From Bacteroidota bacterium (lineage in GTDB: Bacteria; Bacteroidota; Ignavibacteria; Kapaibacteriales; Kapaibacteriaceae), in contig JBEAYU010000042.1 in the NCBI GenBank assembly GCA_041170435.1, positions 55,692 to 119,691 on the forward strand: 64,000 nt of DNA. The letters run 5' to 3'. Shown here in pieces: positions 1 to 64,000 of this stretch (positions within the stretch are counted from its first letter, which is position 1; each line of letters begins with the position of its first letter). Both the position numbers and the translations under genes were made by a program. The notes beneath the pieces were generated by a model that saw only the letters and a list, made by a program, of their open reading frames with translations, did not search any database and was not told the origin of the DNA.

Positions 1-2
1 GT

Positions 3-1709
3 CATCAGTACGAGCAATCGACCTCGGCGTCGGTTCGCAAGTCGATCGAAAAGTACTTTGCCACGGTCACCTGCCGAGAATGCCAAGGTGGAAGGCTGAA
101 AAAGGCCCATGTTCATGTCCGCTTGGCAGGTCAAAGCATTGTCGATATCTGTCGGCGCGACATCGTGGATGCACGCACGTGGTTCCTGTCGCTTCGCGAC
201 GACCTCACAGATCGCCAGAACCACATCGCTTTTCTCATCCTCAAAGAGATCAACCAACGTCTCGAGTTCCTTGACGATGTGGGGCTCAGCTACCTCACGC
301 TGGATCGCAGTGCCCGCAGTCTCTCCGGAGGTGAATCCCAACGGATACGTCTGGCCTCACAGATCGGCTCTCACCTGGTGGGTGTCACCTACGTTCTTGA
401 CGAGCCGTCGATCGGACTCCACCAGCATGATAATCGAAAACTTATCGAGTCGCTCAAGCGGCTGCGTGACATTGGCAACACCGTGCTGGTGGTTGAGCAC
501 GACCGAGAAATGATCGAAGAGTCCGACACGATGATCGATGTTGGGCCAGGAGCTGGTGTGCACGGCGGATCGATCGTTGCCGTGAAGTCATCCGGTGAGA
601 TTCACGATATCATCTCCGGAAAGGACCGCTCGGAGAGCCCCTCCATCACATTGCAGTACCTTGGTGGGCAGCGACGCGTCTTCCGACCCGACGCTCGGAG
701 AGTCGGCAACGGAAAGATTCTCGAGTTGAAAGGGGCTCGCGGCAACAACCTCCGAAACGTGGATCTCGAGATTCCGCTCGGAACGTTCACCTGCGTCACG
801 GGTATGAGCGGTTCAGGTAAGAGTTCTCTGATCAATGACACCCTGTATCCGATCATGTCGGCACGACTTCATCGGTCAGAACTCAAGCCCCTTGACTACA
901 CGTCGATCCATGGCCTTGAGTTCATCGATAAGGTCATCGAGATCGATCAGACGCCGATTGGACGCACACCTCGCTCGAATCCGGCAACCTATACGGGACT
1001 CTTCACGCTGATCCGTGATTTCTTCACAATGCTGCCCGAGGCGAAGATCCGCGGCTACCAGGCAGGACGGTTTTCGTTCAACGTCTCCGGCGGACGTTGC
1101 GAAGAATGCGAAGGGGTCGGCCTGAAGAAGATCGAGATGAACTTCCTACCCGATGTGTACGTACCGTGCGAGACCTGTGGCGGCAAGCGCTATAATGCCG
1201 AGACGCTGATGGTGCGCTTCAAAGGCAAGTCCATCTCCGACGTACTGGAGATGACCGTTGAAGAGGCACGGGAGTTCTTCACCGATATTCCCCGAATCTC
1301 CACACGCCTGCAGACACTGATGGATGTGGGGTTGACCTACATCACGTTGGGACAGCAGGCAACGACATTGTCAGGGGGCGAAGCACAACGCGTAAAGCTC
1401 GCCACCGAGCTTGCAAAGTCGTACACCGGAAAGACGCTGTATCTGCTCGACGAACCGACCACTGGTTTGCACTTCGAGGACATTAGCGTTCTGATGAAGC
1501 TACTCCACCGCCTTGTCGATCGTGGCAATACGGTGGTCGTCATCGAGCACAACCTCGACGTCATCGTCAGTGCAGACCATGTCATCGATCTTGGCCCCGG
1601 TGGAGGTCGCGAGGGCGGACAGATCATTGCCACGGGAACACCGGAACATGTCGCGTCGTTGGACGTCTCTCTGACCGGTAGATACCTTGCGGCGGAACTG
1701 AGAAAATAA
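3..1709 (+). CDS. uvrA: Excinuclease ABC subunit A (UvrA), C-terminal ~568 aa; the 5' end lies upstream of the window
   Basis: Frame 3 is open from base 3 (HQYEQS...[12 protein letters not shown]). It has two ABC signatures ([24 protein letters not shown]), a Walker A (GMSGSGKSS) and a zinc module (CEECEGVG...CETCGGKRY), all typical of UvrA. Confidence 0.95.
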
Positions 1710-1783
1710 TTCCCATGTTTGCTGTATGTGCATGATTTGTCAACGCTGTTCGTCAAAGCGGCCACATCCATGAGAACCACACA

Positions 1784-4030
1784 GTGCCTCGCAGGCAAGA
1801 TCGCGGCAACATCCCGATCGAGAGGAGTGATCTGATCATGATCTCGATCCGACAACAGCTGCAACAGTGCTTGCATTCGACCGCTGAGCGCTCGAACATC
1901 GCCGACATCAACGTCACCATTTTCAATCGAGTTGACGAGTGTCTGGACGGCCAGAATGTCAGTCTCGATCGCATGTGTTCGATCCTTCGCGATATCGGCA
2001 TCGTTGCCACCATGCGCAAGAATGGTGGTCATCTGCCGGACGATCCATCGATGGTCATCTGGCTCGACGCTGCCGGGAACGTGCAACGCGCCGAGCGGTC
2101 CTCCTCAACATCATACCGGGTCGTGGACCAAGCCACGGGCGGCACCCGTTCTTCGTCGTGGAAGGACGTCGCTGCGCTCATCGGTGGCGGCGATTGCATC
2201 GTCATCCCGATCGCACAGCACTCATTTCTGAAAGGCGATGACTCCGAGGGCGCTTCGGCATCCACATCCGCTGGTGGCTATGCGGGCAAGACGAAACAGG
2301 TTCGGTTCCGGGATGTCTGGCCCCTTATCAAGAGTCTGATGAAGGCCGAGAAGCGCGACATTTTCATCGTCATCGTGTACTCCACCTTCATCAGTCTGCT
2401 CGGCCTGGTCGTGCCTCTGAGTAGCCAGGCAGTTGTGAACGCCGTCGCTCTAGGAGTGTTCAGTCGTCAGCTTGTCGTTCTTTGCGTCGTCGTCCTGATC
2501 GCCATGCTTGCAATCGCTGCCATGATGGTCCTTGAGCGTCATGTCATCGACTTCATTCAGCGTCGTTTGTTTGTCACGACCGCCTTTGACATCGTCAACA
2601 GGATTCCGCGGCTGCGTGAAGACGCCATCCGCGGCATGTACGTGCCGGAGCTGGTCAACAGGTTCTTCGACGTCATCACCGTACAAAAGACCATCGGAAA
2701 GTTTCTCCTTGAAGGCGTTGGGGCGTTTCTTATCCTGTTGACCGGGCTGTTGGTACTGTTCCTGTACCATCCTTTCTTTCTCGTGTACGATCTGATCTTC
2801 ATCGGATTCATCCCCATCCTCGTGTTCGTGCTCGGTCGGGGAGCTCTCACGACGTCGCTCGCCGTTTCCAACGCGAAGTATTCCACCGCTGCATGGCTTG
2901 AAGAAGTGGCGCGCAATCAACGGTCGATCAAGCTCGATGGAGACAGTGATTACGCTCAGAATCGACTTGACGTACTGAACGTGGAATATGTAGATGCCAA
3001 GGCTCGACACTTTCGCATCATGGCGCGACAGATGTTGGGCTCGTATATCTTCAAGGCCTTTGCCACGGTGGGCATTCTTGCACTCGGCGGCGTGCTCGTG
3101 CTTGAAGAGGCCATATCGCTCGGACAGCTTGTTGCCGCAGAGATCATCATCGTTATGATCATTGGTGCCATCGAAAAGCTCCTTGTTCAGTTCGATGATT
3201 TTTACGATTTCACTGCTGCCATCTACAAACTCCAAACCATTGCGAAGCTTCCAACCGAACATGCAGTTGGACAGCAGGTGCCGGCGTTCAAGGACGGTGG
3301 CTCGGTTGTTCTCGATGACGTATCCTACACCGACGGATCCTCCTCAGTTCTGCGGAATGTGTCATTAAGCATCAATGCCGGCGAGCACGTCAGTATCGTC
3401 GGTGGTAGCGGAAGTGGTAAATCGACCATCGCGAAGCTCATCGTAGGTCTTCTTCTGCCAAGTAAGGGTCATCTTCGTATCAACGGCGTCGATACCAAGC
3501 TTGCGGATCTGGCCTCCTTGCGTTCACATGTGGGCTATCTCGACCCCGACGATGCACTGGTGCCGGGTAGCGTGCGCGACAACATCACGCTTGGACGACC
3601 TGTCTCACAGTCTACCATCGATCAGGTGTTGAAGCTTTGCCTTCTCACAGAGGAGGTCCAGCGCCTTCCGCGTGGTCTGCAGACCGAGGTTATCGCACTT
3701 GGCGCTAACATCTCCTACAGCGTGCGCAGACGCATTCTTCTGGCTCGTGTTCTGCTGGGCATGCCTGACATCATCATTATCGACAGTGCATTCCAGGGCT
3801 TGGAGGATGGTCTGAAGATGCGCCTCGTTGAGTCCATCATGAACCAAACGTCCTGCACAGTCGTGAACATCTCTTTCGATACGGACATCATCAGTGCAAC
3901 TAACCGTGTGCACGTCTTGTCTCAGGGTGCTCTCGTGTGCTCAGGTACGCTTGATGAGGTATGTGCCGAACGTGAAGACCTGCGAGCTCTGCTCCTGCGC
4001 CGTCAACCCACGCGGGGAGGTTCGCAATGA
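1784..4030 (+). CDS. ABC exporter half-transporter (N-terminal extension + TM domain + nucleotide-binding domain with degenerate catalytic motifs)
   Basis: 748-aa ORF starting at GTG 1784; an alternative ATG at 1838 is preceded by GAGAGGAG. The TM block spans roughly residues 190-480. Walker A GGSGSGKST lies at 3401-3427. The signature position reads ISYSV (3710-3724), Walker B reads IIIIDS (D-S at 3782-3787), and the H-loop position reads NISFD (F at 3875-3877). The stop overlaps the next start (ATGA 4027-4030). Confidence 0.85.
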   Translation: MPRRQDRGNIPIERSDLIMISIRQQLQQCLHSTAERSNIADINVTIFNRVDECLDGQNVSLDRMCSILRDIGIVATMRKNGGHLPDDPSMVIWLDAAGNVQRAERSSSTSYRVVDQATGGTRSSSWKDVAALIGGGDCIVIPIAQHSFLKGDDSEGASASTSAGGYAGKTKQVRFRDVWPLIKSLMKAEKRDIFIVIVYSTFISLLGLVVPLSSQAVVNAVALGVFSRQLVVLCVVVLIAMLAIAAMMVLERHVIDFIQRRLFVTTAFDIVNRIPRLREDAIRGMYVPELVNRFFDVITVQKTIGKFLLEGVGAFLILLTGLLVLFLYHPFFLVYDLIFIGFIPILVFVLGRGALTTSLAVSNAKYSTAAWLEEVARNQRSIKLDGDSDYAQNRLDVLNVEYVDAKARHFRIMARQMLGSYIFKAFATVGILALGGVLVLEEAISLGQLVAAEIIIVMIIGAIEKLLVQFDDFYDFTAAIYKLQTIAKLPTEHAVGQQVPAFKDGGSVVLDDVSYTDGSSSVLRNVSLSINAGEHVSIVGGSGSGKSTIAKLIVGLLLPSKGHLRINGVDTKLADLASLRSHVGYLDPDDALVPGSVRDNITLGRPVSQSTIDQVLKLCLLTEEVQRLPRGLQTEVIALGANISYSVRRRILLARVLLGMPDIIIIDSAFQGLEDGLKMRLVESIMNQTSCTVVNISFDTDIISATNRVHVLSQGALVCSGTLDEVCAEREDLRALLLRRQPTRGGSQ

Positions 4031-5253
4031 CGTCGAATCGATTCTCCCTTAACCTTCTCGGCAGCCCATCGGTCCATCGCCACCTCGTGACGATCCTGCT
4101 GTCGATCCTCATCGGGTCGATCCTGTTTCTCATCTTCGTCCCGTGGCAGCAGTCGGTCGTCGGCAGTGGACGCGTCACCTCCTTCACGCCACAGGCACGA
4201 CCTCAAGCTGTCGAGAGTGCCATCAGTGGACGGATAACAAAGTGGTACGTTCGAGAGGGCGACCGCGTCAACAAGGGTGACACTATCCTTGTGATGGCCG
4301 ACATCAACGTCAACTTCATGGATGCGGAGATCATCGAACGATTGCAAATGCTCAGGGGGCGCACATTCGCTGCCCAGGAGCAAGCCATCCAGGTAGCGAT
4401 GCAACGGCGACGTCAGGCCGAGCAGCGCTATGAAGCCGCTCGCGCCCGGCTCGACAATGCCAGGATTGAGACTGAGACGGCACGCATACGATACAATCGA
4501 GCAGATACGTTGTTTCGTAACGATCTGGTGGCCCGTCGCGAACTTGAATCGGCTCAGCTGAATCTGCAGAAGGCGGTCGCCGACTCGGTGTCTGCCTCTA
4601 CTGGCTTGATGGCCGCCCGTCAGGATATTGAGGCCTTTTCTGCCGAAGAAGAGCGGGTCGTCAACCAGGCGTATTCGACCATGCACGAGATGGACATTCG
4701 GGTGTCGAACGCCGAAACGCGTCGTGGCGCCGGCGTGGTGCTTGCTCCGATCGATGGCGTGATTGTGCGAATCGAAAAATTCGGCGAAGGCATGACCGTG
4801 AAGGAAGGAACTCCGCTGGCGCTGATCGTGCCGGCCGGAGACGACCGTGCGGTGGAGCTTTACGTCGGGAGTATGGACGCCGCCCTCGTCGAACCCGGAC
4901 GGCTCGTATCACTCCAGTTCAGTGGCTTCCCTGCCTTCCAGTTCTCTGGATGGCAGGCTCTTCAAGTGGGCGTGTTCCACGGTCGTGTCAAGGTGGTCGA
5001 TGCCACCGATGACGGCTCTGGCCGCTTCCGGATTCTCGTCGTACCTGCGGAAGAATCCAAGTACGGCCGATGGCCAAGTAACCGCTACCTGCGTCAGGGC
5101 ACTGATGCCTCGGGATGGGTCCTTCTTGACGATGTGTCCGTTGGCTTCGAGCTCTGGCGACAGCTCATGGGATTCCCTCCGCAGTACCCGGTGACCCCAT
5201 CAAAGGCAGCTGGCAAGCCGGCGAAGAAGGAAGGGGCGAAGGAAGAGAAGTGA
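4027..5253 (+). CDS. HlyD-family membrane fusion (periplasmic adaptor) protein
   Basis: N-terminal TM anchor (LVTILLSILIGSILFLIFVPW), lipoyl-like hairpin (GRITKWYVREGDRVNKGDTILVM), a long coiled-coil segment and a C-terminal beta domain. It is translationally coupled to both neighbours. Confidence 0.85.
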   Translation: MTSNRFSLNLLGSPSVHRHLVTILLSILIGSILFLIFVPWQQSVVGSGRVTSFTPQARPQAVESAISGRITKWYVREGDRVNKGDTILVMADINVNFMDAEIIERLQMLRGRTFAAQEQAIQVAMQRRRQAEQRYEAARARLDNARIETETARIRYNRADTLFRNDLVARRELESAQLNLQKAVADSVSASTGLMAARQDIEAFSAEEERVVNQAYSTMHEMDIRVSNAETRRGAGVVLAPIDGVIVRIEKFGEGMTVKEGTPLALIVPAGDDRAVELYVGSMDAALVEPGRLVSLQFSGFPAFQFSGWQALQVGVFHGRVKVVDATDDGSGRFRILVVPAEESKYGRWPSNRYLRQGTDASGWVLLDDVSVGFELWRQLMGFPPQYPVTPSKAAGKPAKKEGAKEEK

Positions 5254-6629
5254 ACGGAGCTCTTCGCATCCTTCTGGTCTTGGCGGCCATCGTACTCGTA
5301 CACCCGAGCCTCCACGCGCAACGACGCGTCAGCCTACGTGAATTCCTCGATCTGGTCGAGCGGAACCATCCGACCATTCGTGCTGCAAACCTTGAGCCCG
5401 AACTCGCTGAGGCAGAGGTGAGGTCGGCCCTGGGACGCTTTGACCCATTTTTTGCCTTCAACTACGAATCCAAGGTCAAGTCGGGCAATGATAAGCTCAC
5501 CGTCCTTGAAGGGTCCATTGAGCAGCCCCTTGACATGCTCTTTGGCCCAAAGATCAAGGCAGGATTCCAACGCGGGACAGGCTTTTCGATCAACCCTGAA
5601 GATCTTACGGCAACAGCCGGTGAGGCCTCGCTGGGTGTGAGCATGCCTCTTCTTCAGGGGATCTTCACCGATGCTCGACGTAACAACCTTCGAAAGGCTG
5701 AGCTTCGACCAGATCTTGCCCTTGCGCAGCAGCGCATCGAGCGCAATGCCCTGCTGAGAACCGGTGCACTGCGTTTCCTCGACTGGAGTGAGGCGGCTGA
5801 GCTCGTTTCTGTGGCCGATACGCTGCTGGAGCTGGCACGCCGACGGCAGAGCTTCATCATCCGTCGATCGATCAGCGGCGAATCGGCGCTCATCGATTCC
5901 ACGGAAGCAGCTCAAGAGGTGCGCAGACGTGAAGGCGAGCGCCTGCGCACACTCCGCATGGCCGAGCAGTTCGCGGTCGATGTCAAGGGGCTCATCTTTG
6001 CCGACAATGGCATTCAGATCCCAGACCCATTTGATGCACCAACGGGGCTTACGGGACGTCCGGATTCGGCTCGCACAACCGACAGAGCCATCAACGTGGC
6101 CTTCGCAGCACGTCCGGAACTTCGACGCGTAGAGATCGCACTCCAGACCGCGCGTCTTGACTCGACGCTCGCTCGAGAGTTCATGAGGCCAAACCTTGAG
6201 CTCGATGCCGGCGTTGTAGCATTTGATGCCGGACAGCCTTCGGCGATCGATTACAAGATCGGCCTCAAGATGCAGCAGCCCCTTTTCTTCCGCCAAGCCT
6301 CAGCCGGTGTGCAGACCACGTCGGTCGCAGTCGATCGAGCAGAGTTTGCCCTTCAGCTGATGCGCCGGCTTGTTGAGATCGATGTGCGCAATTCAATGAT
6401 CGCCATTGAACGCTCACTTGAGCGTTTGACGATCGCTCAGGAAGAAGTGCGTTTGGCTCTCATCATGGTCAACGCCGAACAGCAACGATTTACTGCGGGA
6501 GATGCCTCGCTCCTGACCCTCAACTTGAGAGAGCGGTTCTATGGCGAAGCTCTGCAGCGCCTTGTCTCAGCGAAGGCCGATGTCGAGCGCGCCAACATCA
6601 GTCTCCTCTGGGCAATGGGTATAATCTGA
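5250..6629 (+). CDS. TolC-family outer-membrane efflux protein
   Basis: The GTG start overlaps the HlyD stop (GTGA 5250-5253). It has a signal peptide (ALRILLVLAAIVLVHPSLHA), a 459-aa helix-rich two-repeat architecture typical of TolC/OprM-type outer-membrane factors, and third position in an ABC-MFP-OMF operon. Confidence 0.8.
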   Translation: MNGALRILLVLAAIVLVHPSLHAQRRVSLREFLDLVERNHPTIRAANLEPELAEAEVRSALGRFDPFFAFNYESKVKSGNDKLTVLEGSIEQPLDMLFGPKIKAGFQRGTGFSINPEDLTATAGEASLGVSMPLLQGIFTDARRNNLRKAELRPDLALAQQRIERNALLRTGALRFLDWSEAAELVSVADTLLELARRRQSFIIRRSISGESALIDSTEAAQEVRRREGERLRTLRMAEQFAVDVKGLIFADNGIQIPDPFDAPTGLTGRPDSARTTDRAINVAFAARPELRRVEIALQTARLDSTLAREFMRPNLELDAGVVAFDAGQPSAIDYKIGLKMQQPLFFRQASAGVQTTSVAVDRAEFALQLMRRLVEIDVRNSMIAIERSLERLTIAQEEVRLALIMVNAEQQRFTAGDASLLTLNLRERFYGEALQRLVSAKADVERANISLLWAMGII

Positions 6630-6691
6630 TTGGCGTATCTTTGCAGCCCTTTGAACGACGATTTCATCACGAATAACTCACAGTTACACAC

Positions 6692-7438
6692 ATGAACATT
6701 CTCGTGTGCATCAGCCAGGTACCTGATACGACCACCAAGGTGGCCGTCGGTGCCGACGGCACGTCGATCAACCCCGCAGGGGTCAAGTATATTCTGAATC
6801 CCTACGATGAGTTCGCTATCGAAGAAGGTCTTCGACAGCGCGAACGTCACGGTGGAACGGTCACAGCCGTGAGCGTTGGACCCGACTCGGTCAAGGAAGT
6901 TCTCCGGACGGCTCTGGCCATGGGCGTCGATACAGCGATTCACATCAAGGATGACCAGCGAAGCGACTCGTTCTGCGTCGCCAGCTCCATCGCCGATCTG
7001 GCCAAGGAGTCCACTCCTGACCTGATCATCTTCGGACGTCAATCGATCGACTTTGATTCGTTTGCTCTTCCGTCAATGACGGCCGAGATACTCGGCTGGG
7101 CCGACATTCCGGTGGTGTCGATGCTGTCGATCGACGGTTCTGCCATTACCGCCGAAAGCGATATCGAGGGAGGCAAGTACTCCGTATCGTGTGAACTGCC
7201 ATGTGTGATCAGCGCGCAAAAGGGGCTGAACGATCCACGGTACCCAAAGCTCCCGGACATTATGAAGGCAAAGTCCAAGCCGATCGCTGAACGCCCAGCG
7301 TCTGGACAATCGGCTCGCGTTACCACAACGTCAATGGCCCTGCCGGTGACGAAGCGCCTCAACAAGGTGCTCGGTGATTCCGATGCCGACGTCAAGGAAT
7401 TGGTCCGTCTCCTCCACGAAGAAGCAAAGGTGATCTAA
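6692..7438 (+). CDS. etfB: Electron transfer flavoprotein beta subunit
   Basis: The N-terminus MNILVCISQVPDTTTKV and the 248-aa length match EtfB. etfA follows 3 nt downstream. Confidence 0.93.
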   Translation: MNILVCISQVPDTTTKVAVGADGTSINPAGVKYILNPYDEFAIEEGLRQRERHGGTVTAVSVGPDSVKEVLRTALAMGVDTAIHIKDDQRSDSFCVASSIADLAKESTPDLIIFGRQSIDFDSFALPSMTAEILGWADIPVVSMLSIDGSAITAESDIEGGKYSVSCELPCVISAQKGLNDPRYPKLPDIMKAKSKPIAERPASGQSARVTTTSMALPVTKRLNKVLGDSDADVKELVRLLHEEAKVI

Positions 7439-7440
7439 CA

Positions 7441-8409
7441 ATGAGCATACTCGTCGTACTTGAAGCGCAAGCCGGTGGTCTGAAGCGCACCTCATGTGAA
7501 GCCATCACCGCGGCTCTCTCCGTTTCTGGCGGATCAGCCGTCACGGGCATCATTTTCAACGGCGCGCAGGAGCAGTTTGCAGCAGCCGGAGCCCACGGCC
7601 TTTCCAAGGTTCTGAACATCAGCGGCGATGAGTGGACGTCGATCCCCTCGGCACGCATGGCCGCCGCCATCTCAGATGCAGCCGTCTCCGTTGGTGCATC
7701 ACTTGTGGTCTTCGGCGCCAACTCGTTCGGAAAGAATGTCGCCCCACGAGTATCGGTGCGGCTCGGAGCAGGGTTCCTACCTGACTGTGTGGCTCTGAGC
7801 GGAACGGCCGGTTCGATCGAAGCAACGCGCCCCGTCTATGCAGGTAAGGCCCTCGTGAACGTCACGTCCACCACCGCAACGACGGTGGTGACACTTCGTC
7901 CGAATCTCTTCACCGCCAAAAACGTGGCAGGGGGCGAAGCAGCATCGGAAGCATTTAGCCCAACATCGGCATCATCCCTGCCCACCATGCGCGTCACGTC
8001 CGTCACGCGCAACGAGGGTCAGCTTGACGTCTCGGAGGCCGACATCATCGTCTCCGGCGGTCGTGGACTGAAGGCACCGGAGCACTTTAATCTGATCGAG
8101 GGTTTGGCAAAGAGTCTCGGTGCCGCCGTTGGTGCATCACGCGCCGTGGTCGATGCCGGGTGGCGTCCCCATCGGGAGCAGGTCGGCCAGACCGGCAAGA
8201 CCGTCAGTCCCACCATGTACGTTGCATGCGGCATCAGTGGTGCCGTACAGCACCTTGCGGGTATGTCTTCGAGCAAGATTATTGTCGCAATCAACAAAGA
8301 CAAGGATGCCCCTATCTTCAGTGTCGCTGACTATGGCATTGTTGGTGACGTCTTCGAGGTCCTTCCGCGATTGACGAGTGCCATCTCTGAGGTAACGGGC
8401 AAGAACTGA
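7441..8409 (+). CDS. etfA: Electron transfer flavoprotein alpha subunit
   Basis: 322 aa with a C-terminal FAD-binding region (YVACGISGAVQHLAGM, IVAINKDKDAPIF) typical of EtfA. Confidence 0.93.
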   Translation: MSILVVLEAQAGGLKRTSCEAITAALSVSGGSAVTGIIFNGAQEQFAAAGAHGLSKVLNISGDEWTSIPSARMAAAISDAAVSVGASLVVFGANSFGKNVAPRVSVRLGAGFLPDCVALSGTAGSIEATRPVYAGKALVNVTSTTATTVVTLRPNLFTAKNVAGGEAASEAFSPTSASSLPTMRVTSVTRNEGQLDVSEADIIVSGGRGLKAPEHFNLIEGLAKSLGAAVGASRAVVDAGWRPHREQVGQTGKTVSPTMYVACGISGAVQHLAGMSSSKIIVAINKDKDAPIFSVADYGIVGDVFEVLPRLTSAISEVTGKN

Positions 8410-8422
8410 GAAAGATGTTCGG

Positions 8423-9022
8423 ATGAGCAAGGTACAGGTCGACATACTTGGTCTATCGGTCAACCCAAATTCGCAGCGAGCATATGCTTTGCTGTTGCGG
8501 GAGATCGGTGGCCAACGTCGTTTGCCGATCGTCATCGGAGAACCCGAAGCTCAGGCAATTGCCAATCAATTGGAAGGCGTCCACTCACAACGTCCGATGA
8601 CGCACGACCTTTTGAAGAACGTCATTGATGCTCTTGGTGCGCAGGTCCGTGAGGTCGTGATCACATCGATCAAGGATGGCACCTTCTACGCATCGATCTT
8701 CTTCGAGTACTCTGACCTCGAAGTCGATGCACGACCGAGTGACGCGATCGCTTTGGCCGTGCGGTGTCAGGTCCCGATCTACGTGGACGAGTCGATCATG
8801 GACGAAGCATCGATTCATGCTGATGAGATCCGCGAGCTCGAGGAAGGTAGTTCCGACGAAGAAGAACCCGCTGAACAGCTGCCGGCGGTTGCTCCGTCTG
8901 CAGAGCCCCTTACCTTGCGACAAAGGTTGGAACAAGAACTTGATCAGGCCATCAAGGTCGAGGACTATGAAGCTGCCGCTCGCATCCGGGATGAGATCAG
9001 TCGCTTGCAAAATCCAACATAG
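8423..9022 (+). CDS. Bifunctional nuclease family protein (DUF151-type) with C-terminal UVR motif
   Basis: Core motifs LLLREIGGQRRLPIVIGEPEAQAI, RPMTHDLL and RPSDAIALAVR, an acidic linker, then a UvrB/UvrC-type motif EDYEAAARIRDEISRL. Confidence 0.8.
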   Translation: MSKVQVDILGLSVNPNSQRAYALLLREIGGQRRLPIVIGEPEAQAIANQLEGVHSQRPMTHDLLKNVIDALGAQVREVVITSIKDGTFYASIFFEYSDLEVDARPSDAIALAVRCQVPIYVDESIMDEASIHADEIRELEEGSSDEEEPAEQLPAVAPSAEPLTLRQRLEQELDQAIKVEDYEAAARIRDEISRLQNPT

Positions 9023-9068
9023 GTTTTGAATCTGACGGACGTTCGTATCTTTGCATCCCCTCTTGAGG

Positions 9069-9142
9069 GCCGGAGTAGCTCAGGTGGTTAGAGCAACGGA
9101 ATCATAATCCGTGTGTCGGGGGTTCAAGTCCCTCCTCCGGTA
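9069..9142 (+). tRNA. tRNA with anticodon CAT (elongator Met, or Ile2 if C34 is lysidinylated); CCA not encoded
   Basis: Hand-folded cloverleaf. Acceptor stem GCCGGAG/CTCCGGT (one G-U pair), D arm GCTC-AGGTGGTTA-GAGC, anticodon arm ACGGA-ATCATAA-TCCGT, variable loop GTGTC, T arm GGGGG-TTCAAGT-CCCTC, discriminator A. Confidence 0.9.
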
Positions 9143-9150
9143 CTTTCAAC

Positions 9151-9181
9151 AGCGAAGCACATTGTGCTTCGCTGTTTTTGT
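9151..9181 (+). terminator. Rho-independent terminator after the tRNA
   Basis: Perfect inverted repeat AGCGAAGCAC / GTGCTTCGCT (9151-9160 / 9164-9173) followed by TTTTTGTTTG. Confidence 0.7.
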
Positions 9182-9397
9182 TTGTTCAGCCGTCAAGCCT
9201 TCTCGAAAGCCGCCAGAGCAGAAGGCGCGCCACACCCATTTTCTATTTTCTTCCCCGTTGCACCGACATGCGGTAACCTAACGTGATCGCACAAGTCTTG
9301 GTCTTAATTGCGGCGTAGTCGTAGCGTAGTTTCATTTGTTATTGGAGTTCGAATCCATGAGGATTATTCTCAAACTCGTTGATGTTCGAGGTAGAAA

Positions 9398-11845
9398 ATG
9401 CTGCTCAAAGTGAAATACTATATCACTTGCCTTTTGGCGTGCGTTTACTTCCTAAACGCCGACCACGTCTGTGCTCAGGGCCGTGAACCGGACCTTTGGT
9501 GGAGCGGTATAGCGCCGAGGACGGTGTTTCATCATCCTTTATGGGGATATGTTGCACTCTTTGAATTCAATGGCCTCTATAGCGGTCAATCGCTGTCCGA
9601 TATGAAGCCGGTACTCCCGGAAGCAAACTGGGATCGAATCAAGGCTTTGCCGAACATGGCCATTCTTAGCAGTGGCGTTTGGGTGGTAGCTGGAGGAACA
9701 CCTCCACGGGAGACACCGGGCAGTATTTTTCGCTTCACACCGGGAAAGACACCCGAACTCCTCACCGGTGCCGACCTGGATTCATCAATTATACTTGGGG
9801 GCGGCATCGACTATGGCGTGATTTGTCGGTCCTTTGAGCCAGATGGTTTTGTCCTCAGTCGCCTGTATTCGACGAATAGTGGTGCCAGCTGGCACTACGG
9901 CCAGTGGCCAGACTCGGTGGAATCAGGATCGTGGGGCTTTGTCAATCGCCTGCCTGATCTGGGATTCGTAGCCTTAAACGAGCGAGATACGTCCTGGCAT
10001 CGATTGGAGTTGCCTTCGAAACGATGGCTGAAAACAAACCAGATTCCAGGGTCCTGCAGGGAGCTCACCCCGTTACGGAATGGCTCTGTCGTAGCAGTTG
10101 TGGAGACGAGTCGTGACGTCTACACTGGAGTCGCGGTACGACCAAGTGGCTCTCAAGAGTGGTCCTTTCATCGGGATGTGCGCATACGCAACATGAAGGA
10201 TTCCCTGCGTCCGATCTGGCGTTTAAGACAGGAACGAGAGCCAGTTTTTCACGTGATCAATGACTCACTCGCAGCTATGGCAATGGACAGCGGGATCATC
10301 GTTTTTTCTGATGGTCGGGATGTGTGGTCAGTGAAAATGGATATCCCGAAACAACTGCGATATGTTGGCAAGGTTAGGACATCTGTCAGTGTTGCAGGCG
10401 AAACGATCTACATGAGTTACACCGATGGCATGAGCCCTTCACACGTGACCTATCACGTTACGTCGGGCAAGACGAAGATTCTTTCACGACTCCCACCGAT
10501 GCAAATAGCCAACAACATGATCATTGGCTATCACTCGAACAGCCTGCGCATCTATGAACCTGAGGAAGATCTACTGCGTCCAATTCTCAGAGCACGCGGT
10601 GCCGGAGACGAACCGATTTTCCCATCATCATTTTCGTCGCTCGTGCCTCACGATGGGGCGATATACACCCGCAATCAAAACGGGGAGGTTCTGTCTGTGA
10701 ACATCCGAGATAGGACCGCACAATTTGTATCGTGGCTCCCTACGGATTTTCCGACAACATCCCGGGCGCAGCATGAGATTGGCTCCAAACCATGTGTGTC
10801 GACTCCTGCCGGGCTCATGCTGATCGGAAGTCGTGGACTTCGCCGCATGAATGGTCGGGTAGCAACGAACCTACGACCCGATAGTGCTTCTTTTGTCTAT
10901 GCAACCGATGATAAGATGTTACTCAGTGGATACAGGAGTCTGTTCATGTCGGTCGACTCCGGCGTAACGTGGAGGAGTGTACCCGGTCCGTTCGACAGCG
11001 CGAGTGTAAAACCAGCGATCTCGTCATGCATTGTCAACGGGCAGACGATGATCGTTGCCTTCCGTGGCTATGACGTAGAAACAGATGGGACTCCTGACGG
11101 GTATGTCCCGGGTGGACTGTATCGGTCGATTGATGGTGGGTCTGCATGGGAGGCATTGCCTCTGCCTGTGCCAGCGCGCTGGGTCGAGTCGCTCCATAGG
11201 TCCGAGTCCGGAGACTTGTGGTGTTGGGCCATCGATCAATATCTTGAAAGGTCGGGAACGAGTTCCAAGTTTCGTTACAACACCGGGACTCTTCTTCGAT
11301 CCGGCGACGATGGCAAGTCATGGCAGGTCGTGCATTCAGAGCTCGGTTCGCAAAAGCTGAAAGATCTCGCTCCCTGGAGCATCAGCTCGCTTGGTGGACG
11401 AGTTGTCGTCAATAGTGACGAGACAGTATTACTTACAGACAACGGCGGCAATACATGGAAATCGTTTAATGATATTCCACCCGGCACACCGATCACTGGA
11501 TCCGTGATCGATACCGCAGGACAGATATGGGCTGCGACGAATGACGGAATTTACATACTAGACGCAACGACACATGTCAATTCGGACTTGCTGAAAAACA
11601 CTTCGTCGATGGAACCGCGCGTATGGCCAAACCCATCTGATGGATCATTTACCCTAAGGTGGACCGCTCATCAGCAGAGCACCGTTCCTGCAGCGATCGA
11701 CGTCGTCGACAACCTTGGCCGGAGCGTCATGTATTCAATCAACCAGAACAGCATCACGCTGCTCAACGCGTCTGCCGGAATCTATTACCTGCGGTGGCGC
11801 ACAGGCTCCTCTGCCGGAGCGATTCCAGTGATGGTTCGCAAGTAG
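9398..11845 (+). CDS. Secreted BNR/Asp-box repeat protein with T9SS C-terminal sorting domain
   Basis: Signal peptide, then five Asp-box-like motifs (STNSGASW, SVDSGVTW, SIDGGSAW, SGDDGKSW, TDNGGNTW). The last ~75 aa (VWPNPSDGSFTL...GIYYLRW...VMVRK) look like a T9SS C-terminal domain. Confidence 0.75.
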   Translation: MLLKVKYYITCLLACVYFLNADHVCAQGREPDLWWSGIAPRTVFHHPLWGYVALFEFNGLYSGQSLSDMKPVLPEANWDRIKALPNMAILSSGVWVVAGGTPPRETPGSIFRFTPGKTPELLTGADLDSSIILGGGIDYGVICRSFEPDGFVLSRLYSTNSGASWHYGQWPDSVESGSWGFVNRLPDLGFVALNERDTSWHRLELPSKRWLKTNQIPGSCRELTPLRNGSVVAVVETSRDVYTGVAVRPSGSQEWSFHRDVRIRNMKDSLRPIWRLRQEREPVFHVINDSLAAMAMDSGIIVFSDGRDVWSVKMDIPKQLRYVGKVRTSVSVAGETIYMSYTDGMSPSHVTYHVTSGKTKILSRLPPMQIANNMIIGYHSNSLRIYEPEEDLLRPILRARGAGDEPIFPSSFSSLVPHDGAIYTRNQNGEVLSVNIRDRTAQFVSWLPTDFPTTSRAQHEIGSKPCVSTPAGLMLIGSRGLRRMNGRVATNLRPDSASFVYATDDKMLLSGYRSLFMSVDSGVTWRSVPGPFDSASVKPAISSCIVNGQTMIVAFRGYDVETDGTPDGYVPGGLYRSIDGGSAWEALPLPVPARWVESLHRSESGDLWCWAIDQYLERSGTSSKFRYNTGTLLRSGDDGKSWQVVHSELGSQKLKDLAPWSISSLGGRVVVNSDETVLLTDNGGNTWKSFNDIPPGTPITGSVIDTAGQIWAATNDGIYILDATTHVNSDLLKNTSSMEPRVWPNPSDGSFTLRWTAHQQSTVPAAIDVVDNLGRSVMYSINQNSITLLNASAGIYYLRWRTGSSAGAIPVMVRK

Positions 11846-11863
11846 CATCAGGATGACTCAGCA

Positions 11864-12382
11864 TCACCTCAGCTCGTTCACCGCCCGCTCTTCGGCTGGT
11901 ATGCGGATTCTTGTCAGGATGAGATAGTTGAGTGCCGTGGCGATGATGGCTGTGAGGTATGCCCCGACAAAAAGAGGGATGACGAAGAACTCAACGAGCA
12001 CGACAATGTAGTTCGGGTGCGAAACGTACTTGAAGGGTCCTGCCGTGACTCTTTCAGCACCGGGCACGACGATAATGCGCGTGTTCCACGCAGGCCCCAG
12101 TGTAGAGATTGTCCAGTACCGCATGACCTGGGCTAAAGAGATCACCCCGACAAAGAGCCACCACGGCTGCTGCATCTCGCCGCCGCGAAGAATATGTTCG
12201 CTGATCCAGCCGATGAACCACGACACGTGCAGAGCAACGATCAGCGGATAATGTCCGGCAGCATACTCGCGGCCACCACGGGCAAAGGCCAGACGCGCAT
12301 TGCGCTTGGCATGAACAAGCTCGGCAAGACGCTGCAAGGATAGAAGGACGAGCAGAACAATTGCGGCAACGTGCATGGTCAT
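11864..12382 (-). CDS. Isoprenylcysteine carboxyl methyltransferase (ICMT) family membrane methyltransferase, BpsB/SrsB-like
   Basis: The ORF was trimmed to the ATG at 12382, which overlaps the PKS stop (ATGA), giving 172 aa. It is multi-TM with the C-terminal HPNY motif (YVSHPNYIVVLVEFF). It sits immediately downstream of a type III PKS, as in bpsA-bpsB and srsA-srsB. Confidence 0.75.
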   Translation of the reverse strand: MTMHVAAIVLLVLLSLQRLAELVHAKRNARLAFARGGREYAAGHYPLIVALHVSWFIGWISEHILRGGEMQQPWWLFVGVISLAQVMRYWTISTLGPAWNTRIIVVPGAERVTAGPFKYVSHPNYIVVLVEFFVIPLFVGAYLTAIIATALNYLILTRIRIPAEERAVNELR

Positions 12383-13425
12383 TCCACAGAGTTGCGCAGC
12401 AAAACGAGCTCGGAGCTGAAGCCCGGTCCGAGCGCAGCCATCAACGAATACCGCTGCCGAGGGGCTGCTGAGCGCAACCACTGCTCGAGAACGAAGAGCA
12501 CACTCGCACTCGACATGTTCCCAAAGTTGCGCAGGACCGTGCGGGCCATGTCGAAGGTTTCGGCCGGCAGACCCGTGGCCTGCGAATAGGCCTCGAGGAC
12601 CTTCGAGCCCCCTGGATGCGCTATCACGTCACGAACGTCGCTGCGCTCAATGTTCCATGCCCTGCAGGCACTATCGAGCACCTGCGGGATATTCTCACGG
12701 ACGAAGGTTGGAATATCGCGGGAGAACCTCACGGCCAACCCATTATCGGTCACATCCCAGCCCATGATGTCATGCGTGTCGGGAAAGAGCGTGCTGTGAC
12801 TGTCAACGATCTGTGGGCCGCCCCCTTCCCCACCGATGAGCACCGCGGCAGCCCCATCACCGAAGATCGAACTGGCCACGATGTTGGACTTGCGAGTATC
12901 TGACTGACGAAAGGTCACACTGCAGATCTCGACGGCCACCAAGAGAACGAATGCACCTCCGAGAGCGCGAGACAACTCTGCAGCTCGAGCCACACCCGAC
13001 ACTCCGCCGGCGCAACCAAGACCAAAGATCGGCAGTCGCTTGGTGGTGGACGGCAGAGCAAGGCGCTGGATCAGTGCAGCATCGAGTGACGGTGTCATCA
13101 CGCCCGTGGAGCTGACCACCACGACCGCTCGAACCTTGTCGATATCAGCTCCGGCCGCATTGCGTGCTGCCACTTCAGCAAGGTCCAATGCTGACTGGGC
13201 AAACACCGCATTGGTCTCACCAAAGCCATGATCGCTCTCATACCACTCGGGTGGTCGCACGAAGTATCGTCTGTGAATGTGGTCGTGCTCGAACACGCGA
13301 AGAAGGCGATCAAGATCGGTCACTCGTTCGCCAAAGACGCGTTCGACAATGCGCCGAACGATCGACTGGTCCACCGCATGCTCCGGCACGGCCGTCGCGA
13401 CATTCAACAGTCGGATCATGCTCAT
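12379..13425 (-). CDS. Type III polyketide synthase (chalcone synthase superfamily)
   Basis: 348 aa with the Cys-His-Asn triad contexts present: [37 protein letters not shown]. Confidence 0.9.
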
Positions 13426-14222
13426 GACCGTATCGTGTCCGGATCGACCTCGGGACTGTCACACGTGTTGCGGAAGACTAGCTGTGAGAGGCGCTTTCGA
13501 TGCGCACTACTCCAGTCAATGCGCGGCCGCTGCCGGTCGGGCGGCAAATAGCCAAGTCGGTATACTGCCATGAGCTCCATGTCGTCAGGAACCTTCATGA
13601 TACGCTTCAGCTCTTGCCAGGCCTCCGGGATCTCCATCGGAGTCGAGACAAACTGAATTCCCATGCCCAACTCCGTCGTCATGAGCCAAATGTGTTCAAT
13701 GGCCATGCCGAGTGATAGCGTGCAGTAGAAGCCACTGAGTTCGCCCGGACGATACTCGTCCTTGCTGAGTAATGCGGCAAGAAGAAGAGGACTTCCTTCA
13801 ATAAGCTTACGATTGTCTTCACCCAGCATCTTGGCCACGCCCAGCTTTGAGAGCACATTCATGACGCTGTCTGAAAACACCTGCTTGATGAAGGGGCGAA
13901 GCGCAATAGGCATCTGATCGATAAAGATGCCATCCCGCCGTTCATCCATCTCCTTTTCACTGAAACGGAAGTACTTGCGATAGCGCGTAAAGAACGTGCC
14001 ACCCTCGATTAGCTGCGTCATGGTGCTGCCACCAATCTCAGCGATTCGCGTGCGAATCGCCGGATCGTCAATGAGCACGAAGCGCCATGGTTGGGAGTTG
14101 AAATGACTCGGAGCTCTCTCCGCAGCTTGGATCAGCATGTGCTGATGTTCAAGACTGACGGGACCGGGATCAAAGGCACCGTTCGTCGTCTTCCGAGATT
14201 GAATCGCCTCCCAAAGGGTCAT
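13422..14222 (-). CDS. Nitroreductase-family flavoprotein
   Basis: The N-terminus ([15 protein letters not shown]...[17 protein letters not shown]) is typical of the nitroreductase fold. It shares 4-nt overlaps with both neighbours. Confidence 0.75.
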
Positions 14223-16015
14223 TCGCCTTGCTCGTAAAGTGAATCGACAACATCCGCATAACGTTCAAGAACAGCTTTTCGCTTAACCTTCAATGTCGGC
14301 GTGAGCATGCCGTTCTCGACGCTGAATGACTCAGGAATGATGGCAAAGCGTCGAACCTTCTCAAACTTTGATAGATCGCGCTGCAGCTTGTTGATCTCTT
14401 TCTCAACCGTTGAGCGCAACGAGGGATTGCCGACTAATTCTTCCCACTCGGTTGCAACAATGGCGTTCTTCTCCGCCCATGCTTTGGCAGCTTCTTTGTC
14501 CAACACAAGAAGTGCCGTGCAGTATTCGCGCGCATCGCCAACGAGCATCACTTGATCCACAAATGGACACTGCGCGATGAGCGCCTCGATCGGCTGGGGA
14601 GCAATGTTCTTGCCGCCGGAAGACACAAGAAGGTGCTTCTTACGGTCAGTGATGCGGAGGTGCCCCTTATCATTGAACTCTCCAATATCACCTGTATGCA
14701 ACCACCCTTCGGGGTCGATGCTCTTGGCTGTCTCTTCCTCATTACGCCAGTAGCCACGCATGATGTTCGGGCCGCGGGCAAGGATCTCACCGTCATCGGC
14801 GATCTTGACCTCGACACCGGGAATTGGTGTACCAACCGTGCCAAGTGCGATGTCTTCGAGCCTATGGACGCTGATAACCGGTGAAGACTCGGTCAGTCCA
14901 TAACCTTCGACGATCTTGATGCCGAAGACCTGGAAGAAACGGCCAATCTCGGGATTGAGCGCTGCTCCACCTGAGACGAAGAACCGCAAACGTCCACCAA
15001 ATCGATCACGGATCTTTGAGAACACCAGCTTGTCTGCCAGCGCATGTTGAAGTCCTACAAGCGGCCCACCCTTGCCATCAATGACCGCCTCGCCAACCGA
15101 GTAGGCCCAGCGGAAGATCTTCTGCTTGATGGGCTTGTCCTTCTCCACCGTACTGAGGATGCGCAAGCGAATACGCTCGAAGAGTCGCGGCACGGACGTC
15201 ATCATCGTCGGACGAACCTGACGCATCAGTTCCGCCACCGTCTCGATGGACTCTGCGATCGTCAGCGAGCCCCCTACCGAAAAGGCGAGGTAAAATCCTG
15301 CCATGCGCTCGAAAATGTGGCAAAGGGGCAGGTATGACACGAGAGAGTCGGTATCGTAAAGAGTGATGACCGTCTGCGAGGAGAGAACATTCGAGACAAG
15401 GTTGTTATGCGTGAGCATCACGCCCTTGGGATTCCCTGTCGTGCCGCTGGTATAGATCAGCGTTAACAGATCATCAGGCTTGATCTGGGCAGCAGTCGAC
15501 ACATATAGATCACACCGATGCTGCGCCGTCGTTGTGCTCTCGGCCTTCTGCATCAAGGCCTTCATCGATATCACGCGCTCGTCGTCGCACTCAATCTCAT
15601 TCATCGTGACGATGTGACGAAGCATTGGAAGATCGTCCCATACCTGACGGAGCTTGTTGAGCTGCAACTGATTTGAGACGACCACGCAGACAGCATCACA
15701 GTCATGATAAATGTATTGGAGCTGCTTCGGCGTCAGCGTCGGAAACACCGGCACATCAATGATGCCAAGGCCAGTCATGGCGAAGTCCGAAATGAACCAC
15801 TCGGTGCGGTTCTCGCTGATGATGCCCACTCGATCACCCTTTCGGATGCCAAGATCATGCAGGCCAGCAGCAAGCAGTTCGACGCTGCTGCGAAGCTGAT
15901 CATGAGTGATCGACTTCCACTCGCCGGACACACGTTCCGTGTATGGATACTTGTCTGTTCGCCCTTGATAGCGATCACAGACCTTCATGAACATGTCGGG
16001 TATCGTTGTGAACAT
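14219..16015 (-). CDS. Long-chain fatty acid-CoA ligase (AMP-dependent synthetase, FadD-like)
   Basis: AMP-binding motifs [32 protein letters not shown] and [19 protein letters not shown]. The start was trimmed to the MFTTIPDMF codon at 16015 to avoid overlapping the upstream gene. Confidence 0.88.
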
Positions 16016-16058
16016 GTCGTTGATCTCCCCAGAGAAACAAATGATCGGAAATATGCAA

Positions 16059-17993
16059 CTAGTCGGTGAAAGACCAGTCAACACTCAGGCGGAAAACACG
16101 AGATAACTCTGGAGCATTCAATACCGTGTACCATGGATTACCAAGAATATTCTCATACGAGGCACGGACGCTGGCATTTCCCACGAGTGCCGTCAGGTAC
16201 ACCGACAGTCCATCGATCTGGGAGGGGGCCTGCCCCACCCCCTGACGGAAGGACCAGACAAGGGGCTCGTACGACGGCAACCGAGACGCCGGAAGCCAAG
16301 AACCCACTAGACCTATTCGAACACTGTTGGAAGGCGTACGGAACACATACGCCACATCGGCATCGAACATCGTAAATGACGACGCTATAGTATCTTCGGC
16401 ACCAAGTTGTTGCTCCATGCGCACACGCGTGCGAAGCTCGATATTGCCCCACGGGAGGAACGACTGAAGACCGGCTCCGATGAGGCGACGTTCACCGCCA
16501 GGTACAAAGGTGATCAGCGGCGATCCACTCCCGGGAAGCATATCGATGGCGTTCGCGATCGTGCGGTGATAGGCACGTAATCGCAACAGTTCTCCCGGAA
16601 GCCACAGATCGACGACAGCCAGTGTATGCTGCTCCGGCTGGCTCACGAACTGCCGTTGAACCGGAGTGGGCTCCTGCGTGTAGGAGGATAGATCGACGCG
16701 CGCCGTGAATGCTTGGGTAGCATAGGTCGCCCCTCCTCCGAGGGCGACCCTCTGCTGGGCCAATACTGTATGAGACCTGGCAGCGAGCCGGAGAAGCAGC
16801 GCTCCCAGCCGATACTCGCCATGCGCAAAAATGTCTGCCTGCAGGTCTGATAGCTCCGGACTGCGCGTTGTGGAGTCGAACGATCGTGACTGCAGGTGAG
16901 CTCCGAATCGGACCCTCAAGCTTCCGAGACGCTGATCGAAACGTCCAACAAGACCCGTGTGCTGTCCGTCAGCGTGGAGAACGCCGAGCGTGTCACTTGG
17001 TTGCACGGCCAGGCCAACACCCTGCAGCCGATGCAGAGTCTGACCGCTGACGTATCCCTGAAGCGTCAGCACGGATGTTGAATCCTGTGCCAACTTTCGG
17101 TGATAGGTGGCTGTCAGATCATGACGACGGGTCTGCTCCTCCAACGCGTCTGGGCCATCGTAGCGAACCGTAGCGAGTTGATCCACCGCCGATGATGTGC
17201 CACTTGGATCAAGTCCACCCCAGATCTGCGTCGTCAGCGTCGTCAGCCCATAGCGAACCAGAAGACTCTGCCTCTCATCCACCGTCCACCTGGCCGTAAG
17301 ATCAACGTTCCACATGCCAAAGTCCGTGCGCTGGTACCGACCGCGCGCACCGGAGCGACGGATGCTTGCCGCAACATTCAATCCTGGAGCGACATTTTGT
17401 GCGAACGTAACATTGGCCGCGACGAGGTCTCCTGCACCTTGATGGTACCACATACTCATGAAGGGAGTGGCCGTGTTGTACACCACCGACTGGAGGTTGT
17501 AGAGCGAGGCCGTAGCTGTTGGGGCCAGTCCAATTGCATCGCTTCCATAGAGGAACTCGATGCGCTCGATGGTCGAAGGGGGCTGCTGCAGCAGATTGAA
17601 TTGTCCTGACCACAGGTCCAGCAGCGGACGTGCATCAAGCCCGATCGATAGGTGCTGGGGACCCCCTCCCAGAACCGAGATGGCATCGTACTGTCCGAAG
17701 CCACCGTTGCGCATTGGCAGAAACATCGACGATGTGCGTAACAAATCGCCGAGGCTTTCAAACTGATACAAACGAATCCGCTGCTTCGTGAGGATATCTG
17801 CACGAGCTGCATCGCCGGTATCAGCCAGCGCTCCAACTGCACGATCAGGAAGGCGCAGACTATCGGTCTGCGCGCTGACCGGATGCAGCATAGAGAGTGT
17901 CAGCAGCACCATAAACGAACAACACCAGATCCGACGAGGTCGTCCCTGGTGTTGCATCGTTGATGTGATGTACTTCATGTTCAGCCGGCTCAC
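16059..17993 (-). CDS. TonB-dependent receptor-like outer-membrane beta-barrel protein
   Basis: Signal peptide (..MVLLTLSMLHPVSAQ), plug-like segment (IERIEFLYGSDAIGL) and a long strand-rich C-terminal region. At 644 aa it is short for the family. Confidence 0.6.
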   Translation of the reverse strand: MSRLNMKYITSTMQHQGRPRRIWCCSFMVLLTLSMLHPVSAQTDSLRLPDRAVGALADTGDAARADILTKQRIRLYQFESLGDLLRTSSMFLPMRNGGFGQYDAISVLGGGPQHLSIGLDARPLLDLWSGQFNLLQQPPSTIERIEFLYGSDAIGLAPTATASLYNLQSVVYNTATPFMSMWYHQGAGDLVAANVTFAQNVAPGLNVAASIRRSGARGRYQRTDFGMWNVDLTARWTVDERQSLLVRYGLTTLTTQIWGGLDPSGTSSAVDQLATVRYDGPDALEEQTRRHDLTATYHRKLAQDSTSVLTLQGYVSGQTLHRLQGVGLAVQPSDTLGVLHADGQHTGLVGRFDQRLGSLRVRFGAHLQSRSFDSTTRSPELSDLQADIFAHGEYRLGALLLRLAARSHTVLAQQRVALGGGATYATQAFTARVDLSSYTQEPTPVQRQFVSQPEQHTLAVVDLWLPGELLRLRAYHRTIANAIDMLPGSGSPLITFVPGGERRLIGAGLQSFLPWGNIELRTRVRMEQQLGAEDTIASSFTMFDADVAYVFRTPSNSVRIGLVGSWLPASRLPSYEPLVWSFRQGVGQAPSQIDGLSVYLTALVGNASVRASYENILGNPWYTVLNAPELSRVFRLSVDWSFTD

Positions 17994-18018
17994 CCGCGCC
18001 AGATTGCCGCGTCAGTGA

Positions 18019-20490
18019 TCACGATTCGGATTCTGCCATGGGCTCGTCGGTCGACGCTTCCTCATCACGGCTGACCGTTGTGATGTCAGCAATTCCGTCC
18101 CCTTCCTCAAGGCGAATGAGCTTGACACCTTGAGCGTTGCGGCCAAGCTGACGAACATCTTTGACGGGCTGGCGGATCAGAATGCCGTTGGTTGTGATGA
18201 CCACAAGATCCTCACTATCACTGACCTCCAGGATGGCGCAGATGTTGCCGGTCTTCTCCGTCATGTTCATTGCGATCACACCCTTGGCACCACGTTTGGT
18301 CTTGCGGAAGTCCTCCACAAGCGTCCGCTTGCCCACGCCACGTTCGCCGACAATGATGACCTGTGCATCTGCACGCCTGACGGCGGTCAGCGAGATCACG
18401 TGATGGTCATCCAGCAGAGCGATGCCACGAACTCCGGCGGCAGCGCGGCCCATCGGACGAACATCCGACTCGTGGAAACGCACAGCCAGTCCGTTCGATG
18501 CGCCAATGAGGATCTCCATCGTGCCATCGGTGAGACGTGCCCCGATCAGGCGATCATCGTCATCCAGATTGACGGCAATGATTCCATTCGAGCGGACATT
18601 GGCAAAGTCCTTCAGGGCCGTCTTCTTGACGGTTCCGTTGCGCGTGGCCATGAAGATGAAGACGTCGTCACGGTCAAAATCCGTCACCGATAGATACGCT
18701 GTCACCTTCTCATCGGCCTGCTTCTGAATGACATTCGCCAGCGAGCGGCCTTTGGCAGTCCTCGATCCTTCGGGAATGTCGTACACCTTTTGACGGTACA
18801 CGCGCCCCCTGTCAGTGAAGAACAGCATGTAATGGTGCGTCGAAGCACGGAAGACGTGCTCTACCCAGTCATCATCATACGTTCCGGAACCGGAGACTCC
18901 CCTGCCACCACGGTGCTGACGTCGGTAGTTCGTCACGGCCGTGCGCTTGATGAAGCCATTATGAGAGATGGAAACGATCACCTCTTCATTGGCGATCATA
19001 TCCTCAAGTGTGAAATCCTTGGCGTCGTACACCACCTGCGTGCGCCGCTCATCCCCGTACTTGGCGACGAGATCCTTCAGTTCCGTCGAGATGATCTGCA
19101 TCTGCAGGTCCTTACTGGCAAGCACCGAGCGCAAGTGTTCGATCGTTTTGATCAGCTCGGCATATTCGGTTTGGATCTTCTCACGCTCAAGTCCCGTGAG
19201 GCGCTGCAGGCGCATGTCCAGGATCGCCTTTGCCTGAATTTCGGACAAACCGAATCGCTCCTGCAATCTGGTCGATGCCGTCGGAACGTCCTTTGACTCC
19301 TTGATGGTCTTGATCACCGCGTCGATGTTGTCGAGCGCAATGATGAAGCCCTCCAAGATGTGCGCACGCTTTTCAGCGGCATCGAGGTCGAATTGGGTGC
19401 GACGCACGATGACTTCGTTACGATGCTTGAGGAACTCTTCCATGAGTTCCTTGATCGTCAGGATGCGCGGCCGTCCATTCACGAGCGCCAGCATGATCAC
19501 ACCAAAGGTGACCTGCATCTGCGTGTGCTTGTAGAGGTTGTTCAGGACAACCATCGGGACGGCGTCTCGCTTGAGTTCGATGACAACCCGCAAACCATCA
19601 CGGTCCGACTCATCTCGGATGTCGGAGATGTCTTCGAGTGACTTTGCCTTCACGAGGTCGGCGATCTTCTCGATCAGACCGGCCTTTGATACCTGGTACG
19701 GCAGCTCGGAGATCACGATCGATTCTCTGCCCTGCTTGTTGGTCTCGATACTGGCCTTTGCCCGGACAAGGATCTTTCCACGACCAGTCGTGTAGGCGCT
19801 ACGTACTCCTTCGTACCCGTAGATGATACCACCCGTCGGGAAATCCGGTGCCGTGACGTACTTCAGAAGCTCCTGATTGGTGATCTCCGGTTCGGCAATG
19901 ACGGCCTGGATACCGGCGACGATCTCTCGGAGATTGTGCGGCGGAATGTTGGTGGCCATACCGACGGCGATGCCGTTCGCGCCATTGACAAGTAGCGTCG
20001 GCAGCACGGCCGGAAGAACAGATGGTTCCTCGAGTGAATCGTCGAAATTCGGACGAAAGTCAACCGTGTTCTTGTCGATATCCCGCATGATCTCCATGGC
20101 AAGACCTGCCATGCGCGTTTCCGTGTAACGCATGGCTGCCGGAGAATCGCCATCGATCGATCCGAAGTTGCCCTGTCCGTCCACGAGCGTGTAGCGCATG
20201 GACCATGTCTGAGCAAGTCGAACCATTGCATCGTACACCGCCGAGTCGCCGTGTGGGTGGTACTTACCAAGCACTTCACCAACAATACGTGCACTCTTCT
20301 TGTACGGCCGGTTCGGCATCATGCCGAGTTCGTACATAGCGTAGAGAATTCTTCGGTGCACAGGCTTCATTCCATCTCGCACGTCCGGAAGAGCTCTCGA
20401 AACGATCACCGACATGGAGTAGTCGAGATACGAATCACGCATCTCATCCTCCATGAGGACGGTCATGATCCGTTCATTCAAAAGTGCCAT
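18019..20490 (-). CDS. gyrA: DNA gyrase subunit A
   Basis: [34 protein letters not shown], the active-site region AAMRYTE and C-terminal beta-pinwheel repeats; 823 aa. Confidence 0.97.
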
Positions 20491-20572
20491 ATCCCCCTAG
20501 AAAAATAGCGGTTTGCGAATGCATCAAAATTACGAAATGAGGGGCATCGCAGGGGGCCTGTAAGCCCCTTCC

Positions 20573-23500
20573 TCACGGCGTTACAACGAGTTTTTTGGTC
20601 GCTGTGGATAACGTTTTTCCATCAAGATCAGCCAGCTCCAAAACCATGCTGTAGAAGCCATTCGGAAGGAGCGTTCCGCCGACGCCGAGGGGTATGACGA
20701 TACGACCCGTAGAGACGACCTCGAGTCCAAGTTCGGTGCGGCGTCCCTGTACATCAACGACGGATATCTTCAGCTGGGCCGATGGCTCAACAACGGCGAT
20801 CTCGGCAACAATGCTGGCCACGCCGGATCGGGCCGGATTGGGAAAGACCTCGACACTGCGGATCTCGCTGACGTTTGGTCGCATCAACGATATCTCGGTC
20901 GTGTCAGGGTTACCGCTGGCATCCTTGGATCGCACGATGACAAGGTTCTCACCGGTCTCCATTGGGAAGCGGAAACGAAGGAGTGCTCGCGCCTGCGGTT
21001 GGTCGGGCTTGAGGGCAGCCAGCTGACGTGTTCCTATGAACTGCCAGTCGTCAACGTTGTCCCGACGGATGCGAGTACCGTTGACGAACACGATCATGTT
21101 GTCGGGATTCTCGATTGGGAGCTTCGACTGGTCAACGAGGAGTACCTCCATAAGGGGGCGATCACCAACCGCATCCCGATCACGTCTGATAGCACCGTCA
21201 GCATAGAGCTCGATGCGTGGAGGGATGGTGTCCTCAACGACACGTCCGACACCAAGCGCACGGTACAGGACGCGATACCGCAATGGCACCGGTGCATCCG
21301 GATCGATCACCATTTCGAGAATGGAAGTACGAGGCAGTCCATCCGTTGGAATGCGCAGCCGTGCCGTGGCAGAAGAATTCGGATCGACCCGTAGCGTGTC
21401 CACATACGTCCCGAGATTGGCTCCGGCCGTATCACGAATCTCAAGGCGAATCGCTGCGGCAATCACCCCGTGATCAAAACGTGCATTGTAGGCCGTGGCG
21501 CCAACAACCATCGTATCACCTCGCAAGGTCATGCCAGCATCCCCCACCGGTGCTACCGAACTGGCGACGATCTGTGGAAGAGGCGTGAAACGAAGATCAG
21601 CCGATCTGAATGATGGGATCGGTACTGAGTCGGTCGCAAACAGTGTCAGTCCGATCACCGAATACTCGAAGTCGTCTTCAGGGCTCCAACGCCGGGACAC
21701 GGTCACTGTGTCGACACGTCCGGTATCATCTTTGCGCTGCAAAACCAGATTGACATCGCCACGTGCATCGACATCGATCTGTCGCCAACGTCGCACCTGT
21801 TGCATTGGAACCGACAAACTGAGCGTATCCCATGTGAAGGGAACCACACCACCGGCAATAACGACCTGACCGGAACGCGACAGCTGTTCCACTGGCGTAA
21901 GTCGACGATAGCCCCTTGATCCGATCAATGCATATGAGCTGGCGGCCGTTATCGAGTCGGCCTGCTTTGCTCCATACTCTCTGAGCAGTTCCCGTAACTG
22001 GTCAATCAGACCATCTCGTTGAAATCGTGTGAAGGACTCGTCACATGCCGCCAGAGCGACGATGTCCTCCGAGGCTACTGAGTCTCGTAAGAATGTGATG
22101 CACTCTTGAGCATAGCCATTGTGCCCGGCCTCGATAGGTGAACCAGAGGGTGAAGTGTCATATCGCCGAATCATCCGAGGCAATGAGTCGTAAATCGAAA
22201 ACACGAGGATGTTCAGACCAACTCGAAATGAATTCTCAAGAAGCACACTGTCTCGCAAGCGGAACGACATTAACGGATCACGCACAGGATCTGCTGTTGG
22301 CTTTCCGGCCGAGCGAACACTCAAAGGCACAACAACCGCGGGTAAGTATATCCGATGCGTCAGTGAATCGAACGAACCATCTGGAGCAACGGAAGCAATC
22401 TGATCGGCAACTAACCGATGGCTGGTTGCGTCCGCCGGGCCATACGACATCGCCACCGGTTGCCACTGAATGGAGATTGGGCCCTCAGACGAACTCACTG
22501 CCGGCCATGCACCGATCCAGTAGGTGCCATTTGTGTCAAGTCGCACATCACTCGGCAACAACCAATCGACGAGCGCCGTACCGAGCACGCGACGGAGCTC
22601 CTCGGCCCGTGAACGGCGTATCGCAGTGGATGTATCACGACGTCTGCAAAGTGCCATGCGAACATCAACCGACGTGCTTTGTGTTGAAAGCACATCGATC
22701 ACGCGGACAATGAGCGAGTCGGGATGCACAACGCGTCCAGCCTCGGGTTCAAGGATGATCAGCGAAGGCTTCGCCACGTCAAGACTCATGCGAACCACAT
22801 TGTTGTCAGGACGATCGCCGAGCATTCTATCCGGATCGATGATCATGACGATATCGTGCCTGCCCGGCATATCTGCTATCGCGAGTTCAAATCGGACACC
22901 TGCTGTGCGACAGACTCCGTCCGAGAGCACAACCGACGAAGAGTCTGTGGACGCACCATAAGTCCGTCGCAAGCGAACCTCCACGGGCTGTGTCGTTCCG
23001 AGACCTTGACTCCATACCTCGAGGTCTATCGATACTGTACTATCGGTCTCGACAATGGGATCTACCGACCGCCGCGTCGAAACTCTCACAGACTGTGCAG
23101 GCAACGACACTTCGACGGCAGTGTCGATCCGTATTCGTGTGAACGGATCACCAAGAAGTGAAAACTGATGAGTAGCATTGTTGCCGAACGTCGTGTTCAG
23201 CAGCGCCATCGACCTCTTCGCCTCGTACATCATTGCGCCGATGGCTCTGATTTTCGTTCTGGCAAGTACCTCATGGATGCGGAGCAACAGGAAGTCCGCA
23301 GTTGCGACGTATTGCAATCCGGTGGATCCGATCGCGGCAGATGCACCATATCGTGGCTCGAACAGATACTTCGAGTTTTCACACGTCGTCGACGGGCTGG
23401 CAAATCCACCGGTCAAACACGAAAAAGTCGCCAGCACGGGATATCGACCTTCGTTGGCAAGTTGCCAGGGTCGCCAGTCTTCGATATCGAAGAGTTCTGT

Positions 23501-26302
23501 ACCCCCGTGTCCAAAGAAGTTGACCAGGCCCACGCCCTCATTGATCAGTGACCGGATCTTCCTTCCTGGCTGGTCGACATTCTCTTTGCAAACCACAACC
23601 GTGTCGAGACACAGAGGCGCTGCCGAAAAGTCGACACCGCTCCCGAACTCGTCACGAAGCAGTCGATAAAAAACCGAGCAGAAGCTTTCACTCGGCTTAC
23701 CTCCACCTGCATACAGAAACCTCCTCTGGTATGGTGCATATGCGACGGTGTCTGACGTGATGATCTTGTCGATCAGGACCCGCAACTCTTCTGTTGTCTC
23801 GGCCGGAAAGCGTGCAACGATCATCTCTGGAGTGACCAGGTCACGATCATCATCAAGGAGTCCGTACCAAAAATCCGAAACCGGATTCCCATAGGTCGGG
23901 ATCTGATCTTGCCGTCGCGCGTCAACATTGCTTCCTCGCACGGCAACGCGAACATCCCAACTTGCATTGCCAATGAGCACGCAATGTGTCGGCTTTCGAT
24001 CCTTAGAGCGTTTCCATGCATCGGCAAGGAATGCCTTGATGGCGTGAGGTGAATGACGACCGCATGCATAGGCCTCAAAGATGCTCTCAACATCAAACAT
24101 GGCAATCCGCACATTGCTGAACGCCTCCCGATGCCGAGCCCATCGCCGCGCCTCGTCCATGTGGGCGCGATACACGATGGCAATAACATCCGCCCCCTGC
24201 GACCAATCGTGCTTGCTGACGAAGTCATTGGTTGCCGCCATAGCACGAGCCGACTCGATACCTTGGCCACTGCCGAGAAACAGATCATGCTGTCCCGGCG
24301 GCACGACAACGTTCGAGCGGTAGGACCTTCCGCTGTCTGCGCGATACGAATCAACATGACCTGAGATCGTGGTAAATCTTCCTTGCCCGGCAGCAGAGCT
24401 CGCTATCCAACCTCTGGGCGTTGCAGTATCAGGAATTGACACTCCCCTGCTGCGAAGCGCCGCTGCAAGCTCGGCATCTTGCGCCCCCGACACACACACA
24501 ACAACCAGCGGTTGCTGTGCCCATGTACCGTTGAGGAATTGCACCACGGATCGAGCATCCGGAAATCGTTGCAGATTCAGTCGAGGCGGACTTCCTGCGA
24601 CCCTTCCTAGAGCATATGCGGTGACGCTGTCATCCGTGACATGCTCATCACCGACAGCGATGTTCACCGTGTATCGTCCAGCCTGTGCGATAAAGGGGCG
24701 CTTGGGATCTCGATACGGAACGGCGGCAGCTCGCACATGGTGGGTGCGTAGCTCAGATGCAATGAACCTGATCTGTCGTGTCGTCGAATCAATGATCACC
24801 ATCGATTTGTCTGGTAGGTTCTCGACAAAGAGTTGGACGGCCGTGGTCAAGCTCAAACGACCGTGTAGCTTACCCTGTTGTGCTATGCTGGCCCCCTTGC
24901 CCTTTACCTCGATTCCGTCAACAAGCACAAGACTTGCCCACTTTGCGGAGTCCACGCGGTCGGGAAAGCCGGTAGCTTGGACGATCAATTCAGCACCAAC
25001 CGGGGGGACATCTTGCTCGATGAGTGTATCGACAATTCGATGCCGACCAAATCCATCGACTTCCGCACGCACAGATGATTCCGATCCGGGGAACAAGACA
25101 TCGAAGCCATGATCGGGGTTGAATGCTGCGAGGCTGATTGTCGTTGCCAGATCTGCCGACACTGTCACCTTCGAACCCGCTGCGGGGATGAATGGTATGG
25201 GGAATCGTCCGGCTTGCTGGATGCGAGCATTGAGTGTTGCCCAGTAGAAGCCCTCAAGGAATGCTCGCGGCGTGAACAGCTTTCCATGGTCATCGTCGAC
25301 CCCGTTGCCGGGGTGATAATACCCCGTATCCCTCTCATACCGAGCTTCCATGTCAAGCCAACCGATGACCGAATCCGGCTCCGGATCATTGGTCGTGTCT
25401 CGAGTGAGCCGAAGCCTTGGGCCAGTCACCAGTGAACCGGTCAAATAGAACACCGAGACCGAGTCCTGCTCGTCAAGGTATGATGTGTCGCCCGCTGCTC
25501 TGCGACCAAGAAAGTAGATCTGATCACCGTCTGTAAAGGTCGATGATCTATCGGCATCATCAACGTAGATCGGCTGCTGAACGCCCCTCCAAAACAGTGC
25601 CAGTGAGTCCAACGCTCCAAACGTACCCAGGGCCAGCACATCCGTGGCTCGAATGACCGCCACTCCATCGTGGGCCGTCTCGATGCGCACGAACTGCCGG
25701 GCCGTGTGGTACCAAAGCTGTGGATCGACGGCATTCTGGGATGACTCGACAGATTTAGCTGTTGGCTCTGCAGCGGTCGATGCCCACTGGCTGTTGACAA
25801 CGATGGGACCTACCGGAGGTTGGAGGGCTGGACCGATCGTCATCGCCGACGGCAGCGCCAAACTGATGACAAACTCGTCGAGGAGAGTCGAACGGATTGC
25901 ACTGTTGAAGCCGATAACGTCGACCTCAACGTGCATCAGAGATCGGCCGCCGTAGGACCCCGCCGGACGCAGAGTGACGTATGGTTGCAATTGAGGGGGC
26001 GAACATTCCTTCACGACAACTCCGGCATGCGTCGGCACATAGACTGCATACACGAGTACATCACGAGTCGTGTCAACCGTGCTCTTCGAAGCCCGCTGAT
26101 GATGGAGCGTCATGCGTCCGGTGAAGTGATCGCGCGTCACCGACGAAGCGATACGACTATCTCTGATCACCACGGTACGTGACTGCTCGCCCCCTGACAG
26201 GATAACTGTCATGGTCAGCAGGAGTCCGACTATCGTGGAGATGTGCCTCATCATACGGAAAGAGCGCCGTGACACCGATCGATGTATCACGACGCTCTTC
26301 AA
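20573..26302 (-). CDS. Very large C25-family cysteine peptidase-like protein (gingipain/PorU type) with T9SS C-terminal domain
   Basis: C25-like segments (VLIGNASWD...IPTYGNPVSDFWYGLLDDD, NFFGHGGTELFD with candidate His, LATFSCLTGGF with candidate Cys). The C-terminal ~90 aa are VEVFPNPARSG...FYSMVLEL. The likely true start is MMRHISTIVGLLL at about 26254. Confidence 0.72.
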   Translation of the reverse strand: MKSVVIHRSVSRRSFRMMRHISTIVGLLLTMTVILSGGEQSRTVVIRDSRIASSVTRDHFTGRMTLHHQRASKSTVDTTRDVLVYAVYVPTHAGVVVKECSPPQLQPYVTLRPAGSYGGRSLMHVEVDVIGFNSAIRSTLLDEFVISLALPSAMTIGPALQPPVGPIVVNSQWASTAAEPTAKSVESSQNAVDPQLWYHTARQFVRIETAHDGVAVIRATDVLALGTFGALDSLALFWRGVQQPIYVDDADRSSTFTDGDQIYFLGRRAAGDTSYLDEQDSVSVFYLTGSLVTGPRLRLTRDTTNDPEPDSVIGWLDMEARYERDTGYYHPGNGVDDDHGKLFTPRAFLEGFYWATLNARIQQAGRFPIPFIPAAGSKVTVSADLATTISLAAFNPDHGFDVLFPGSESSVRAEVDGFGRHRIVDTLIEQDVPPVGAELIVQATGFPDRVDSAKWASLVLVDGIEVKGKGASIAQQGKLHGRLSLTTAVQLFVENLPDKSMVIIDSTTRQIRFIASELRTHHVRAAAVPYRDPKRPFIAQAGRYTVNIAVGDEHVTDDSVTAYALGRVAGSPPRLNLQRFPDARSVVQFLNGTWAQQPLVVVCVSGAQDAELAAALRSRGVSIPDTATPRGWIASSAAGQGRFTTISGHVDSYRADSGRSYRSNVVVPPGQHDLFLGSGQGIESARAMAATNDFVSKHDWSQGADVIAIVYRAHMDEARRWARHREAFSNVRIAMFDVESIFEAYACGRHSPHAIKAFLADAWKRSKDRKPTHCVLIGNASWDVRVAVRGSNVDARRQDQIPTYGNPVSDFWYGLLDDDRDLVTPEMIVARFPAETTEELRVLIDKIITSDTVAYAPYQRRFLYAGGGKPSESFCSVFYRLLRDEFGSGVDFSAAPLCLDTVVVCKENVDQPGRKIRSLINEGVGLVNFFGHGGTELFDIEDWRPWQLANEGRYPVLATFSCLTGGFASPSTTCENSKYLFEPRYGASAAIGSTGLQYVATADFLLLRIHEVLARTKIRAIGAMMYEAKRSMALLNTTFGNNATHQFSLLGDPFTRIRIDTAVEVSLPAQSVRVSTRRSVDPIVETDSTVSIDLEVWSQGLGTTQPVEVRLRRTYGASTDSSSVVLSDGVCRTAGVRFELAIADMPGRHDIVMIIDPDRMLGDRPDNNVVRMSLDVAKPSLIILEPEAGRVVHPDSLIVRVIDVLSTQSTSVDVRMALCRRRDTSTAIRRSRAEELRRVLGTALVDWLLPSDVRLDTNGTYWIGAWPAVSSSEGPISIQWQPVAMSYGPADATSHRLVADQIASVAPDGSFDSLTHRIYLPAVVVPLSVRSAGKPTADPVRDPLMSFRLRDSVLLENSFRVGLNILVFSIYDSLPRMIRRYDTSPSGSPIEAGHNGYAQECITFLRDSVASEDIVALAACDESFTRFQRDGLIDQLRELLREYGAKQADSITAASSYALIGSRGYRRLTPVEQLSRSGQVVIAGGVVPFTWDTLSLSVPMQQVRRWRQIDVDARGDVNLVLQRKDDTGRVDTVTVSRRWSPEDDFEYSVIGLTLFATDSVPIPSFRSADLRFTPLPQIVASSVAPVGDAGMTLRGDTMVVGATAYNARFDHGVIAAAIRLEIRDTAGANLGTYVDTLRVDPNSSATARLRIPTDGLPRTSILEMVIDPDAPVPLRYRVLYRALGVGRVVEDTIPPRIELYADGAIRRDRDAVGDRPLMEVLLVDQSKLPIENPDNMIVFVNGTRIRRDNVDDWQFIGTRQLAALKPDQPQARALLRFRFPMETGENLVIVRSKDASGNPDTTEISLMRPNVSEIRSVEVFPNPARSGVASIVAEIAVVEPSAQLKISVVDVQGRRTELGLEVVSTGRIVIPLGVGGTLLPNGFYSMVLELADLDGKTLSTATKKLVVTP

Positions 26303-26339
26303 TGTTTCGTGTGAAAACCCGAAGGCCTCAGATCAACCG

Positions 26340-27731
26340 TTACCCTTTGGGCGTCGGGAATGCTTCGCGCATTGCAACGATGATCTTCTCTGCCACCTTG
26401 TCAGAAACAACGCGTTTGACGTTGTCATCGCTGGCGAGGGCCTCAGCTATGGCAAGTTCAACCTTCTTCTTAATGATCTCGGATGTCTCTCCCACCAGCG
26501 CGCTGGCCATCGAGTGCATATCCTCAGAAACATCCTTCATTGTCTCAAGCTGACTCTTGCTGGCATCTTCCATCTTCTTCATCAGCTTATCCATCCGCTC
26601 TTCACCTTCCGTGTAGACAAGACCGAATGCAAGAAGAGCAAGAAGCGCACCTTCGAGTGAGATAGCTGCAAGGATCAGTGATGGCTTTGTTGCAGGGATG
26701 AACTTTAGACCGCGGATACCGATGATCACGATGAGGATGGCAGCACCGAAATAGGCAAGCCCCGTGACGTTGTTAGAATACTTCTCGGTGAAGTGGTGGG
26801 CCATGTAAAGACGAAGTCCGCCAAAAAGCTTTGCACGGTTGCGAGACCACTCAATGCCAGCTGTTGTGTCGAGAATTTCCTTCACAACGAAGTCCGAGAA
26901 GAACTCGTTAATGCGGATGAAAATCGCTTCACGACGGAACTCGGAAAGCGCTACATCAGGCGTGAAAACATCATCGAATCGGATCAGTCGACGTCCGCGC
27001 GCCCTTGCGTCTTCTTCTGATTCCTGAGCTGTTCGATCCCAGATGATCTTGAAGGCAGCGCGCACATCCTTGTGCTCGAGCTGATCCAAATCGCGATCGG
27101 GCATCACAAGAAGTTCAACGATCTCGTCAGGGAAACCAGACTGGAGGCGGATCTTCGTCTTTGTGTGATGAATCTCACGATCTACTTTCTGAGCCATATA
27201 TCCAATGCTGCTCGGAAAAAAGAACGTAATGAAGATCGCAAATGTGAACCCAAAGGCCAATGACAGCACCGTGAAGCCGATCGGAGGTTCAATAATGATG
27301 GAGTTTTCCCCCAAACCACCCTCTTCCGTGGCGCGCAGTACCCATGTGCCGTGCTCCTTAAGGTAACCGTCCCGTTCTTCGCTACGATGAGCACCGGTCT
27401 CGAAGTCAAAGACATACTCTGCCTTGATCATCTTCTTGAGACCTTCGGCAGCGGCCTTGGTCTGACGCTCTGCCGGAGCCATTTCGGATGCCTCCTTCGT
27501 CATGAGTGCCTTGACACCCGGAATGACGAAATCGAACTTCTCCCCACTCTTTTCGCTCACTTCCGGCGCAAACAGATTGGACACGGCCATCTGCACGGCG
27601 GTCGGAATGAAGAAGAAATAAAACACCGCGGCAATTGCCGTGGTTATAGCCAAAAGCACTGCCGTGTGTTGAAACCCAGCTTTTGGAACTGCTGCATGTC
27701 CGCCTGCTGTCATCGCCACTCCTGTCGACAT
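26340..27731 (-). CDS. Multi-pass membrane protein of unknown function with C-terminal coiled-coil-like tail
   Basis: 463-aa ORF with coding-like composition and about 4 hydrophobic helices (e.g. AVLLAITTAIAAVFYFFFIP, FTVLSLAFGFTFAIFITFFF, GLAYFGAAILIVIIGI, LILAAISLEGALLALLAFGLV). No family was recognised. It ends 37 nt upstream of the C25 gene on the same strand. Confidence 0.5.
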   Translation of the reverse strand: MSTGVAMTAGGHAAVPKAGFQHTAVLLAITTAIAAVFYFFFIPTAVQMAVSNLFAPEVSEKSGEKFDFVIPGVKALMTKEASEMAPAERQTKAAAEGLKKMIKAEYVFDFETGAHRSEERDGYLKEHGTWVLRATEEGGLGENSIIIEPPIGFTVLSLAFGFTFAIFITFFFPSSIGYMAQKVDREIHHTKTKIRLQSGFPDEIVELLVMPDRDLDQLEHKDVRAAFKIIWDRTAQESEEDARARGRRLIRFDDVFTPDVALSEFRREAIFIRINEFFSDFVVKEILDTTAGIEWSRNRAKLFGGLRLYMAHHFTEKYSNNVTGLAYFGAAILIVIIGIRGLKFIPATKPSLILAAISLEGALLALLAFGLVYTEGEERMDKLMKKMEDASKSQLETMKDVSEDMHSMASALVGETSEIIKKKVELAIAEALASDDNVKRVVSDKVAEKIIVAMREAFPTPKG

Positions 27732-27860
27732 TGATGTGAACGCAAAAAACTCCCCCTAGCGGAAAGCCGTGACCAATATACGAAATGGGCACCCTCATCA
27801 TAACGACGGATTGTGAAGAATCATGTACTGGTCCGGCTGGTCTCCGTATTTTCGCGCATT

Positions 27861-29198
27861 ATGTCTACCTACAAACCCCTTTTCGACGTTACGCCAGAAC
27901 AGGTCATTCCGACCCTGCGGGACTACATCCTTGTTGACGGCTTCGATCACGTGATCGACCTCGATCATAGCCACGGTGCCTGGATGGTAGAGGCGCGGAC
28001 CAAGCGCGCATATCTGGACTTTTTCACATGCATTGCATCCATGCCGATCGGTATGAACCATCCGAAGATGACCGACCCGGCATTCGTGGAATACTTGGGT
28101 AAGGCCGCACTCAATAAGCCTTCTAATTCCGACATCTACACAGCGCACATGGCCACGTTCGTCAAGACGTTCTTCGAACTGGCCCTTCCGAAACATTTTC
28201 GATATGCCTTCTTCATCGACGGCGGTACCCTGGCCGTTGAGAATGCCATCAAAACGGCCATGGATTGGAAGGTGCGTCGAAACATGAGCAAGGGCTACAG
28301 CGGCGAACGTGGGCATCAGATCATTCACTTCCAGCGCGCATTCCATGGACGCTCAGGGTACTGCATGTCGCTGACGAACACGGATCCAACCAAGGTTGCG
28401 CTGTGGCCGCGGTGGGACTGGCCACGTATCGCTCCGCCGATGTTGTCATTTCCTGTCACCGACGCTGTACTGGAGGACGCACGTGCCCGCGAGGATGCTG
28501 CCGTTGAGGCCATAAAGAAGGCATTTGTAGATCATCCCGATGACATCGCCGCAATCATCATTGAGCCCATACAGGGTGAAGGGGGCGACAATCATTTCCG
28601 TCCGGAGTTTCTTGTTCGGCTGCGCCAGCTCTGCGATGAAAACGAAGCACTGCTGATCTTCGACGAGGTTCAGACGGGCGTCGGAATCACTGGACATTGG
28701 TGGGCCCATATGGGCCTGGGTGTTGAGCCAGATATCATGTCGTTTGGCAAGAAAATGCAGGTCTGCGGCATTGTCGTCGGTCCAAGAATCGACGACGTTC
28801 CCGACAATGTCTTTCACACGTCAAGCCGAATCAACTCCACGTGGGGAGGATCTCTGGTTGACATGGTACGAGCCACGAAGTACCTCGAAATCATCCACGA
28901 AGAAGGCCTCGTCGAGAATGCCGGCAGCGTTGGCGTATACCTACGCCAGCAACTCACAGAACTGCGTAATCGTGTTGGTCATGACGTCATGACGAACATC
29001 CGTGGCATGGGGCTGTTCTGCGCCTTTGATCTCCCGTCGAAAGAATTGCGAAACAGATTCCTGAAGAATGCCTATGACAACGGTTTGCTGCTGGTGGGCA
29101 GTGGCGACCGATCGGTGCGTTTTCGTCCGCCCCTAAACCTCACGCGAGAACTTGTCGATACTGGAATGGAGATCATTGGCACCTGCCTCCGTAGCTGA
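27861..29198 (+). CDS. lat: L-lysine 6-transaminase (class III aminotransferase)
   Basis: The N-terminal pattern (LRDYILVDGFDHVIDLDHSHGAWMVEARTKRAYLDFFTCIASMPIGMNHP...KPSNSDIYT) resembles Lat. The start was trimmed to MSTYKPL. Confidence 0.78.
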   Translation: MSTYKPLFDVTPEQVIPTLRDYILVDGFDHVIDLDHSHGAWMVEARTKRAYLDFFTCIASMPIGMNHPKMTDPAFVEYLGKAALNKPSNSDIYTAHMATFVKTFFELALPKHFRYAFFIDGGTLAVENAIKTAMDWKVRRNMSKGYSGERGHQIIHFQRAFHGRSGYCMSLTNTDPTKVALWPRWDWPRIAPPMLSFPVTDAVLEDARAREDAAVEAIKKAFVDHPDDIAAIIIEPIQGEGGDNHFRPEFLVRLRQLCDENEALLIFDEVQTGVGITGHWWAHMGLGVEPDIMSFGKKMQVCGIVVGPRIDDVPDNVFHTSSRINSTWGGSLVDMVRATKYLEIIHEEGLVENAGSVGVYLRQQLTELRNRVGHDVMTNIRGMGLFCAFDLPSKELRNRFLKNAYDNGLLLVGSGDRSVRFRPPLNLTRELVDTGMEIIGTCLRS

Positions 29199-29201
29199 TC
29201 C

Positions 29202-30224
29202 TCATATCGGGATCATCGCGACAGCAGCGGCCGTGACCTCGTCGACCACCTCTTGAAACGGCCGATGCTTCACTCGTGCCCCTGCAGCGTAGACATGCCC
29301 GCCCCCTCCCCAGGTGGCTGCCAGATCACGAACAAATGTCTCACCCTTCGAGCGGAATGAGCACTTTGTCTCTCCGTCGACCTCCACGAACAGGATGCCG
29401 AGCTTCACTCCAGCAATGCTAAGCGTGTGATGCACGAAACCTTCGACGTCGTCGACGCTGCATTGGGTCTCGATCAGATCGCTTCGCCGGACAGCCATGG
29501 TGCAAACGTTTCCTAATGCATGCAACTGCAGTGAGGCCAATGCAGCGCCAAGAAGACGTGTTCGGCCGAATGAGCTCTGGTTCATTACCGCATCGTAGCA
29601 GTTGACGGGATCGGCACCGCGTTCGAGCAACGTTGCCACCAGTCGAAAAACCTGAGCATTGGTTCTGGGAAAGCGGAACGAACCAGTATCGGTCATGATC
29701 CCCGTGTAAAGACACATGGCGATGTTCTGCGTCAGCACCGAGTCTCCATCGGCGGCCAAGATCAGCTCTGCAACCATTGCACAGGTCGAACACGCCTCGG
29801 TGTCGATCATGGCGAGCTCTGCAAACGCCTGAGGATGGGTGTGGTGGTCGATGTTTACAATGCGAGCCGAGGACGCTGCGATCCGCTCGCCCAACTCACC
29901 CAGTCGCTGCAGCGTGTTTAGGTCGAGAACGATGATCAGATCAGCCCTCTGAATCCATTCGATGCCCAGCGGGCCGTAGGTGATCATCGACGATGCTCCG
30001 GGAAGCCAGCGCAGGTTTTCCGGAGCGGCATTTGGAAGGACAATCTGTGCTTCGACTCCCTTGCTGAGCACCCAGTGCCAGAGTCCGAGAGCAGATCCGA
30101 TCGCATCTCCATCGGGATTGACGTGCGTCGTGATCACTACCGTACGTGCTTGGCAAATGGCGGCGGCGATTGAGTTCTGTGTCGAGTGGTGATCGTTCTT
30201 CATGTGCACTGGATATCTTCGCAT
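29202..30224 (-). CDS. nrnA: DHH-family oligoribonuclease / pAp phosphatase NrnA
   Basis: DHH motifs (THVNPDGDAIGS, NIDHHTH) and the DHHA1 motif GGGHVYAAG. Confidence 0.85.
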   Translation of the reverse strand: MRRYPVHMKNDHHSTQNSIAAAICQARTVVITTHVNPDGDAIGSALGLWHWVLSKGVEAQIVLPNAAPENLRWLPGASSMITYGPLGIEWIQRADLIIVLDLNTLQRLGELGERIAASSARIVNIDHHTHPQAFAELAMIDTEACSTCAMVAELILAADGDSVLTQNIAMCLYTGIMTDTGSFRFPRTNAQVFRLVATLLERGADPVNCYDAVMNQSSFGRTRLLGAALASLQLHALGNVCTMAVRRSDLIETQCSVDDVEGFVHHTLSIAGVKLGILFVEVDGETKCSFRSKGETFVRDLAATWGGGGHVYAAGARVKHRPFQEVVDEVTAAAVAMIPI

Positions 30225-30229
30225 ACTGA

Positions 30230-30946
30230 ATGTGGACGTGGCGCAAAATAGGGACCGCTGCTGCGGTGGTGTTCATCACGATTGCAGCGACACTGATCGT
30301 TGTCGATCAGATAGCACTTCCATGGATCGTCTCGACCTCCGAGACCGTTCGCGTTCCATCTGTGATCGGCAAGAAAGAGTCGTCGGCCGAGTACGTGCTT
30401 ACGCAGCTCGGACTCCAGGTCAAAGACGTCCGATACCAGCATAGCCCGAACGTTGAACCGGGCACCGTGATGTCGCAGCTTCCCACCGAGGGATCCATCG
30501 TAAAGGAAGGTCGGCGTGTGTATTTGACCGTGAGCAAGGGGCTCGAGACGGTGACCATGCCAGACTTGATCGGACAGACCATTGGTCAGGCTCGACGTCA
30601 ACTGGCGCGGCTTGGCCTACAGCTTGGTTCGGTCTCCAGTGTCGTCAGTGCTGACCATCCTGCGGAGACTATCGCTTGGCAATCAGTGGCTGCCGGGTCA
30701 CAGATAAACGTCGATGCAGCCGTAAACCTCGACGTCTCTCAGGGCGCTTCAATGCGAATGCCCTACGTCGTGGGCATGCAGATCGAGGAGGCACGCGCGA
30801 CGCTTGCCGCGATCGGTGTCGAGATCGGATCTGTAACGGAGCGATCGACTAGGGCCTTCACGGCTGGCACCATCATCGAGCAAGAGCCCCCTGCCGACAG
30901 TGCAGTGAGCCCGGCGATACCCGTGAGGGTCATTCTGGCACGTTGA
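30230..30946 (+). CDS. Membrane-anchored PASTA-domain protein (three PASTA repeats, no kinase or PBP domain)
   Basis: N-terminal TM helix (AAAVVFITIAATLIVV) followed by three ~65-aa repeats, each starting VPSVIGK / MPDLIGQ / MPYVVGM. Confidence 0.8.
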   Translation: MWTWRKIGTAAAVVFITIAATLIVVDQIALPWIVSTSETVRVPSVIGKKESSAEYVLTQLGLQVKDVRYQHSPNVEPGTVMSQLPTEGSIVKEGRRVYLTVSKGLETVTMPDLIGQTIGQARRQLARLGLQLGSVSSVVSADHPAETIAWQSVAAGSQINVDAAVNLDVSQGASMRMPYVVGMQIEEARATLAAIGVEIGSVTERSTRAFTAGTIIEQEPPADSAVSPAIPVRVILAR

Positions 30947-31280
30947 CCCACACGCGCCCGTCACGCTCGATCACATCGTACGTACACAGGCCGGCCTGGC
31001 CGCTGACGTTCATGCCTGTTCTGATGTCAAACCTCCACGCATGAAAGGGACATGTGACCGTTCCGTCTGCCACAAACCCATCGTACATCTTTGCCTCTCG
31101 CTTGTGCGGGCAGATATTTGAGACGCACAGCGCCTGGCCATCAACCCTAAAGAATGCGAGATCATGCTCTATGTCGATCTCAACCCTAAAACCACGTCTG
31201 CTCAGAACGTCAACGGATCGACATGCAAAGGTGTAGCGGCGACCGTCAACGATGATGTGGTCGCGATCAATTAGCGGCAC
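30930..31280 (-). CDS. Rieske [2Fe-2S] domain protein (NirD-like small subunit type)
   Basis: CPHKRE...and CPFHAWRF Rieske ligand motifs; 116 aa. Confidence 0.8.
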   Translation of the reverse strand: MPLIDRDHIIVDGRRYTFACRSVDVLSRRGFRVEIDIEHDLAFFRVDGQALCVSNICPHKREAKMYDGFVADGTVTCPFHAWRFDIRTGMNVSGQAGLCTYDVIERDGRVWVNVPE

Positions 31281-32128
31281 AACGACACCTCTTCAACGAC
31301 GATCACCCCACGTTCTCCGGTTCCGATGCGGGCTGCATCACGGAGGGCGTCGTGTTCAAACACAACGATCCATTTCTCATCGATCATGCGCGGCAGAAGA
31401 CGCTTCTTCTCTTCGATCGTCGTCAATGGGAAGTTGTCATAGGCCATACCGTACGGCACGCTGATATGCGCGGACGTCGGCATCAGATCAGCCGGGAAGA
31501 AGAGCGTTTCAGCGCCGTCAGTGACGCGGACCGTCTGCATGGCCTGGGTGTGACCATGTACACATTCAACGTGGATACCGGGCAGGAGCTCGCCGTCGCC
31601 ATCTATGATGTTCATCGCACCTGAGCCGACAAGTGGTTCGAACATCTCCGACATGAATGATGCTCGATCCTTTTCGGTTGCCTTCCGTGCCCAGTCGAGT
31701 TGACGTTTCTGCACATGATAGGTTGCGTTGGCGAATCGAGGAGAGCCATCTTCCAGCACGGCACCACCAACGTGGTCAAAATGCAAGTGCGTCAGGATCA
31801 CGTCCGTCACGTCAGTCGGCGCTACCCCATGGTGAGAAAGCGATTGCTCGATTGAATACTCATCGAAGCGGATATCATAGATCTCTTTCAATTTCGGACT
31901 CATCCAAGGACAGTTCCCCGTATCAACAATGATGGTTCGATCTTCGGAAAGCAAGATCAGGATCTTAGCTGCCATGGGAATCCTATTCCGAGCGTCTGCC
32001 TGTGCATACGCCCTCTCCCAGAGGGATTTCGGCACAACACCAAACATCGCGCCACCGTCTAGGCCAAAACGACAGGTCTCGGCCAATGACACCGTGTACG
32101 ATCCGATCTGTAACTCACGTTGGTTCAT
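31271..32128 (-). CDS. MBL-fold metallo-hydrolase
   Basis: HLHFDHVGG zinc-binding motif; 285 aa. The stop overlaps the Rieske gene start by 10 nt. Confidence 0.8.
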   Translation of the reverse strand: MNQRELQIGSYTVSLAETCRFGLDGGAMFGVVPKSLWERAYAQADARNRIPMAAKILILLSEDRTIIVDTGNCPWMSPKLKEIYDIRFDEYSIEQSLSHHGVAPTDVTDVILTHLHFDHVGGAVLEDGSPRFANATYHVQKRQLDWARKATEKDRASFMSEMFEPLVGSGAMNIIDGDGELLPGIHVECVHGHTQAMQTVRVTDGAETLFFPADLMPTSAHISVPYGMAYDNFPLTTIEEKKRLLPRMIDEKWIVVFEHDALRDAARIGTGERGVIVVEEVSLCR

Positions 32129-32305
32129 GGGGATAAATCTTTCCGCTCAAATGAATGTCCGCTGCCGTGAAACGGCGCAAAGTTACGGTCAAAGGCACCA
32201 ACCATTCGACGCTTGGCCGTATATTTGGAGCTTATGCTATCCGGTCACGGACGTTGATGCGGTAGCAGAGCATTGTGTCATTCTCACGACGGAGGAGTAC
32301 CCAAC

Positions 32306-34459
32306 ATGGGTGCCATAACACGTATTCGGCAGATCAGCCCGTATTTCCTTGCTGTCATCGCCACCCTCTTCATCGTCTTCATGGTGATGCAAGACTCCAG
32401 TTGCACAAGCATCCGTAACAATCGTCCGTCGGCCGAATCCATGGCCGCTGCGATCGTCAACGGAGAGGTCATCACTGTGGCCGATTTCGAGGCTCGCGTC
32501 AAGGAGACCATCGAAAACCAGCGCCAACAGAACCCGAACCAGGAGATCGATGACGAGATCATCCGGCAGCAGATCTTCGACGAGATGATCAATGAAGTTT
32601 TGCGCCGTCAGGAAGCCGAGAAGCTTGGCATCGTGGTCACCCCGCAGCAGATCATTGACATGCTGGTGACCAACCCGCCACCTCAGTTCCAGTTTGGCAA
32701 GGACAGCCTGAACAACTTTGACCCTCGGATGCAGTGGACCCTCGTGACGCAGCCGGAGTCGGTCAAGGATCTTCTAGAGCGCAATGGCCTTACGCTTGAG
32801 CGCTGGAAGGGCATCCTTCTGCAAACAGAGGATTACCTGCGCATGCAGCTTCTTCAGCAGGCCCTTGCCTCGACGCTTGGCGCTGTGGCCAGCACACCGT
32901 CAGCAGCAGTGGCCAAGCAGGATTATATCCGTGAAAACTCCACGGCTGACATTGAGTTTCTTGCCCTGAGCAGTAATCGCGTTGCCGATGCTGATGTGAA
33001 GGTCAGCGAGTCCGACATTGCCTCCTACTACGAGAAGAACAAGCAGTTCTACGTCCAGCGACCTGCCCGCTCGATCAAGTACCTGGTTTTCCCGCAGATA
33101 CCATCGAAGGACGACACCGTCAACGCGCAGAAGAAGTCTATGCGCCTGGCCCAGGCGCTCGGTCAGGCAGCAACGGCAGCAGCTCGCGATTCTGTGTTTG
33201 CTGTCGAAATGAGTAATCTGCGCGGCTCTGAGTCAGACTTCACGCCCGTCAATGAACTTGACCCGAACATTGCTACGGCTCTGAGCACGCTCAACGCTCG
33301 TGAGGTGTTCGGTCCACTGAACATCCCCGGTGGTATCGCATACTACCGCCTTGACGAGCGCCGCGAAGGCGTCAACCCGGTGGCACGGGCGTCGCACATC
33401 CTGATCTCTTTCGACGGCATGTCAAAGGATTCAGCGAAGGCTCAAGCGCAGACCGTCATGGCACGAGTCAAGAAGGGTGAAGATTTCGCCGAGTTGGCGC
33501 GGATGTTCTCAAAGGACCCGGGATCGGCTCAACAAGGCGGAGACCTCAACTACTTCGGAAGGGGGCGCATGGTTGCCGCTTTTGACAGCGCCGTGTTCAA
33601 TTCGTCTGTCGGTGCGATCGTCGGGCCCGTTGAAACACAGTTTGGTTACCACATCATCAAGGTCACCGACAAGACGTCCATCGAATACAAGTACTCGACG
33701 ATCACGCTCAAGACATCGATCTCTTCGGCTACCAAGCGTGCCGTCGCTGCAGCAGCCCAGCAGGCACTTGATGCCATTAACAATGGTGAAACGATCGAAT
33801 CGGTTGGTGCACGCTACAAGAACAAGTTCTACGCCGTTGTCCAGCAGTCGCCTCTGTTCCGGCGTGAAACACCGATCCTTCAAACTCATGAGCTCACAGC
33901 GTGGGCCTTCGAAAACGAGGTCGGCGCAGCAATTCGTCGTGAGGTCAAGTACTATGGAACGGTGATCGCTCAGGTCTCCGACGTCCGTGAAGCCGGTATC
34001 ATGCCGCTACAGGATGTTCGCGAGCGCATCGTGCGTGTATTGACCGAGCGCGCAAAGCTTAAAAAGCTCGAAGCCCAGGCAAAGCAACTTGCCTCTTCTG
34101 CCGCTACATCGGGCCTGTCAGCTGCTCGCGGCGGGGATTCAACGATCCCCTATCAGACGCAGGCTGGCATCCGCAACAATGGTATGATCACCGGATATGG
34201 TGGCGAGTATATGGTCACGGCAAAGGCATTCTCGCTTCCGGTCGGTCAGGTCAGTGGTGCGATCATGGGTGAGCGTGGCTGGTTCATCATCAAGGTTCTC
34301 AACCGTACCGATGCCGATCTTACCGGATACACAAAGGACATTCCTGCTCAGCTTCAAAGCGTTTCGACACGTCTGCGCGGCAACGCGTTTGGCACGTGGT
34401 TCCAGAAGTTGCGCGAGAATTCGGAGATCATCGACAAGCGTTTCAGCTCGCGCAGCTGA
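32306..34459 (+). CDS. Periplasmic chaperone / peptidyl-prolyl isomerase (PpiD/SurA-like)
   Basis: N-terminal TM anchor (YFLAVIATLFIVFMV) and a parvulin rotamase core (ASHILISFDG...FGYHIIKV). The start was trimmed to MGAITRIRQ. Confidence 0.8.
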   Translation: MGAITRIRQISPYFLAVIATLFIVFMVMQDSSCTSIRNNRPSAESMAAAIVNGEVITVADFEARVKETIENQRQQNPNQEIDDEIIRQQIFDEMINEVLRRQEAEKLGIVVTPQQIIDMLVTNPPPQFQFGKDSLNNFDPRMQWTLVTQPESVKDLLERNGLTLERWKGILLQTEDYLRMQLLQQALASTLGAVASTPSAAVAKQDYIRENSTADIEFLALSSNRVADADVKVSESDIASYYEKNKQFYVQRPARSIKYLVFPQIPSKDDTVNAQKKSMRLAQALGQAATAAARDSVFAVEMSNLRGSESDFTPVNELDPNIATALSTLNAREVFGPLNIPGGIAYYRLDERREGVNPVARASHILISFDGMSKDSAKAQAQTVMARVKKGEDFAELARMFSKDPGSAQQGGDLNYFGRGRMVAAFDSAVFNSSVGAIVGPVETQFGYHIIKVTDKTSIEYKYSTITLKTSISSATKRAVAAAAQQALDAINNGETIESVGARYKNKFYAVVQQSPLFRRETPILQTHELTAWAFENEVGAAIRREVKYYGTVIAQVSDVREAGIMPLQDVRERIVRVLTERAKLKKLEAQAKQLASSAATSGLSAARGGDSTIPYQTQAGIRNNGMITGYGGEYMVTAKAFSLPVGQVSGAIMGERGWFIIKVLNRTDADLTGYTKDIPAQLQSVSTRLRGNAFGTWFQKLRENSEIIDKRFSSRS

Positions 34460-34482
34460 TCGCGTTTCACTCGGAACATTCA

Positions 34483-35358
34483 ATGTCAAACGACCCCATG
34501 TCAGGCAGGCATGGGGTCGTTCTGTTTTCGACCATGACCACGACCACAGCATACAGCGTCTGCCTGCAGATTGCCCGTTCACACTATGAGAACTTTCCCG
34601 TGGCATCCTGGCTTGTCCCGGCGCATCTTCGCGGTCCGATTGCGGCCATCTATGCGTTCGCCCGCCGTGCAGATGATGTTGCCGACGAAGGACAAGTTGA
34701 CGTATCTGAACGTTTGGAATCGCTACGAGCATTGAGACAGCGTCTTCATTCCCCGATCATGACCGATGCGGTTGACGTGGCCTTATCCGATACGATGAAT
34801 CGCCACGCGCTGCCAACGCATCTACTGGAACGTCTGATCGATGCATTTGTCAGCGATGTTCAGCACCAACCGTTCACGACGTGGCAAGAACTTTTGGCGT
34901 ACTGTTCCAATTCTGCCGACCCGGTTGGTGAGGCACTCTTGCGCTTGGACCATTCCCCCGATGAGCCATCCGGCGAATCTGTCGAATGCAGCAACTGCGT
35001 CTGTAGCGCGCTGCAGATCACGAATTTTCTGCAAGACATGGCCATTGATCGAGGTCGAGGCAGAAGCTACCTTCCCGACGACATCCCCACCGTGGTCGAG
35101 CGAACCTATGCGCTCTTCAATGTCGGTCGCGGCATTCTCAACCATCTCCGTTCACGGCGCTTGCGCTGGGAGGTTGCGCTGACCATAGCAGGGGGCGTTA
35201 CGATCCTCGATCTCTGTGCTGATCGAGAAGCCGACAACTTTCGTCCAGCGCTTGGCTTGCGGCATGTTCTGCACGTGCTGCGACGTTTGAACCATGTGAT
35301 CAAAGGCAAGCCCCTTGTCCCGGGCATACGTGCGCTACGTGACGATTCGAACTCGTAA
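34483..35358 (+). CDS. hpnC: Squalene/phytoene synthase family protein, HpnC-like (hydroxysqualene synthase)
   Basis: YENFPVASWLVPAHLRGPIAAIYAFARRADDVADEG, plus a second Asp-rich motif DMAIDRGRGRSYLP. The start is uncertain (ATG at 34483, 34498 or 34534). The 34396 start would overlap the preceding gene. Confidence 0.7.
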   Translation: MSNDPMSGRHGVVLFSTMTTTTAYSVCLQIARSHYENFPVASWLVPAHLRGPIAAIYAFARRADDVADEGQVDVSERLESLRALRQRLHSPIMTDAVDVALSDTMNRHALPTHLLERLIDAFVSDVQHQPFTTWQELLAYCSNSADPVGEALLRLDHSPDEPSGESVECSNCVCSALQITNFLQDMAIDRGRGRSYLPDDIPTVVERTYALFNVGRGILNHLRSRRLRWEVALTIAGGVTILDLCADREADNFRPALGLRHVLHVLRRLNHVIKGKPLVPGIRALRDDSNS

Positions 35359-35367
35359 CTTCGTCAC

Positions 35368-36258
35368 ATGTCGAAGCATGTCTTCTCCGACACGGAGGAC
35401 GCGCTAGCCTTCACCACGAATGGTAGCACGTCCTTTCATTACTCCTTTGGTTTCTTACCGAAGGAGGAGCGCGCTGCGATCAAGACGATCTATGCATTTG
35501 CTCGACGCATCGACGACATCGTCGATGAGAATCCATCCAGCGAAACATCCGTCATTGCCGACAAGAGAGAGAGACTGTCGTGGTGGCGCTCGCAGATCGA
35601 TGCCATTTATTCCGCTTCCGCGTCAGTAGCATCATCCGTCAGCCCGCTCAAGGCGGTCGTCAATCGCTACAAGATTCCGAAGCAGTACCTTCAGACGATC
35701 ATTGATGGCTGTGAACGGGACCTCGTGCAGTGCAGGTATGACACATTCGAAGACCTCAAGCGATACTGCTACTCCGTGGCATCCGTCGTTGGTCTCATTT
35801 CGATCGAGATCTTTGGATATCGGCACGAATCGACCCGACAATATGCCATCAACCTCGGCTATGCCCTTCAGCTGACCAATATTCTGCGTGATGTCAAGAC
35901 TGATCTCGATCGAGGATATGTGTACATACCGCGCGAGGACATGGTACGTTTTCGCTACACCGAGGAAGACCTACGCAACCAGGTCTACGATGAGAGATTC
36001 ATCAACCTTATGGAGTTCCAGGCAAAGCGAGCCCGAGAGTACTATCATCAAGCGCGTGCACTTCTGCGGCCTGACGAGAGGATGACAATGGTGGCGGCCC
36101 AGATCATGGATGCGATCTACTACCGACTCCTGGAAAAGATCGAACTGAACGACTACCGCATCTTCAACCGACGCATCAGCGTCAGTACGATTCACAAGAT
36201 CATTACGGCAACAAGAATCTGGCTTGGCTCAAAGTTGTTCGTCAAGCGACTTCGATAG
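35368..36258 (+). CDS. hpnD: Squalene/phytoene synthase family protein, HpnD-like (presqualene diphosphate synthase) or CrtB-like
   Basis: SFHYSFGFLPKEERAAIKTIYAFARRIDDIVDE and LRDVKTDLDRGYVYIPRED. It is directly adjacent to the HpnC-like gene. Confidence 0.68.
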   Translation: MSKHVFSDTEDALAFTTNGSTSFHYSFGFLPKEERAAIKTIYAFARRIDDIVDENPSSETSVIADKRERLSWWRSQIDAIYSASASVASSVSPLKAVVNRYKIPKQYLQTIIDGCERDLVQCRYDTFEDLKRYCYSVASVVGLISIEIFGYRHESTRQYAINLGYALQLTNILRDVKTDLDRGYVYIPREDMVRFRYTEEDLRNQVYDERFINLMEFQAKRAREYYHQARALLRPDERMTMVAAQIMDAIYYRLLEKIELNDYRIFNRRISVSTIHKIITATRIWLGSKLFVKRLR

Positions 36259-36280
36259 ACAAAATCTGTATTTTCGTCCC

Positions 36281-36754
36281 ATGGCAACGACATTCACATC
36301 CGAAGAGCTCTCCAGCATCGCAGCGCTGAAGGCAAAGTATCCTGAACCCAAGGCCGCCATCATGCCCGTCCTTTGGATGGCGCAAAAGAAATGGGGCTGG
36401 CTCTCTGAAGACGTCATGAAGGAGGTCGCCCGTGTGATGGACCTTCCGTATGCCCACGTACTGGGCGTTGCGTCCTTCTACACGATGTACTTCAAGAAGC
36501 CGATGGGCAAGCATCACGTGCAGGTCTGTACCAATGTCTCCTGCATGCTCCGCGGTGGTGAACAGCTCTACAAGCACGCCAAGGAGAAGCTCGGTATCAG
36601 CCATAATCAAGCCACGGCTGACGGCGTCTTCTCACTCGAAGAGGTAGAATGCATGGGTGCCTGTGGTGGAGCGCCCATGATTGCCATCAATGAGACGTTC
36701 TACGAGAATGCGACGGCAAGTCAGCTTGATGCGTTGCTCGATGCTCGTCGTTGA
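36281..36754 (+). CDS. nuoE: NuoE-like thioredoxin-fold [2Fe-2S] ferredoxin (NADH-quinone oxidoreductase subunit E family)
   Basis: AAIMPVLWMAQKKWGWLS, VCTNVSCMLRGG and VECMGACGGAPM cysteine motifs. The start was trimmed to MATTFTSEEL. No other nuo genes are adjacent. Confidence 0.8.
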   Translation: MATTFTSEELSSIAALKAKYPEPKAAIMPVLWMAQKKWGWLSEDVMKEVARVMDLPYAHVLGVASFYTMYFKKPMGKHHVQVCTNVSCMLRGGEQLYKHAKEKLGISHNQATADGVFSLEEVECMGACGGAPMIAINETFYENATASQLDALLDARR

Positions 36755-37362
36755 TCCTGCCGTCGATCCGTCGATGGCATAAGAATGTTTCTAAATGTAA
36801 GATTCACACGCGGCCCCACGGGCCGCGTTTCTTTTTTAATGCCATGCAGCCAGTGATGCTGCGTTGGCCCACGCATGATCAAGATGCTGGAATCAGCCAG
36901 AGGAATCATCAATGACCTCAGGTCTTTCCGTGAACGGTGCTTCATGACAAAATGCCGTGGTGCGCCAAAGCTCATGGACGCGATGACCGGTTCCGGCCCA
37001 AGCTCGGGTTCGTCATCAGCGTGCATTCCCATACTGTCGGCGCCATCACGATAGTAGTTGGCCAACACACTGTTGAATGGCACTCCAGACAACTGCTGAG
37101 CAATGTGACGAAGTTCATCAAGCAAGGGGGTCCAGGCTAGCCCCCTTAGTGTCTTGCGTGAATACGTATAGTCGAAGCCTTCATCGGCATAAAAGGCGAT
37201 CAGTCGCGGCTGCATGATCGTGCGGCCAAACATCGTGATGGTCTCAGTGCGCCACTGAAGCGTTTCGATCAATGCGTCGAGATAGGAACCCTTCCAGAGC
37301 CCCAGATTGTGAGCGTCCAAAAGGTGTATATCAAGATCGGGCATTGTAGAATATGTCGACAT
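36721..37362 (-). CDS. alkB: Alpha-ketoglutarate/Fe(II)-dependent dioxygenase AlkB
   Basis: MGMHADDEPELG (HxD), HHWLHGI and RVNLTFR motifs. The start is uncertain (GTG 37380, ATG 37362 or ATG 37344). The 3' end overlaps the nuoE 3' end by 34 nt. Confidence 0.85.
   Translation of the reverse strand: MSTYSTMPDLDIHLLDAHNLGLWKGSYLDALIETLQWRTETITMFGRTIMQPRLIAFYADEGFDYTYSRKTLRGLAWTPLLDELRHIAQQLSGVPFNSVLANYYRDGADSMGMHADDEPELGPEPVIASMSFGAPRHFVMKHRSRKDLRSLMIPLADSSILIMRGPTQHHWLHGIKKETRPVGPRVNLTFRNILMPSTDRRQDQRRASSNASS
36808..36839 (+). terminator. Putative rho-independent terminator of nuoE, embedded in the convergent alkB coding sequence
   Basis: Stem ACGCGGCC / GGCCGCGT (36808-36815 / 36821-36828) followed by TTCTTTTTT. 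Confidence 0.55.
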
Positions 37363-37368
37363 TTTGTA
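37359..37368. promoter_or_regulatory. ACATTTTGTA motif in the alkB / lexA-like divergent control region
   Basis: This exact 10-mer is also present at 38209-38218, with a one-mismatch copy at 38189-38198, both upstream of the imuB-like gene. It lies 34 nt upstream of the lexA-like ATG. Confidence 0.35.
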
Positions 37369-37401
37369 AGTTATCCCCACTTTCGTACCAGGATTTCAAC
37401 C

Positions 37402-38169
37402 ATGAACACCCGCGCACAGCTCGGCATCCGCCACCGTCAGGTTCGAGAATCGATCCTGAAACTCAACGTTCAAGAATACGCCAAAATCATCGACGTGCGC
37501 GTGCCGACTGTGTACTCGTGGGAATCAGGTCGTACGGCCGTGCCGCAACACGTCCTGGCAATGCTAGAGTCGCGTTACGGCATCTCATCGGGCTGGTTGC
37601 TCACAGGCTCCGGGTCACCTATCGTGGAAGCACGACAAGAGTTGGCCACAGGGGGCGAGACGAAACGCACGATCATGCAACAACTGGAGGATCACGTGTC
37701 ACACATTCGAGAGCTGATCGAAGAACTCAAGCGCCACTCTCCGCAGGTCGTAGCCCCGGTGCGTCGAAAGAAATCCGACCGCGGCCCACGCATCCCTATG
37801 CTGGCCTTGGGCGTCAGTGCAGGTCTTCCAACGGCCTCTGATGACACGATCGAGCGCGAGATTGATCTGGCGGACATGCTGCTGGAGCACCCCGAGAGTA
37901 CCTACTTCATTCGTGTCGTTGGTGACTCAATGACCGATGCCGGAATCAGTGATGGCGACACGCTGATCGTGGACTGTGCACTGCAACCTCGCTCGGGTCA
38001 GATCGTCATCGCCAAGGTCTACGGTGAGCTCACCGTCAAGCGCTATCTGACGGTGGACGGCCAGCCGCTGCTGCGCGCCGAGAACCGGCGCTACAAGGAC
38101 ATTGCCATCACTGCCGACATGGACTTCAGCATCGTCGGCGTGGTTCGCAACTGCATCAAACAGCTGTAA
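37402..38169 (+). CDS. LexA-like repressor: XRE-type HTH + S24 (LexA/UmuD/CI) autopeptidase domain
   Basis: HTH segment (LNVQEYAKIIDVRVPTVYSWESGRTAVP), a candidate Ala-Gly cleavage site (LGVSAGLPT), the Ser nucleophile in VVGDSM and the Lys in ELTVKRY. The start was trimmed to MNTRAQLG. Confidence 0.8.
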   Translation: MNTRAQLGIRHRQVRESILKLNVQEYAKIIDVRVPTVYSWESGRTAVPQHVLAMLESRYGISSGWLLTGSGSPIVEARQELATGGETKRTIMQQLEDHVSHIRELIEELKRHSPQVVAPVRRKKSDRGPRIPMLALGVSAGLPTASDDTIEREIDLADMLLEHPESTYFIRVVGDSMTDAGISDGDTLIVDCALQPRSGQIVIAKVYGELTVKRYLTVDGQPLLRAENRRYKDIAITADMDFSIVGVVRNCIKQL

Positions 38170-38185
38170 GCCCCTTTTACCAAAC

Positions 38186-38222
38186 TTGACATTTTGCATT
38201 GCGATTGTACATTTTGTATAAT
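38186..38222 (+). promoter_or_regulatory. Candidate promoter/operator of the imuB-like-dnaE2 operon
   Basis: TTGACA (38186-38191), a 16-nt spacer, then TACATT (38208-38213). Two copies of ACATTTTG(C/T)A lie exactly 20 nt apart (38189-38198, 38209-38218). There is an imperfect palindrome TTGTACA-TTT-TGTATAA (38205-38221). An alternative reading is a Bacteroidota-style TTG-N19-TAnnTTTG-like element. Confidence 0.4.
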
Positions 38223-38227
38223 CGCAT

Positions 38228-39199
38228 ATGCTTCTCTGCCTGCTCTGCTCGGATGCCTCTGATGCAACGATCGATGCTCTGCTCGACTCGGTGCATGGAT
38301 GCACTCCTTTACTGTCGACACCCGCCAGGGGGCGTATCTACTGTGGACTCGACGATCTGCAGGGCCTGCACGCCGTCGTGCGCAGGTTTAACTGTCGGGC
38401 GGCCATGGCTCCCCTGCGCAACGACGCTCTGCTACGAGCGTGCGCTGCAGAGACAACGGGCCGCATTGACGTATTCGAAAATGCCGATAACGTGCCGAGC
38501 CGCGTACTGACGATGCTGCCGGAGCTGGGCATCAGCCACGACGATACAGAACGGCTACGCCTGTTTGGACTTGATACGATCGGCCGGCTTCGCACTCTTG
38601 AAGAGCGACACCTGCGTCTGCAATTCGGAGCGCGCGCCGGGATGCTGTATCAACTGCTGCATGATGCACGTGATGCCTCTCTGCCGCTCTATGCTCCGCC
38701 ACCACAGATCGTGGCGATCGAGCGATTTGACGAAGATGCTCGAGAGCCCGGCTTGATCCTCGATGCGGCCCAACGTTGCAGTCAGGTGGCAGCAATCAAG
38801 CTGGACGGACGTGAGGCCTGGCGCATCGAGGTCAGCGTGCTTGATGCGAACGATACCATCACAGATGCTCGTTCCAGAATTCTGCGGCAAGGGGCAAGGC
38901 TGGCGAGCATCATCTGGACGCATGTGCAAACGCTGTGCAGGATGTTGTTGAGGCCCAACCGGCGCTGGCGTGGCGTTAGCCTGCGTCTTGCGTCTCTGCG
39001 TCAGGCCGAAGCTGAACAGATCGACCTCTTCGCTCCCCGAGTCAGCCCTTCGCAGCTACAGCAGCTCTTGCGACCGCGCTATGGTCACGTCTTGAAGCAG
39101 GTGCAGATCCTGGATCCGTGGACGCTCATGCCTGATCGACATGCCAGGATCGTACCGATCAGCGCACCGACCCCACATGATCAGGGGGCTGATCAATGA
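38228..39199 (+). CDS. imuB: ImuB-like inactive Y-family polymerase homologue (short, 323 aa) with beta-clamp-binding motif
   Basis: It sits directly upstream of dnaE2. Little-finger-like region LFGLDTIGRLRTL...LRLQFG. Clamp-binding pentapeptide QIDLF at 39017-39031. No N-terminal catalytic acidic motif was recognised. Confidence 0.6.
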   Translation: MLLCLLCSDASDATIDALLDSVHGCTPLLSTPARGRIYCGLDDLQGLHAVVRRFNCRAAMAPLRNDALLRACAAETTGRIDVFENADNVPSRVLTMLPELGISHDDTERLRLFGLDTIGRLRTLEERHLRLQFGARAGMLYQLLHDARDASLPLYAPPPQIVAIERFDEDAREPGLILDAAQRCSQVAAIKLDGREAWRIEVSVLDANDTITDARSRILRQGARLASIIWTHVQTLCRMLLRPNRRWRGVSLRLASLRQAEAEQIDLFAPRVSPSQLQQLLRPRYGHVLKQVQILDPWTLMPDRHARIVPISAPTPHDQGADQ

Positions 39200-39432
39200 A
39201 ATTTCTTCTTGAGCCCATCGATGTCGGATTGCGCAACGGACAACCTGAAATCATCTGCTGGAGAGGGGGCGCCTACGATGTCGAGCAAGTGCTCGACCGT
39301 TGGTCAGCTCGAGGTCCATGGTGGGGTGATGACGAGCAGCGGCGATATCTGCTGCTGATCACCACAAGCGGTGTGATGGAGATCTTTCACAGCAGCCTTC
39401 AAGGCTGGATGCTTTCGCGCATCTTTGACTGA
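39196..39432 (+). CDS. 78-aa protein coupled between imuB-like and dnaE2; resembles the extreme C-terminal module of full-length ImuB proteins
   Basis: ATGA overlap with the imuB-like stop, and its end overlaps the dnaE2 start region. Contains the W-rich segment RWSARGPWWGDDEQRRYLLLITTSGVMEIFHS...GWMLSRIFD. Confidence 0.45.
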   Translation: MKFLLEPIDVGLRNGQPEIICWRGGAYDVEQVLDRWSARGPWWGDDEQRRYLLLITTSGVMEIFHSSLQGWMLSRIFD

Positions 39433-42400
39433 GCGTACAATGTTCGGATCACTGCATACGCGCTCTCACTTTTCGTTTCTCGACGGCGGCTCAAGCGTCG
39501 AGGCGCTGGTCGATGTGGCTCATGAATTGGGACATGATGCTCTTGCCATCACCGATGTCCACGGCGTCTATGCGGCCGTCCGACATCAACGCGCATGCCG
39601 CAGACGTGGCATCAGGCCGCTGATCGGCATCGATGTTCCGATCATGGTACAGGAATCGACCTACGTCGATGTCAGCGTCATTGCCCGCAACGATGAGGGA
39701 TATCGTGCGATCTGCCGTCTCAGCACTCGGTTGCATGAGAGTAAGGGGCTAGCCATGCCGGAGCTTTGGCAACTCGAGGCCCTTGGCCTGACTGAGCTTC
39801 AGAACTGTTTCGTGATCCTACACATGCTGAGCGGTCCAAGCCAGCATGTGACGGCCGTGCTAGACGAGCTACAACAGCGCGGCATGGATCATCTGTATGC
39901 CGGCCTTGCTCATGATGGACGCCCTTGGGCAGTGCGCAGAATTCATGCAATGGCCGCACTGGCAGGTGAGCGCTCCGTGCCGCTGGTTGCAGCACAAGAT
40001 GTGCGTTATGCTCGGCGTGATGACTATGCGGCGCACGATCTGATGGTCTGCATTCGTGAGGGCATGACCATCCATGATCCCCATCCTTTGCGGCCCGTGC
40101 ACGACCGTCAGTGTCTGCGCCGTGAGGCGGACCTACAGAAGCTTATCCCCTATCCGGAGGCCTTTGGGAACGTCGGCAGGATCATCCACGAGTGCAGATT
40201 CGACCTGCTTCCGGAGCATATCACGCCCCCTGCCGCACGCATCCCCGATGGCCAGACATCCCGTCAGGTGCTTCGTCAGATGTGCCTCGATATGTTTGAT
40301 GACCGTTATGGCAGTGTCTCGGACGAGACACGCCGCAGAGCTTCAGAGCTTCTTGAGCATGAGCTCACCGTGATAGCCGACCTTGATCTGTCAGACTTCT
40401 TCCTGGTCGTTCACGAAGTCGTCGAACACGCCCGCAGGCGAGGCATCCGCACGAGTGGAAGGGGCTCGGCGGCCAACTCCGTGGTGGCCTACGTGCTCGG
40501 CATCACGGGCGTTTGTCCTGTGGAGCATCATCTGCTGTTCGAGAGATTTCTGCATCGTGGACGCAAGGGCACGCCCGACATAGACGTGGACTTCGACAGT
40601 GAGCGCCGAGGCGAAGTGCTGGCCTGGATGGAAGAGCGTTTTGGCCTTGAACAGACGGCTATGACGGCAACGATCATCACCTACCGCATTCGCATGGCGA
40701 TCCGCGACGCTGCCAAGGCCTTGGGTTGGCCGGAGGAGACCGTTCGTGCACTGTCGAAGTCGGTACCCGGCTACACGAACAACTGCGTAGAGACCTACCG
40801 CAAAGAGCTTGCCGGCGTCATCGGCCGGATACCCATGCTCGATATTCTGATCAAGGCTGCAACGCTATTGCTTGATCAACCACGCCATCTTGGACAACAT
40901 TCCGGTGGCATGGTACTGTCGAGCAAGCCCCTTGAAAACTTCACTCCGGTGCAGCGATCTGCCAACGGTGTGGCCGTCGTGCAGTTCGACAAGGACGATG
41001 TTGAGGCCCTTGGACTGGTCAAGTTCGACGTGCTCGGTCTGCGAATGCTGGCATGCATCAGCGAGTGCCTCGAACTGATCGAACGTCACACCGGATCGGC
41101 GCCGGACATCGACCGGTTGCCTCTGGATGATGTCAAGACGTTTGAGACCATTCGCAGCGGTCGCACGCTGGGTGTGTTCCAGATCGAATCACAGGGTCAG
41201 ATGCATCTGCTGGCCAAGCATCAGCCGGAAAACTTCGCCGATCTGATCACAGAGGTGGCTCTGTTCCGTCCGGGTCCGCTGCAAGGGGGCATGGTGCACC
41301 CCTACATCAAACGACGGCGCGGACAGGAACCGATCAGCTATCCACATCCCGACCTCGAGCCGATCCTGTCGGATACCTTAGGAATCGTGCTGTTCCAGGA
41401 ACAGGTGCTCGAGATCGCCCATCGATTCGCCGGCATGTCGCTTGAAGACGCCGATGATTTCCGCTCTTTGGTGTCGAAAAATCGGAATCGTGAACTGATG
41501 GCCTCAATGCGCGATCGTTTCGTTCAGGGGGCTTGCAGCCGCGGTGTCGATATGGCCAGTGCAGAAGAGGTCTACGAGATCGTCTCGCACTTCGTCGGAT
41601 ACGGCTTCTGCCGCTCTCATGCCGCTGCGTTTGCCAAGATCGTCTATCAGAGCGCATCGCTCAAAACGCACCACACGGCCGCCTACATGGCAGCATTCAT
41701 GCAGCATCGGCCGGGGATGTACAACCTCATGACCTTGCACGAGGAGTGCCGCCGCTGGGGTGTTCAGGTGCTAGCATGTGACGTGTCGCGTTCAGGACTT
41801 CGCTATGACATCGAGCAGGATGCAAGTGGACGGTTTGCCATTCGTAGCCCACTTACGGCCATCCGAAACGTCAGTGCCGAAGCGGCACGGTCGATCATCT
41901 GGCAGCGTGCACTCGCCCCCTTCCAGAGCGTAGAAGACCTCGTCACTCGTCTGCCCGATGTGCCGCGCGATACTCTTGAATGCATCGCCATGGCAGGGGC
42001 CATGCAAGGTCTGGAGCCCGATGCACGCCGTGCCGCTTGGATCGTTGGCGTGGTCCGTCAGCGGATGGCTCGCCAAGATGCGCATAGGCCACAGCTGTTT
42101 GAATTGCCGAATCTGCACCCGAATGATGTGCCGGCATTGCCACCGCTCAGAGCGCAAGAGCGTCTGGCCTACGACTACATCATGCAGGGGGCTGCCCGGG
42201 TCCACCCCATGACGCTGTACCGACGCTCGATGATGTCACTTGAAATTCGTACGGTCGAGACGATCTGTCGGCTACCACCTCAGAGCAAACTCCAGGTGAC
42301 CGTTGCCGGCATCGTGATCCTCAGGCAGGCACCGCCGACGGCAAAAGGCATGCTGTTTATCACCCTTGAAGATGAGACTGGCTTTCTGCAGTGCGCCGTA

Positions 42401-42646
42401 CCCCCGGCCGTGCGGGAACACTTCCGGCAACAGTTGCGCTCATCGGCACTATTGCTGCGTGGAACGCTTCACGGCATTGGCTCGTGGAGAAGCATCATGG
42501 TCTCGGACGTGCGCGTGCTCACAAGCGTCATCGGTGGCTATCACGGACATCTGTCGTATGCCGGAGGGCAGGACACGCTGGAAGTGGGGCAGGATCCCGG
42601 GTTGACCGTCATCCCGAAGGGGGCGCCCCATGAACTCGTCCGTTGA
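39425..42646 (+). CDS. dnaE2: Error-prone DNA polymerase III alpha-like subunit DnaE2
   Basis: PHP domain start (LHTRSHFSFLDGGS), the polymerase core (GRGSAANSVVAYVLGIT, PDIDVDF, FDVLGL) and an OB fold at the C-terminus. The 1073-aa size is typical of DnaE2. An alternative start is ATG 39440. Confidence 0.92.
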   Translation: MTERTMFGSLHTRSHFSFLDGGSSVEALVDVAHELGHDALAITDVHGVYAAVRHQRACRRRGIRPLIGIDVPIMVQESTYVDVSVIARNDEGYRAICRLSTRLHESKGLAMPELWQLEALGLTELQNCFVILHMLSGPSQHVTAVLDELQQRGMDHLYAGLAHDGRPWAVRRIHAMAALAGERSVPLVAAQDVRYARRDDYAAHDLMVCIREGMTIHDPHPLRPVHDRQCLRREADLQKLIPYPEAFGNVGRIIHECRFDLLPEHITPPAARIPDGQTSRQVLRQMCLDMFDDRYGSVSDETRRRASELLEHELTVIADLDLSDFFLVVHEVVEHARRRGIRTSGRGSAANSVVAYVLGITGVCPVEHHLLFERFLHRGRKGTPDIDVDFDSERRGEVLAWMEERFGLEQTAMTATIITYRIRMAIRDAAKALGWPEETVRALSKSVPGYTNNCVETYRKELAGVIGRIPMLDILIKAATLLLDQPRHLGQHSGGMVLSSKPLENFTPVQRSANGVAVVQFDKDDVEALGLVKFDVLGLRMLACISECLELIERHTGSAPDIDRLPLDDVKTFETIRSGRTLGVFQIESQGQMHLLAKHQPENFADLITEVALFRPGPLQGGMVHPYIKRRRGQEPISYPHPDLEPILSDTLGIVLFQEQVLEIAHRFAGMSLEDADDFRSLVSKNRNRELMASMRDRFVQGACSRGVDMASAEEVYEIVSHFVGYGFCRSHAAAFAKIVYQSASLKTHHTAAYMAAFMQHRPGMYNLMTLHEECRRWGVQVLACDVSRSGLRYDIEQDASGRFAIRSPLTAIRNVSAEAARSIIWQRALAPFQSVEDLVTRLPDVPRDTLECIAMAGAMQGLEPDARRAAWIVGVVRQRMARQDAHRPQLFELPNLHPNDVPALPPLRAQERLAYDYIMQGAARVHPMTLYRRSMMSLEIRTVETICRLPPQSKLQVTVAGIVILRQAPPTAKGMLFITLEDETGFLQCAVPPAVREHFRQQLRSSALLLRGTLHGIGSWRSIMVSDVRVLTSVIGGYHGHLSYAGGQDTLEVGQDPGLTVIPKGAPHELVR

Positions 42647-42777
42647 TCGCCAAAGCGGCGCCTCCGGCCGATCGCGGATCCGATAACAACCTTGATTCCG
42701 GCTGATGGAATCGCTCTGAGATACATCCAGACCGAGCTATAACACCAATGGTATCATGCGGCAGGGCTTAGTCTTTA

Positions 42778-44141
42778 CTAGAACGAATAGCTGGTAAACA
42801 AATGTGCCCCGTACATCAAGAAAGACGCACGTCCAACAGAAAACAAATATCTCACTAATTGAAATGGCACATTGTGTGTAACAGACGCAATAGAGTCATA
42901 CAGACCAAGTTGATACATTCCGAATCCGCGCATGCCCACGAAAAAAGATCTTGATAGCGCAATGCTCGCACTTACGTTCAAAGACGCATCAAACGTCACA
43001 CCTGGGCCGAAGCTTGTAAAGTTCCTTTCTGCAAGAAAGGTGCGTGCCCGGTAGTGCACGTACGAGGAGCCAAGTGCAATCGTGGTCGACAATCCAATTC
43101 GATTGTAGCCAATGCTATCGATAGGGACAAGATGCCATGTACCCAAGATCAGCAGGGTAAAAGAATCAGAGCCGATCGAGTTTTGCTGAGACGAGTCATT
43201 TATCGTCGGTGGCTGAGCTTGAACCAACAGCCTAGCCCCAATATCGAAGGGCTGACTATGAAGCGTGACAGCTCTATGCCGGTGGAATACGTCACAGGCT
43301 GGTAACTCAAATCAATGTCCGTGATCAAGCCTCGCGACGATTGAACGGCAGAAGCACTCGACCTCGTAATAGATGCCATAGCACCGCCAAAGACTGTAAG
43401 AGTCCAGACATTCGATCTCGGACAGACACTGGAACGCGGCGCACCATCATTGCTATCGTCTAGAAGAACCGAGATACACGATTCAATCTCAGGTGGTACA
43501 TACCACATGTATACTCTGGCTTCGCTCACGATCCGGATTGCAGTCCGAAACTTCGGGATCTCTCCATCTATGAACATCCAACCTGGTGGCTCGCCCTCAA
43601 TCACACGCGAGACATTGACAATCTGAGCCACCGGAATACAAACGAAAGCGCGTGCCTGCAGATCCGTCTGAGGAACAAATGTGGAATCGCTCGATAAGAG
43701 CAAACTTTCGTCCGAAACAGCCAGCGGAACCCCTGTTCTTACAGAACCGTCAGTAAGCCGAACTGATATCAGCGGAACAGGCTGACGATAGATCTGCGTC
43801 GGAGAAACACGGTCAAGAATCTTTCGTAACTGCTTGTCGCCGACAAACATATCATTCTCACCGTCGAGCAACTGCTCGTAGTCCCGGATGTAACGATTTA
43901 AGATGGGAACTTCATCGGGAGAAAACTTGACTGTGTAAACGACTGTGTCATCACGCATACCAACCAGCGAGACCCCTACATCATTGATCACCAACACAGA
44001 GTCAACGTCAACCCGATTGCGCGGAATGCCGAAGTACCTCCTCTCGTTGATAGAGAGACTCGTACCGACACGAGCAAGCTGAGCTACCACACATGGAGCT
44101 GATACACTTAAGAGTGCGATCACCATAAGCAAGTGAATCAT
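42778..44141 (-). pseudogene. Frameshifted paralogue of the 456-aa secreted/barrel protein (ORFs 43200..44141 and 42778..43227)
   Basis: The 313-aa ORF aligns to residues 1-~300 of the 45053..46423 product, and the 149-aa ORF aligns to its C-terminal ~150 aa. Adding one G to the GGG run at 43249-43251 (plus strand) gives the continuous reading IVSPFDIGARLLVQAQPP, which parallels YVSELHDIGLRAMLVVQPP. Confidence 0.6.
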
Positions 44142-44860
44142 GGACTAACCGAGACGATCTGTTCAAATGGTCCTACGATCTGAGTTAGCTCGATGCCGTC
44201 ACTGAATAGGTATGGACCGTATTCAACCCTAACACGTTGTACTTGAACTCCGATTTTCGCCTCTCCATCAATCGCCCCAGCCAAGTCAGACGGCTTGAAC
44301 GTCAGCTGTGTCGTACCGACACCCTTGAACGTCCGCTTGGCAACTGCGATGGGCGGTCCAGACAGATTGTAGATAATGACTTCAATGGTCTCAAATTCTC
44401 TTATCGGAGGGGACACCTCAATGTTGAGACCGGTCGTTCGGGAAGCTTGACCTGACATTTTGAAACTGCTCAATAGATCAAGCGGGACGTCAACTCCAGT
44501 GGTAAGCCCTTCTGGACTGACATACTCGATAGAGATAACGGGCATGAGACCCCCAACGCTTAGTTCACCATTGCCATACGGGAAGCCTTTCTCCAAATCC
44601 CACCTCACGCTATTGACAACTAATGTAGCATTGAGAATCGATTCGAGCTTGAGCCCACTACGCCCCTTTCGCGCACTCATCAAAACCTGATAGCCGGAGC
44701 GTTTGTAATCAGGTGACGCTTGGATCGCAAGAAACGCCCTCCGCAGAGTATCACGGCGCTTATCCTGCATCACCGAGGGATCGGTGAGCCCGACGTAGTG
44801 ACTACATGAGACAACACATAGCATGAATGCGGTAACGCAACAGCCATACACTTTTGCCAT
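44138..44860 (-). CDS. Putative lipoprotein, unknown family (module copy 1)
   Basis: Signal peptide ending in a lipobox-like VVSC. It is paralogous to 46420..47154 (shared CSHY.G.TDPSV and LFSDGIELTQ). The stop overlaps the downstream start (ATGA 44138-44141). Confidence 0.6.
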   Translation of the reverse strand: MAKVYGCCVTAFMLCVVSCSHYVGLTDPSVMQDKRRDTLRRAFLAIQASPDYKRSGYQVLMSARKGRSGLKLESILNATLVVNSVRWDLEKGFPYGNGELSVGGLMPVISIEYVSPEGLTTGVDVPLDLLSSFKMSGQASRTTGLNIEVSPPIREFETIEVIIYNLSGPPIAVAKRTFKGVGTTQLTFKPSDLAGAIDGEAKIGVQVQRVRVEYGPYLFSDGIELTQIVGPFEQIVSVSP

Positions 44861-45052
44861 AAACTTCTCAATCTGCTAATTAATGGTCGCTTAAAAAGAC
44901 AAAGAATGAGATCGACATTCGAACTTGATGTTCTTGGGTCAGATCCACCCCATTTCTAATGAAGCGACGAGCCTCGCAATTCCGTTCCTGCTCTCCTGCC
45001 CAAGATAGCGAGGTGCCGTGGAACTACTCCGCGAAAACAGACTCTTGCTAGC

Positions 45053-46423
45053 TCAGTCGATAGTATAAGTCAGATAGAGCTGTGCTCCAGCAAATACCGT
45101 AAACTGTCGAGGAATCGAAAAAAATGCTTCCCAAGGCTTTGCATATGGCATTTCGTCTACAATGCTCTCAACATAATGACCAAGCCCATGCTGATACATC
45201 GAACATCCCCGCAAGCCAATAATGAAGGATGTTGAAATCGGCACCTGCAAGCTTAGGCTCAAAGCAACATCAAGTGCAAGACCACTGCCAGACGTGGTCA
45301 GGTTCCTGGCATCACGATAGGTGCGGCCTCTGTATGAGAGAAATGACGGCCCAACACCAAGGGTTGCAGATAGGCCGACAGAGTTATATCCGATGATGTC
45401 AGATGGTACAATATGCCACGTGCCAAGTACGTGCACCGAGTAAGCATCCATTCCAAGGGAGTTTTGTGCCGCAGAATCATGCACAGTTGGAGGCTGGACC
45501 ACAAGCATTGCACGCAGCCCAATGTCATGGAGTTCGCTCACATACATCGACGCCTCGATACCAGACGAAAACGATAACTGCTGAAAGTTTAGTGCAACAG
45601 TTCGAAATCTACTTACAGATGGCAACTCAACAACAGCTTCTGGTCGTAACATCGTAGAAATGACCCCACTAAACGCGGTCACATATGGACTAGTAGAGCG
45701 CGGACATACTTTTGATGATTGGGCATACACAAGTTGCTCACTATTGGCGGCAGTAATGCAATCCTCGAACTCGGGTGGAAAGTTCTGCTCGTATGACAAC
45801 GTCATGTTGGCAAGTCGCGCAGCCGTTTGAAACAAGGTGTAATCACCTCGCACCACGAACCACCTCGGAGATGCCTTGCCAACATCGGGAGTTAGGTTCT
45901 CGATGAGCGTGACAGGAATACATGTAAACCTCCCTTGCTGCAGATCAACAACAGGATCAAACGACTCGCCTTCTGTGATAAGCAAGTTATCGTTTGTTGC
46001 AACCAGAGGAATGCCCGTTTTGACAGAACCGGTTGATAGTCGGACAGAGATTTTTCTGACATTCATTTCCAGGAACTGGCGAGGCGCGACTCGACCTAGA
46101 ATCCTTCGCATGGTGGTATCACTGATGAAGAGATCTGTTTGACTGGCCAAGAGTGTTTCGTAATCACGCAGGTATCGTTCAAGGGTCGGCACTTCATCAG
46201 GTAAGAAAACGACAGAATCCACTATGGAGTCTCGACGCATTCCCAGGAATGTCACCCCTACCCTTCTGTCGACCTTCATTGAATCATAACTACCCTTCCG
46301 ACGCCCAATTCCGAAATACATCCTCGTGTTATCCGAAATCGTTCCGCCCAATCGTGGCAACTGGGCTACGACGGTCACAGCTGATATCAGAGTCATGACG
46401 AGAATCAGGAGCAATCTATTCAT
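45053..46423 (-). CDS. Secreted protein, unknown N-terminal domain + C-terminal beta-barrel-like domain (module copy 2, intact)
   Basis: Signal peptide MNRLLLILVMTLISAVTVVAQ. The last ~190 aa show alternating hydrophobic/polar strand-like segments (YVTAFSGVIST, AYSVHVLGTWHIV, GLALDVALSLSLQV, FTVFAGAQLYLTY). Confidence 0.6.
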   Translation of the reverse strand: MNRLLLILVMTLISAVTVVAQLPRLGGTISDNTRMYFGIGRRKGSYDSMKVDRRVGVTFLGMRRDSIVDSVVFLPDEVPTLERYLRDYETLLASQTDLFISDTTMRRILGRVAPRQFLEMNVRKISVRLSTGSVKTGIPLVATNDNLLITEGESFDPVVDLQQGRFTCIPVTLIENLTPDVGKASPRWFVVRGDYTLFQTAARLANMTLSYEQNFPPEFEDCITAANSEQLVYAQSSKVCPRSTSPYVTAFSGVISTMLRPEAVVELPSVSRFRTVALNFQQLSFSSGIEASMYVSELHDIGLRAMLVVQPPTVHDSAAQNSLGMDAYSVHVLGTWHIVPSDIIGYNSVGLSATLGVGPSFLSYRGRTYRDARNLTTSGSGLALDVALSLSLQVPISTSFIIGLRGCSMYQHGLGHYVESIVDEMPYAKPWEAFFSIPRQFTVFAGAQLYLTYTID

Positions 46424-47154
46424 GGCGTAACTGCCACATACTGATATAGACTTCCCTGGCTCTGGGTTAACTCAATGCCATCGCTGAATAGAACGTTATG
46501 AAATGCTACACTCTTTCGATCCAACCCAACAGAGATTTCCTTATCACTTTGGATCTGGTCAACAAACTCCGCGGCAGCGACATTAAGAGTTGACAATCCA
46601 GCACCCTGAAATACGCGTGACGCTAAGCGCTTAAACGTACCGACCGATTTATACACACTCACTTCGATGATCTCCCCCTGATTCAGTGCTGGCGAAATCG
46701 TGACCACAAGTCCGGATGTCTTCGAAGCGACGAAGGTACGCGTGTACAACTGACGTGGCGCAAGGTCGAACCGGGTTCTCTTAAGTGATTCACCTGGGCC
46801 TTGGAATCCAATCTCAAGTATTGTCGTGCCGACCGGTAAGGAAATCTGGTCAGACGGGCCTCGAAATGGAAATCCGTAGGTTAAGCCTCGCTTGACGCCG
46901 TTGACATACAGATAGGATCTACGAAGTGATTCGATTTCGGGTCCATTACGGCCGTGACGCGCTACCATCGTCACTGAATGTTGTTCTGATGGATACAGCA
47001 ACTCTGTGCGTATTGCAAGGAACACAGACCTGTTTGTATCTGTGTCTGTTCCCTCATCATCTGCAACTGATGGGTCTGTTTCGCCTATGTAATGGCTACA
47101 TGACAAGCACAACAACAGCAAGGCGATTGTTACAAACGGAAACAAGTGTTTCAT
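46420..47154 (-). CDS. Putative lipoprotein, unknown family (module copy 2)
   Basis: Signal peptide ending in a lipobox-like CLSC, followed by an acidic linker (ADDEGTDTDTN). The stop overlaps the downstream start (ATGA 46420-46423). Confidence 0.6.
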   Translation of the reverse strand: MKHLFPFVTIALLLLCLSCSHYIGETDPSVADDEGTDTDTNRSVFLAIRTELLYPSEQHSVTMVARHGRNGPEIESLRRSYLYVNGVKRGLTYGFPFRGPSDQISLPVGTTILEIGFQGPGESLKRTRFDLAPRQLYTRTFVASKTSGLVVTISPALNQGEIIEVSVYKSVGTFKRLASRVFQGAGLSTLNVAAAEFVDQIQSDKEISVGLDRKSVAFHNVLFSDGIELTQSQGSLYQYVAVTP

Positions 47155-47276
47155 ACATCATTAGTACGAGAATAAAACAAGCTTCTCAGTGCAAAAGTAC
47201 AACAGGCAGATGATAAGAAGTGTCACCCACTACTCATCCATCTCAATGAAACGCCCATTGATGATAGTTTTGCCTG

Positions 47277-48041
47277 ATGTCACGGCTGCGCATGCTCATC
47301 GAGTACGACGGAACCGACTACGTTGGCTGGCAACGCCAGAGCAATGGCGTTTCCGTGCAGCAGCGCGTGGAAGAAGCCCTCTCAATAGCGTATGGCGTTC
47401 CATGCATCATTCATGGGGCTGGCAGAACCGACGCTGGGGTGCATGCCAGCGGACAGTGCGCACATGTCGAACTTCCGGCCGGAGCTCATCAGATACCGAT
47501 CGAGAAGGCGGTTGTGGCCATCAACACTCGCCTGCCAAAGGATGTTCGCATCCTGAGCGTTCAACGAGTTCACGATGGCTTTCATGCAAGGTTCGATGCG
47601 ATCTGGCGTGAGTACGTCTACTCGATCGCCATCGAACCGAGTGTGTTCAACCGGCTGACGTCATGGCATCCGGATCTTCCGTACGACCGTGAGCTCTTCG
47701 AAGAAGCTCTCTGCCATATGCGTGGACGACACAACTTCACGGCGTTCTCAAAGTCCAATCCCGATACCACAAGCTATGTCTGCGACCTGCAGATCTGCCA
47801 GACTCGGATCAACGGCGGGATATTGGAAGTCCGACTACGGGCTGACCGGTTTGTGTATGGTATGTGCAGAGCCATCATTGGAGCATCCATGTCCGTTGCA
47901 CGTCAACGGCTTAGCATCGAAGAGTTGATCGCGCTGCGAGACTCGGCCGAACGGCGCATACCACCCTCTCTTGCACCAGCACATGGCCTCTGCCTGGTAG
48001 GCGTTGGCTACGAACGAGACCCGGCTAGAGCCATTACTTAA
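47277..48041 (+). CDS. truA: tRNA pseudouridine(38-40) synthase TruA
   Basis: MLIEYDGTDYVGWQRQ and the catalytic-Asp context GAGRTDAGVHA. Confidence 0.93.
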   Translation: MSRLRMLIEYDGTDYVGWQRQSNGVSVQQRVEEALSIAYGVPCIIHGAGRTDAGVHASGQCAHVELPAGAHQIPIEKAVVAINTRLPKDVRILSVQRVHDGFHARFDAIWREYVYSIAIEPSVFNRLTSWHPDLPYDRELFEEALCHMRGRHNFTAFSKSNPDTTSYVCDLQICQTRINGGILEVRLRADRFVYGMCRAIIGASMSVARQRLSIEELIALRDSAERRIPPSLAPAHGLCLVGVGYERDPARAIT

Positions 48042-48882
48042 GCCACGCTGAAGCCTCGTCAAGCGCCATCGTGCACGCTCGCCATGCATGACGAAACGCT
48101 TCGGCCGCATGGTCATGGTCTGCGGCAAAGGTCATCTCACCAACGCCGACGACCACCCCGCTCTGCATGGCTCGGTGAAACTGCTCACGCTGAAAGGTAT
48201 CGATCTCGATCCGCGTCCGCCCTGCATGTGGTAGGTACCAGGTCGTCCGATCCTCCATGGCACGTCGCGCACCAGCCTCCAGCTCGCGCGCAGTCGTGGT
48301 CGGCGTCTTGCAGATGGCAGCCGTCGGCCCGAGTGACTGCTTTGTGCTGACAAACACCGACCGGTCATTCCATGCGCGAAGTTCAGCCTCCACGTCGCTG
48401 TTGCCACTTACCATGGCAAGGGGCACGCCAAAGCTCGCTAACACAGAAGCATTCACCTCAACTTCCCCGGCCGGATGCCCATTGAGTCGAAGCTCTCGTA
48501 TCAGAGAACCCACGTATGTGTGTGCCAATAGGCCGCCAGCCGTACCGGCCATACTGTGATATCCTATGCAAAACGCTACATCGGCACCAAACTGAACACC
48601 CTCGAGCTGGCAGAGGGGCTTGTTGGCAACGTTGGCCGGCCCTATCACGAGCCGCGCGCTCGGATCAAGCTCATCAAGCAAGACGTTGCGCATCACACCA
48701 TGGCCGTCTCCTACGACGATGTCGGCATCGGGCTCCACACTGCGGATGCCGGCAATGACAGCATTGACGTCGCGCGTCAACAGTCGCTGTGCAGCAGGGT
48801 ATCCGCGCCCCTCCGGCATGAGCTGATCGCGGTGAACAACGCCCGTTGCCCCCTCCATGTCAATGGCAATGAAGACCCTCAT
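48034..48882 (-). CDS. M55-family D-aminopeptidase (DppA-like)
   Basis: MRVFIAIDMEGATGVV N-terminus and GYHSMAG. The start overlaps the mtaB stop (ATGA). Confidence 0.82.
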   Translation of the reverse strand: MRVFIAIDMEGATGVVHRDQLMPEGRGYPAAQRLLTRDVNAVIAGIRSVEPDADIVVGDGHGVMRNVLLDELDPSARLVIGPANVANKPLCQLEGVQFGADVAFCIGYHSMAGTAGGLLAHTYVGSLIRELRLNGHPAGEVEVNASVLASFGVPLAMVSGNSDVEAELRAWNDRSVFVSTKQSLGPTAAICKTPTTTARELEAGARRAMEDRTTWYLPHAGRTRIEIDTFQREQFHRAMQSGVVVGVGEMTFAADHDHAAEAFRHAWRACTMALDEASAWLK

Positions 48883-50219
48883 GGTGAACTCCTCGGAATG
48901 ATCGCGACATGGTTGTGAACATCTGTCTCATGAGGCACGGCGTGAACCGCGTCACCGTCAATGCCGACGAGCCGCACTTTCATGGGGCGCTTTTTCATCT
49001 CCGCCCCTGCGCGCATTCGCACAGCAACGTGATTCTCGGTCCACCCGGTCCATACACCGTCTCGCACATCGTATCCCTCAGGAAGAAAGGTGCGGATCGA
49101 TCCGACCTGTTCTTGATGAAAACGAATAGTGCGCTCATGACTAAGCTGACGCAGTCGTCGCGTTCGTTCTCTTCGCTCGGCAACATCAACCGAGCCCCTC
49201 ATGACGGCCGCAGCAGTATCTGCCCTCTCCGAATAGGTGAACACGTGCAGATACGTCCACGGCAGTTCCGAGAGGAGCTCTTCGGTCTGCATCGCATGAT
49301 CGTGAGTCTCCCCGGGGAAACCGGTGATCACGTCGATCCCCACGGCTGCATGTGGCATTCGTGCATGAAGTTTGGTGAGCGTCGTTCGGTACATCTGCGT
49401 GTTGTAGCGCCGACGCATCAAGCGAAGCAGATCTGCCGACCCGCTCTGCAGCGGGATATGAAAGTGCGGCACGATCGTCTCCGATCGCGCCAAGAGGTCG
49501 ATGATCTCGTCACTGATGGTGTTCGGCTCCAGGGAGCCGAGTCGCACCCGAAACGGCAGTTGCATTGAATCGATCATCCGAAGAAGATCGATCAGTCGAG
49601 CACGATCATGAGAGTCGTACTCGCCAAGATTGATCCCCGATATCACGCACTCATGGAAACCTTCGCGTGCGATCGATGAGAGCTCATGACGAACGTCTTC
49701 AAGCGCCATGGACCGCGATGGCCCCCTGGCCTTTGGTATCGTACAGAATGAGCATGAATAGTCGCAGCCATCTTGGACCTTCAGAAATGCCCTGGTTCGT
49801 GTGTTGACCCGTGACGAGCGCGCCGGAGAGAAAACCGTCTGCCCTGAAAGCGGCTCGACGATCCGCAGCGGCACGGTAGAGCCAACGATCTCAGCAACCA
49901 GATCAGGGATCCGAAGCTTGGATGCAGTGCCAACGACGGCGCTGACTCCGTCAATGGCAAGCACGTCGTCGGGCTTTAGCTGTGCATAACAACCCGTCAC
50001 TACAACGTGTGCTGATGGTGCCGCGCGAAGCCCCTTACGAACGATCTTCCGACACTCGGTGTCGGCCGATTCGGTGACGGTACAGGTGTTCACGACGAGC
50101 AGGTCTGCCGGCTGCCCGTACTCAACGATCTCGTGACCTTGGTCGGCGAAACGGCGCTCGATGGCCGACGTCTCCGTGGCGTTTAACTTGCAGCCTAATG
50201 TTGTCAGTGCAACGCGCAT
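48879..50219 (-). CDS. mtaB: Radical-SAM methylthiotransferase, MtaB-like
   Basis: MTTase N-domain (ALTTLGCKLNATETSAI), radical-SAM cluster CDYSCSFC and a TRAM-like C-terminus. The start was trimmed to MRVALTT. The MiaB/RimO alternatives are not fully excluded. Confidence 0.78.
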   Translation of the reverse strand: MRVALTTLGCKLNATETSAIERRFADQGHEIVEYGQPADLLVVNTCTVTESADTECRKIVRKGLRAAPSAHVVVTGCYAQLKPDDVLAIDGVSAVVGTASKLRIPDLVAEIVGSTVPLRIVEPLSGQTVFSPARSSRVNTRTRAFLKVQDGCDYSCSFCTIPKARGPSRSMALEDVRHELSSIAREGFHECVISGINLGEYDSHDRARLIDLLRMIDSMQLPFRVRLGSLEPNTISDEIIDLLARSETIVPHFHIPLQSGSADLLRLMRRRYNTQMYRTTLTKLHARMPHAAVGIDVITGFPGETHDHAMQTEELLSELPWTYLHVFTYSERADTAAAVMRGSVDVAERRERTRRLRQLSHERTIRFHQEQVGSIRTFLPEGYDVRDGVWTGWTENHVAVRMRAGAEMKKRPMKVRLVGIDGDAVHAVPHETDVHNHVAIIPRSSP

Positions 50220-50262
50220 GGACGCAAAGTTATGTCCATCAGAAGTCAAGAGAGGAACTCCA

Positions 50263-50661
50263 ATGAGATCCGGTATCGAAAGCTCGGTCGCTCACGTGGA
50301 TGTGACGGTCACCGCCGAGATGGTTGCTCGCCTTGATGATCGTGTGGTCCACCCCGTGTACTCAACGTTCTGGCTCTGCTATCATGCTGAAGTCGCAGCA
50401 CGCCGTGCGATCGAACCCTATTTCGAGGGTGACGAAAATGCGTGCGGCACGGGGCTGAGCATAACTCACAAGGCCATGGCAGCTGTCGGTGCCCATGTCC
50501 GCGTGACAGCAAGCGTCTTGTCAATCGTCGGCAATCGCATTACCTGCAGTATCGAGGCTCGAATCCACGGAAGTGATCATTTGCTGGCCGAGGGCCGGCA
50601 AGAGCAGGCCATTCTCTCAACAACGCGGCTGGCCGATCTGGCGGCATCTGCCCTTCGCTGA
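50263..50661 (+). CDS. Hotdog-fold thioesterase-like protein (FlK-like architecture)
   Basis: 132 aa after trimming to MRSGIES. The pattern ...HPVYSTFWLCYHAEVAARRAIEPYF...GTGLSITHKAM...VRVTASV.. parallels the Thr/Ser-Glu-His positions of FlK-type thioesterases. Confidence 0.55.
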   Translation: MRSGIESSVAHVDVTVTAEMVARLDDRVVHPVYSTFWLCYHAEVAARRAIEPYFEGDENACGTGLSITHKAMAAVGAHVRVTASVLSIVGNRITCSIEARIHGSDHLLAEGRQEQAILSTTRLADLAASALR

Positions 50662-50665
50662 GCGG

Positions 50666-51295
50666 TCACTTGAGGATATGCCCGGTCTGGGCGCACCAGA
50701 ACAGCAGATCGATCTCATCCATGTCGATGCCGATCTCCTTGCAGTAAGCATCAAAGGTCACCTCAACATTTCGATACTTTTCGTCGCTATTGACCGAGGG
50801 CGGATTGTCATAGATGCCACATACGACAAGGTTCGTCAGTAAATGCCGGTCGATGATGGCTAACCCGCGCTGGCCGATGTTTCGCAAGAAGTGGCTCGCC
50901 TCCTTCATACCGAAACCGTTCACAGAACCTCGGAGCTCGTCGCGGCGCTGCCGAGGGGTGAGCCCCCTACCTTGAATGATCTCCCGGATCAACGGCCACT
51001 TCTCACGGGCCAGATGGAGCCGATCATGCTTGGTATTGTGAAATCGGATGTAGCTATCGCGACGCTCCAGAAGATGGACAACGCTTTGACCTTGATCGAA
51101 AAACCGTACGCGCTCGAGCTCCTTCTGAACAGCAAAGGCATTGACGGCGCTTGACTGAGGGGTCATCAAACAGAAGCAAAGCTCATAGAACCAGCACTCC
51201 GGTGCCACCTTGGCGAAGTCATCGAGTCGCGCAATGATCTCCGGCCGACGCTCGAGGTACAGCGCAGCCAAGTTCGGCGGCAGCTGACGGGACAT
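50666..51295 (-). CDS. ogg: Ogg2-type (archaeal-like) 8-oxoguanine DNA glycosylase / AP lyase
   Basis: WFYELCFCLMTPQSSA, GFGMKEASHFLRNIG, AIIDRHLL and a C-terminus ..FWCAQTGHILK closely parallel the Methanocaldococcus-type Ogg. The ATG overlaps the upstream stop (TGATG at 51293-51297). Confidence 0.85.
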   Translation of the reverse strand: MSRQLPPNLAALYLERRPEIIARLDDFAKVAPECWFYELCFCLMTPQSSAVNAFAVQKELERVRFFDQGQSVVHLLERRDSYIRFHNTKHDRLHLAREKWPLIREIIQGRGLTPRQRRDELRGSVNGFGMKEASHFLRNIGQRGLAIIDRHLLTNLVVCGIYDNPPSVNSDEKYRNVEVTFDAYCKEIGIDMDEIDLLFWCAQTGHILK

Positions 51296-53466
51296 CACAC
51301 AAGCCCCCTGCGCTTGCGCAGGAACCACTCTGTGGCGAAGGCCAGGATGGCAACGGCCGCGATCCATGGCAGATGATGTAGTGCCAACTCGCGTTCGCTG
51401 GTGCGCACGATCGGACGTAACCGAGGATCGTTCATGATGGCATCGAGTAGCACGTCAACCGAGTCTATGCCGCCGAATCGAGAACCCGTGCGCTGCGATA
51501 GCACACGCAGTAAGGAGGCATTCATGGCCGTGGTCTGCTCTTCAAGGCCGATCTGACTGACCGTAAACGTCCCCTGATCCCGACCCAGCGTCACGCCTCG
51601 AGCTGTCGCAATCCCCGTAAATGAGTACCGCCCCGGCGGTAAACTGCCAATCGATGCAGCGTATTGCCCCGCCCCTTTAGGAGAGAGTTCAACGGTGCGT
51701 TGCGTTCCGGCACCGTCGAGAACAAGCCGTACTTCGGCATCTTCAACGGCTGAGAACGCTTGGTCAAAGACCGACCCGGAGAAGGCCACTGTTTCGCCGA
51801 CGACGTAGGTCTCGTGCGTGCTACGGATCTGAACACGGCGCTCGTCGTCGCGGACGCTGAGCCACTTCATCGAGTTTGAGGTAAAGGTCTGCAAAACATC
51901 CCATGAGGCGCCCCCACGTGCCTGAGCCTGCCCCTGACCGAGAAGCTTCCAACGGTAGAGGCCGTGTCCGAGGACGGCCAGTGATCGAGTTTGCCCGAGG
52001 TCGCGCTTCAATATCAATGGCTCATCAATCGGCGTCGAACCTACCTTCATTCGGGCAAGGACGGTCGAACCGGACGTCGGCTCAACAAAGAGTTCCGTTC
52101 GGTAGATCGGAGGCAGATTGTTCCAAAGTTCTGCGTCGTTGTCTGCCCCAGTCAATCGCATGAGTGCATCGGCCGTGGCAACCGATGAAACGTCGGCTGT
52201 GACGTTCATCTCGATCGGCCGATTGGACGTGACACGAAACGGCAGGAGATCTCCAAGCGCGCCGAGCTTAGCATAGTCGGTCGCGATGGATGCCACGAAG
52301 AGAATCGAGGCCCCTCGGCGACAGCGGCTGGCGATCTCATCGATCACCGACTTTGGCGTGAAGGCCGTCGGGAAACCGACCATGACGATGGACGTAGCAT
52401 CTGCCAGCGCGGCTGCCGTCGGTGCGCCTTCGTAGAAGCTCGCCCCTTCCCTATGGATGAACGTTGCGAGCTCGAGCGACGGATCCTGCTCGATTGCGGT
52501 GCGAATAAAGGATACGTCCGGGCTGGGAGCGCCGGCAAACAGGACAACTCGCTTCTTGTTCTTCCGAACACGAATGGTGGTTTGAGCAGCATTGTTCTTT
52601 TGCGTGAACTCAGAACCTGCATCAACGATCCGGGCCGATAAAAGATGGACGCCCTCCGAGCTCGGCGTCCACTCGTACGACATCTGGTAGCGAGGGACGT
52701 TCTGACGAAGCTGCAGTGGAAGCCTTGCCACATCCGTTCCGTTATCGTTGATTACCACGGCAGCGGCTCGGTCAGAGATGAATGACTGCTCGAGATCGAT
52801 CGTAATCGGCATCGGTTCTTGGACGATACCGACGCCGGAGGATGTCAGCGAGACCATGCGCAGATCCGCCGGAGGCACGCTGTCTCCAATACCAAGCGTA
52901 TAGACGGCCATGCCACTGCGCTCTGCCGAGTAGAGCGGCTGTTCACCACTATTGTGATTCCCGTCACTGATCACCAGAAGGGCACCATACTCTGCGTCGC
53001 CGCCGGCATTGGCCAGCTTACGGATCGCTGCCCCAACGTCGGTCCTGAAGCCGGACAGGCGCATGGTATCGAACGAACCGGAAAGGTTACGCACCGTCTC
53101 ATCGAACACGTACACGTCAGCTGCATCTGCAAGCCGGTCCATGACGCGATTCACCGCTGAACGCACATCGCTGGCTCGGTCTCGAGACCTGTCACGCATA
53201 CCCATGGAGCGCGATACGTCCACGGCCACTGCAACACGTGGTTGGAGAGTTTCGCTACGTCGGAACCGGGCAAGGGGCTCGTACAGCAAAAGGATCAGCG
53301 CCATCAGACCGATCGAGCGAAGCGCAATAAGCGTCAGGCGCATGCGACGGTCAATCGGAGGATTCGTCGCCTTATACAGAAAGGCCGAGATCGTGATCGC
53401 CACGATGGCAAAGACCAGGTATAGATACCAAGGTCCACCGGCAAGATCGAGACTGAGACTTTCCAT
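51295..53466 (-). CDS. VWA-domain membrane protein (BatA-like N-terminal double-TM + von Willebrand A domain)
   Basis: N-terminal two TM helices, the MIDAS motif in VAVAVDVSRSMGMRD and a C-terminal TM helix (LPWIAAVAILAFATEWFL). Confidence 0.72.
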   Translation of the reverse strand: MESLSLDLAGGPWYLYLVFAIVAITISAFLYKATNPPIDRRMRLTLIALRSIGLMALILLLYEPLARFRRSETLQPRVAVAVDVSRSMGMRDRSRDRASDVRSAVNRVMDRLADAADVYVFDETVRNLSGSFDTMRLSGFRTDVGAAIRKLANAGGDAEYGALLVISDGNHNSGEQPLYSAERSGMAVYTLGIGDSVPPADLRMVSLTSSGVGIVQEPMPITIDLEQSFISDRAAAVVINDNGTDVARLPLQLRQNVPRYQMSYEWTPSSEGVHLLSARIVDAGSEFTQKNNAAQTTIRVRKNKKRVVLFAGAPSPDVSFIRTAIEQDPSLELATFIHREGASFYEGAPTAAALADATSIVMVGFPTAFTPKSVIDEIASRCRRGASILFVASIATDYAKLGALGDLLPFRVTSNRPIEMNVTADVSSVATADALMRLTGADNDAELWNNLPPIYRTELFVEPTSGSTVLARMKVGSTPIDEPLILKRDLGQTRSLAVLGHGLYRWKLLGQGQAQARGGASWDVLQTFTSNSMKWLSVRDDERRVQIRSTHETYVVGETVAFSGSVFDQAFSAVEDAEVRLVLDGAGTQRTVELSPKGAGQYAASIGSLPPGRYSFTGIATARGVTLGRDQGTFTVSQIGLEEQTTAMNASLLRVLSQRTGSRFGGIDSVDVLLDAIMNDPRLRPIVRTSERELALHHLPWIAAVAILAFATEWFLRKRRGLV

Positions 53467-53487
53467 GGGTATGAGGCTACCTCCGGA

Positions 53488-54228
53488 TTATCGGAGCGAT
53501 TCAGGGATGAACAGCAGAATACTCTGAGCAACGATCAGGCTCGTGACGTAAAAGAATGCCGCCTCTTCCCAAGGTAGAATCTGCCATAGCTTCAGACCCG
53601 TGATCTGCTTTTCGTCAAAAAACCAGATACCACGGCGCACAGCCCATACATCGGCAGCCGTCAGCAGAGAACCGATGGCAAGCGTCGAGGCAATGATCAC
53701 CGGAAGTCGCGGCTCCAAGATGCTCCAGCCGAACACCCATTGAGCCGAAATCAGAGGCACGAACCAGATCCCGAGGTGCCAGGCATACGTGGAAGCTGCG
53801 TGTCGTGAACGCCATCGACTCGTTCCAACGGCAACAATCGCGGCCAGCACGAACACCACGCCTGAGGCCAGAAGGTCAGACATCGATACGACAAGCATTC
53901 TCGTGCTGTTCGACGGGAACCAGCGCACAAGAGCGAGCGTGAGGAATGAGACCTGAAGTGTTTGTAGCACGAAGAAGGCCACTTCCTCGTATGGCAGCAC
54001 GCCGATCCGCCCGATCAGACGGTCATCCGGGAAGTCCCACACGCCCCTTTTGACGGCCCATGAGTCCCATGGGAATGTGAACGCGACAACCACCAGGCAG
54101 AGCACCACGATCGCCAAGATGGCTTCGATCGAGGGTCCCGACAGAAGCCAACAGAGCAAGCAGGCGGCAAGTAATGGCAGCGTCATCCTGAGATGGAAGC
54201 CGCGGTAGGTCATTTCCATGGTCTTCAC
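53488..54228 (-). CDS. Lycopene cyclase domain protein (fused CrtYc/CrtYd type)
   Basis: Polytopic membrane protein with two repeats, each carrying the PxEE motif (LPYEEVAFFVLQ, LPWEEAAFFYV). Confidence 0.72.
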   Translation of the reverse strand: MKTMEMTYRGFHLRMTLPLLAACLLCWLLSGPSIEAILAIVVLCLVVVAFTFPWDSWAVKRGVWDFPDDRLIGRIGVLPYEEVAFFVLQTLQVSFLTLALVRWFPSNSTRMLVVSMSDLLASGVVFVLAAIVAVGTSRWRSRHAASTYAWHLGIWFVPLISAQWVFGWSILEPRLPVIIASTLAIGSLLTAADVWAVRRGIWFFDEKQITGLKLWQILPWEEAAFFYVTSLIVAQSILLFIPESLR

Positions 54229-55190
54229 TGGAGTGGAACCACCAGACTCAATCGGTGCATCACAGCTGCTGCTCCAAGAGCACTATATGCATAGTCGAAC
54301 GAGAAGCTGGGTAGGCGAAGACCAACGCCGGCACTGAGACCAGAAAGCTGCGATACGATATTCACGGCCGAGGTGTTACGAAGACGGTTGTCGTATGAAA
54401 GGCGGGCCTGGATGACCTTCCCCAAGTACAGCTCGCCCCCTACCGAAAAGTTGGAGAGCCGATCAAGAATATCATCCGTCTCGTCCGTCAGGTGATTGAG
54501 CGAAAAGTTGACCAATAATGGAAGGCCTCGCAAACGGTGGCTCACGCCAATGCGCATGTCCAATGGGAGCCGGTCACGGACTCCGTCGTAGGTGCTGAGC
54601 TGCGTGCCGACGTTGAGAATGCTCAGACCGATGTTGAGGCGCTTTGCCGGGATCTGGTAGAGAAGTCCCGCATCGAAGGCCACGGCCGTCGACGACATGT
54701 CGGGAATGGTCGAATGCAGAACCTTGGCCGTGACGCCATAGCTGAGTGTCGAGTCGAGTTCATTCGACACCGATGCCGACAGAGCGATATCGTTTGCTCC
54801 GAACGAACCGGTTCGATCACCCGTGACCGTTGTCCTGGAGAACGTTCCGTAGTTGAGATACCCTACTGTGAACCCCATTTGTCCGACGCCGTCGATGTGT
54901 CGATTGTAGGTCGCGTACCCGGCATTGATATCGAGGACGTGTTTGATGAACGTAGCGGTCACGACAGATGAATCAACCGTTGATAGAACCGCAGGATTGA
55001 TGACCATGTTGGCCGGATCCTGCACAACAGCCACGGTTGCCCCACCGAGACCAGCCATGCGGGCACTGATGGTGCTTCGAAGAAAGTTGAAGATGAATGT
55101 TTGCTGCGCGTGAAGGCTCGTCGCAGCGCAAAGGCAGCTGATCAGAATGCCTGCACGTCCCAATCGGACTCTCTCACGAAATCGATTCAC
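54225..55190 (-). CDS. PorV/PorQ-family outer-membrane beta-barrel protein (T9SS-associated)
   Basis: ARMAGLGGATVAVVQDPANMVINPAVL near the N-terminus and a strand-rich body. The start was placed at GTG 55190, overlapping the ybgC-like stop (GTGA), which gives the signal peptide RLGRAGILISCLCAATSLHAQQ. Confidence 0.58.
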   Translation of the reverse strand: MNRFRERVRLGRAGILISCLCAATSLHAQQTFIFNFLRSTISARMAGLGGATVAVVQDPANMVINPAVLSTVDSSVVTATFIKHVLDINAGYATYNRHIDGVGQMGFTVGYLNYGTFSRTTVTGDRTGSFGANDIALSASVSNELDSTLSYGVTAKVLHSTIPDMSSTAVAFDAGLLYQIPAKRLNIGLSILNVGTQLSTYDGVRDRLPLDMRIGVSHRLRGLPLLVNFSLNHLTDETDDILDRLSNFSVGGELYLGKVIQARLSYDNRLRNTSAVNIVSQLSGLSAGVGLRLPSFSFDYAYSALGAAAVMHRLSLVVPLQ

Positions 55191-55600
55191 TGATGATCTC
55201 CGACCACTTTGAGAAAAAACTCCGGAGGACGCGTCGGCCGAAACGTGTCCGAACGCACGAAGGTGTGACGAGTCCACCCACGCACGAGTGTAGCCTCGCC
55301 CCTGGTGATCTCATATCGAATTGTCAGACGCATTCCGTCAAGGGGCTCAACCAACGTCCTGATATCAACCACGTCGTCGTACCGCGCCGGAAGAAGGAAT
55401 TCACAGTGTGCCTCCAGCACCGGAAGCATGTAGCCGTCGTGCTCCATTTGACTATACGGAAGCCCCCTATCACGAAGAAACTCCGTTCGACCGATCTCGA
55501 AAAGACGCAGGTAGTTTCCGTGATAGACAACTCCCATTTTGTCAGTGTCGCTGTATCGAACCCGATACTGCGCCACATGCCGAAGCGGCTCGGCACTCAT
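55187..55600 (-). CDS. Acyl-CoA thioesterase, YbgC/4HBT family
   Basis: YRVRYSDTDKMGVVYHGNYLRLFEIGRTEFLR; 137 aa. Confidence 0.85.
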   Translation of the reverse strand: MSAEPLRHVAQYRVRYSDTDKMGVVYHGNYLRLFEIGRTEFLRDRGLPYSQMEHDGYMLPVLEAHCEFLLPARYDDVVDIRTLVEPLDGMRLTIRYEITRGEATLVRGWTRHTFVRSDTFRPTRPPEFFLKVVGDHQ

Positions 55601-56556
55601 CGTGACACGCCCTGCGAAGGAGTCGACATCATCATGTCGAGAAGGCGCTCAAGCTCTTCCAACGAGAAGAAATCCACCTCGATCGCACCCGTCTCATCGC
55701 TCTTCATTTTCACCCGGACCTGCGTAGCGAAGACATGACGGAGTGAATCCTCGATGGCTTGGATGGACTTGTTGGTTTCCTTCGGGGCAGATGGTGAAGG
55801 AGACTTTGACTGGCGCGTCTGGATCTGACCGGACCGAGTAATGTCCTTCCGCCCGAGCTCAAGATCCTTGACAAGAGCCTCTGTCTTACGAACAGACAAC
55901 TCTCGATTGATGATCTCACGCAATACCGTCAACATCCGGTTCTCATTCGACAGGGCCAAGAGCGCACGGGCATGTCCCATGCTAATGCGCCGATTCCTCA
56001 ACGCTGCTTGGATGTCGGGTGGAAGCTTCAGCAGTCGTAATGAGTTGGCAACTGTACTTCTGTCCTTGCCAACCTTGACAGCAACGTCATCCTGCTTGAG
56101 ATTGCAATCGTCAATCAGACGCTGATATCCCTGAGCCACCTCCAGAGGATCGAGGTCCTCCCGTTGAAGATTCTCTACAAGAGCGATCTCGAGCATCTGT
56201 GCGTCGGAGCCAACTTCGATCACATGAGCAGGAATGACGGTCAGTCCTGCCATCTGCGCAGCTCTGAATCGACGTTCTCCACTGATCAATTCATAGCCAT
56301 CAAAATGCCGGCGCACGGTGATTGGTGTGATCACGCCATGGACGGCGATCGACTGAGCGAGTTCTTCGAGAGCCTTCTGATCGAAGTGATGACGGGGCTG
56401 CACTGGGTTGGTAGCGATCTTGTCGATCTCAATGGCGCTCACGCCCAGCGGCTGTGCATCGGCCACGAGGGGTTGCTGAGATGTGGCCTCCGGCCGCAAC
56501 AGCTCCTTTGGGATCAGAGCCCCAATGCCCTTTCCAAGTCCAAGTCCTTGCTTCAC
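55597..56556 (-). CDS. parB: Chromosome partitioning protein ParB (Spo0J)
   Basis: GVITPITVRR...YELISGERRFRAA ParB box and the HTH region DDVAVKVGKDRSTVANSLRLLKLP. Confidence 0.92.
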   Translation of the reverse strand: MKQGLGLGKGIGALIPKELLRPEATSQQPLVADAQPLGVSAIEIDKIATNPVQPRHHFDQKALEELAQSIAVHGVITPITVRRHFDGYELISGERRFRAAQMAGLTVIPAHVIEVGSDAQMLEIALVENLQREDLDPLEVAQGYQRLIDDCNLKQDDVAVKVGKDRSTVANSLRLLKLPPDIQAALRNRRISMGHARALLALSNENRMLTVLREIINRELSVRKTEALVKDLELGRKDITRSGQIQTRQSKSPSPSAPKETNKSIQAIEDSLRHVFATQVRVKMKSDETGAIEVDFFSLEELERLLDMMMSTPSQGVSR

Positions 56557-56574
56557 GATGTGATATCTCCCTGT

Positions 56575-57363
56575 TTAGCCGACCAGCGCACCGGCAGTAG
56601 CAGCGTTCTTTTCAAGGATCTCTGTTGCCAGCGCCAGATAATTCTGCGCTCCGATACTTGATGCGTCATAGAGCAACACGGGCTTGCCGTGACTTGGGGC
56701 CTCAGAAAGTCGAACATTGCGGGAGATCACCGTACGGCATGCCTTGTCTTCAAAATGACGCCGGACCTCGTCCACCACCTGATTGCTCAAACGAAGCCGC
56801 GAATCGTACATCGTCAGCAGGACACCTTCAATCTCAAGAGCAGGGTTCGTAGTGCGTCGAACGATCGAGATGGTGTTGAGAAGCTGACCAAGTCCCTCCA
56901 GGGCGTAAAACTCGCACTGGACCGGGATGAGCACCGAATCGGCAGCTGTAAGCGAATTGAGTGTCAGCAGACCAAGTGACGGCGGACAATCAATCACAAC
57001 GTAGTCGTACTTGTCCCTGATCGACGACAGTATCGATTTGAGAAGATGCTCTCGCTGCGGCACTTCCACGAGCTCGATCTCAGCACCGACGAGATTGATA
57101 TGTGAAGGCACGAGGTCGAGAAATGGCATTGACGTGGTAACGACAACCGTCTCGATCGGGAGTCGATTGACGAGTACTTCGTAAATCGTTTTATCGAGAG
57201 CACTCGTGTCTACGCCGTATCCATGCGAAGCATTCGCCTGTGGATCGATATCAACGAGCAATGTCCGTTGCTCCGTTGCAGCCAGTGAAGCAGCGAGATT
57301 GACCGCAGTGGTGGTCTTGCCCACACCGCCCTTCTGGTTCGCAACGGCAATGATCTTTCCCAT
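56575..57363 (-). CDS. parA: Chromosome partitioning ATPase ParA (Soj)
   Basis: Deviant Walker A in [19 protein letters not shown] and DCPPSLG. The start was trimmed to the MGKII codon. Confidence 0.93.
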
Positions 57364-57508
57364 TAGAATGACAACTCCGAGATCGTGACAACCGTCACGT
57401 GAATGTGTTAAGGTGAAGGCAGACGCATCGGCCCGCCGTGGGTGCAACAGGCGCAAAGGTACGAAGCAGTGTGTACTCCGAAAAGTCTTGTTTCATGCAC
57501 GTTTCACG

Positions 57509-60500
57509 CTATCGTCCACCGGAGATGGACAAGCGAATGTCGATACCGACCTGGGTCGTGCTGAAGCCCGGATTGGCTGCACCTTCACTGAAATTACCTT
57601 CGTACTTGAAGAATGCAGACGCGGTGACACGTTCGCTGAGAGTGTATCGGGCACGGGGCTCGACCACGATCTGTGTGGTACCATCGACGACGGCGCCACC
57701 GGGCTTGTAGTCGAGAACATCGAACTGCCCTCTTCGGTTACGGCGCACCTGCGTATTGAACGTCAATTCAAGGTCATTGTTGAGGTCCATTCCCAGCAGT
57801 TTGATCGGCACATTCCGTCTCAGATACGACGCTTGGATCTGAAACTCATGGGAGGTCTCTTGAGAAATCACGGCACGTGCCGACGCGTTGAAACCATGCG
57901 TCGTGGTCACGCTGTAGCGAGCCGTGGCCGTGAGCAAGCCGTTGAGCTTGCGCTCGTCGAAGCTCAGATTGAGACCAACCAGTGGTGTAAAGCCGGATTT
58001 TACCTGCTGAACCTCGATGAAACGTCCGTTGTCGTTCGTACGGGCATTTTCGGTGTAGTTGGACTGATACGCATGCTCGAGAAACACCCGTTGAGCGAGC
58101 CCCTTGAACAACGGTAGCTTCTCGATCCCATCCCATCGGAGCGTCCAGTTCAGCGCTGGGATTGCTCGTGCAAGCTCCCCGCTGAAGAACTGCCATGATT
58201 CAAAGCCTTCGCGGAAGGACTCGGCAAGAGCATTCAGAAGCTGTGAGTTCCGGTTGGTGGTGTCGGGATTGTTGAGAATCACAGCCTTGCGTTCGTTATA
58301 GATGCGGATCACGTTCTCCACATTGTCATCGGAAAGCCCAAACGGAAGATCTGGGAAGCTTATGAACGTCCTGTCGAGTGTTTGACGCTTGACGACATTG
58401 GTGAACGTCGGGATCCCTGCTGCATCGGTCTCAACGCGCTGGTTACGGGTAAAACCGATATCGCTCCGCATGGTAAGGTCCAACGTCGCACCCGGCCAGA
58501 GAGGCCGGCTGGTCTGCAGCTGAAGCGTGTTCTTCTGAGAGTAATCATCCTGCATCACGGCATTGGCCGGACGGATACCCGGAGCACTTGTCAGGCGGAA
58601 GAATGGGAAGCTCGACGATGGTTCAATGGAAACCTCACCGTGAGGATTCGAAACCAATCCAAGCTGATAGGCGGCACTCGGCCCAAGTGACGGATCGTTG
58701 TCTCGGAACAACACCGTCCGCGACCATAGGTTTCCGAACCCCGATTGACCAAGAACCCCCTTGTTGATAGCATTGGTGCCTTGATTGAAGGTCGTTGTGA
58801 TATTCTCGAAACCGAAGAAGATCTCCTGGATGACACGTCCGATGCCGCCTCCATCTTTTGGTGGCGCGCCAAAGATCTCATTACCGAGCTGACGCCAACG
58901 CAGCACCGGGCTTACTCGGAAGGTGGCCGTATAGCGACCCTCGCGCACGACGTCACGGAGTGAAGTGTCAGCTTGCAGGGGATCAAACAACGTGAAACTG
59001 GCCGTGTACGAGCTCGTCGTTTCAAGAAAGCGATTCAATCCACCAATGTCCGGAAGACGAGGTCGCAGCGACAGCGTGACGTTTTGGTTGTAGTTGCTGA
59101 TGCTTCCAAAGTTGAGCACGCTGCCCTGCCCACCGAAGATCTGCGATGTCAGCTGAGAGGCCGTCCGCTGCCGACCATTTTCGTCGAGCTCAAATGGCAC
59201 CAGGGTCGACATCGACATGACCTTGTAGTCGAGTGTCGGGCTCAGAAATCCATTTTCGACGAATCGCCAATTGAAGCCAAGTGACTTCTCGGCAATGAAT
59301 TCTCTGATAATGGGGCTTGCCTGAACAAGGAAACGCGACTGTTCTGTCGTCCTTGCGCGCGTCATGTTGATGCTGGCATTCAGAGACTGTGGCAGGAAGT
59401 TGATCTTGGCGTCCTTATATGCCTTCAACGCCCAGATATCTGTCAGGAACTTCAGCGGTGAGACCGAGAGCTTTGGTGCGATGTTGACGGCGTAGTCAAC
59501 CTTGAACCGCCATCTCCAATCGAAACGTTGTTGAACAACCTGGGAGCGTTCAAACTCCTGACTATACGAGAAGTTGAAGGTTAGCTTATTGAACGTATCA
59601 TCGATGTACCATGCTTTGACAGGAATGCCGAGTCGCAGACCATTGAGCGCCCACTGGTCCTGCACACGCACACGCTGTGAACGCCGGCGGACTTCTTCAG
59701 CTACCTGGTTGGCAACCTCTTCGGAAGCCCCCTTCCGAGCGGTATCGCGAGCGGCAGCTTGTGCAGCCGTCTCAAGAACAACATCATTCTGCGCTTGAAA
59801 CTGGGGTGTTTCGCTGATCTCAGCGTGTGTATAGCTGATGGGGATACGTGTCTCGCGCAGACTCTTCGGAAGTAACCGCTCCAAGCCAAGCTGTACGGTT
59901 GTCGTCCACGTTGTCGAGTGCATCCGGTTACCGAAGCGTTCTTCGAGTCGATGGAAGTTCGGAGTGGTGGTATTGACAGCCGTTGTGATATCTCCGATGT
60001 CAGCGAGCTTGAGTGTTGCATTCCCAATGGCTGCCCAGTCGTTATCAGCCGTTGGTTCCACAGCACGAAGTTCATTCACCCACATCGTGGTCGAGAGTTC
60101 ATTCGGATAGCGCTCTGCGGGATTGGCGATACCGAATCCAAAGAACGAAATGCGCGTCATGATCGGATTGCCCTTGATGGCATAGATGGCCTGGGGGTCT
60201 CCGGTTACTGGGAACTCTTGACGATGACTTGTACGCGACTTATCTCGGATCTCCTTGATGGCCGTGAGATCTTCGATTCGAATTCGCAGGTCCTGCCAGC
60301 CCCGTATCATCGGACGGCGGAACTCGTAGTAATTGGATGAGTCGATCCCGAACCGAATGAAGCAGTATGCTGTCGGGGTTGACCCTTCGGCAACTGCCGA
60401 GGGCATGGTATTGTCGCCGTGAATGAAGAATGCAAGTTGCTTGTAAAAGAATAGGTCCCATGGCCGGAAGATCCTCGCCGTGAATCGCTCCTCACCAGCA

Positions 60501-63500
60501 CGCAGATTTCGGGTTCGAACGACCAGCGATTGCTCGTTGAGGTACAACAGCTGATATGGGTCTGGGTTCTGCAGTTGCTGAGGAGCCTGAACACCGGGAG
60601 GCATTGAATAGAAGTCCGGCGCATCTTGGTTCTCTTCACGGTTGACGTACGCCACCTGTACCACCGTATCTGTCAGGTCGATCCCGGGCTGAAACTGATG
60701 GTTTCGGAGCCAGAATGAACCCACCACACCCCAGTCGGCAATTGAGACCTTGACACTTCCACCCTGGAAATGAATACGGGCATACTGGATGTTGGTGAAC
60801 AGCGGATTTCCGACGATCGAGTCAGGACGGCGAATCGGTATGCGGAACTGGTACCAACCGCTGGCAGGGTTTCCACCGACGATCTGAGGGTTTAGGGAAG
60901 GATTCGGTATGAGCTTGACCTCGTACCGGAAGTAGCTGTTATCGAGAGAGATCGTTTGTCCATTGTTCCTGTTGAGTACCTCGGTATCGGGGAACTGGCC
61001 AAACTCTGATTGCGTCGCGTTCCCTTCGTAGTTGTTGTATCGACGAAACTGATCCTCAGATTGATTATCACGGTTCGACGTGAAATCAAAGAAGTAGTTG
61101 TCGCGGGCCGGATCGGCCTCCTGGTTCAGTGGAGCCGGATAGGCCAGCTTTTCTTGATCGTCGGTCAATCCGTCGATGCCCGTGTCCTCCCCAAGGTCCA
61201 CAAGGTTGTTTGCCGGGGGACGATCCTCCGTGTTAAGGCCCTGATTGGGGACGATATCTTCACTGATCTGCCCGAGATCGATGAACATGCGAGATCCCGG
61301 CTCATAGCCTTCAATCCGCATCATGACCTCGATGAAGTCGATGTTCTCGTTGTCGAAATTGGTATTGAAGGGTGACAGCAAACGCGTCAGTCCGCCCCAG
61401 ACACGCTGGCGGTTCGCCCCCTGAAACTCTGCAGCACGCTGGCGCACAGAAAGACTGTCAGGTCCGTTCCATTCCGGATTCAGCCGATCGATGAATTCAA
61501 TATTCGGGTTGTGAATACCCCGTTCATCGGGCACAAAGACGATGCGCAAGGGGTTGATGTTGTTCCGTCCCTGCACCTGCGCGCGGTTCGGATACACGTC
61601 CACCTGAGGAACATCCGGAACGAACTTCTGAAACCAGAAGACCTTTCCACGATACTTCAGAGCGGTCGTATCACTGTCCCACAACATCGAATCCTTTGAT
61701 GCTGACGAATGCTGCCACGTCGTGGGTGTAAGGCCGAAACCGAGATAGCGCCGCGCTGATTCGAAATCATCAACGTATGCTACGGCTTTACCACCATCAC
61801 TGGCGACAGTCGAAAAGCGCTTGTTCGGTGTCGGAGAGACCATTGCCCACTCTCCGTTGAATGCGAAGGTTGACTTCTCCTTGGTATCAACACCAGGAAT
61901 GAAGTTCAACGCGTCGGTAAGCCACGGTAACTCCGCGTTGAAACGGGCATCAAGACCGAACATGAAGTTTGCATTCGGCTCCTGCCCCGGAAGCACACGG
62001 TCCACGATCGCGGCCTGATCGTAGTTCATCATCGTCATTCCGATAGAACCATTCATGCGGCGCTTGGTAAAGAGTCGCATGTCGGCACGCATTCCGAGGA
62101 GTGTGCGCGTTGTGAGGTTAAAGAGATCGTTTTTCTCGAACTCAACGTTGAGGTTTGCGTTCGGCAGTTGAGCTCTCGGATTGAGCATCGACAGTGTTCC
62201 GCTGTTATAGTCCACCATGAAGTCGACACCTTCACGCAGGGGCACACCGTCGAGCGTCACACGAACACTTCCCGGCGCCAGTTGATACGCAAGCGGAATT
62301 CGACTGCCCATGGATGTGCCAGTTGCTTCGCCGACGATCAAGAACCGGTCTTTGGCCGAGACAAGTCGCGCAGCGATATCGGTTGTGTCGTAGACCTCGT
62401 TGAAAACGTATTGTTCAGCGAGCTGAGCGTTGCCCTTTGCCGTAAAGTACTCACGCAACCCCTCGCGGAATGGCTCCAGGCTCGGGAACGTGATCTCACC
62501 ACGCTGCGAATTGAAGATCGGAGGTCGTGGGTCAAACACTCCATCAGGGGGCTCAACACCAGTGCCATTGTTGACCTGGTCGACGCGGAAGATCGTGACG
62601 ATCTTGTCTTGCGCTCCGTCAATGACATCGGCAGAGTCATTCGTCGATCGGTAGTACCACATTCCCAGACGAGCATCTTGAGCATTGATGTTCGGGACAC
62701 CGATCGGGTATCGGTTACGCATCATGCGCTTCCAGATGGCGCGAAATCCCGGCTGCATTTGCGGTCGGGCGATGAGCTTCAGAAGAATCGTGTCGCGCTC
62801 ATTGGCGTTACGCGAGAGCGTGCCGACGTATTCGTCATCTGCGTCCGAAGTAGTGGGTCCCTCCACGCGATACGAGACAGCGTAATAGCGATCATTCCGC
62901 AGGTTCAACACTGAGACGGTTCCGAGGTTGAGGTCAACATCGTACCGGCGTGAATCCAAACGAATGAATCGCCCCCTTTCAACGATACCGGCCTTGATCT
63001 CAGACTGTGTCAGGTTGGCCGGATAACGCTCGCCGGTCGCAAAGCGAATCGACGGGAGATCCGCGTATGCCACAGCCTCATTTGCCTGAACTTCTCTCAG
63101 ATCCGTGGTAGACTCCCATACTTCGATTTCCTTGACAACCAGTTGTGCACCAACCTTCGACAGGGCAGGCGTTGCCGTGCGGAAGTAGTCTTTCCAAACG
63201 GCGAAGAATGCCGTATCAATAAAGAAGTGGTTCTTGGCGTAATCGTAGGCGCGAATGGTGAACTGCTGACGCGACGCACCACCGCGAGCATTGATGAACT
63301 GCCGTTCTCCTCTGCGCTGAGAGGCAATGGTCTTGATGAACAGGGGGCCGAACTGAAAGTCAGCTCTTACCCCGAACAGCGTCTGTCCCCCACCGATCAG
63401 AGCGCTTTGGGATTCGAGGTTAACGTTGCCGAACTCGACGCGCTTGATGATATCGTCATCATTGCCCTCAAATCCGATCCTAAATCGATTGTTGAATTCG

Positions 63501-64000
63501 AATTGATTCAGGGTGTTCCAGTCGACGTTCATGCGAAGCTTGTCACCGATGCGCCCACTGACGTTGACTTGGATGTTCTGGTTAAAGATTGGAGCGGACT
63601 GGTTCTGACCGGCGATCGAAGCCGTACCGAGCGACTGTGCATCCCAGCGCCATCCGGCCTGGATATTGACTTCACCGTTGACGTTGATCGATATCTCAGG
63701 TTTTCCAAAGATTCCAAACAGCGGGTTCTGAGGAAGTGGGATGGTGATGTTGGTTGCCTGATCGATAAGCTTTGTCAGCTCCGCAGCCGAAAGGGGCTTC
63801 TTCATCTCGTACTTCAAAAGCGACGAATCCCGTGCCTTTCGCAGAAGCTGCTCACGTCGTTGGTCGAGATACGCCTCGAGCGAAAGGGGCACCATCGTGC
63901 CGACGTCAGCTCCGTCGGTGATCTCCCGCAGAGTGATCACCGCGCCCGCTGTATCGAGCGCACCCCGCTGCGTATATCCTTTCGGGGGTTTCAGATACCG
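57509..64000 (-). CDS. sprA: T9SS translocon protein SprA (Sov), missing its N-terminus beyond the window end
   Basis: More than 2160 codons are open to the window edge, with no stop in frame from 63941-64000. It is a giant beta-rich protein whose N-proximal region (ISINVNGEVNIQAGWRWD, FEGNDDDIIKRVEFGNV) is typical of SprA. Confidence 0.88.
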   Translation of the reverse strand, partial: RYLKPPKGYTQRGALDTAGAVITLREITDGADVGTMVPLSLEAYLDQRREQLLRKARDSSLLKYEMKKPLSAAELTKLIDQATNITIPLPQNPLFGIFGKPEISINVNGEVNIQAGWRWDAQSLGTASIAGQNQSAPIFNQNIQVNVSGRIGDKLRMNVDWNTLNQFEFNNRFRIGFEGNDDDIIKRVEFGNVNLESQSALIGGGQTLFGVRADFQFGPLFIKTIASQRRGERQFINARGGASRQQFTIRAYDYAKNHFFIDTAFFAVWKDYFRTATPALSKVGAQLVVKEIEVWESTTDLREVQANEAVAYADLPSIRFATGERYPANLTQSEIKAGIVERGRFIRLDSRRYDVDLNLGTVSVLNLRNDRYYAVSYRVEGPTTSDADDEYVGTLSRNANERDTILLKLIARPQMQPGFRAIWKRMMRNRYPIGVPNINAQDARLGMWYYRSTNDSADVIDGAQDKIVTIFRVDQVNNGTGVEPPDGVFDPRPPIFNSQRGEITFPSLEPFREGLREYFTAKGNAQLAEQYVFNEVYDTTDIAARLVSAKDRFLIVGEATGTSMGSRIPLAYQLAPGSVRVTLDGVPLREGVDFMVDYNSGTLSMLNPRAQLPNANLNVEFEKNDLFNLTTRTLLGMRADMRLFTKRRMNGSIGMTMMNYDQAAIVDRVLPGQEPNANFMFGLDARFNAELPWLTDALNFIPGVDTKEKSTFAFNGEWAMVSPTPNKRFSTVASDGGKAVAYVDDFESARRYLGFGLTPTTWQHSSASKDSMLWDSDTTALKYRGKVFWFQKFVPDVPQVDVYPNRAQVQGRNNINPLRIVFVPDERGIHNPNIEFIDRLNPEWNGPDSLSVRQRAAEFQGANRQRVWGGLTRLLSPFNTNFDNENIDFIEVMMRIEGYEPGSRMFIDLGQISEDIVPNQGLNTEDRPPANNLVDLGEDTGIDGLTDDQEKLAYPAPLNQEADPARDNYFFDFTSNRDNQSEDQFRRYNNYEGNATQSEFGQFPDTEVLNRNNGQTISLDNSYFRYEVKLIPNPSLNPQIVGGNPASGWYQFRIPIRRPDSIVGNPLFTNIQYARIHFQGGSVKVSIADWGVVGSFWLRNHQFQPGIDLTDTVVQVAYVNREENQDAPDFYSMPPGVQAPQQLQNPDPYQLLYLNEQSLVVRTRNLRAGEERFTARIFRPWDLFFYKQLAFFIHGDNTMPSAVAEGSTPTAYCFIRFGIDSSNYYEFRRPMIRGWQDLRIRIEDLTAIKEIRDKSRTSHRQEFPVTGDPQAIYAIKGNPIMTRISFFGFGIANPAERYPNELSTTMWVNELRAVEPTADNDWAAIGNATLKLADIGDITTAVNTTTPNFHRLEERFGNRMHSTTWTTTVQLGLERLLPKSLRETRIPISYTHAEISETPQFQAQNDVVLETAAQAAARDTARKGASEEVANQVAEEVRRRSQRVRVQDQWALNGLRLGIPVKAWYIDDTFNKLTFNFSYSQEFERSQVVQQRFDWRWRFKVDYAVNIAPKLSVSPLKFLTDIWALKAYKDAKINFLPQSLNASINMTRARTTEQSRFLVQASPIIREFIAEKSLGFNWRFVENGFLSPTLDYKVMSMSTLVPFELDENGRQRTASQLTSQIFGGQGSVLNFGSISNYNQNVTLSLRPRLPDIGGLNRFLETTSSYTASFTLFDPLQADTSLRDVVREGRYTATFRVSPVLRWRQLGNEIFGAPPKDGGGIGRVIQEIFFGFENITTTFNQGTNAINKGVLGQSGFGNLWSRTVLFRDNDPSLGPSAAYQLGLVSNPHGEVSIEPSSSFPFFRLTSAPGIRPANAVMQDDYSQKNTLQLQTSRPLWPGATLDLTMRSDIGFTRNQRVETDAAGIPTFTNVVKRQTLDRTFISFPDLPFGLSDDNVENVIRIYNERKAVILNNPDTTNRNSQLLNALAESFREGFESWQFFSGELARAIPALNWTLRWDGIEKLPLFKGLAQRVFLEHAYQSNYTENARTNDNGRFIEVQQVKSGFTPLVGLNLSFDERKLNGLLTATARYSVTTTHGFNASARAVISQETSHEFQIQASYLRRNVPIKLLGMDLNNDLELTFNTQVRRNRRGQFDVLDYKPGGAVVDGTTQIVVEPRARYTLSERVTASAFFKYEGNFSEGAANPGFSTTQVGIDIRLSISGGR

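Follow-up and report, generated by a model that had tools for sequence, protein, structure and literature searches.

An ABC/HlyD/TolC-type gene trio in Kapabacteria whose single ABC protein lacks the canonical residues for ATP hydrolysis

Translation and profile alignment indicate that the nucleotide-binding domain (NBD) of an ABC half-transporter, encoded together with an HlyD-type adaptor and a TolC-like protein, lacks every residue that canonical ABC proteins use for ATP hydrolysis, namely the Q-loop Gln, the signature Ser-Gly-Gly-Gln, the Walker B Glu and the H-loop His. The elements for Mg-nucleotide binding (A-loop Tyr, Walker A and Walker B Asp) are all kept, and by between-species comparison this NBD is under the same constraint as that of catalytically intact orthologues. 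Reading it as a dead ATPase rests on sequence and predicted structure; no measurement of ATP binding or ATPase activity exists.

The gene trio and the motifs of its ABC protein

The three genes lie within the 64-kb stretch of DNA analysed here (the window). Their coupling by start-stop overlaps, noted in a preliminary description made from the letters alone, was confirmed, with ATGA at 4027–4030 joining the ABC and adaptor genes and GTGA at 5250–5253 joining the adaptor and TolC genes (Table 1). The ABC reading frame is intact and open from the GTG at 1784, as described, but annotated orthologues and the protein on record place its real start at the ATG at 1838. Pfam matches in the trio were ABC_tran (84 bits), ABC_membrane, HlyD_3 and OEP, and the AlphaFold2 (AF2) model of the full ABC protein (pLDDT 85.5) had PCAT1 and HlyB as best structural matches. 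Most likely, to judge from these profiles and models, the products form an envelope-spanning conduit of HlyB/PCAT architecture, made up of an ABC-fold inner-membrane protein, an HlyD-type adaptor and a TolC-type channel. Metatranscriptome contigs were found on the adaptor gene (4528–4812) and over the TolC gene (5208–6494), with none on the ABC gene, and those found may include DNA carry-over. In the leader, Rfam gave no match for a riboswitch, and consensus scans for promoters and terminators stayed at chance level. The operon has no linked cargo gene, and at related loci no fourth gene is conserved; the large ORFs of the window encode a C25 peptidase (PorU-like), SprA, DnaE and a SurA-like protein.

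Table 1. Features of the trio and of its ABC protein (window positions).
Feature	Position	Strand	Evidence or remark
ABC half-transporter gene, 730 aa	1838..4030	+	ORF open from GTG 1784; orthologues use ATG 1838
Putative N-terminal C39-like domain, then disordered linker to about 2305	1838..2215	+	Domain model pLDDT 84.7; dN/dS 0.22
Six-helix type I exporter membrane domain; PELVNRFFDV, YHPFF, SLGQLVAAE	2306..3244	+	PF00664, 36.2 bits (cut-off 28)
NBD, fold intact, catalytic residues absent	3296..4003	+	PF00005, 84 bits (cut-off 25); AF2 pLDDT about 90 or higher
A-loop Tyr515 (748-aa numbering from GTG 1784), kept	3326..3328	+	24 residues ahead of Walker A
Walker A GGSGSGKST, intact	3401..3427	+	Direct translation; unvarying in 15/16 query-clade members
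Q-loop Gln position, Pro in YLDPDD	3545..3547	+	Profile alignment and translation
Signature position, ISYSV, not LSGGQ	3710..3724	+	Profile alignment and translation
Walker B end, Asp-Ser (IIIID-S); Mg-binding Asp present, catalytic Glu gone	3782..3787	+	Alignment and translation
D-loop region, QGLED, not SALD	3794..3808	+	Profile alignment
H-loop His position, Phe	3875..3877	+	Profile alignment and translation
HlyD/EmrA-type periplasmic adaptor (membrane fusion protein) gene, 408 aa	4027..5253	+	Pfam HlyD_3 and Biotin_lipoyl_2; TIGR01843, 84 bits
TolC-like outer-membrane factor gene, 459 aa, with signal peptide	5250..6629	+	Pfam OEP, 98 bits

The motif register was set by phmmer alignment to ABCB-type exporters of known structure, which paired (exporter/query) lvSQEp/ylDPDd, LSGGQ/ISYSV, llDEAtsalD/iiDSAfqglE and iaHRl/isFDt. 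An intact Walker A accompanied by replaced Q-loop, LSGGQ, Walker B, D-loop and H-loop, the central claim of the preliminary description, was thereby borne out. Misplacement of the motifs, which would have undone that claim, was checked: profile alignment restored no canonical Q, LSGGQ, D-E or H, and lenient windows around each motif contained neither hhhDE nor a nearby His (18-residue window at the H-loop). The degenerate signature lies in the same polypeptide as the degenerate Walker B and H-loop, so that a homodimer would have both of its composite sites impaired, as had been inferred.

The same three components occur in HlyB–HlyD–TolC of E. coli (PDB 7SGR, 8DCK), whose ABC protein likewise runs from a C39-like domain (putative in the window protein) through a six-helix type I exporter domain to the NBD and whose 8dck_A structure matches the predicted fold over 727 columns (TM-score 0.72 by query, 0.77 by target). 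HlyB secretion requires ATP hydrolysis, and HlyB carries all the canonical ATPase motifs, whereas the window protein has other residues in place of Q, LSGGQ, E and H. Other differences are that the window protein scores 184.7 bits against the 725.55 cut-off of TIGR01846 (HlyB-type ABC proteins of type I secretion) and is far below every cut-off for the LssB, PrtD and NHLP families, that no RTX or C-terminal-signal cargo gene is linked to the window locus, that its TolC is encoded in the operon and that its adaptor, compared with HlyD, has only about 20 cytoplasmic residues. PCAT1 structures gave the best overall Foldseek matches (lowest E-value 9e-32, for 9azl), and the cysteine-free PCAT1 core 8vow_B superposed with a target-normalised TM-score of 0.91 and an rmsd of 2.8 Å. 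Unlike PCATs, the window operon has no double-glycine peptide gene nearby and its NBD is predicted to be catalytically dead.

With the N-terminal domain alone, the top Foldseek matches were the C39-like domain of HlyB (7sgr_A, E 3e-4; 3zua, E 5e-4), followed by the C39 peptidases of LahT, ComA and PCAT1. TM-scores to 3zua and 7sgr were merely 0.51–0.57 (3zua 0.57, target-normalised), and a sequence-profile search against the PDB gave no significant match, so that only the fold search produced any. While the C39 fold would be shared with PCAT1, ComA and LahT, the domain has no PF03412 match and no conserved Cys/His dyad: neither a Cys nor a His column is family-wide, and in the query clade there is a Cys in helix 1 and no His. 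We provisionally regard the N-terminal 125 aa as an inactive C39-like domain, on the strength of this weak fold match and without profile support.

Constraint on the NBD and its substitutions across the family

That the long, intact and translationally coupled ORF argues against simple decay, as first suggested, is reinforced by shared substitutions and strong purifying selection. A search for canonical motifs in close orthologues, whose presence would have implied drift in this genome alone, found that close and distant orthologues instead carry the same substitutions, the 16 members of the query clade (65–100% identity) having in common P, [LI]SYS[VL], D-S, and F or V alongside an intact Walker A. 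The dN/dS of the NBD (0.05–0.09) is comparable to those of EtfB, HlyD and TolC (about 0.04 for the adaptor and 0.06–0.10 for TolC), although dS is saturated in these between-species comparisons. Between the window ABC gene and that of an independent 2016 population there are 23 synonymous differences and one non-synonymous, with five and none, respectively, in the NBD. The ratio of NBD to membrane-domain dN was 1.4–2.1 in the query clade, 1.6 in catalytically intact orthologues and 3.1–3.7 in a sister clade without Walker A; with a ratio near that of intact orthologues, the NBD of the window gene is not relaxed. The loss of canonical motifs, taken alone, might have pointed to a pseudogene in recent decay, but with an intact and coupled frame, a confident AF2 fold, the same substitutions fixed in orthologues down to 65% identity, dN/dS far below 1 and 23 of 24 population differences synonymous, that reading can hardly be maintained and we rejected it. 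The A-loop aromatic residue is kept where Walker A is kept and lost together with it; among 61 members without the Glu but with Walker A, 52 have an aromatic residue in this column.

Read from the sequences of its relatives, the motif substitutions are a family-wide and recurrent trait. The ABC protein is one of a large family from many phyla (about 1,500 clusters at 50% identity) whose defining features, namely E[LV]VNRFFD, [ST][LI]G[QE]LVAAE, YHP at the helix 3/4 turn and a trio of one ABC, one HlyD and one TolC gene, are all present here. Related loci have a single family ABC gene each, with an adaptor at 77 of 80 and TolC at 70 of 80, and no other conserved neighbour. In three sets of family members, LSGGQ was present in 0 of 197, 0 of 120 and 2 of 124, and across three sets hhhDE was absent from 39%, 40% and 71%; the Q-loop Gln is almost missing throughout. 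Both D-E and His persist in about half of the family, for which hydrolysis is evidently important. A tree inferred from the membrane domain alone shows at least 8–10 switches in the state of the Glu. Family members without any NBD are not confirmed, since two short hits that were checked proved to be a contig-end truncation and a locus fragmented by frameshifts. Cultured relatives with dead NBDs include Luteitalea sp. TBR-22, Ohtaekwangia kribbensis, Chryseolinea sp., Flavilitoribacter nigricans and Neolewinella aurantiaca; in Luteitalea, P0210 and P0211 are not paralogues but one gene with two start calls. NCBI names for family members are only generic, and in the searchable literature we found no description of the family and no ABC/adaptor/TolC system in which the ABC subunit is fully degenerate.

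Allelic states at the Kapabacteria locus and the question of residual hydrolysis

The gene order uvrA–ABC–HlyD–TolC–etfB–etfA–BFN is common to Kapabacteria loci with catalytically intact (L003, L004), Walker-A-only (the window, L001, L081, L083) and fully eroded (L005, L086, L087) versions of the ABC gene, and the sister clade without Walker A thus keeps its adaptor and TolC at the same locus. The acidic cluster YLDPDD at the Q-loop is unvarying in the query clade, and a Y.D.DD pattern is also found in the Walker-A-less sister clade.

These acidic residues raise the question of whether ATP might still be hydrolysed by substitutes for the canonical residues, for example D587/D589/D590 in the Q-loop or E674/D675 in the D-loop. 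Such non-canonical catalysis would account for an NBD constrained as strongly as a catalytic one, with Walker A, the A-loop and the Walker B Asp retained and an invariant acidic cluster. However, five catalytic elements are replaced together, and persistence of Y.D.DD in a sister clade unable to bind ATP makes it more likely that the pattern serves contact between NBD and membrane domain. Moreover, the ABC exporters studied lose all or much of their turnover when either the Walker B Glu or the H-loop His is mutated (PMC7756269), and we consider this explanation improbable.

Alternatively, hydrolysis could be supplied by a hidden partner: a catalytically competent type I ABC half-transporter, its gene lying in another part of the genome, could form a heterodimer with the window protein. 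Substitutions of the same kinds (Walker B Glu, H-loop His, signature) occur in TM287/288, TmrAB, BmrCD, PatAB, EfrCD, human TAP, CFTR and ABCC1. Where degenerate motifs are known in ABC exporters, the transporter is a heterodimer that keeps one consensus site, and its degenerate site goes on binding ATP tightly in a structural or regulatory role (PMC7756269). In these heterodimers the degenerate elements are split over two subunits, leaving one consensus site, whereas in the window protein they all lie in a single subunit; the departure from the one-degenerate-site arrangement that had been proposed on this basis therefore stands, there being a single ABC gene in the 64-kb window and at 80 loci. 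Heterodimer partners are normally encoded by adjacent genes, and no second exporter-type ABC gene was found in the window, where the only other NBD is UvrA, or beside 80 related operons. Furthermore, ISYSV in the window subunit would degrade the partner's site as well, so that no consensus site would result, and Walker-A-less orthologues at the same locus still have their adaptor and TolC. Since the genome has been cleared only within the 64-kb window, a partner is not excluded, though we think it unlikely; nor are paralogues ruled out in the genomes of relatives.

A putative conduit gated by nucleotide

The membrane domain, the most conserved part of the ABC protein (dN/dS about 0.03), holds nearly all of its invariant columns. 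Its helices are seen in the AF2 model, with target-normalised TM-scores of 0.8–0.9 to exporter cores. Near-invariant polar residues (81–100% conserved in about 450 sequences) include H329, D336 and E453 towards the periplasmic side and the cluster E289/R293/D296/K302. Conservation of this kind bears on a third alternative, in which nothing is transported and the ABC-fold protein merely anchors or assembles the HlyD/TolC duct, or has another envelope role, with its NBD as a folding or dimerisation module. A scaffold of this sort would be in keeping with the absence of a linked substrate gene and with orthologues that retain the operon despite lacking Walker A and having a relaxed NBD. On the other hand, so low a dN/dS and near-invariant intrahelical polar residues better fit a translocation path or coupling site, and the fact that the query clade strictly keeps its Walker A and A-loop favours a nucleotide-dependent step; a purely structural role is thus doubtful.

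We lean, with no great assurance, towards a homodimeric conduit whose two sites bind ATP with no or very slow turnover and whose export is downhill or otherwise coupled, an inference made without ATP-binding or ATPase data and with a partner search limited to the 64-kb window. In such a homodimer, nucleotide binding at two equivalent sites would serve to close, gate or stabilise the paired NBDs and, through them, the conformation of the membrane domain, without a power stroke. Export of a cytoplasmic product through the HlyD/TolC duct into an effectively infinite sink could be thermodynamically downhill. Export might instead be coupled to something else, the best candidate being an ion gradient acting through H329, D336, E453 and the E289/R293/D296/K302 cluster. 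We looked for membrane-domain changes, such as new protonatable residues, matching the loss of Glu and His, and found none, the dead Kapabacteria clade having the consensus of its intact kin; an alternative energy source is therefore without direct support.

There are precedents for both modes. In CFTR and SUR, ATP binding controls a conduit instead of hydrolysis driving uphill transport, but both are full-length ABCC proteins of eukaryotes that have one active site and do not belong to tripartite bacterial systems. SbmA/BacA is an ABC-exporter-type membrane domain run by the proton gradient without an NBD. SbmA, however, is an importer with neither adaptor nor TolC partner, and its likeness to the window protein is by analogy only.

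More broadly, it is possible, and we offer it only tentatively, that a widespread exporter class has repeatedly abandoned ATP hydrolysis, its membrane domain being ion-coupled or facilitative (perhaps through H329/D336/E453) and its NBD turning into a nucleotide gate and then a nucleotide-free vestige, with three successive stages preserved at the Kapabacteria locus. If so, the window would represent the nucleotide-binding-gate stage and its sister clade, at the shared locus, the eroded vestige. It is generally accepted that at least one consensus ATP site is required in an ABC exporter. Every degenerate site known to date has an active counterpart (PMC7756269). Set against that view, a selectively maintained, apparently homodimeric exporter with two sites predicted to be dead raises the questions of what powers export and what purpose a non-hydrolysing nucleotide-binding cassette serves. 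With its natural allelic series in positional orthologues, the Kapabacteria locus makes these questions of power and function experimentally tractable through swaps, binding and ATPase assays.

The operon and the motifs of its ABC protein

The preliminary description had placed a three-gene exporter at 1784–6629. The three ORFs, all co-directional, stood, but the ABC start did not, since the orthologues and the recorded protein use ATG 1838 within an ORF that is open from GTG 1784. The proposed translational coupling was borne out by both overlaps, ATGA (4027–4030) between the ABC and adaptor genes and GTGA (5250–5253) between the adaptor and TolC genes. The trio is flanked by uvrA upstream and etfB/etfA downstream. 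Metatranscriptome contigs were found on the adaptor and TolC genes and none on the ABC gene, which is only weak evidence for expression of the trio.

Features of the window (a freshwater Kapabacteria-like bacterium)
Feature	Position	Strand	Size	Pfam domains or association
ABC protein	1838–4030	+	730 aa	ABC_membrane, ABC_tran (84 bits)
HlyD-like adaptor	4027–5253	+	408 aa	HlyD_3, Biotin_lipoyl_2
TolC-like outer-membrane factor	5250–6629	+	459 aa	OEP
T9SS-tailed sortilin-like protein	9398–11845
Type III polyketide synthase (PKS), ICMT-like methyltransferase, nitroreductase and acyl-AMP ligase cluster	11864–16084	-		Looks like a phenolic-lipid pathway
C25 peptidase-domain protein (PorU-like)	20573–26302	-	1,909 aa	Type IX secretion
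SprA-domain protein	57509–63940	-	>2,143 aa	Type IX secretion

Translation reproduced every degenerate motif that had been claimed for the nucleotide-binding domain (NBD). With the register fixed by phmmer against ABCB exporters of solved structure, Pro occupies the position of the Q-loop Gln, ISYSV that of LSGGQ, D-S that of the Walker B D-E, QGLE that of the D-loop SALD and Phe that of the H-loop His, whereas Walker A is canonical (GGSGSGKST) and is preceded, 24 residues N-terminal, by a Tyr at the spacing expected in HlyB-type NBDs for the A-loop aromatic residue. A profile alignment, set beforehand as a possible refutation, recovered none of the canonical Q, LSGGQ, D-E or H residues, confirming their loss alongside an intact Walker A. 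A lenient window search near the expected positions likewise found neither hhhDE nor His.

The AlphaFold2 model of the whole ABC protein (pLDDT 85.5 overall, ~90 or higher in the NBD) had PCAT1 and HlyB as its best Foldseek matches, over their full lengths; the match to 8dck_A spanned 727 columns with a TM-score of 0.72 (query-normalised) or 0.77 (target-normalised), and exporter cores gave target-normalised TM-scores of 0.8–0.9. The N-terminal ~125 residues modelled alone (pLDDT 84.7) best matched the HlyB C39-like domain (7sgr_A, E 3e-4; 3zua, E 5e-4), followed by C39 peptidase domains. Because this N-domain, missing from many relatives, has no Pfam C39 match, no PDB sequence match and no family-wide Cys or His, it is read as an inactive C39-like domain. 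In the query clade alone (the window protein and the clusters grouping with it), its first helix carries a Q-x5-C pattern (QQLQQC; 1838–1900, residues 5–11 of 730), in which the two residues are spaced as are the oxyanion Gln and the catalytic Cys of C39 peptidases; a matching conserved His is lacking downstream, so the domain is probably inactive there too.

Selection and the orthologue series at the uvrA/etfBA locus

The query clade comprises 16 protein clusters (65–100% identity), all 16 sharing P, [LI]SYS[VL], D-S and F or V at the substituted positions, and 15 having the exact GGSGSGKST. Against two orthologues at 80% identity, dN/dS was 0.05–0.09 for the NBD, ~0.03 for the membrane domain and 0.22 for the N-terminal domain, compared with 0.04 for the adaptor, 0.06–0.10 for TolC and 0.03–0.09 for housekeeping EtfB; these ratios are only approximate because dS is saturated. 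An unsaturated comparison was provided by a contig of an independent 2016 freshwater metagenome, 99.3% identical over 1700–6700, from which the ABC gene differs by 23 synonymous changes and one non-synonymous change, the N-domain replacement S42I; five synonymous and no non-synonymous changes fall within the NBD. The substitutions are thus conserved under purifying selection, as had been put forward for checking. A pseudogene, the rival reading of lost catalytic motifs as simple decay, is ruled out by the clade-wide substitutions, the low dN/dS and the nearly all-synonymous population differences, in keeping with the original argument against decay.

The sister of the query clade (99% local support) is a clade of ~590-aa proteins in which Walker A is lost as well (it reads CTDPADAAL, for example), along with the A-loop aromatic, the Walker B Asp and the N-terminal domain. 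Three versions of the ABC protein occupy one locus: a D-E/His version (loci L003, L004), the Walker-A-only version of the query clade (the window, L001, L081, L083) and the fully eroded version (L005, L086, L087). All three genome kinds share the gene order uvrA-ABC-HlyD-TolC-etfB-etfA-BFN, which excludes paralogues. Divided by the dN of the membrane domain, NBD dN came to 1.6 for the D-E/His pair, 1.4–2.1 within the query clade and 3.1–3.7 within the Walker-A-less clade; thus the window NBD is as constrained as a catalytic one, and that of the sister clade is relaxed. Conservation of adaptor and TolC is similar across the three versions.

In the Walker-A-less L087 the adaptor gene is uncalled (8308–9411) and tblastn recovers residues 10–291 only, which may reflect operon breakdown or an assembly error. 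On metagenome contig L088 (6001–10509) a family member is broken up into several short ORFs that match ABC_membrane and parts of ABC_tran, the adaptor and OEP, which looks like the result of either assembly frameshifts or genuine pseudogenisation of the operon. Upstream of uvrA, outside the window, which starts inside that gene, relatives encode a distinct ABC efflux system of MacB type, regulated by TetR and complete with an adaptor and outer-membrane factor of its own (L083, 618–6848; L086, 1–5039), L083 additionally having an RND pump. The exporter is followed, 5 kb downstream, by the PKS cluster. Three genes of this cluster, for the PKS, methyltransferase and nitroreductase, occur where Walker A is retained in the ABC protein (L004 with the D-E/His version; the window, L081 and L001 compared from the query clade) and are absent from the three Walker-A-less genomes, which keep the ligase alone. 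This association probably represents a single evolutionary event, and so gives a mere hint of a possible substrate.

Distribution and motif loss across the family

Kapabacteria, Ignavibacteria and Chlorobi are rich in homologues, and at least 588 loci in one-genome-per-species contigs match the two membrane-domain motifs E[LV]VNRFFD and [ST][LI]G[QE]LVAAE, spanning Melainabacteria, Planctomycetota, Bacteroidota, Acidobacteriota, Myxococcota and others. Among 1.84 billion representatives, a membrane-domain-only profile matched 1,503 clusters (50% identity) at E <= 1e-30 and just 6,701 at E <= 0.001, and the membrane domain is therefore distinctive. No NCBIfam model exists for the family (top score LssB, 197 bits versus a cut-off of 693), whose members bear only generic names in the source databases. 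Beside the single family ABC gene, 77 of 80 retained loci have an adaptor and 70 TolC; no other neighbour is conserved across them, LysR, ArsR or TetR regulators being only sporadic.

Three census samples (197, 120 and 124 sequences; the third least redundant) contained LSGGQ in 0, 0 and 2 members and the Q-loop Gln in 3, 1 and 4, with hhhDE absent by a lenient window test from 39%, 40% and 71% respectively. Members lacking both Glu and His mostly kept rather than lost G-x4-GK[ST], in 60 versus 15, 43 versus 0 and 57 versus 24 cases respectively. NBDs that are catalytically dead by sequence also occur in cultured relatives, among them Luteitalea sp. TBR-22 (complete genome AP024452), Ohtaekwangia kribbensis and Chryseolinea sp. 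In a phylogeny based solely on membrane-domain columns, Glu changed state at least 8–10 times, His 9–11 times and Walker A six times. Even where D-E/His are kept, conservation is higher in the membrane domain than in the NBD, the opposite of the usual ABC pattern; polar and charged residues of the membrane domain, including E289, R293, D296, K302, Y328, H329, D336, K365, H409, Q416, Q448, E453 and K482, are 81–100% conserved in ~450 sequences.

Possible mechanism and relation to known systems

All functional readings of the trio are inferences from sequence and a predicted structure. The window NBD has lost its hydrolytic residues while retaining Mg-nucleotide-binding elements under strong selection, with one ABC gene per operon. 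We infer that the protein is homodimeric and that its two equivalent sites bind ATP without hydrolysing it, although a hidden partner encoded elsewhere in the genome is not excluded; substitute catalytic residues and a scaffold-only role are further rival readings. In such a homodimer, degeneracy of the signature and D-loop should make the ATP sandwich weak enough for reversible closure without hydrolysis, and the NBD would act as a gate or stabiliser of the membrane domain rather than as a power source. Export would then be downhill, or ion-coupled via the conserved membrane-domain polar residues. Judging by the fully eroded orthologues, the locus can serve its function with no ATP at all; an alternative energy source is unsupported, since no membrane-domain adaptation was found to accompany catalytic loss.

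The closest known systems, HlyB-HlyD-TolC and the PCATs, are alike in architecture and fold, but the window ABC protein satisfies neither their curated models nor their catalytic definitions. In reviews of degenerate ABC sites and tripartite systems, degenerate sites are described only singly and alongside an active one (PMC7756269, PMC8277102), and our full-text literature search turned up no account of a tripartite system whose ABC subunit is fully degenerate. What the window adds is an intermediate state that still has Walker A, together with a series of positional orthologues.

Follow-up and report, generated by a model that had tools for sequence, protein, structure and literature searches.

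Within the window, the whole 64-kb stretch of DNA that was analysed, dnaE2 (39425-42646, plus strand) and truA (47277-48041, plus strand) flank a minus-strand segment that holds two gene pairs. The pairs form two diverged tandem units (42778-47154), each with a lipoprotein gene and a gene for a secreted protein of about 455 amino acids, and the open reading frame (ORF) coordinates agree with the preliminary description, which had placed two tandem two-gene units between dnaE2 and truA. The features are as follows:

47155..47276, no strand assigned: divergent truA/lipoA intergenic region, 122 nt; upstream anchor of cassette exchange in sister genomes
46420..47154, minus strand: lipoA, 244-aa lipoprotein of cassette type A (ORF call)
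46420..46423, minus strand: ATGA shared by the stop codon of lipoA and the start codon of large gene A, sequence ...CCATGAAT...
45053..46423, minus strand: large gene A, intact, 456-aa outer-membrane protein (ORF call, 11 homologues)
44861..45052, minus strand: spacer from cassette A to cassette B, 192 nt (coordinates from the ORF call)
44138..44860, minus strand: lipoB, intact, 240-aa lipoprotein of cassette type B (ORF call)
44138..44141, minus strand: ATGA shared by the stop codon of lipoB and the start codon of large gene B, sequence ...CCATGATT...
42778..44141, minus strand: large gene B, type B outer-membrane protein pseudogene (313-aa and 149-aa ORFs)
43249..43251, minus strand: frameshift site, C3 run in GTCAGCCCTTCGAT (three-frame translation against type A and the type B copy of L004)

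Both junctions read CCATGA, with the ATG of the second gene overlapping the TGA of the first by 4 nt, as had been described for positions 44138-44141 and 46420-46423. The truA/lipoA intergenic region is presumed to be the promoter region of cassette A, and the spacer between the cassettes, in which neither a sigma-70-type promoter nor a terminator was called, presumably contains cassette B's own promoter and ribosome-binding site.

Sliding-window GC and tetranucleotide profiles, which the preliminary description had called for, single out the low GC of this segment as the strongest compositional anomaly of the window. Segment GC is 0.490 against 0.559 +/- 0.012 in the other 4.4-kb windows (z = -5.7), and the tetranucleotide distance reaches z = +7.4 in the 64-kb window. 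In 400-nt windows, GC is about 45-52% within the segment and 56-61% in the flanks, and the GC3 of the cassette genes (0.47-0.52) lies 13-18 points below that of the flanking genes (0.60-0.68). The reported deviation is thus real, although its size was overstated (42-47% versus 63-65%, where we find 49% versus 56-60%). A deficit of 6-10 points recurs in Kapaibacteria loci and is absent in L012 and L022. The GC of the cassettes, about 0.49-0.50, resembles the genome GC of Ignavibacteria. As noted at the outset, integrases, transposases and flanking direct repeats are absent from the window; nor was an att-like repeat or a tRNA found at the segment borders.

Protein features

The two lipoproteins are 34% identical (E 4e-41) and the two large proteins 40-41% identical (E 3e-73 and 5e-42), values that fall within the roughly 30-45% estimated initially, and all of the motifs listed at that time are present (CSHY[VI]G.TDPSV, LFSDGIELTQ, VVAQL, PDEVP.L.RY.RDYE.LL, ISVRL..GSV.TG.PL and F.CIPV). 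Neither protein matched Pfam, NCBIfam, PADLOC, PHROGs or PDB sequences, in keeping with the earlier failure to recognise either family.

LipoA begins with a signal peptide and a lipobox, LCLSC, ending in Cys19. Directly after the lipid-modified Cys comes an acidic, disordered tether of about 17 aa (residues ~20-36, low model confidence), followed by two Ig/FN3-like beta-sandwich domains (AF2: pLDDT 83, pTM 0.72) whose Foldseek matches are generic tandem Ig/FN3 folds only. The lipobox Cys is kept in all 13 homologues, which upholds the assignment of the first gene as a lipoprotein; the -1 residue is S or A in the window family and G in two distant pairs, and C-x-H after the lipobox is invariant (13/13). 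LipoB shares 53% identity with the type B lipoprotein of L004. By the rules of Bacteroidia and Flavobacteriia, which may not hold in this lineage, the Bacteroidota surface-export signal is absent, since positions +2 to +6 read SHY[VI]G and lack an acidic cluster. Surface exposure of the lipoprotein is therefore not indicated, and the surface-exposed complex first proposed loses this footing, with the same caution about rules drawn from other lineages.

The product of large gene A carries an SPI signal peptide cleaved between VVA and QLPR. After it come an N-terminal domain (residues ~21-246) and, at the C-terminus, a small beta-barrel (~247-454). The A-Q cleavage site fits the Q-rule, for which 77% was reported in Ignavibacterium album (PMC5837995). 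The N-terminal ~225 aa, modelled as mixed alpha/beta with low confidence (AF2, pLDDT 30-70), form a new domain. For the C-terminal ~210 aa, AF2 predicts an outer-membrane beta-barrel (pLDDT 85-95), with Foldseek matches at probability 1.0 to the OmpA TM domain, NspA, OpcA, Ail and Pla; against the PDB, the OmpA TM domain gives a TMt of 0.69, NspA 0.64 and OpcA an E of 3e-6. Target-normalised TM-scores are best for 8-stranded barrels (0.58-0.69, compared with 0.33-0.39 for ten-stranded ones), hydrophobicity alternates and the C-terminus conforms to [YF]-x-[LFI] as in barrels, and two distant members gave sub-threshold matches to PF13505 (OMP_b-brl). This region is most likely a small OmpA/NspA-like outer-membrane barrel of 8 predicted strands, a count and topology taken from the DSSP string and hydrophobic periodicity rather than from coordinates. 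The small C-terminal barrel originally suggested is thus supported by structure prediction, and a barrel plugged by the lipoprotein is unlikely at about 8 strands. Among the predicted extracellular loops, 1 and 4 are variable, but conservation within the barrel peaks in loops 2 and 3; amino-acid variation overall shows no concentration in these loops.

A 1-nt deletion in the C-run at 43249-43251, which we infer to have been C4 ancestrally, breaks large gene B into ORFs of 313 aa (43200-44141) and 149 aa (42778-43227). Insertion of one C gives a stop-free ORF of 454 aa ending in ...TSYSF, and the type B orthologue in L004 is intact at 459 aa. The JGI contig L017, 100% identical over 6942 nt, encodes the same 313-aa product with the same lesion, so the break is not a one-off assembly error. 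Cassette B's barrel gene was lost recently in this strain through a 1-nt deletion, and cassette A is intact. Hence the description of two genes for ~455-aa secreted proteins holds for large gene A but not for the frameshifted large gene B.

Distribution and cassette exchange

The family comprises 21 clusters among 1.84 billion representatives, and a survey of its distribution and synteny, also proposed beforehand, placed all named members in Ignavibacteria or Kapaibacteria MAGs. The order of lipoprotein gene and barrel gene is kept in most relatives examined, an examined exception being P0030, where the barrel gene has no upstream lipoprotein gene. The 4-nt overlap likewise recurs in most of them, among them L013, at ~20-25% identity, and probably L022, whereas 4 nt separate the two genes in L016. 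Distant members, namely L013 and the P0026 contig, have tandem arrays as well. A single copy of the pair adjoins recO in Ignavibacteria and is syntenic even at ~20-25% identity, a pattern that looks more like that of a vertically inherited envelope component than of an accessory surface antigen. At least three other lineages have type A in the same slot; it is 69-75% identical to the window copy, and the genes flanking it there are about 76-81% identical to those of the window. The A/B duplication is old, because another species (L004/L010) carries orthologues of both types; the age first suggested for it stands, but the maintenance of both units does not extend to the broken type B barrel gene.

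Comparison of related genomes indicates that the truA-dnaE2 slot is a recombination hot spot at which different versions of the pair are held. The arrangements found are A+B; A; A with an IS remnant and esterase; A with IS3, C and esterase; and C. IS3 elements and an unrelated esterase gene lie in the slot of L009 and L019. L004 and L005 share a flank of 99.0% identity over 9.36 kb, yet their cassettes (two pairs versus one) have no blastn match. The ~99% identical flank spans the truA/lipoprotein intergenic region and stops sharply 69 nt into the lipoprotein gene, one crossover lying exactly after the lipobox motif CSHYV; the other boundary falls in the last ~50-200 nt of dnaE2. In L019, both cassettes are preceded by a copy of the lipoprotein 5' end, forming a 99-nt direct repeat. 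Between L004 and L009, dS is 0.055-0.061 in the cassette and 0.28 in truA, and dN/dS is about 0.5 and 0.10, respectively; dN/dS values of 0.2-0.5 are also compatible with relaxed constraint. What had been called an island is a conserved slot that exchanges, loses or joins homologous cassettes, not a freshly acquired mobile element.

Discussion

On balance, we consider it probable that the segment carries two paralogous, lineage-specific outer-membrane modules, each of a barrel protein and a lipoprotein, in a cassette-swapping slot. The ATGA overlap would couple translation of the second gene to that of the first, and the two proteins would be made at about 1:1 and form one outer-membrane complex. 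The barrel, with long protruding hairpins, would be the anchor and sole surface-exposed part, and its topology would put the N-terminal domain of the large protein in the periplasm; the lipoprotein, having no Bacteroidota-type export signal, is probably on the periplasmic face together with that domain. The fixed truA-dnaE2 slot of Kapaibacteriaceae would behave as a replacement-type flexible island, in which homologous recombination could swap, delete or stack whole type A, B or C cassettes, anchored in the conserved 5' portion of the lipoprotein gene (RBS, signal peptide, lipobox and CSHYV) and the 3' end of dnaE2.

The large protein resembles the OmpA TM domain, NspA, OmpX and Ail (clan MBB, PF13505) in its predicted closed antiparallel barrel (TM 0.58-0.69), amphipathic strands and beta-signal-like C-terminus. 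It differs from these small 8-stranded barrels in that all Pfam models remain below threshold, that most relatives have a specific lipoprotein gene partner and that conservation in the barrel is highest in two predicted extracellular hairpins. The domain order is also the reverse of that in OmpA, where the barrel is N-terminal and a peptidoglycan-binding domain C-terminal, whereas here the barrel follows the new ~225-aa domain. Likeness to the Bacteroidota surface-lipoprotein/barrel complexes SusCD and BtuBG (for BtuBG, PMC10404256) extends to an outer-membrane barrel with an adjacent partner lipoprotein in the same broad phylum. SusCD and BtuBG, however, combine a 22-strand TonB-dependent transporter with a lipoprotein that bears the export signal, whereas the present barrel is small, has no TonB-receptor matches and is paired with a lipoprotein bearing SHY[VI]G without an acidic cluster. 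The slot itself is comparable to replacement flexible genomic islands (Lopez-Perez, Martin-Cuadrado and Rodriguez-Valera, 2014, PMC4033161), in which different but functionally equivalent genes occupy one position, recombination takes place in conserved flanks with divergence raised at the boundary, and the contents are envelope proteins. However, this slot is very small (2-6 kb, one to two modules), its alternative cassettes are paralogues of one another, not sets of unrelated genes, one crossover falls within coding sequence directly after the lipobox, and its variation is not loop-focused, with a link to phage pressure being only a guess.

Could the segment instead be an island recently acquired from a lower-GC donor, with the duplication as cargo apart from host envelope biology? 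Its composition and GC3, a GC near that of Ignavibacteria genomes, the cassette dS below the flank dS in L004/L009, and the IS3 elements and esterase gene in L009 and L019 would fit such an origin. We nevertheless regard it as unlikely, given that type A sits at the same slot in the other lineages, that type B is orthologously shared too, that the module is single-copy and syntenic beside recO in Ignavibacteria, that the window has no integrase, att-like repeat or border tRNA, and that no PHROG or plasmid-like signals were found; exchange within the lineage is supported, and a recent foreign origin is not. A further notion, that the acidic tether passes through or along the barrel as part of a co-assembled envelope sensor or plug, recalls RcsF with OmpA/OmpC and LptE in LptD, and corresponds to the plugged barrel of the preliminary description. 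The position of the tether directly after the lipid-modified Cys and the invariant C-x-H are consistent with it, and lipoprotein distances track the barrel more closely than the N-terminal domain (partial r 0.65 versus 0.26, an exploratory comparison of non-independent points). Barrels of 8 strands normally lack an open lumen, however, and the pair of folded Ig-like domains, at ~200 aa, is much too big for a plug, which leaves this reading decidedly improbable.

Even less probable, in our estimation, is a Slam/type 11-like pair in which the barrel protein flips the adjacent lipoprotein to the surface as a variable receptor or adhesin. The genes are adjacent and translationally coupled, the periplasmic N-terminal domain and C-terminal barrel (about 450-480 aa in total) match the Slam layout, and the locus is strain-variable like that of Slam cargo (PMC5449769, PMC8406197). 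Yet DUF560/PF04575 found no match even at E <= 5, the barrel fits 8-stranded folds best where T11SS barrels have 14 strands, and the N-terminal domain is mixed alpha/beta rather than TPR. The cargo fold differs as well, the lipoprotein being a tandem beta-sandwich without a TbpB-like C-terminal beta-barrel domain or the Bacteroidota export signal, and T11SS is proteobacterial whereas this family is found in Ignavibacteria and Kapaibacteria. Finally, allele types A, B and C could mediate homotypic recognition as a polymorphic kin-recognition or adhesion pair, analogous to Myxococcus TraA/TraB. Discrete, deeply diverged types do occur at one locus within species, the operon partnership with an outer-membrane barrel suits the analogy, and the top Foldseek match of the Ig-like lipoprotein is the homophilic Ig dimer PECAM-1 (E 1e-4, a generic fold match). 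Such a role is very improbable, as homology to TraA or TraB is lacking, no surface-export signal is present on the lipoprotein, and several types coexist in one genome (A+B, A+C).

The paired outer-membrane modules in their exchange slot may thus constitute a fast-evolving envelope complex, and our preferred guess is that the exposed hairpins of the barrel are targeted by phages or predators. The argument for such selection is weak because the predicted extracellular loops are not where variation concentrates; if true, it would explain the strain-level turnover of the cassettes.

Organization of the truA-dnaE2 interval

Between dnaE2 and truA, the minus strand carries five open reading frames (ORFs), arranged as two cassettes (types A and B) of a lipoprotein gene followed by a gene for a larger secreted protein:

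39425-42646, plus strand, dnaE2, flank of the segment
42778-43227, minus strand, large gene B, ORF 2, 149 aa
43200-44141, minus strand, large gene B, ORF 1, 313 aa
44138-44860, minus strand, lipoB, 240 aa
45053-46423, minus strand, large gene A, 456 aa
46420-47154, minus strand, lipoA, 244 aa
47277-48041, plus strand, truA, flank of the segment

The 313- and 149-aa products jointly cover the whole of protein A, the product of large gene A, with 40% and 41% identity (E = 3e-73 and 5e-42, respectively), and the two lipoproteins are 34% identical (E = 4e-41). At both lipoprotein/large gene junctions the sequence CCATGA is found, in which the ATG overlaps the TGA. With these ORFs, paralogies and junctions, the preliminary description of a lipoprotein and large-gene unit in two copies proves essentially correct, subject to two corrections. 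No further paralogue of the cassette genes was found in the 64-kb window.

That description had taken the second large gene to be intact and the duplication to be maintained, overlooking a 1-nt deletion in a C-run at 43249-43251 that frameshifts the type B barrel gene. At the break, the upstream frame reads ...YSTGIELSRFIVS and the -1 frame resumes as FDIGARLLVQAQPPTINDSSQQNSIG, in agreement with the family consensus; adding one C produces a stop-free ORF of 454 aa with the C-terminus ...TSYSF. An identical 313-aa product is called on a JGI contig (L017) that is 100% identical to the window across 6942 nt, and the lesion is therefore reproducible. Large gene B is best interpreted as a pseudogene of recent origin. 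Programmed -1 frameshifting at 43249-43251 was rejected: the site lacks a slippery heptamer, and a relative (locus L004) has its orthologue as a single ORF. Phase variation via an invertible promoter was also rejected, since flanking inverted repeats were not found. A scan for sigma-70 promoters and terminators returned fewer sites than in shuffled controls.

A cassette of the SOS-mutagenesis type adjoins this segment (window 37309-42646). Beside dnaE2, it contains:

37309-38169, LexA-like HTH/peptidase S24 gene
38228-39199, ImuB-like ORF, 323 aa, without Pfam match

The same LexA-like/ImuB-like/dnaE2 order occurs in the homologous loci L006 and L007. The gap between the ImuB-like ORF and dnaE2 (39425-42646) is short in the window and in L006 contains a 78-aa DUF6504 gene.

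Predicted architecture of the large protein

The AF2 model of protein A, built with 11 homologues, is of mixed confidence (mean pLDDT 69). Residues 247-454 are all beta, with pLDDT of 85-95, and are predicted to form a closed antiparallel barrel like those of solved small outer-membrane proteins. Foldseek matches in the PDB were outer-membrane barrels only (probability 1.0), comprising OpcA (E = 3e-6), NspA (TMt 0.64), the OmpA TM domain (TMt 0.58-0.69), a Legionella porin (0.63), Ail and Pla/OmpT (0.33-0.36), and the best target-normalised scores were given by 8-stranded barrels. Structure prediction thus supports the earlier idea of a lipoprotein paired with a small barrel. The DSSP string, together with hydrophobic alternation, suggests eight membrane strands (residues 247-259, 283-294, 299-309, 322-339, 350-370, 373-395, 400-418 and 431-454), joined by three short turns and probably by long, protruding hairpins. 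In this topology both barrel ends are periplasmic, and the N-terminal domain of ~225 aa would consequently be periplasmic as well.

The N-terminal domain is modelled as mixed alpha/beta with pLDDT of 30-70. Its conserved pattern (~residues 20-178) consists of LPRxG...YFG...DS..., a long helix and then a beta unit of short strands. In three distant relatives (P0024, P0029 and P0034) this domain is followed by Gly-rich hydrophobic segments that precede or replace the barrel, and, being shared by these proteins, it seems to be an independent module.

By inspection, the N-terminus of protein A, MNRLLLILVMTLISAVTVVA followed by QLPR, has n-, h- and c-regions with cleavage between VVA and QLPR, and of the 11 family members whose N-terminus is complete, 10 keep A or S followed by Q. 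The large protein therefore appears to carry a Sec signal peptide of the signal peptidase I type. The +1 Gln is consistent with the Bacteroidetes Q-rule, and the Q-value of Ignavibacterium album is 77% (PMC5837995). At the other end, where a beta-signal would show as an aromatic or hydrophobic pattern in the last strand, family members terminate in ...[ST][YF]x[LFI] with 0-2 residues more; the last residue is F or L in distant members and in the repaired type B protein, and the type A protein of the window ends in ...TYTID, which lacks a canonical terminal aromatic. Curated outer-membrane barrel models (e.g., PF13505, PF01389, PF06316) gave no significant match in the large-protein family, and sub-threshold PF13505 matches were seen in 2 of 18 relatives (20.3 and 16.7 bits; cutoff 28.7).

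Variation concentrated in the predicted extracellular loops was looked for and not found, as substitutions are evenly spread; predicted loops 2 and 3 are conserved more strongly than any other part of the barrel, and loops 1 and 4 and residues 180-246 are the most variable. Loop-focused diversifying selection is accordingly not claimed. Mirror-tree partial correlations hint at co-variation between the lipoprotein and the barrel domain, from data points that are non-independent and are not used as evidence.

Predicted architecture of the lipoprotein

The model of lipoprotein A (pLDDT 83, pTM 0.72) has two beta-sandwich domains behind a signal peptide and an acidic tether of low confidence (residues 20-36). 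Its Foldseek matches are generic tandems of Ig/FN3 or MG-like domains (PECAM-1, cytokine receptors, alpha-2-macroglobulin domains), and assignment to a specific family on this basis was rejected. The lipobox Cys, preceded by a hydrophobic h-region, is kept in 13 of 13 homologues, which makes the protein a probable SPII substrate. At -1 the window family has S or A, and the distant pairs L013 and L022 have G; a Cys at -3 or -4 in the two window copies is a slight departure from the strict PROSITE pattern.

Residues +2 to +6 are SHYIG or SHYVG (EHAVP or RHDIT in distant members). The surface-lipoprotein export signal (LES) of Bacteroidota is acidic and lies at +3 to +6, as in C-X-K-(D/E)2, SDDDD or SDDFE (PMC5080379). 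Such a signal is absent from +2 to +6 here, and if the Bacteroidota rule extends to Ignavibacteria and Kapaibacteria, the lipoprotein would face the periplasm. His at +3 is invariant in all 13 lipoproteins, even at ~15-20% identity (CSH, CGH, CNH, CEH, CRH; that is, C-[SGNER]-H). This C-x-H motif, Cys19-His21, lies at:

47089-47097, minus strand, in lipoA
44798-44806, minus strand, in lipoB

All lipoprotein homologues end in V-x-V-x-P or similar, directly before the overlapping stop.

Distribution and pairing of the two families

Searches of Pfam, NCBIfam, PADLOC and PHROGs gave nothing significant for any of the five ORF products, Pfam gave nothing significant in 18 large-protein relatives and 10 lipoproteins, and PDB sequence-profile searches with both family alignments returned noise only. 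The families had been reported as unrecognised, and these searches agree; nor did we find a description of the lipoprotein/barrel family in the literature searched. The pair is an undescribed one, combining known folds in a new arrangement.

A word-indexed search of 5.8 billion proteins yielded 11 relatives for protein A and 3-8 for the lipoprotein, and an exhaustive profile search of 1.84 billion representatives found 21 clusters at E <= 1e-3. Scanning with the family alignment A1 confirmed loci in 5 of 185,579 species genomes and 4 of 241 million metagenome records, and the named sources are without exception MAGs of Kapaibacterium/Kapabacteria, Ignavibacteria or unclassified Bacteroidota. 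In most relatives examined the lipoprotein gene lies directly upstream, usually with a 4-nt overlap, including in L013 and L022 at ~20-25% identity; the very distant member P0030 stands alone. L013 is a tandem array (lipoprotein-barrel-lipoprotein-barrel) with all junctions overlapping, and the contig of P0026 has alternating genes of 465, 266, 486 and 217 aa. In Ignavibacteria (L001, L011 and L022) the pair is single-copy, beside recO, a CNNM/CorC gene and an alpha/beta-hydrolase gene, and the large proteins of L001 and L022 have diverged to ~20-25% identity. This single-copy recO synteny argues for vertical inheritance with fast divergence.

In L014 (1511-5080), genes for a BrxC/BrxD-like ATPase and a DEAD/ResIII helicase lie immediately upstream of the pair, a neighbourhood resembling a defence island. 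A DUF3817 gene lies 3' of the pair in both L014 and L001.

Composition of the segment

The GC content of the segment is 0.490, against 0.559 +/- 0.012 in other 4.4-kb windows (z = -5.7), and it is the top tetranucleotide outlier (z = +7.4). The GC dip noticed earlier is real; the contrast of 42-47% with 63-65% GC was exaggerated. GC3 is 0.47-0.52 in the genes of the segment and 0.60-0.68 in flanking genes, and GC2 is unchanged, so that the deficit arises at the codon level and is not an amino-acid effect. Among relatives, Kapaibacteria-type loci fall short by 6-10 points and several Ignavibacteria loci by 3-6. L012 and L022 (66% GC) have no deficit, and low GC as a universal property of the family was rejected for this reason. 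The deficit may stem from exchange with a pool of about 0.49-0.50 GC or from relaxed selection on codons. Two milder dips (0.52) lie at 9000-11000 and 26000-28000 of the window, and the only tRNA gene of the window, tRNA-Met (9069-9143), adjoins one of them.

Cassette exchange in the truA-dnaE2 slot

Five arrangements were seen in the slot, with different combinations of types A and B and a third type, C:

Arrangement of the truA-dnaE2 slot in the window and homologous loci
A + B: window, L004 and L010 (type B intact in L004, 459 aa)
A only: L008
A + IS3 remnant + erythromycin-esterase-like gene: L009
A + IS3 transposase + C: L019 (then the esterase-like gene) and L018 (as far as the contig extends)
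C only: L005 to L007

The three types share 40-46% mutual identity, equal to their distance from the Ignavibacteria versions. L004 and L005 are 99.0% identical over 9359 nt of upstream flank (truA dS 0.038) and 94.6% identical in the dnaE2 flank, and by these flanks they belong to one species. Their cassettes share no blastn match and are unalignable. On the upstream side the boundary is razor sharp: it falls where the CSHYV codons end, 69 nt inside the lipoprotein gene. On the downstream side it falls within the final ~50-200 nt of dnaE2, a stretch with a local rise in divergence.

L019 contains a 99-nt direct repeat (6261-6359 and 9539-9637, 93% identical) ahead of its type A and type C lipoprotein genes, spanning the RBS, signal peptide, lipobox and CSHYV. 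The repeat is a ready substrate for cassette deletion or duplication, and recombination between repeats of this type could convert the L019 layout into that of L005. Between L004 and L009, dS is 0.055-0.061 in the cassette and 0.28 in truA, with dN/dS of ~0.5 and 0.10, respectively, which indicates that the cassette postdates its flank and that the constraint on it is weaker or diversifying. Relative to the window, type A is 70% and type B 54% identical, as compared with 78-80% for the flanking proteins.

In L009 and L019 the insertion between the cassettes and dnaE2 is the erythromycin-esterase-like gene, which encodes a lipoprotein of 482 aa. It is adjoined by IS3-family transposase genes or remnants and flanked on both sides by direct repeats of the dnaE2 3' end (74-79 nt, 96-99% identical):

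L009, 6364-6437 and 8158-8231, dnaE2 3'-end repeats
L019, 11747-11825 and 13541-13619, dnaE2 3'-end repeats

Discussion

The module sits in a small recombination hot spot. Replacement flexible genomic islands are exchanged by homologous recombination (PMC4033161), and the slot matches them in having different gene versions at the same site, conserved flanks and recombination signatures; replacement is demonstrated in a sister species, rather than among strains of the window's own species. Islands of this kind encode exposed surface structures that phages target; for the module an outer-membrane location is predicted, and its variation is not centred on the loops. A recent foreign island is an unlikely alternative, given that the cassettes have syntenic orthologues in other species and that the window holds no mobility gene. 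The segment has no integrase, transposase, att-like direct repeat, tRNA target or PHROG match, and so differs from a classical integrative island or prophage, whose defining features are absent here; IS3 copies and a dnaE2 3'-end duplication do occur in this slot in sister loci. The slot provides a compact, well-delimited example of cassette replacement, in which one recombination anchor is the coding sequence of the signal peptide and lipobox.

Translational coupling and strict co-occurrence suggest that the two products may form a 1:1 outer-membrane complex. Were this complex a lipoprotein exporter like Slam/T11SS, it should combine a 14-stranded DUF560 (PF04575) barrel with an N-terminal TPR domain (PMC8406197); no PF04575 or TPR match was seen at E <= 5 in 18 family members, and the fold of the large protein matches 8-stranded barrels best. 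SusC/SusD pairs are likewise different, consisting of a 22-strand TonB-dependent receptor barrel with a plug and a SusD/RagB fold, whereas here the barrel region is short (~210 aa), a tandem beta-sandwich is predicted for the lipoprotein, and PF00593, PF07715 and SusD gave no matches in the family. A threaded or plugged complex like RcsF/LptDE was considered as a further candidate, and kin recognition in the manner of TraAB would be speculative; the "maintained duplication" and "plugged barrel or receptor" ideas of the preliminary description are not supported. Pressure from phages or predators on the exposed barrel hairpins would be a weak guess.

The 1:1 complex could, at its most ambitious, be a previously unknown outer-membrane machine specific to Ignavibacteria/Kapaibacteria, in which a small barrel with a new periplasmic domain holds or threads a two-Ig-domain lipoprotein by its invariant C-x-H tether, and stacked allele cassettes A, B and C set strain-specific surface identity, such as phage or predator receptor specificity or kin recognition. 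We consider this full picture improbable.

In summary, a poorly studied branch of Bacteroidota harbors two protein families in fixed partnership, neither of which matched any curated library or PDB sequence tested. One of them places a new N-terminal domain ahead of its small outer-membrane barrel, which is an unusual domain order for such barrels. The narrow distribution and the absence of a cultured host limit immediate impact. If surface exposed, the complex would be a marker of strain-level envelope diversity in uncultured bacteria and a candidate phage receptor; if periplasmic, it would represent a new envelope-tethering module.
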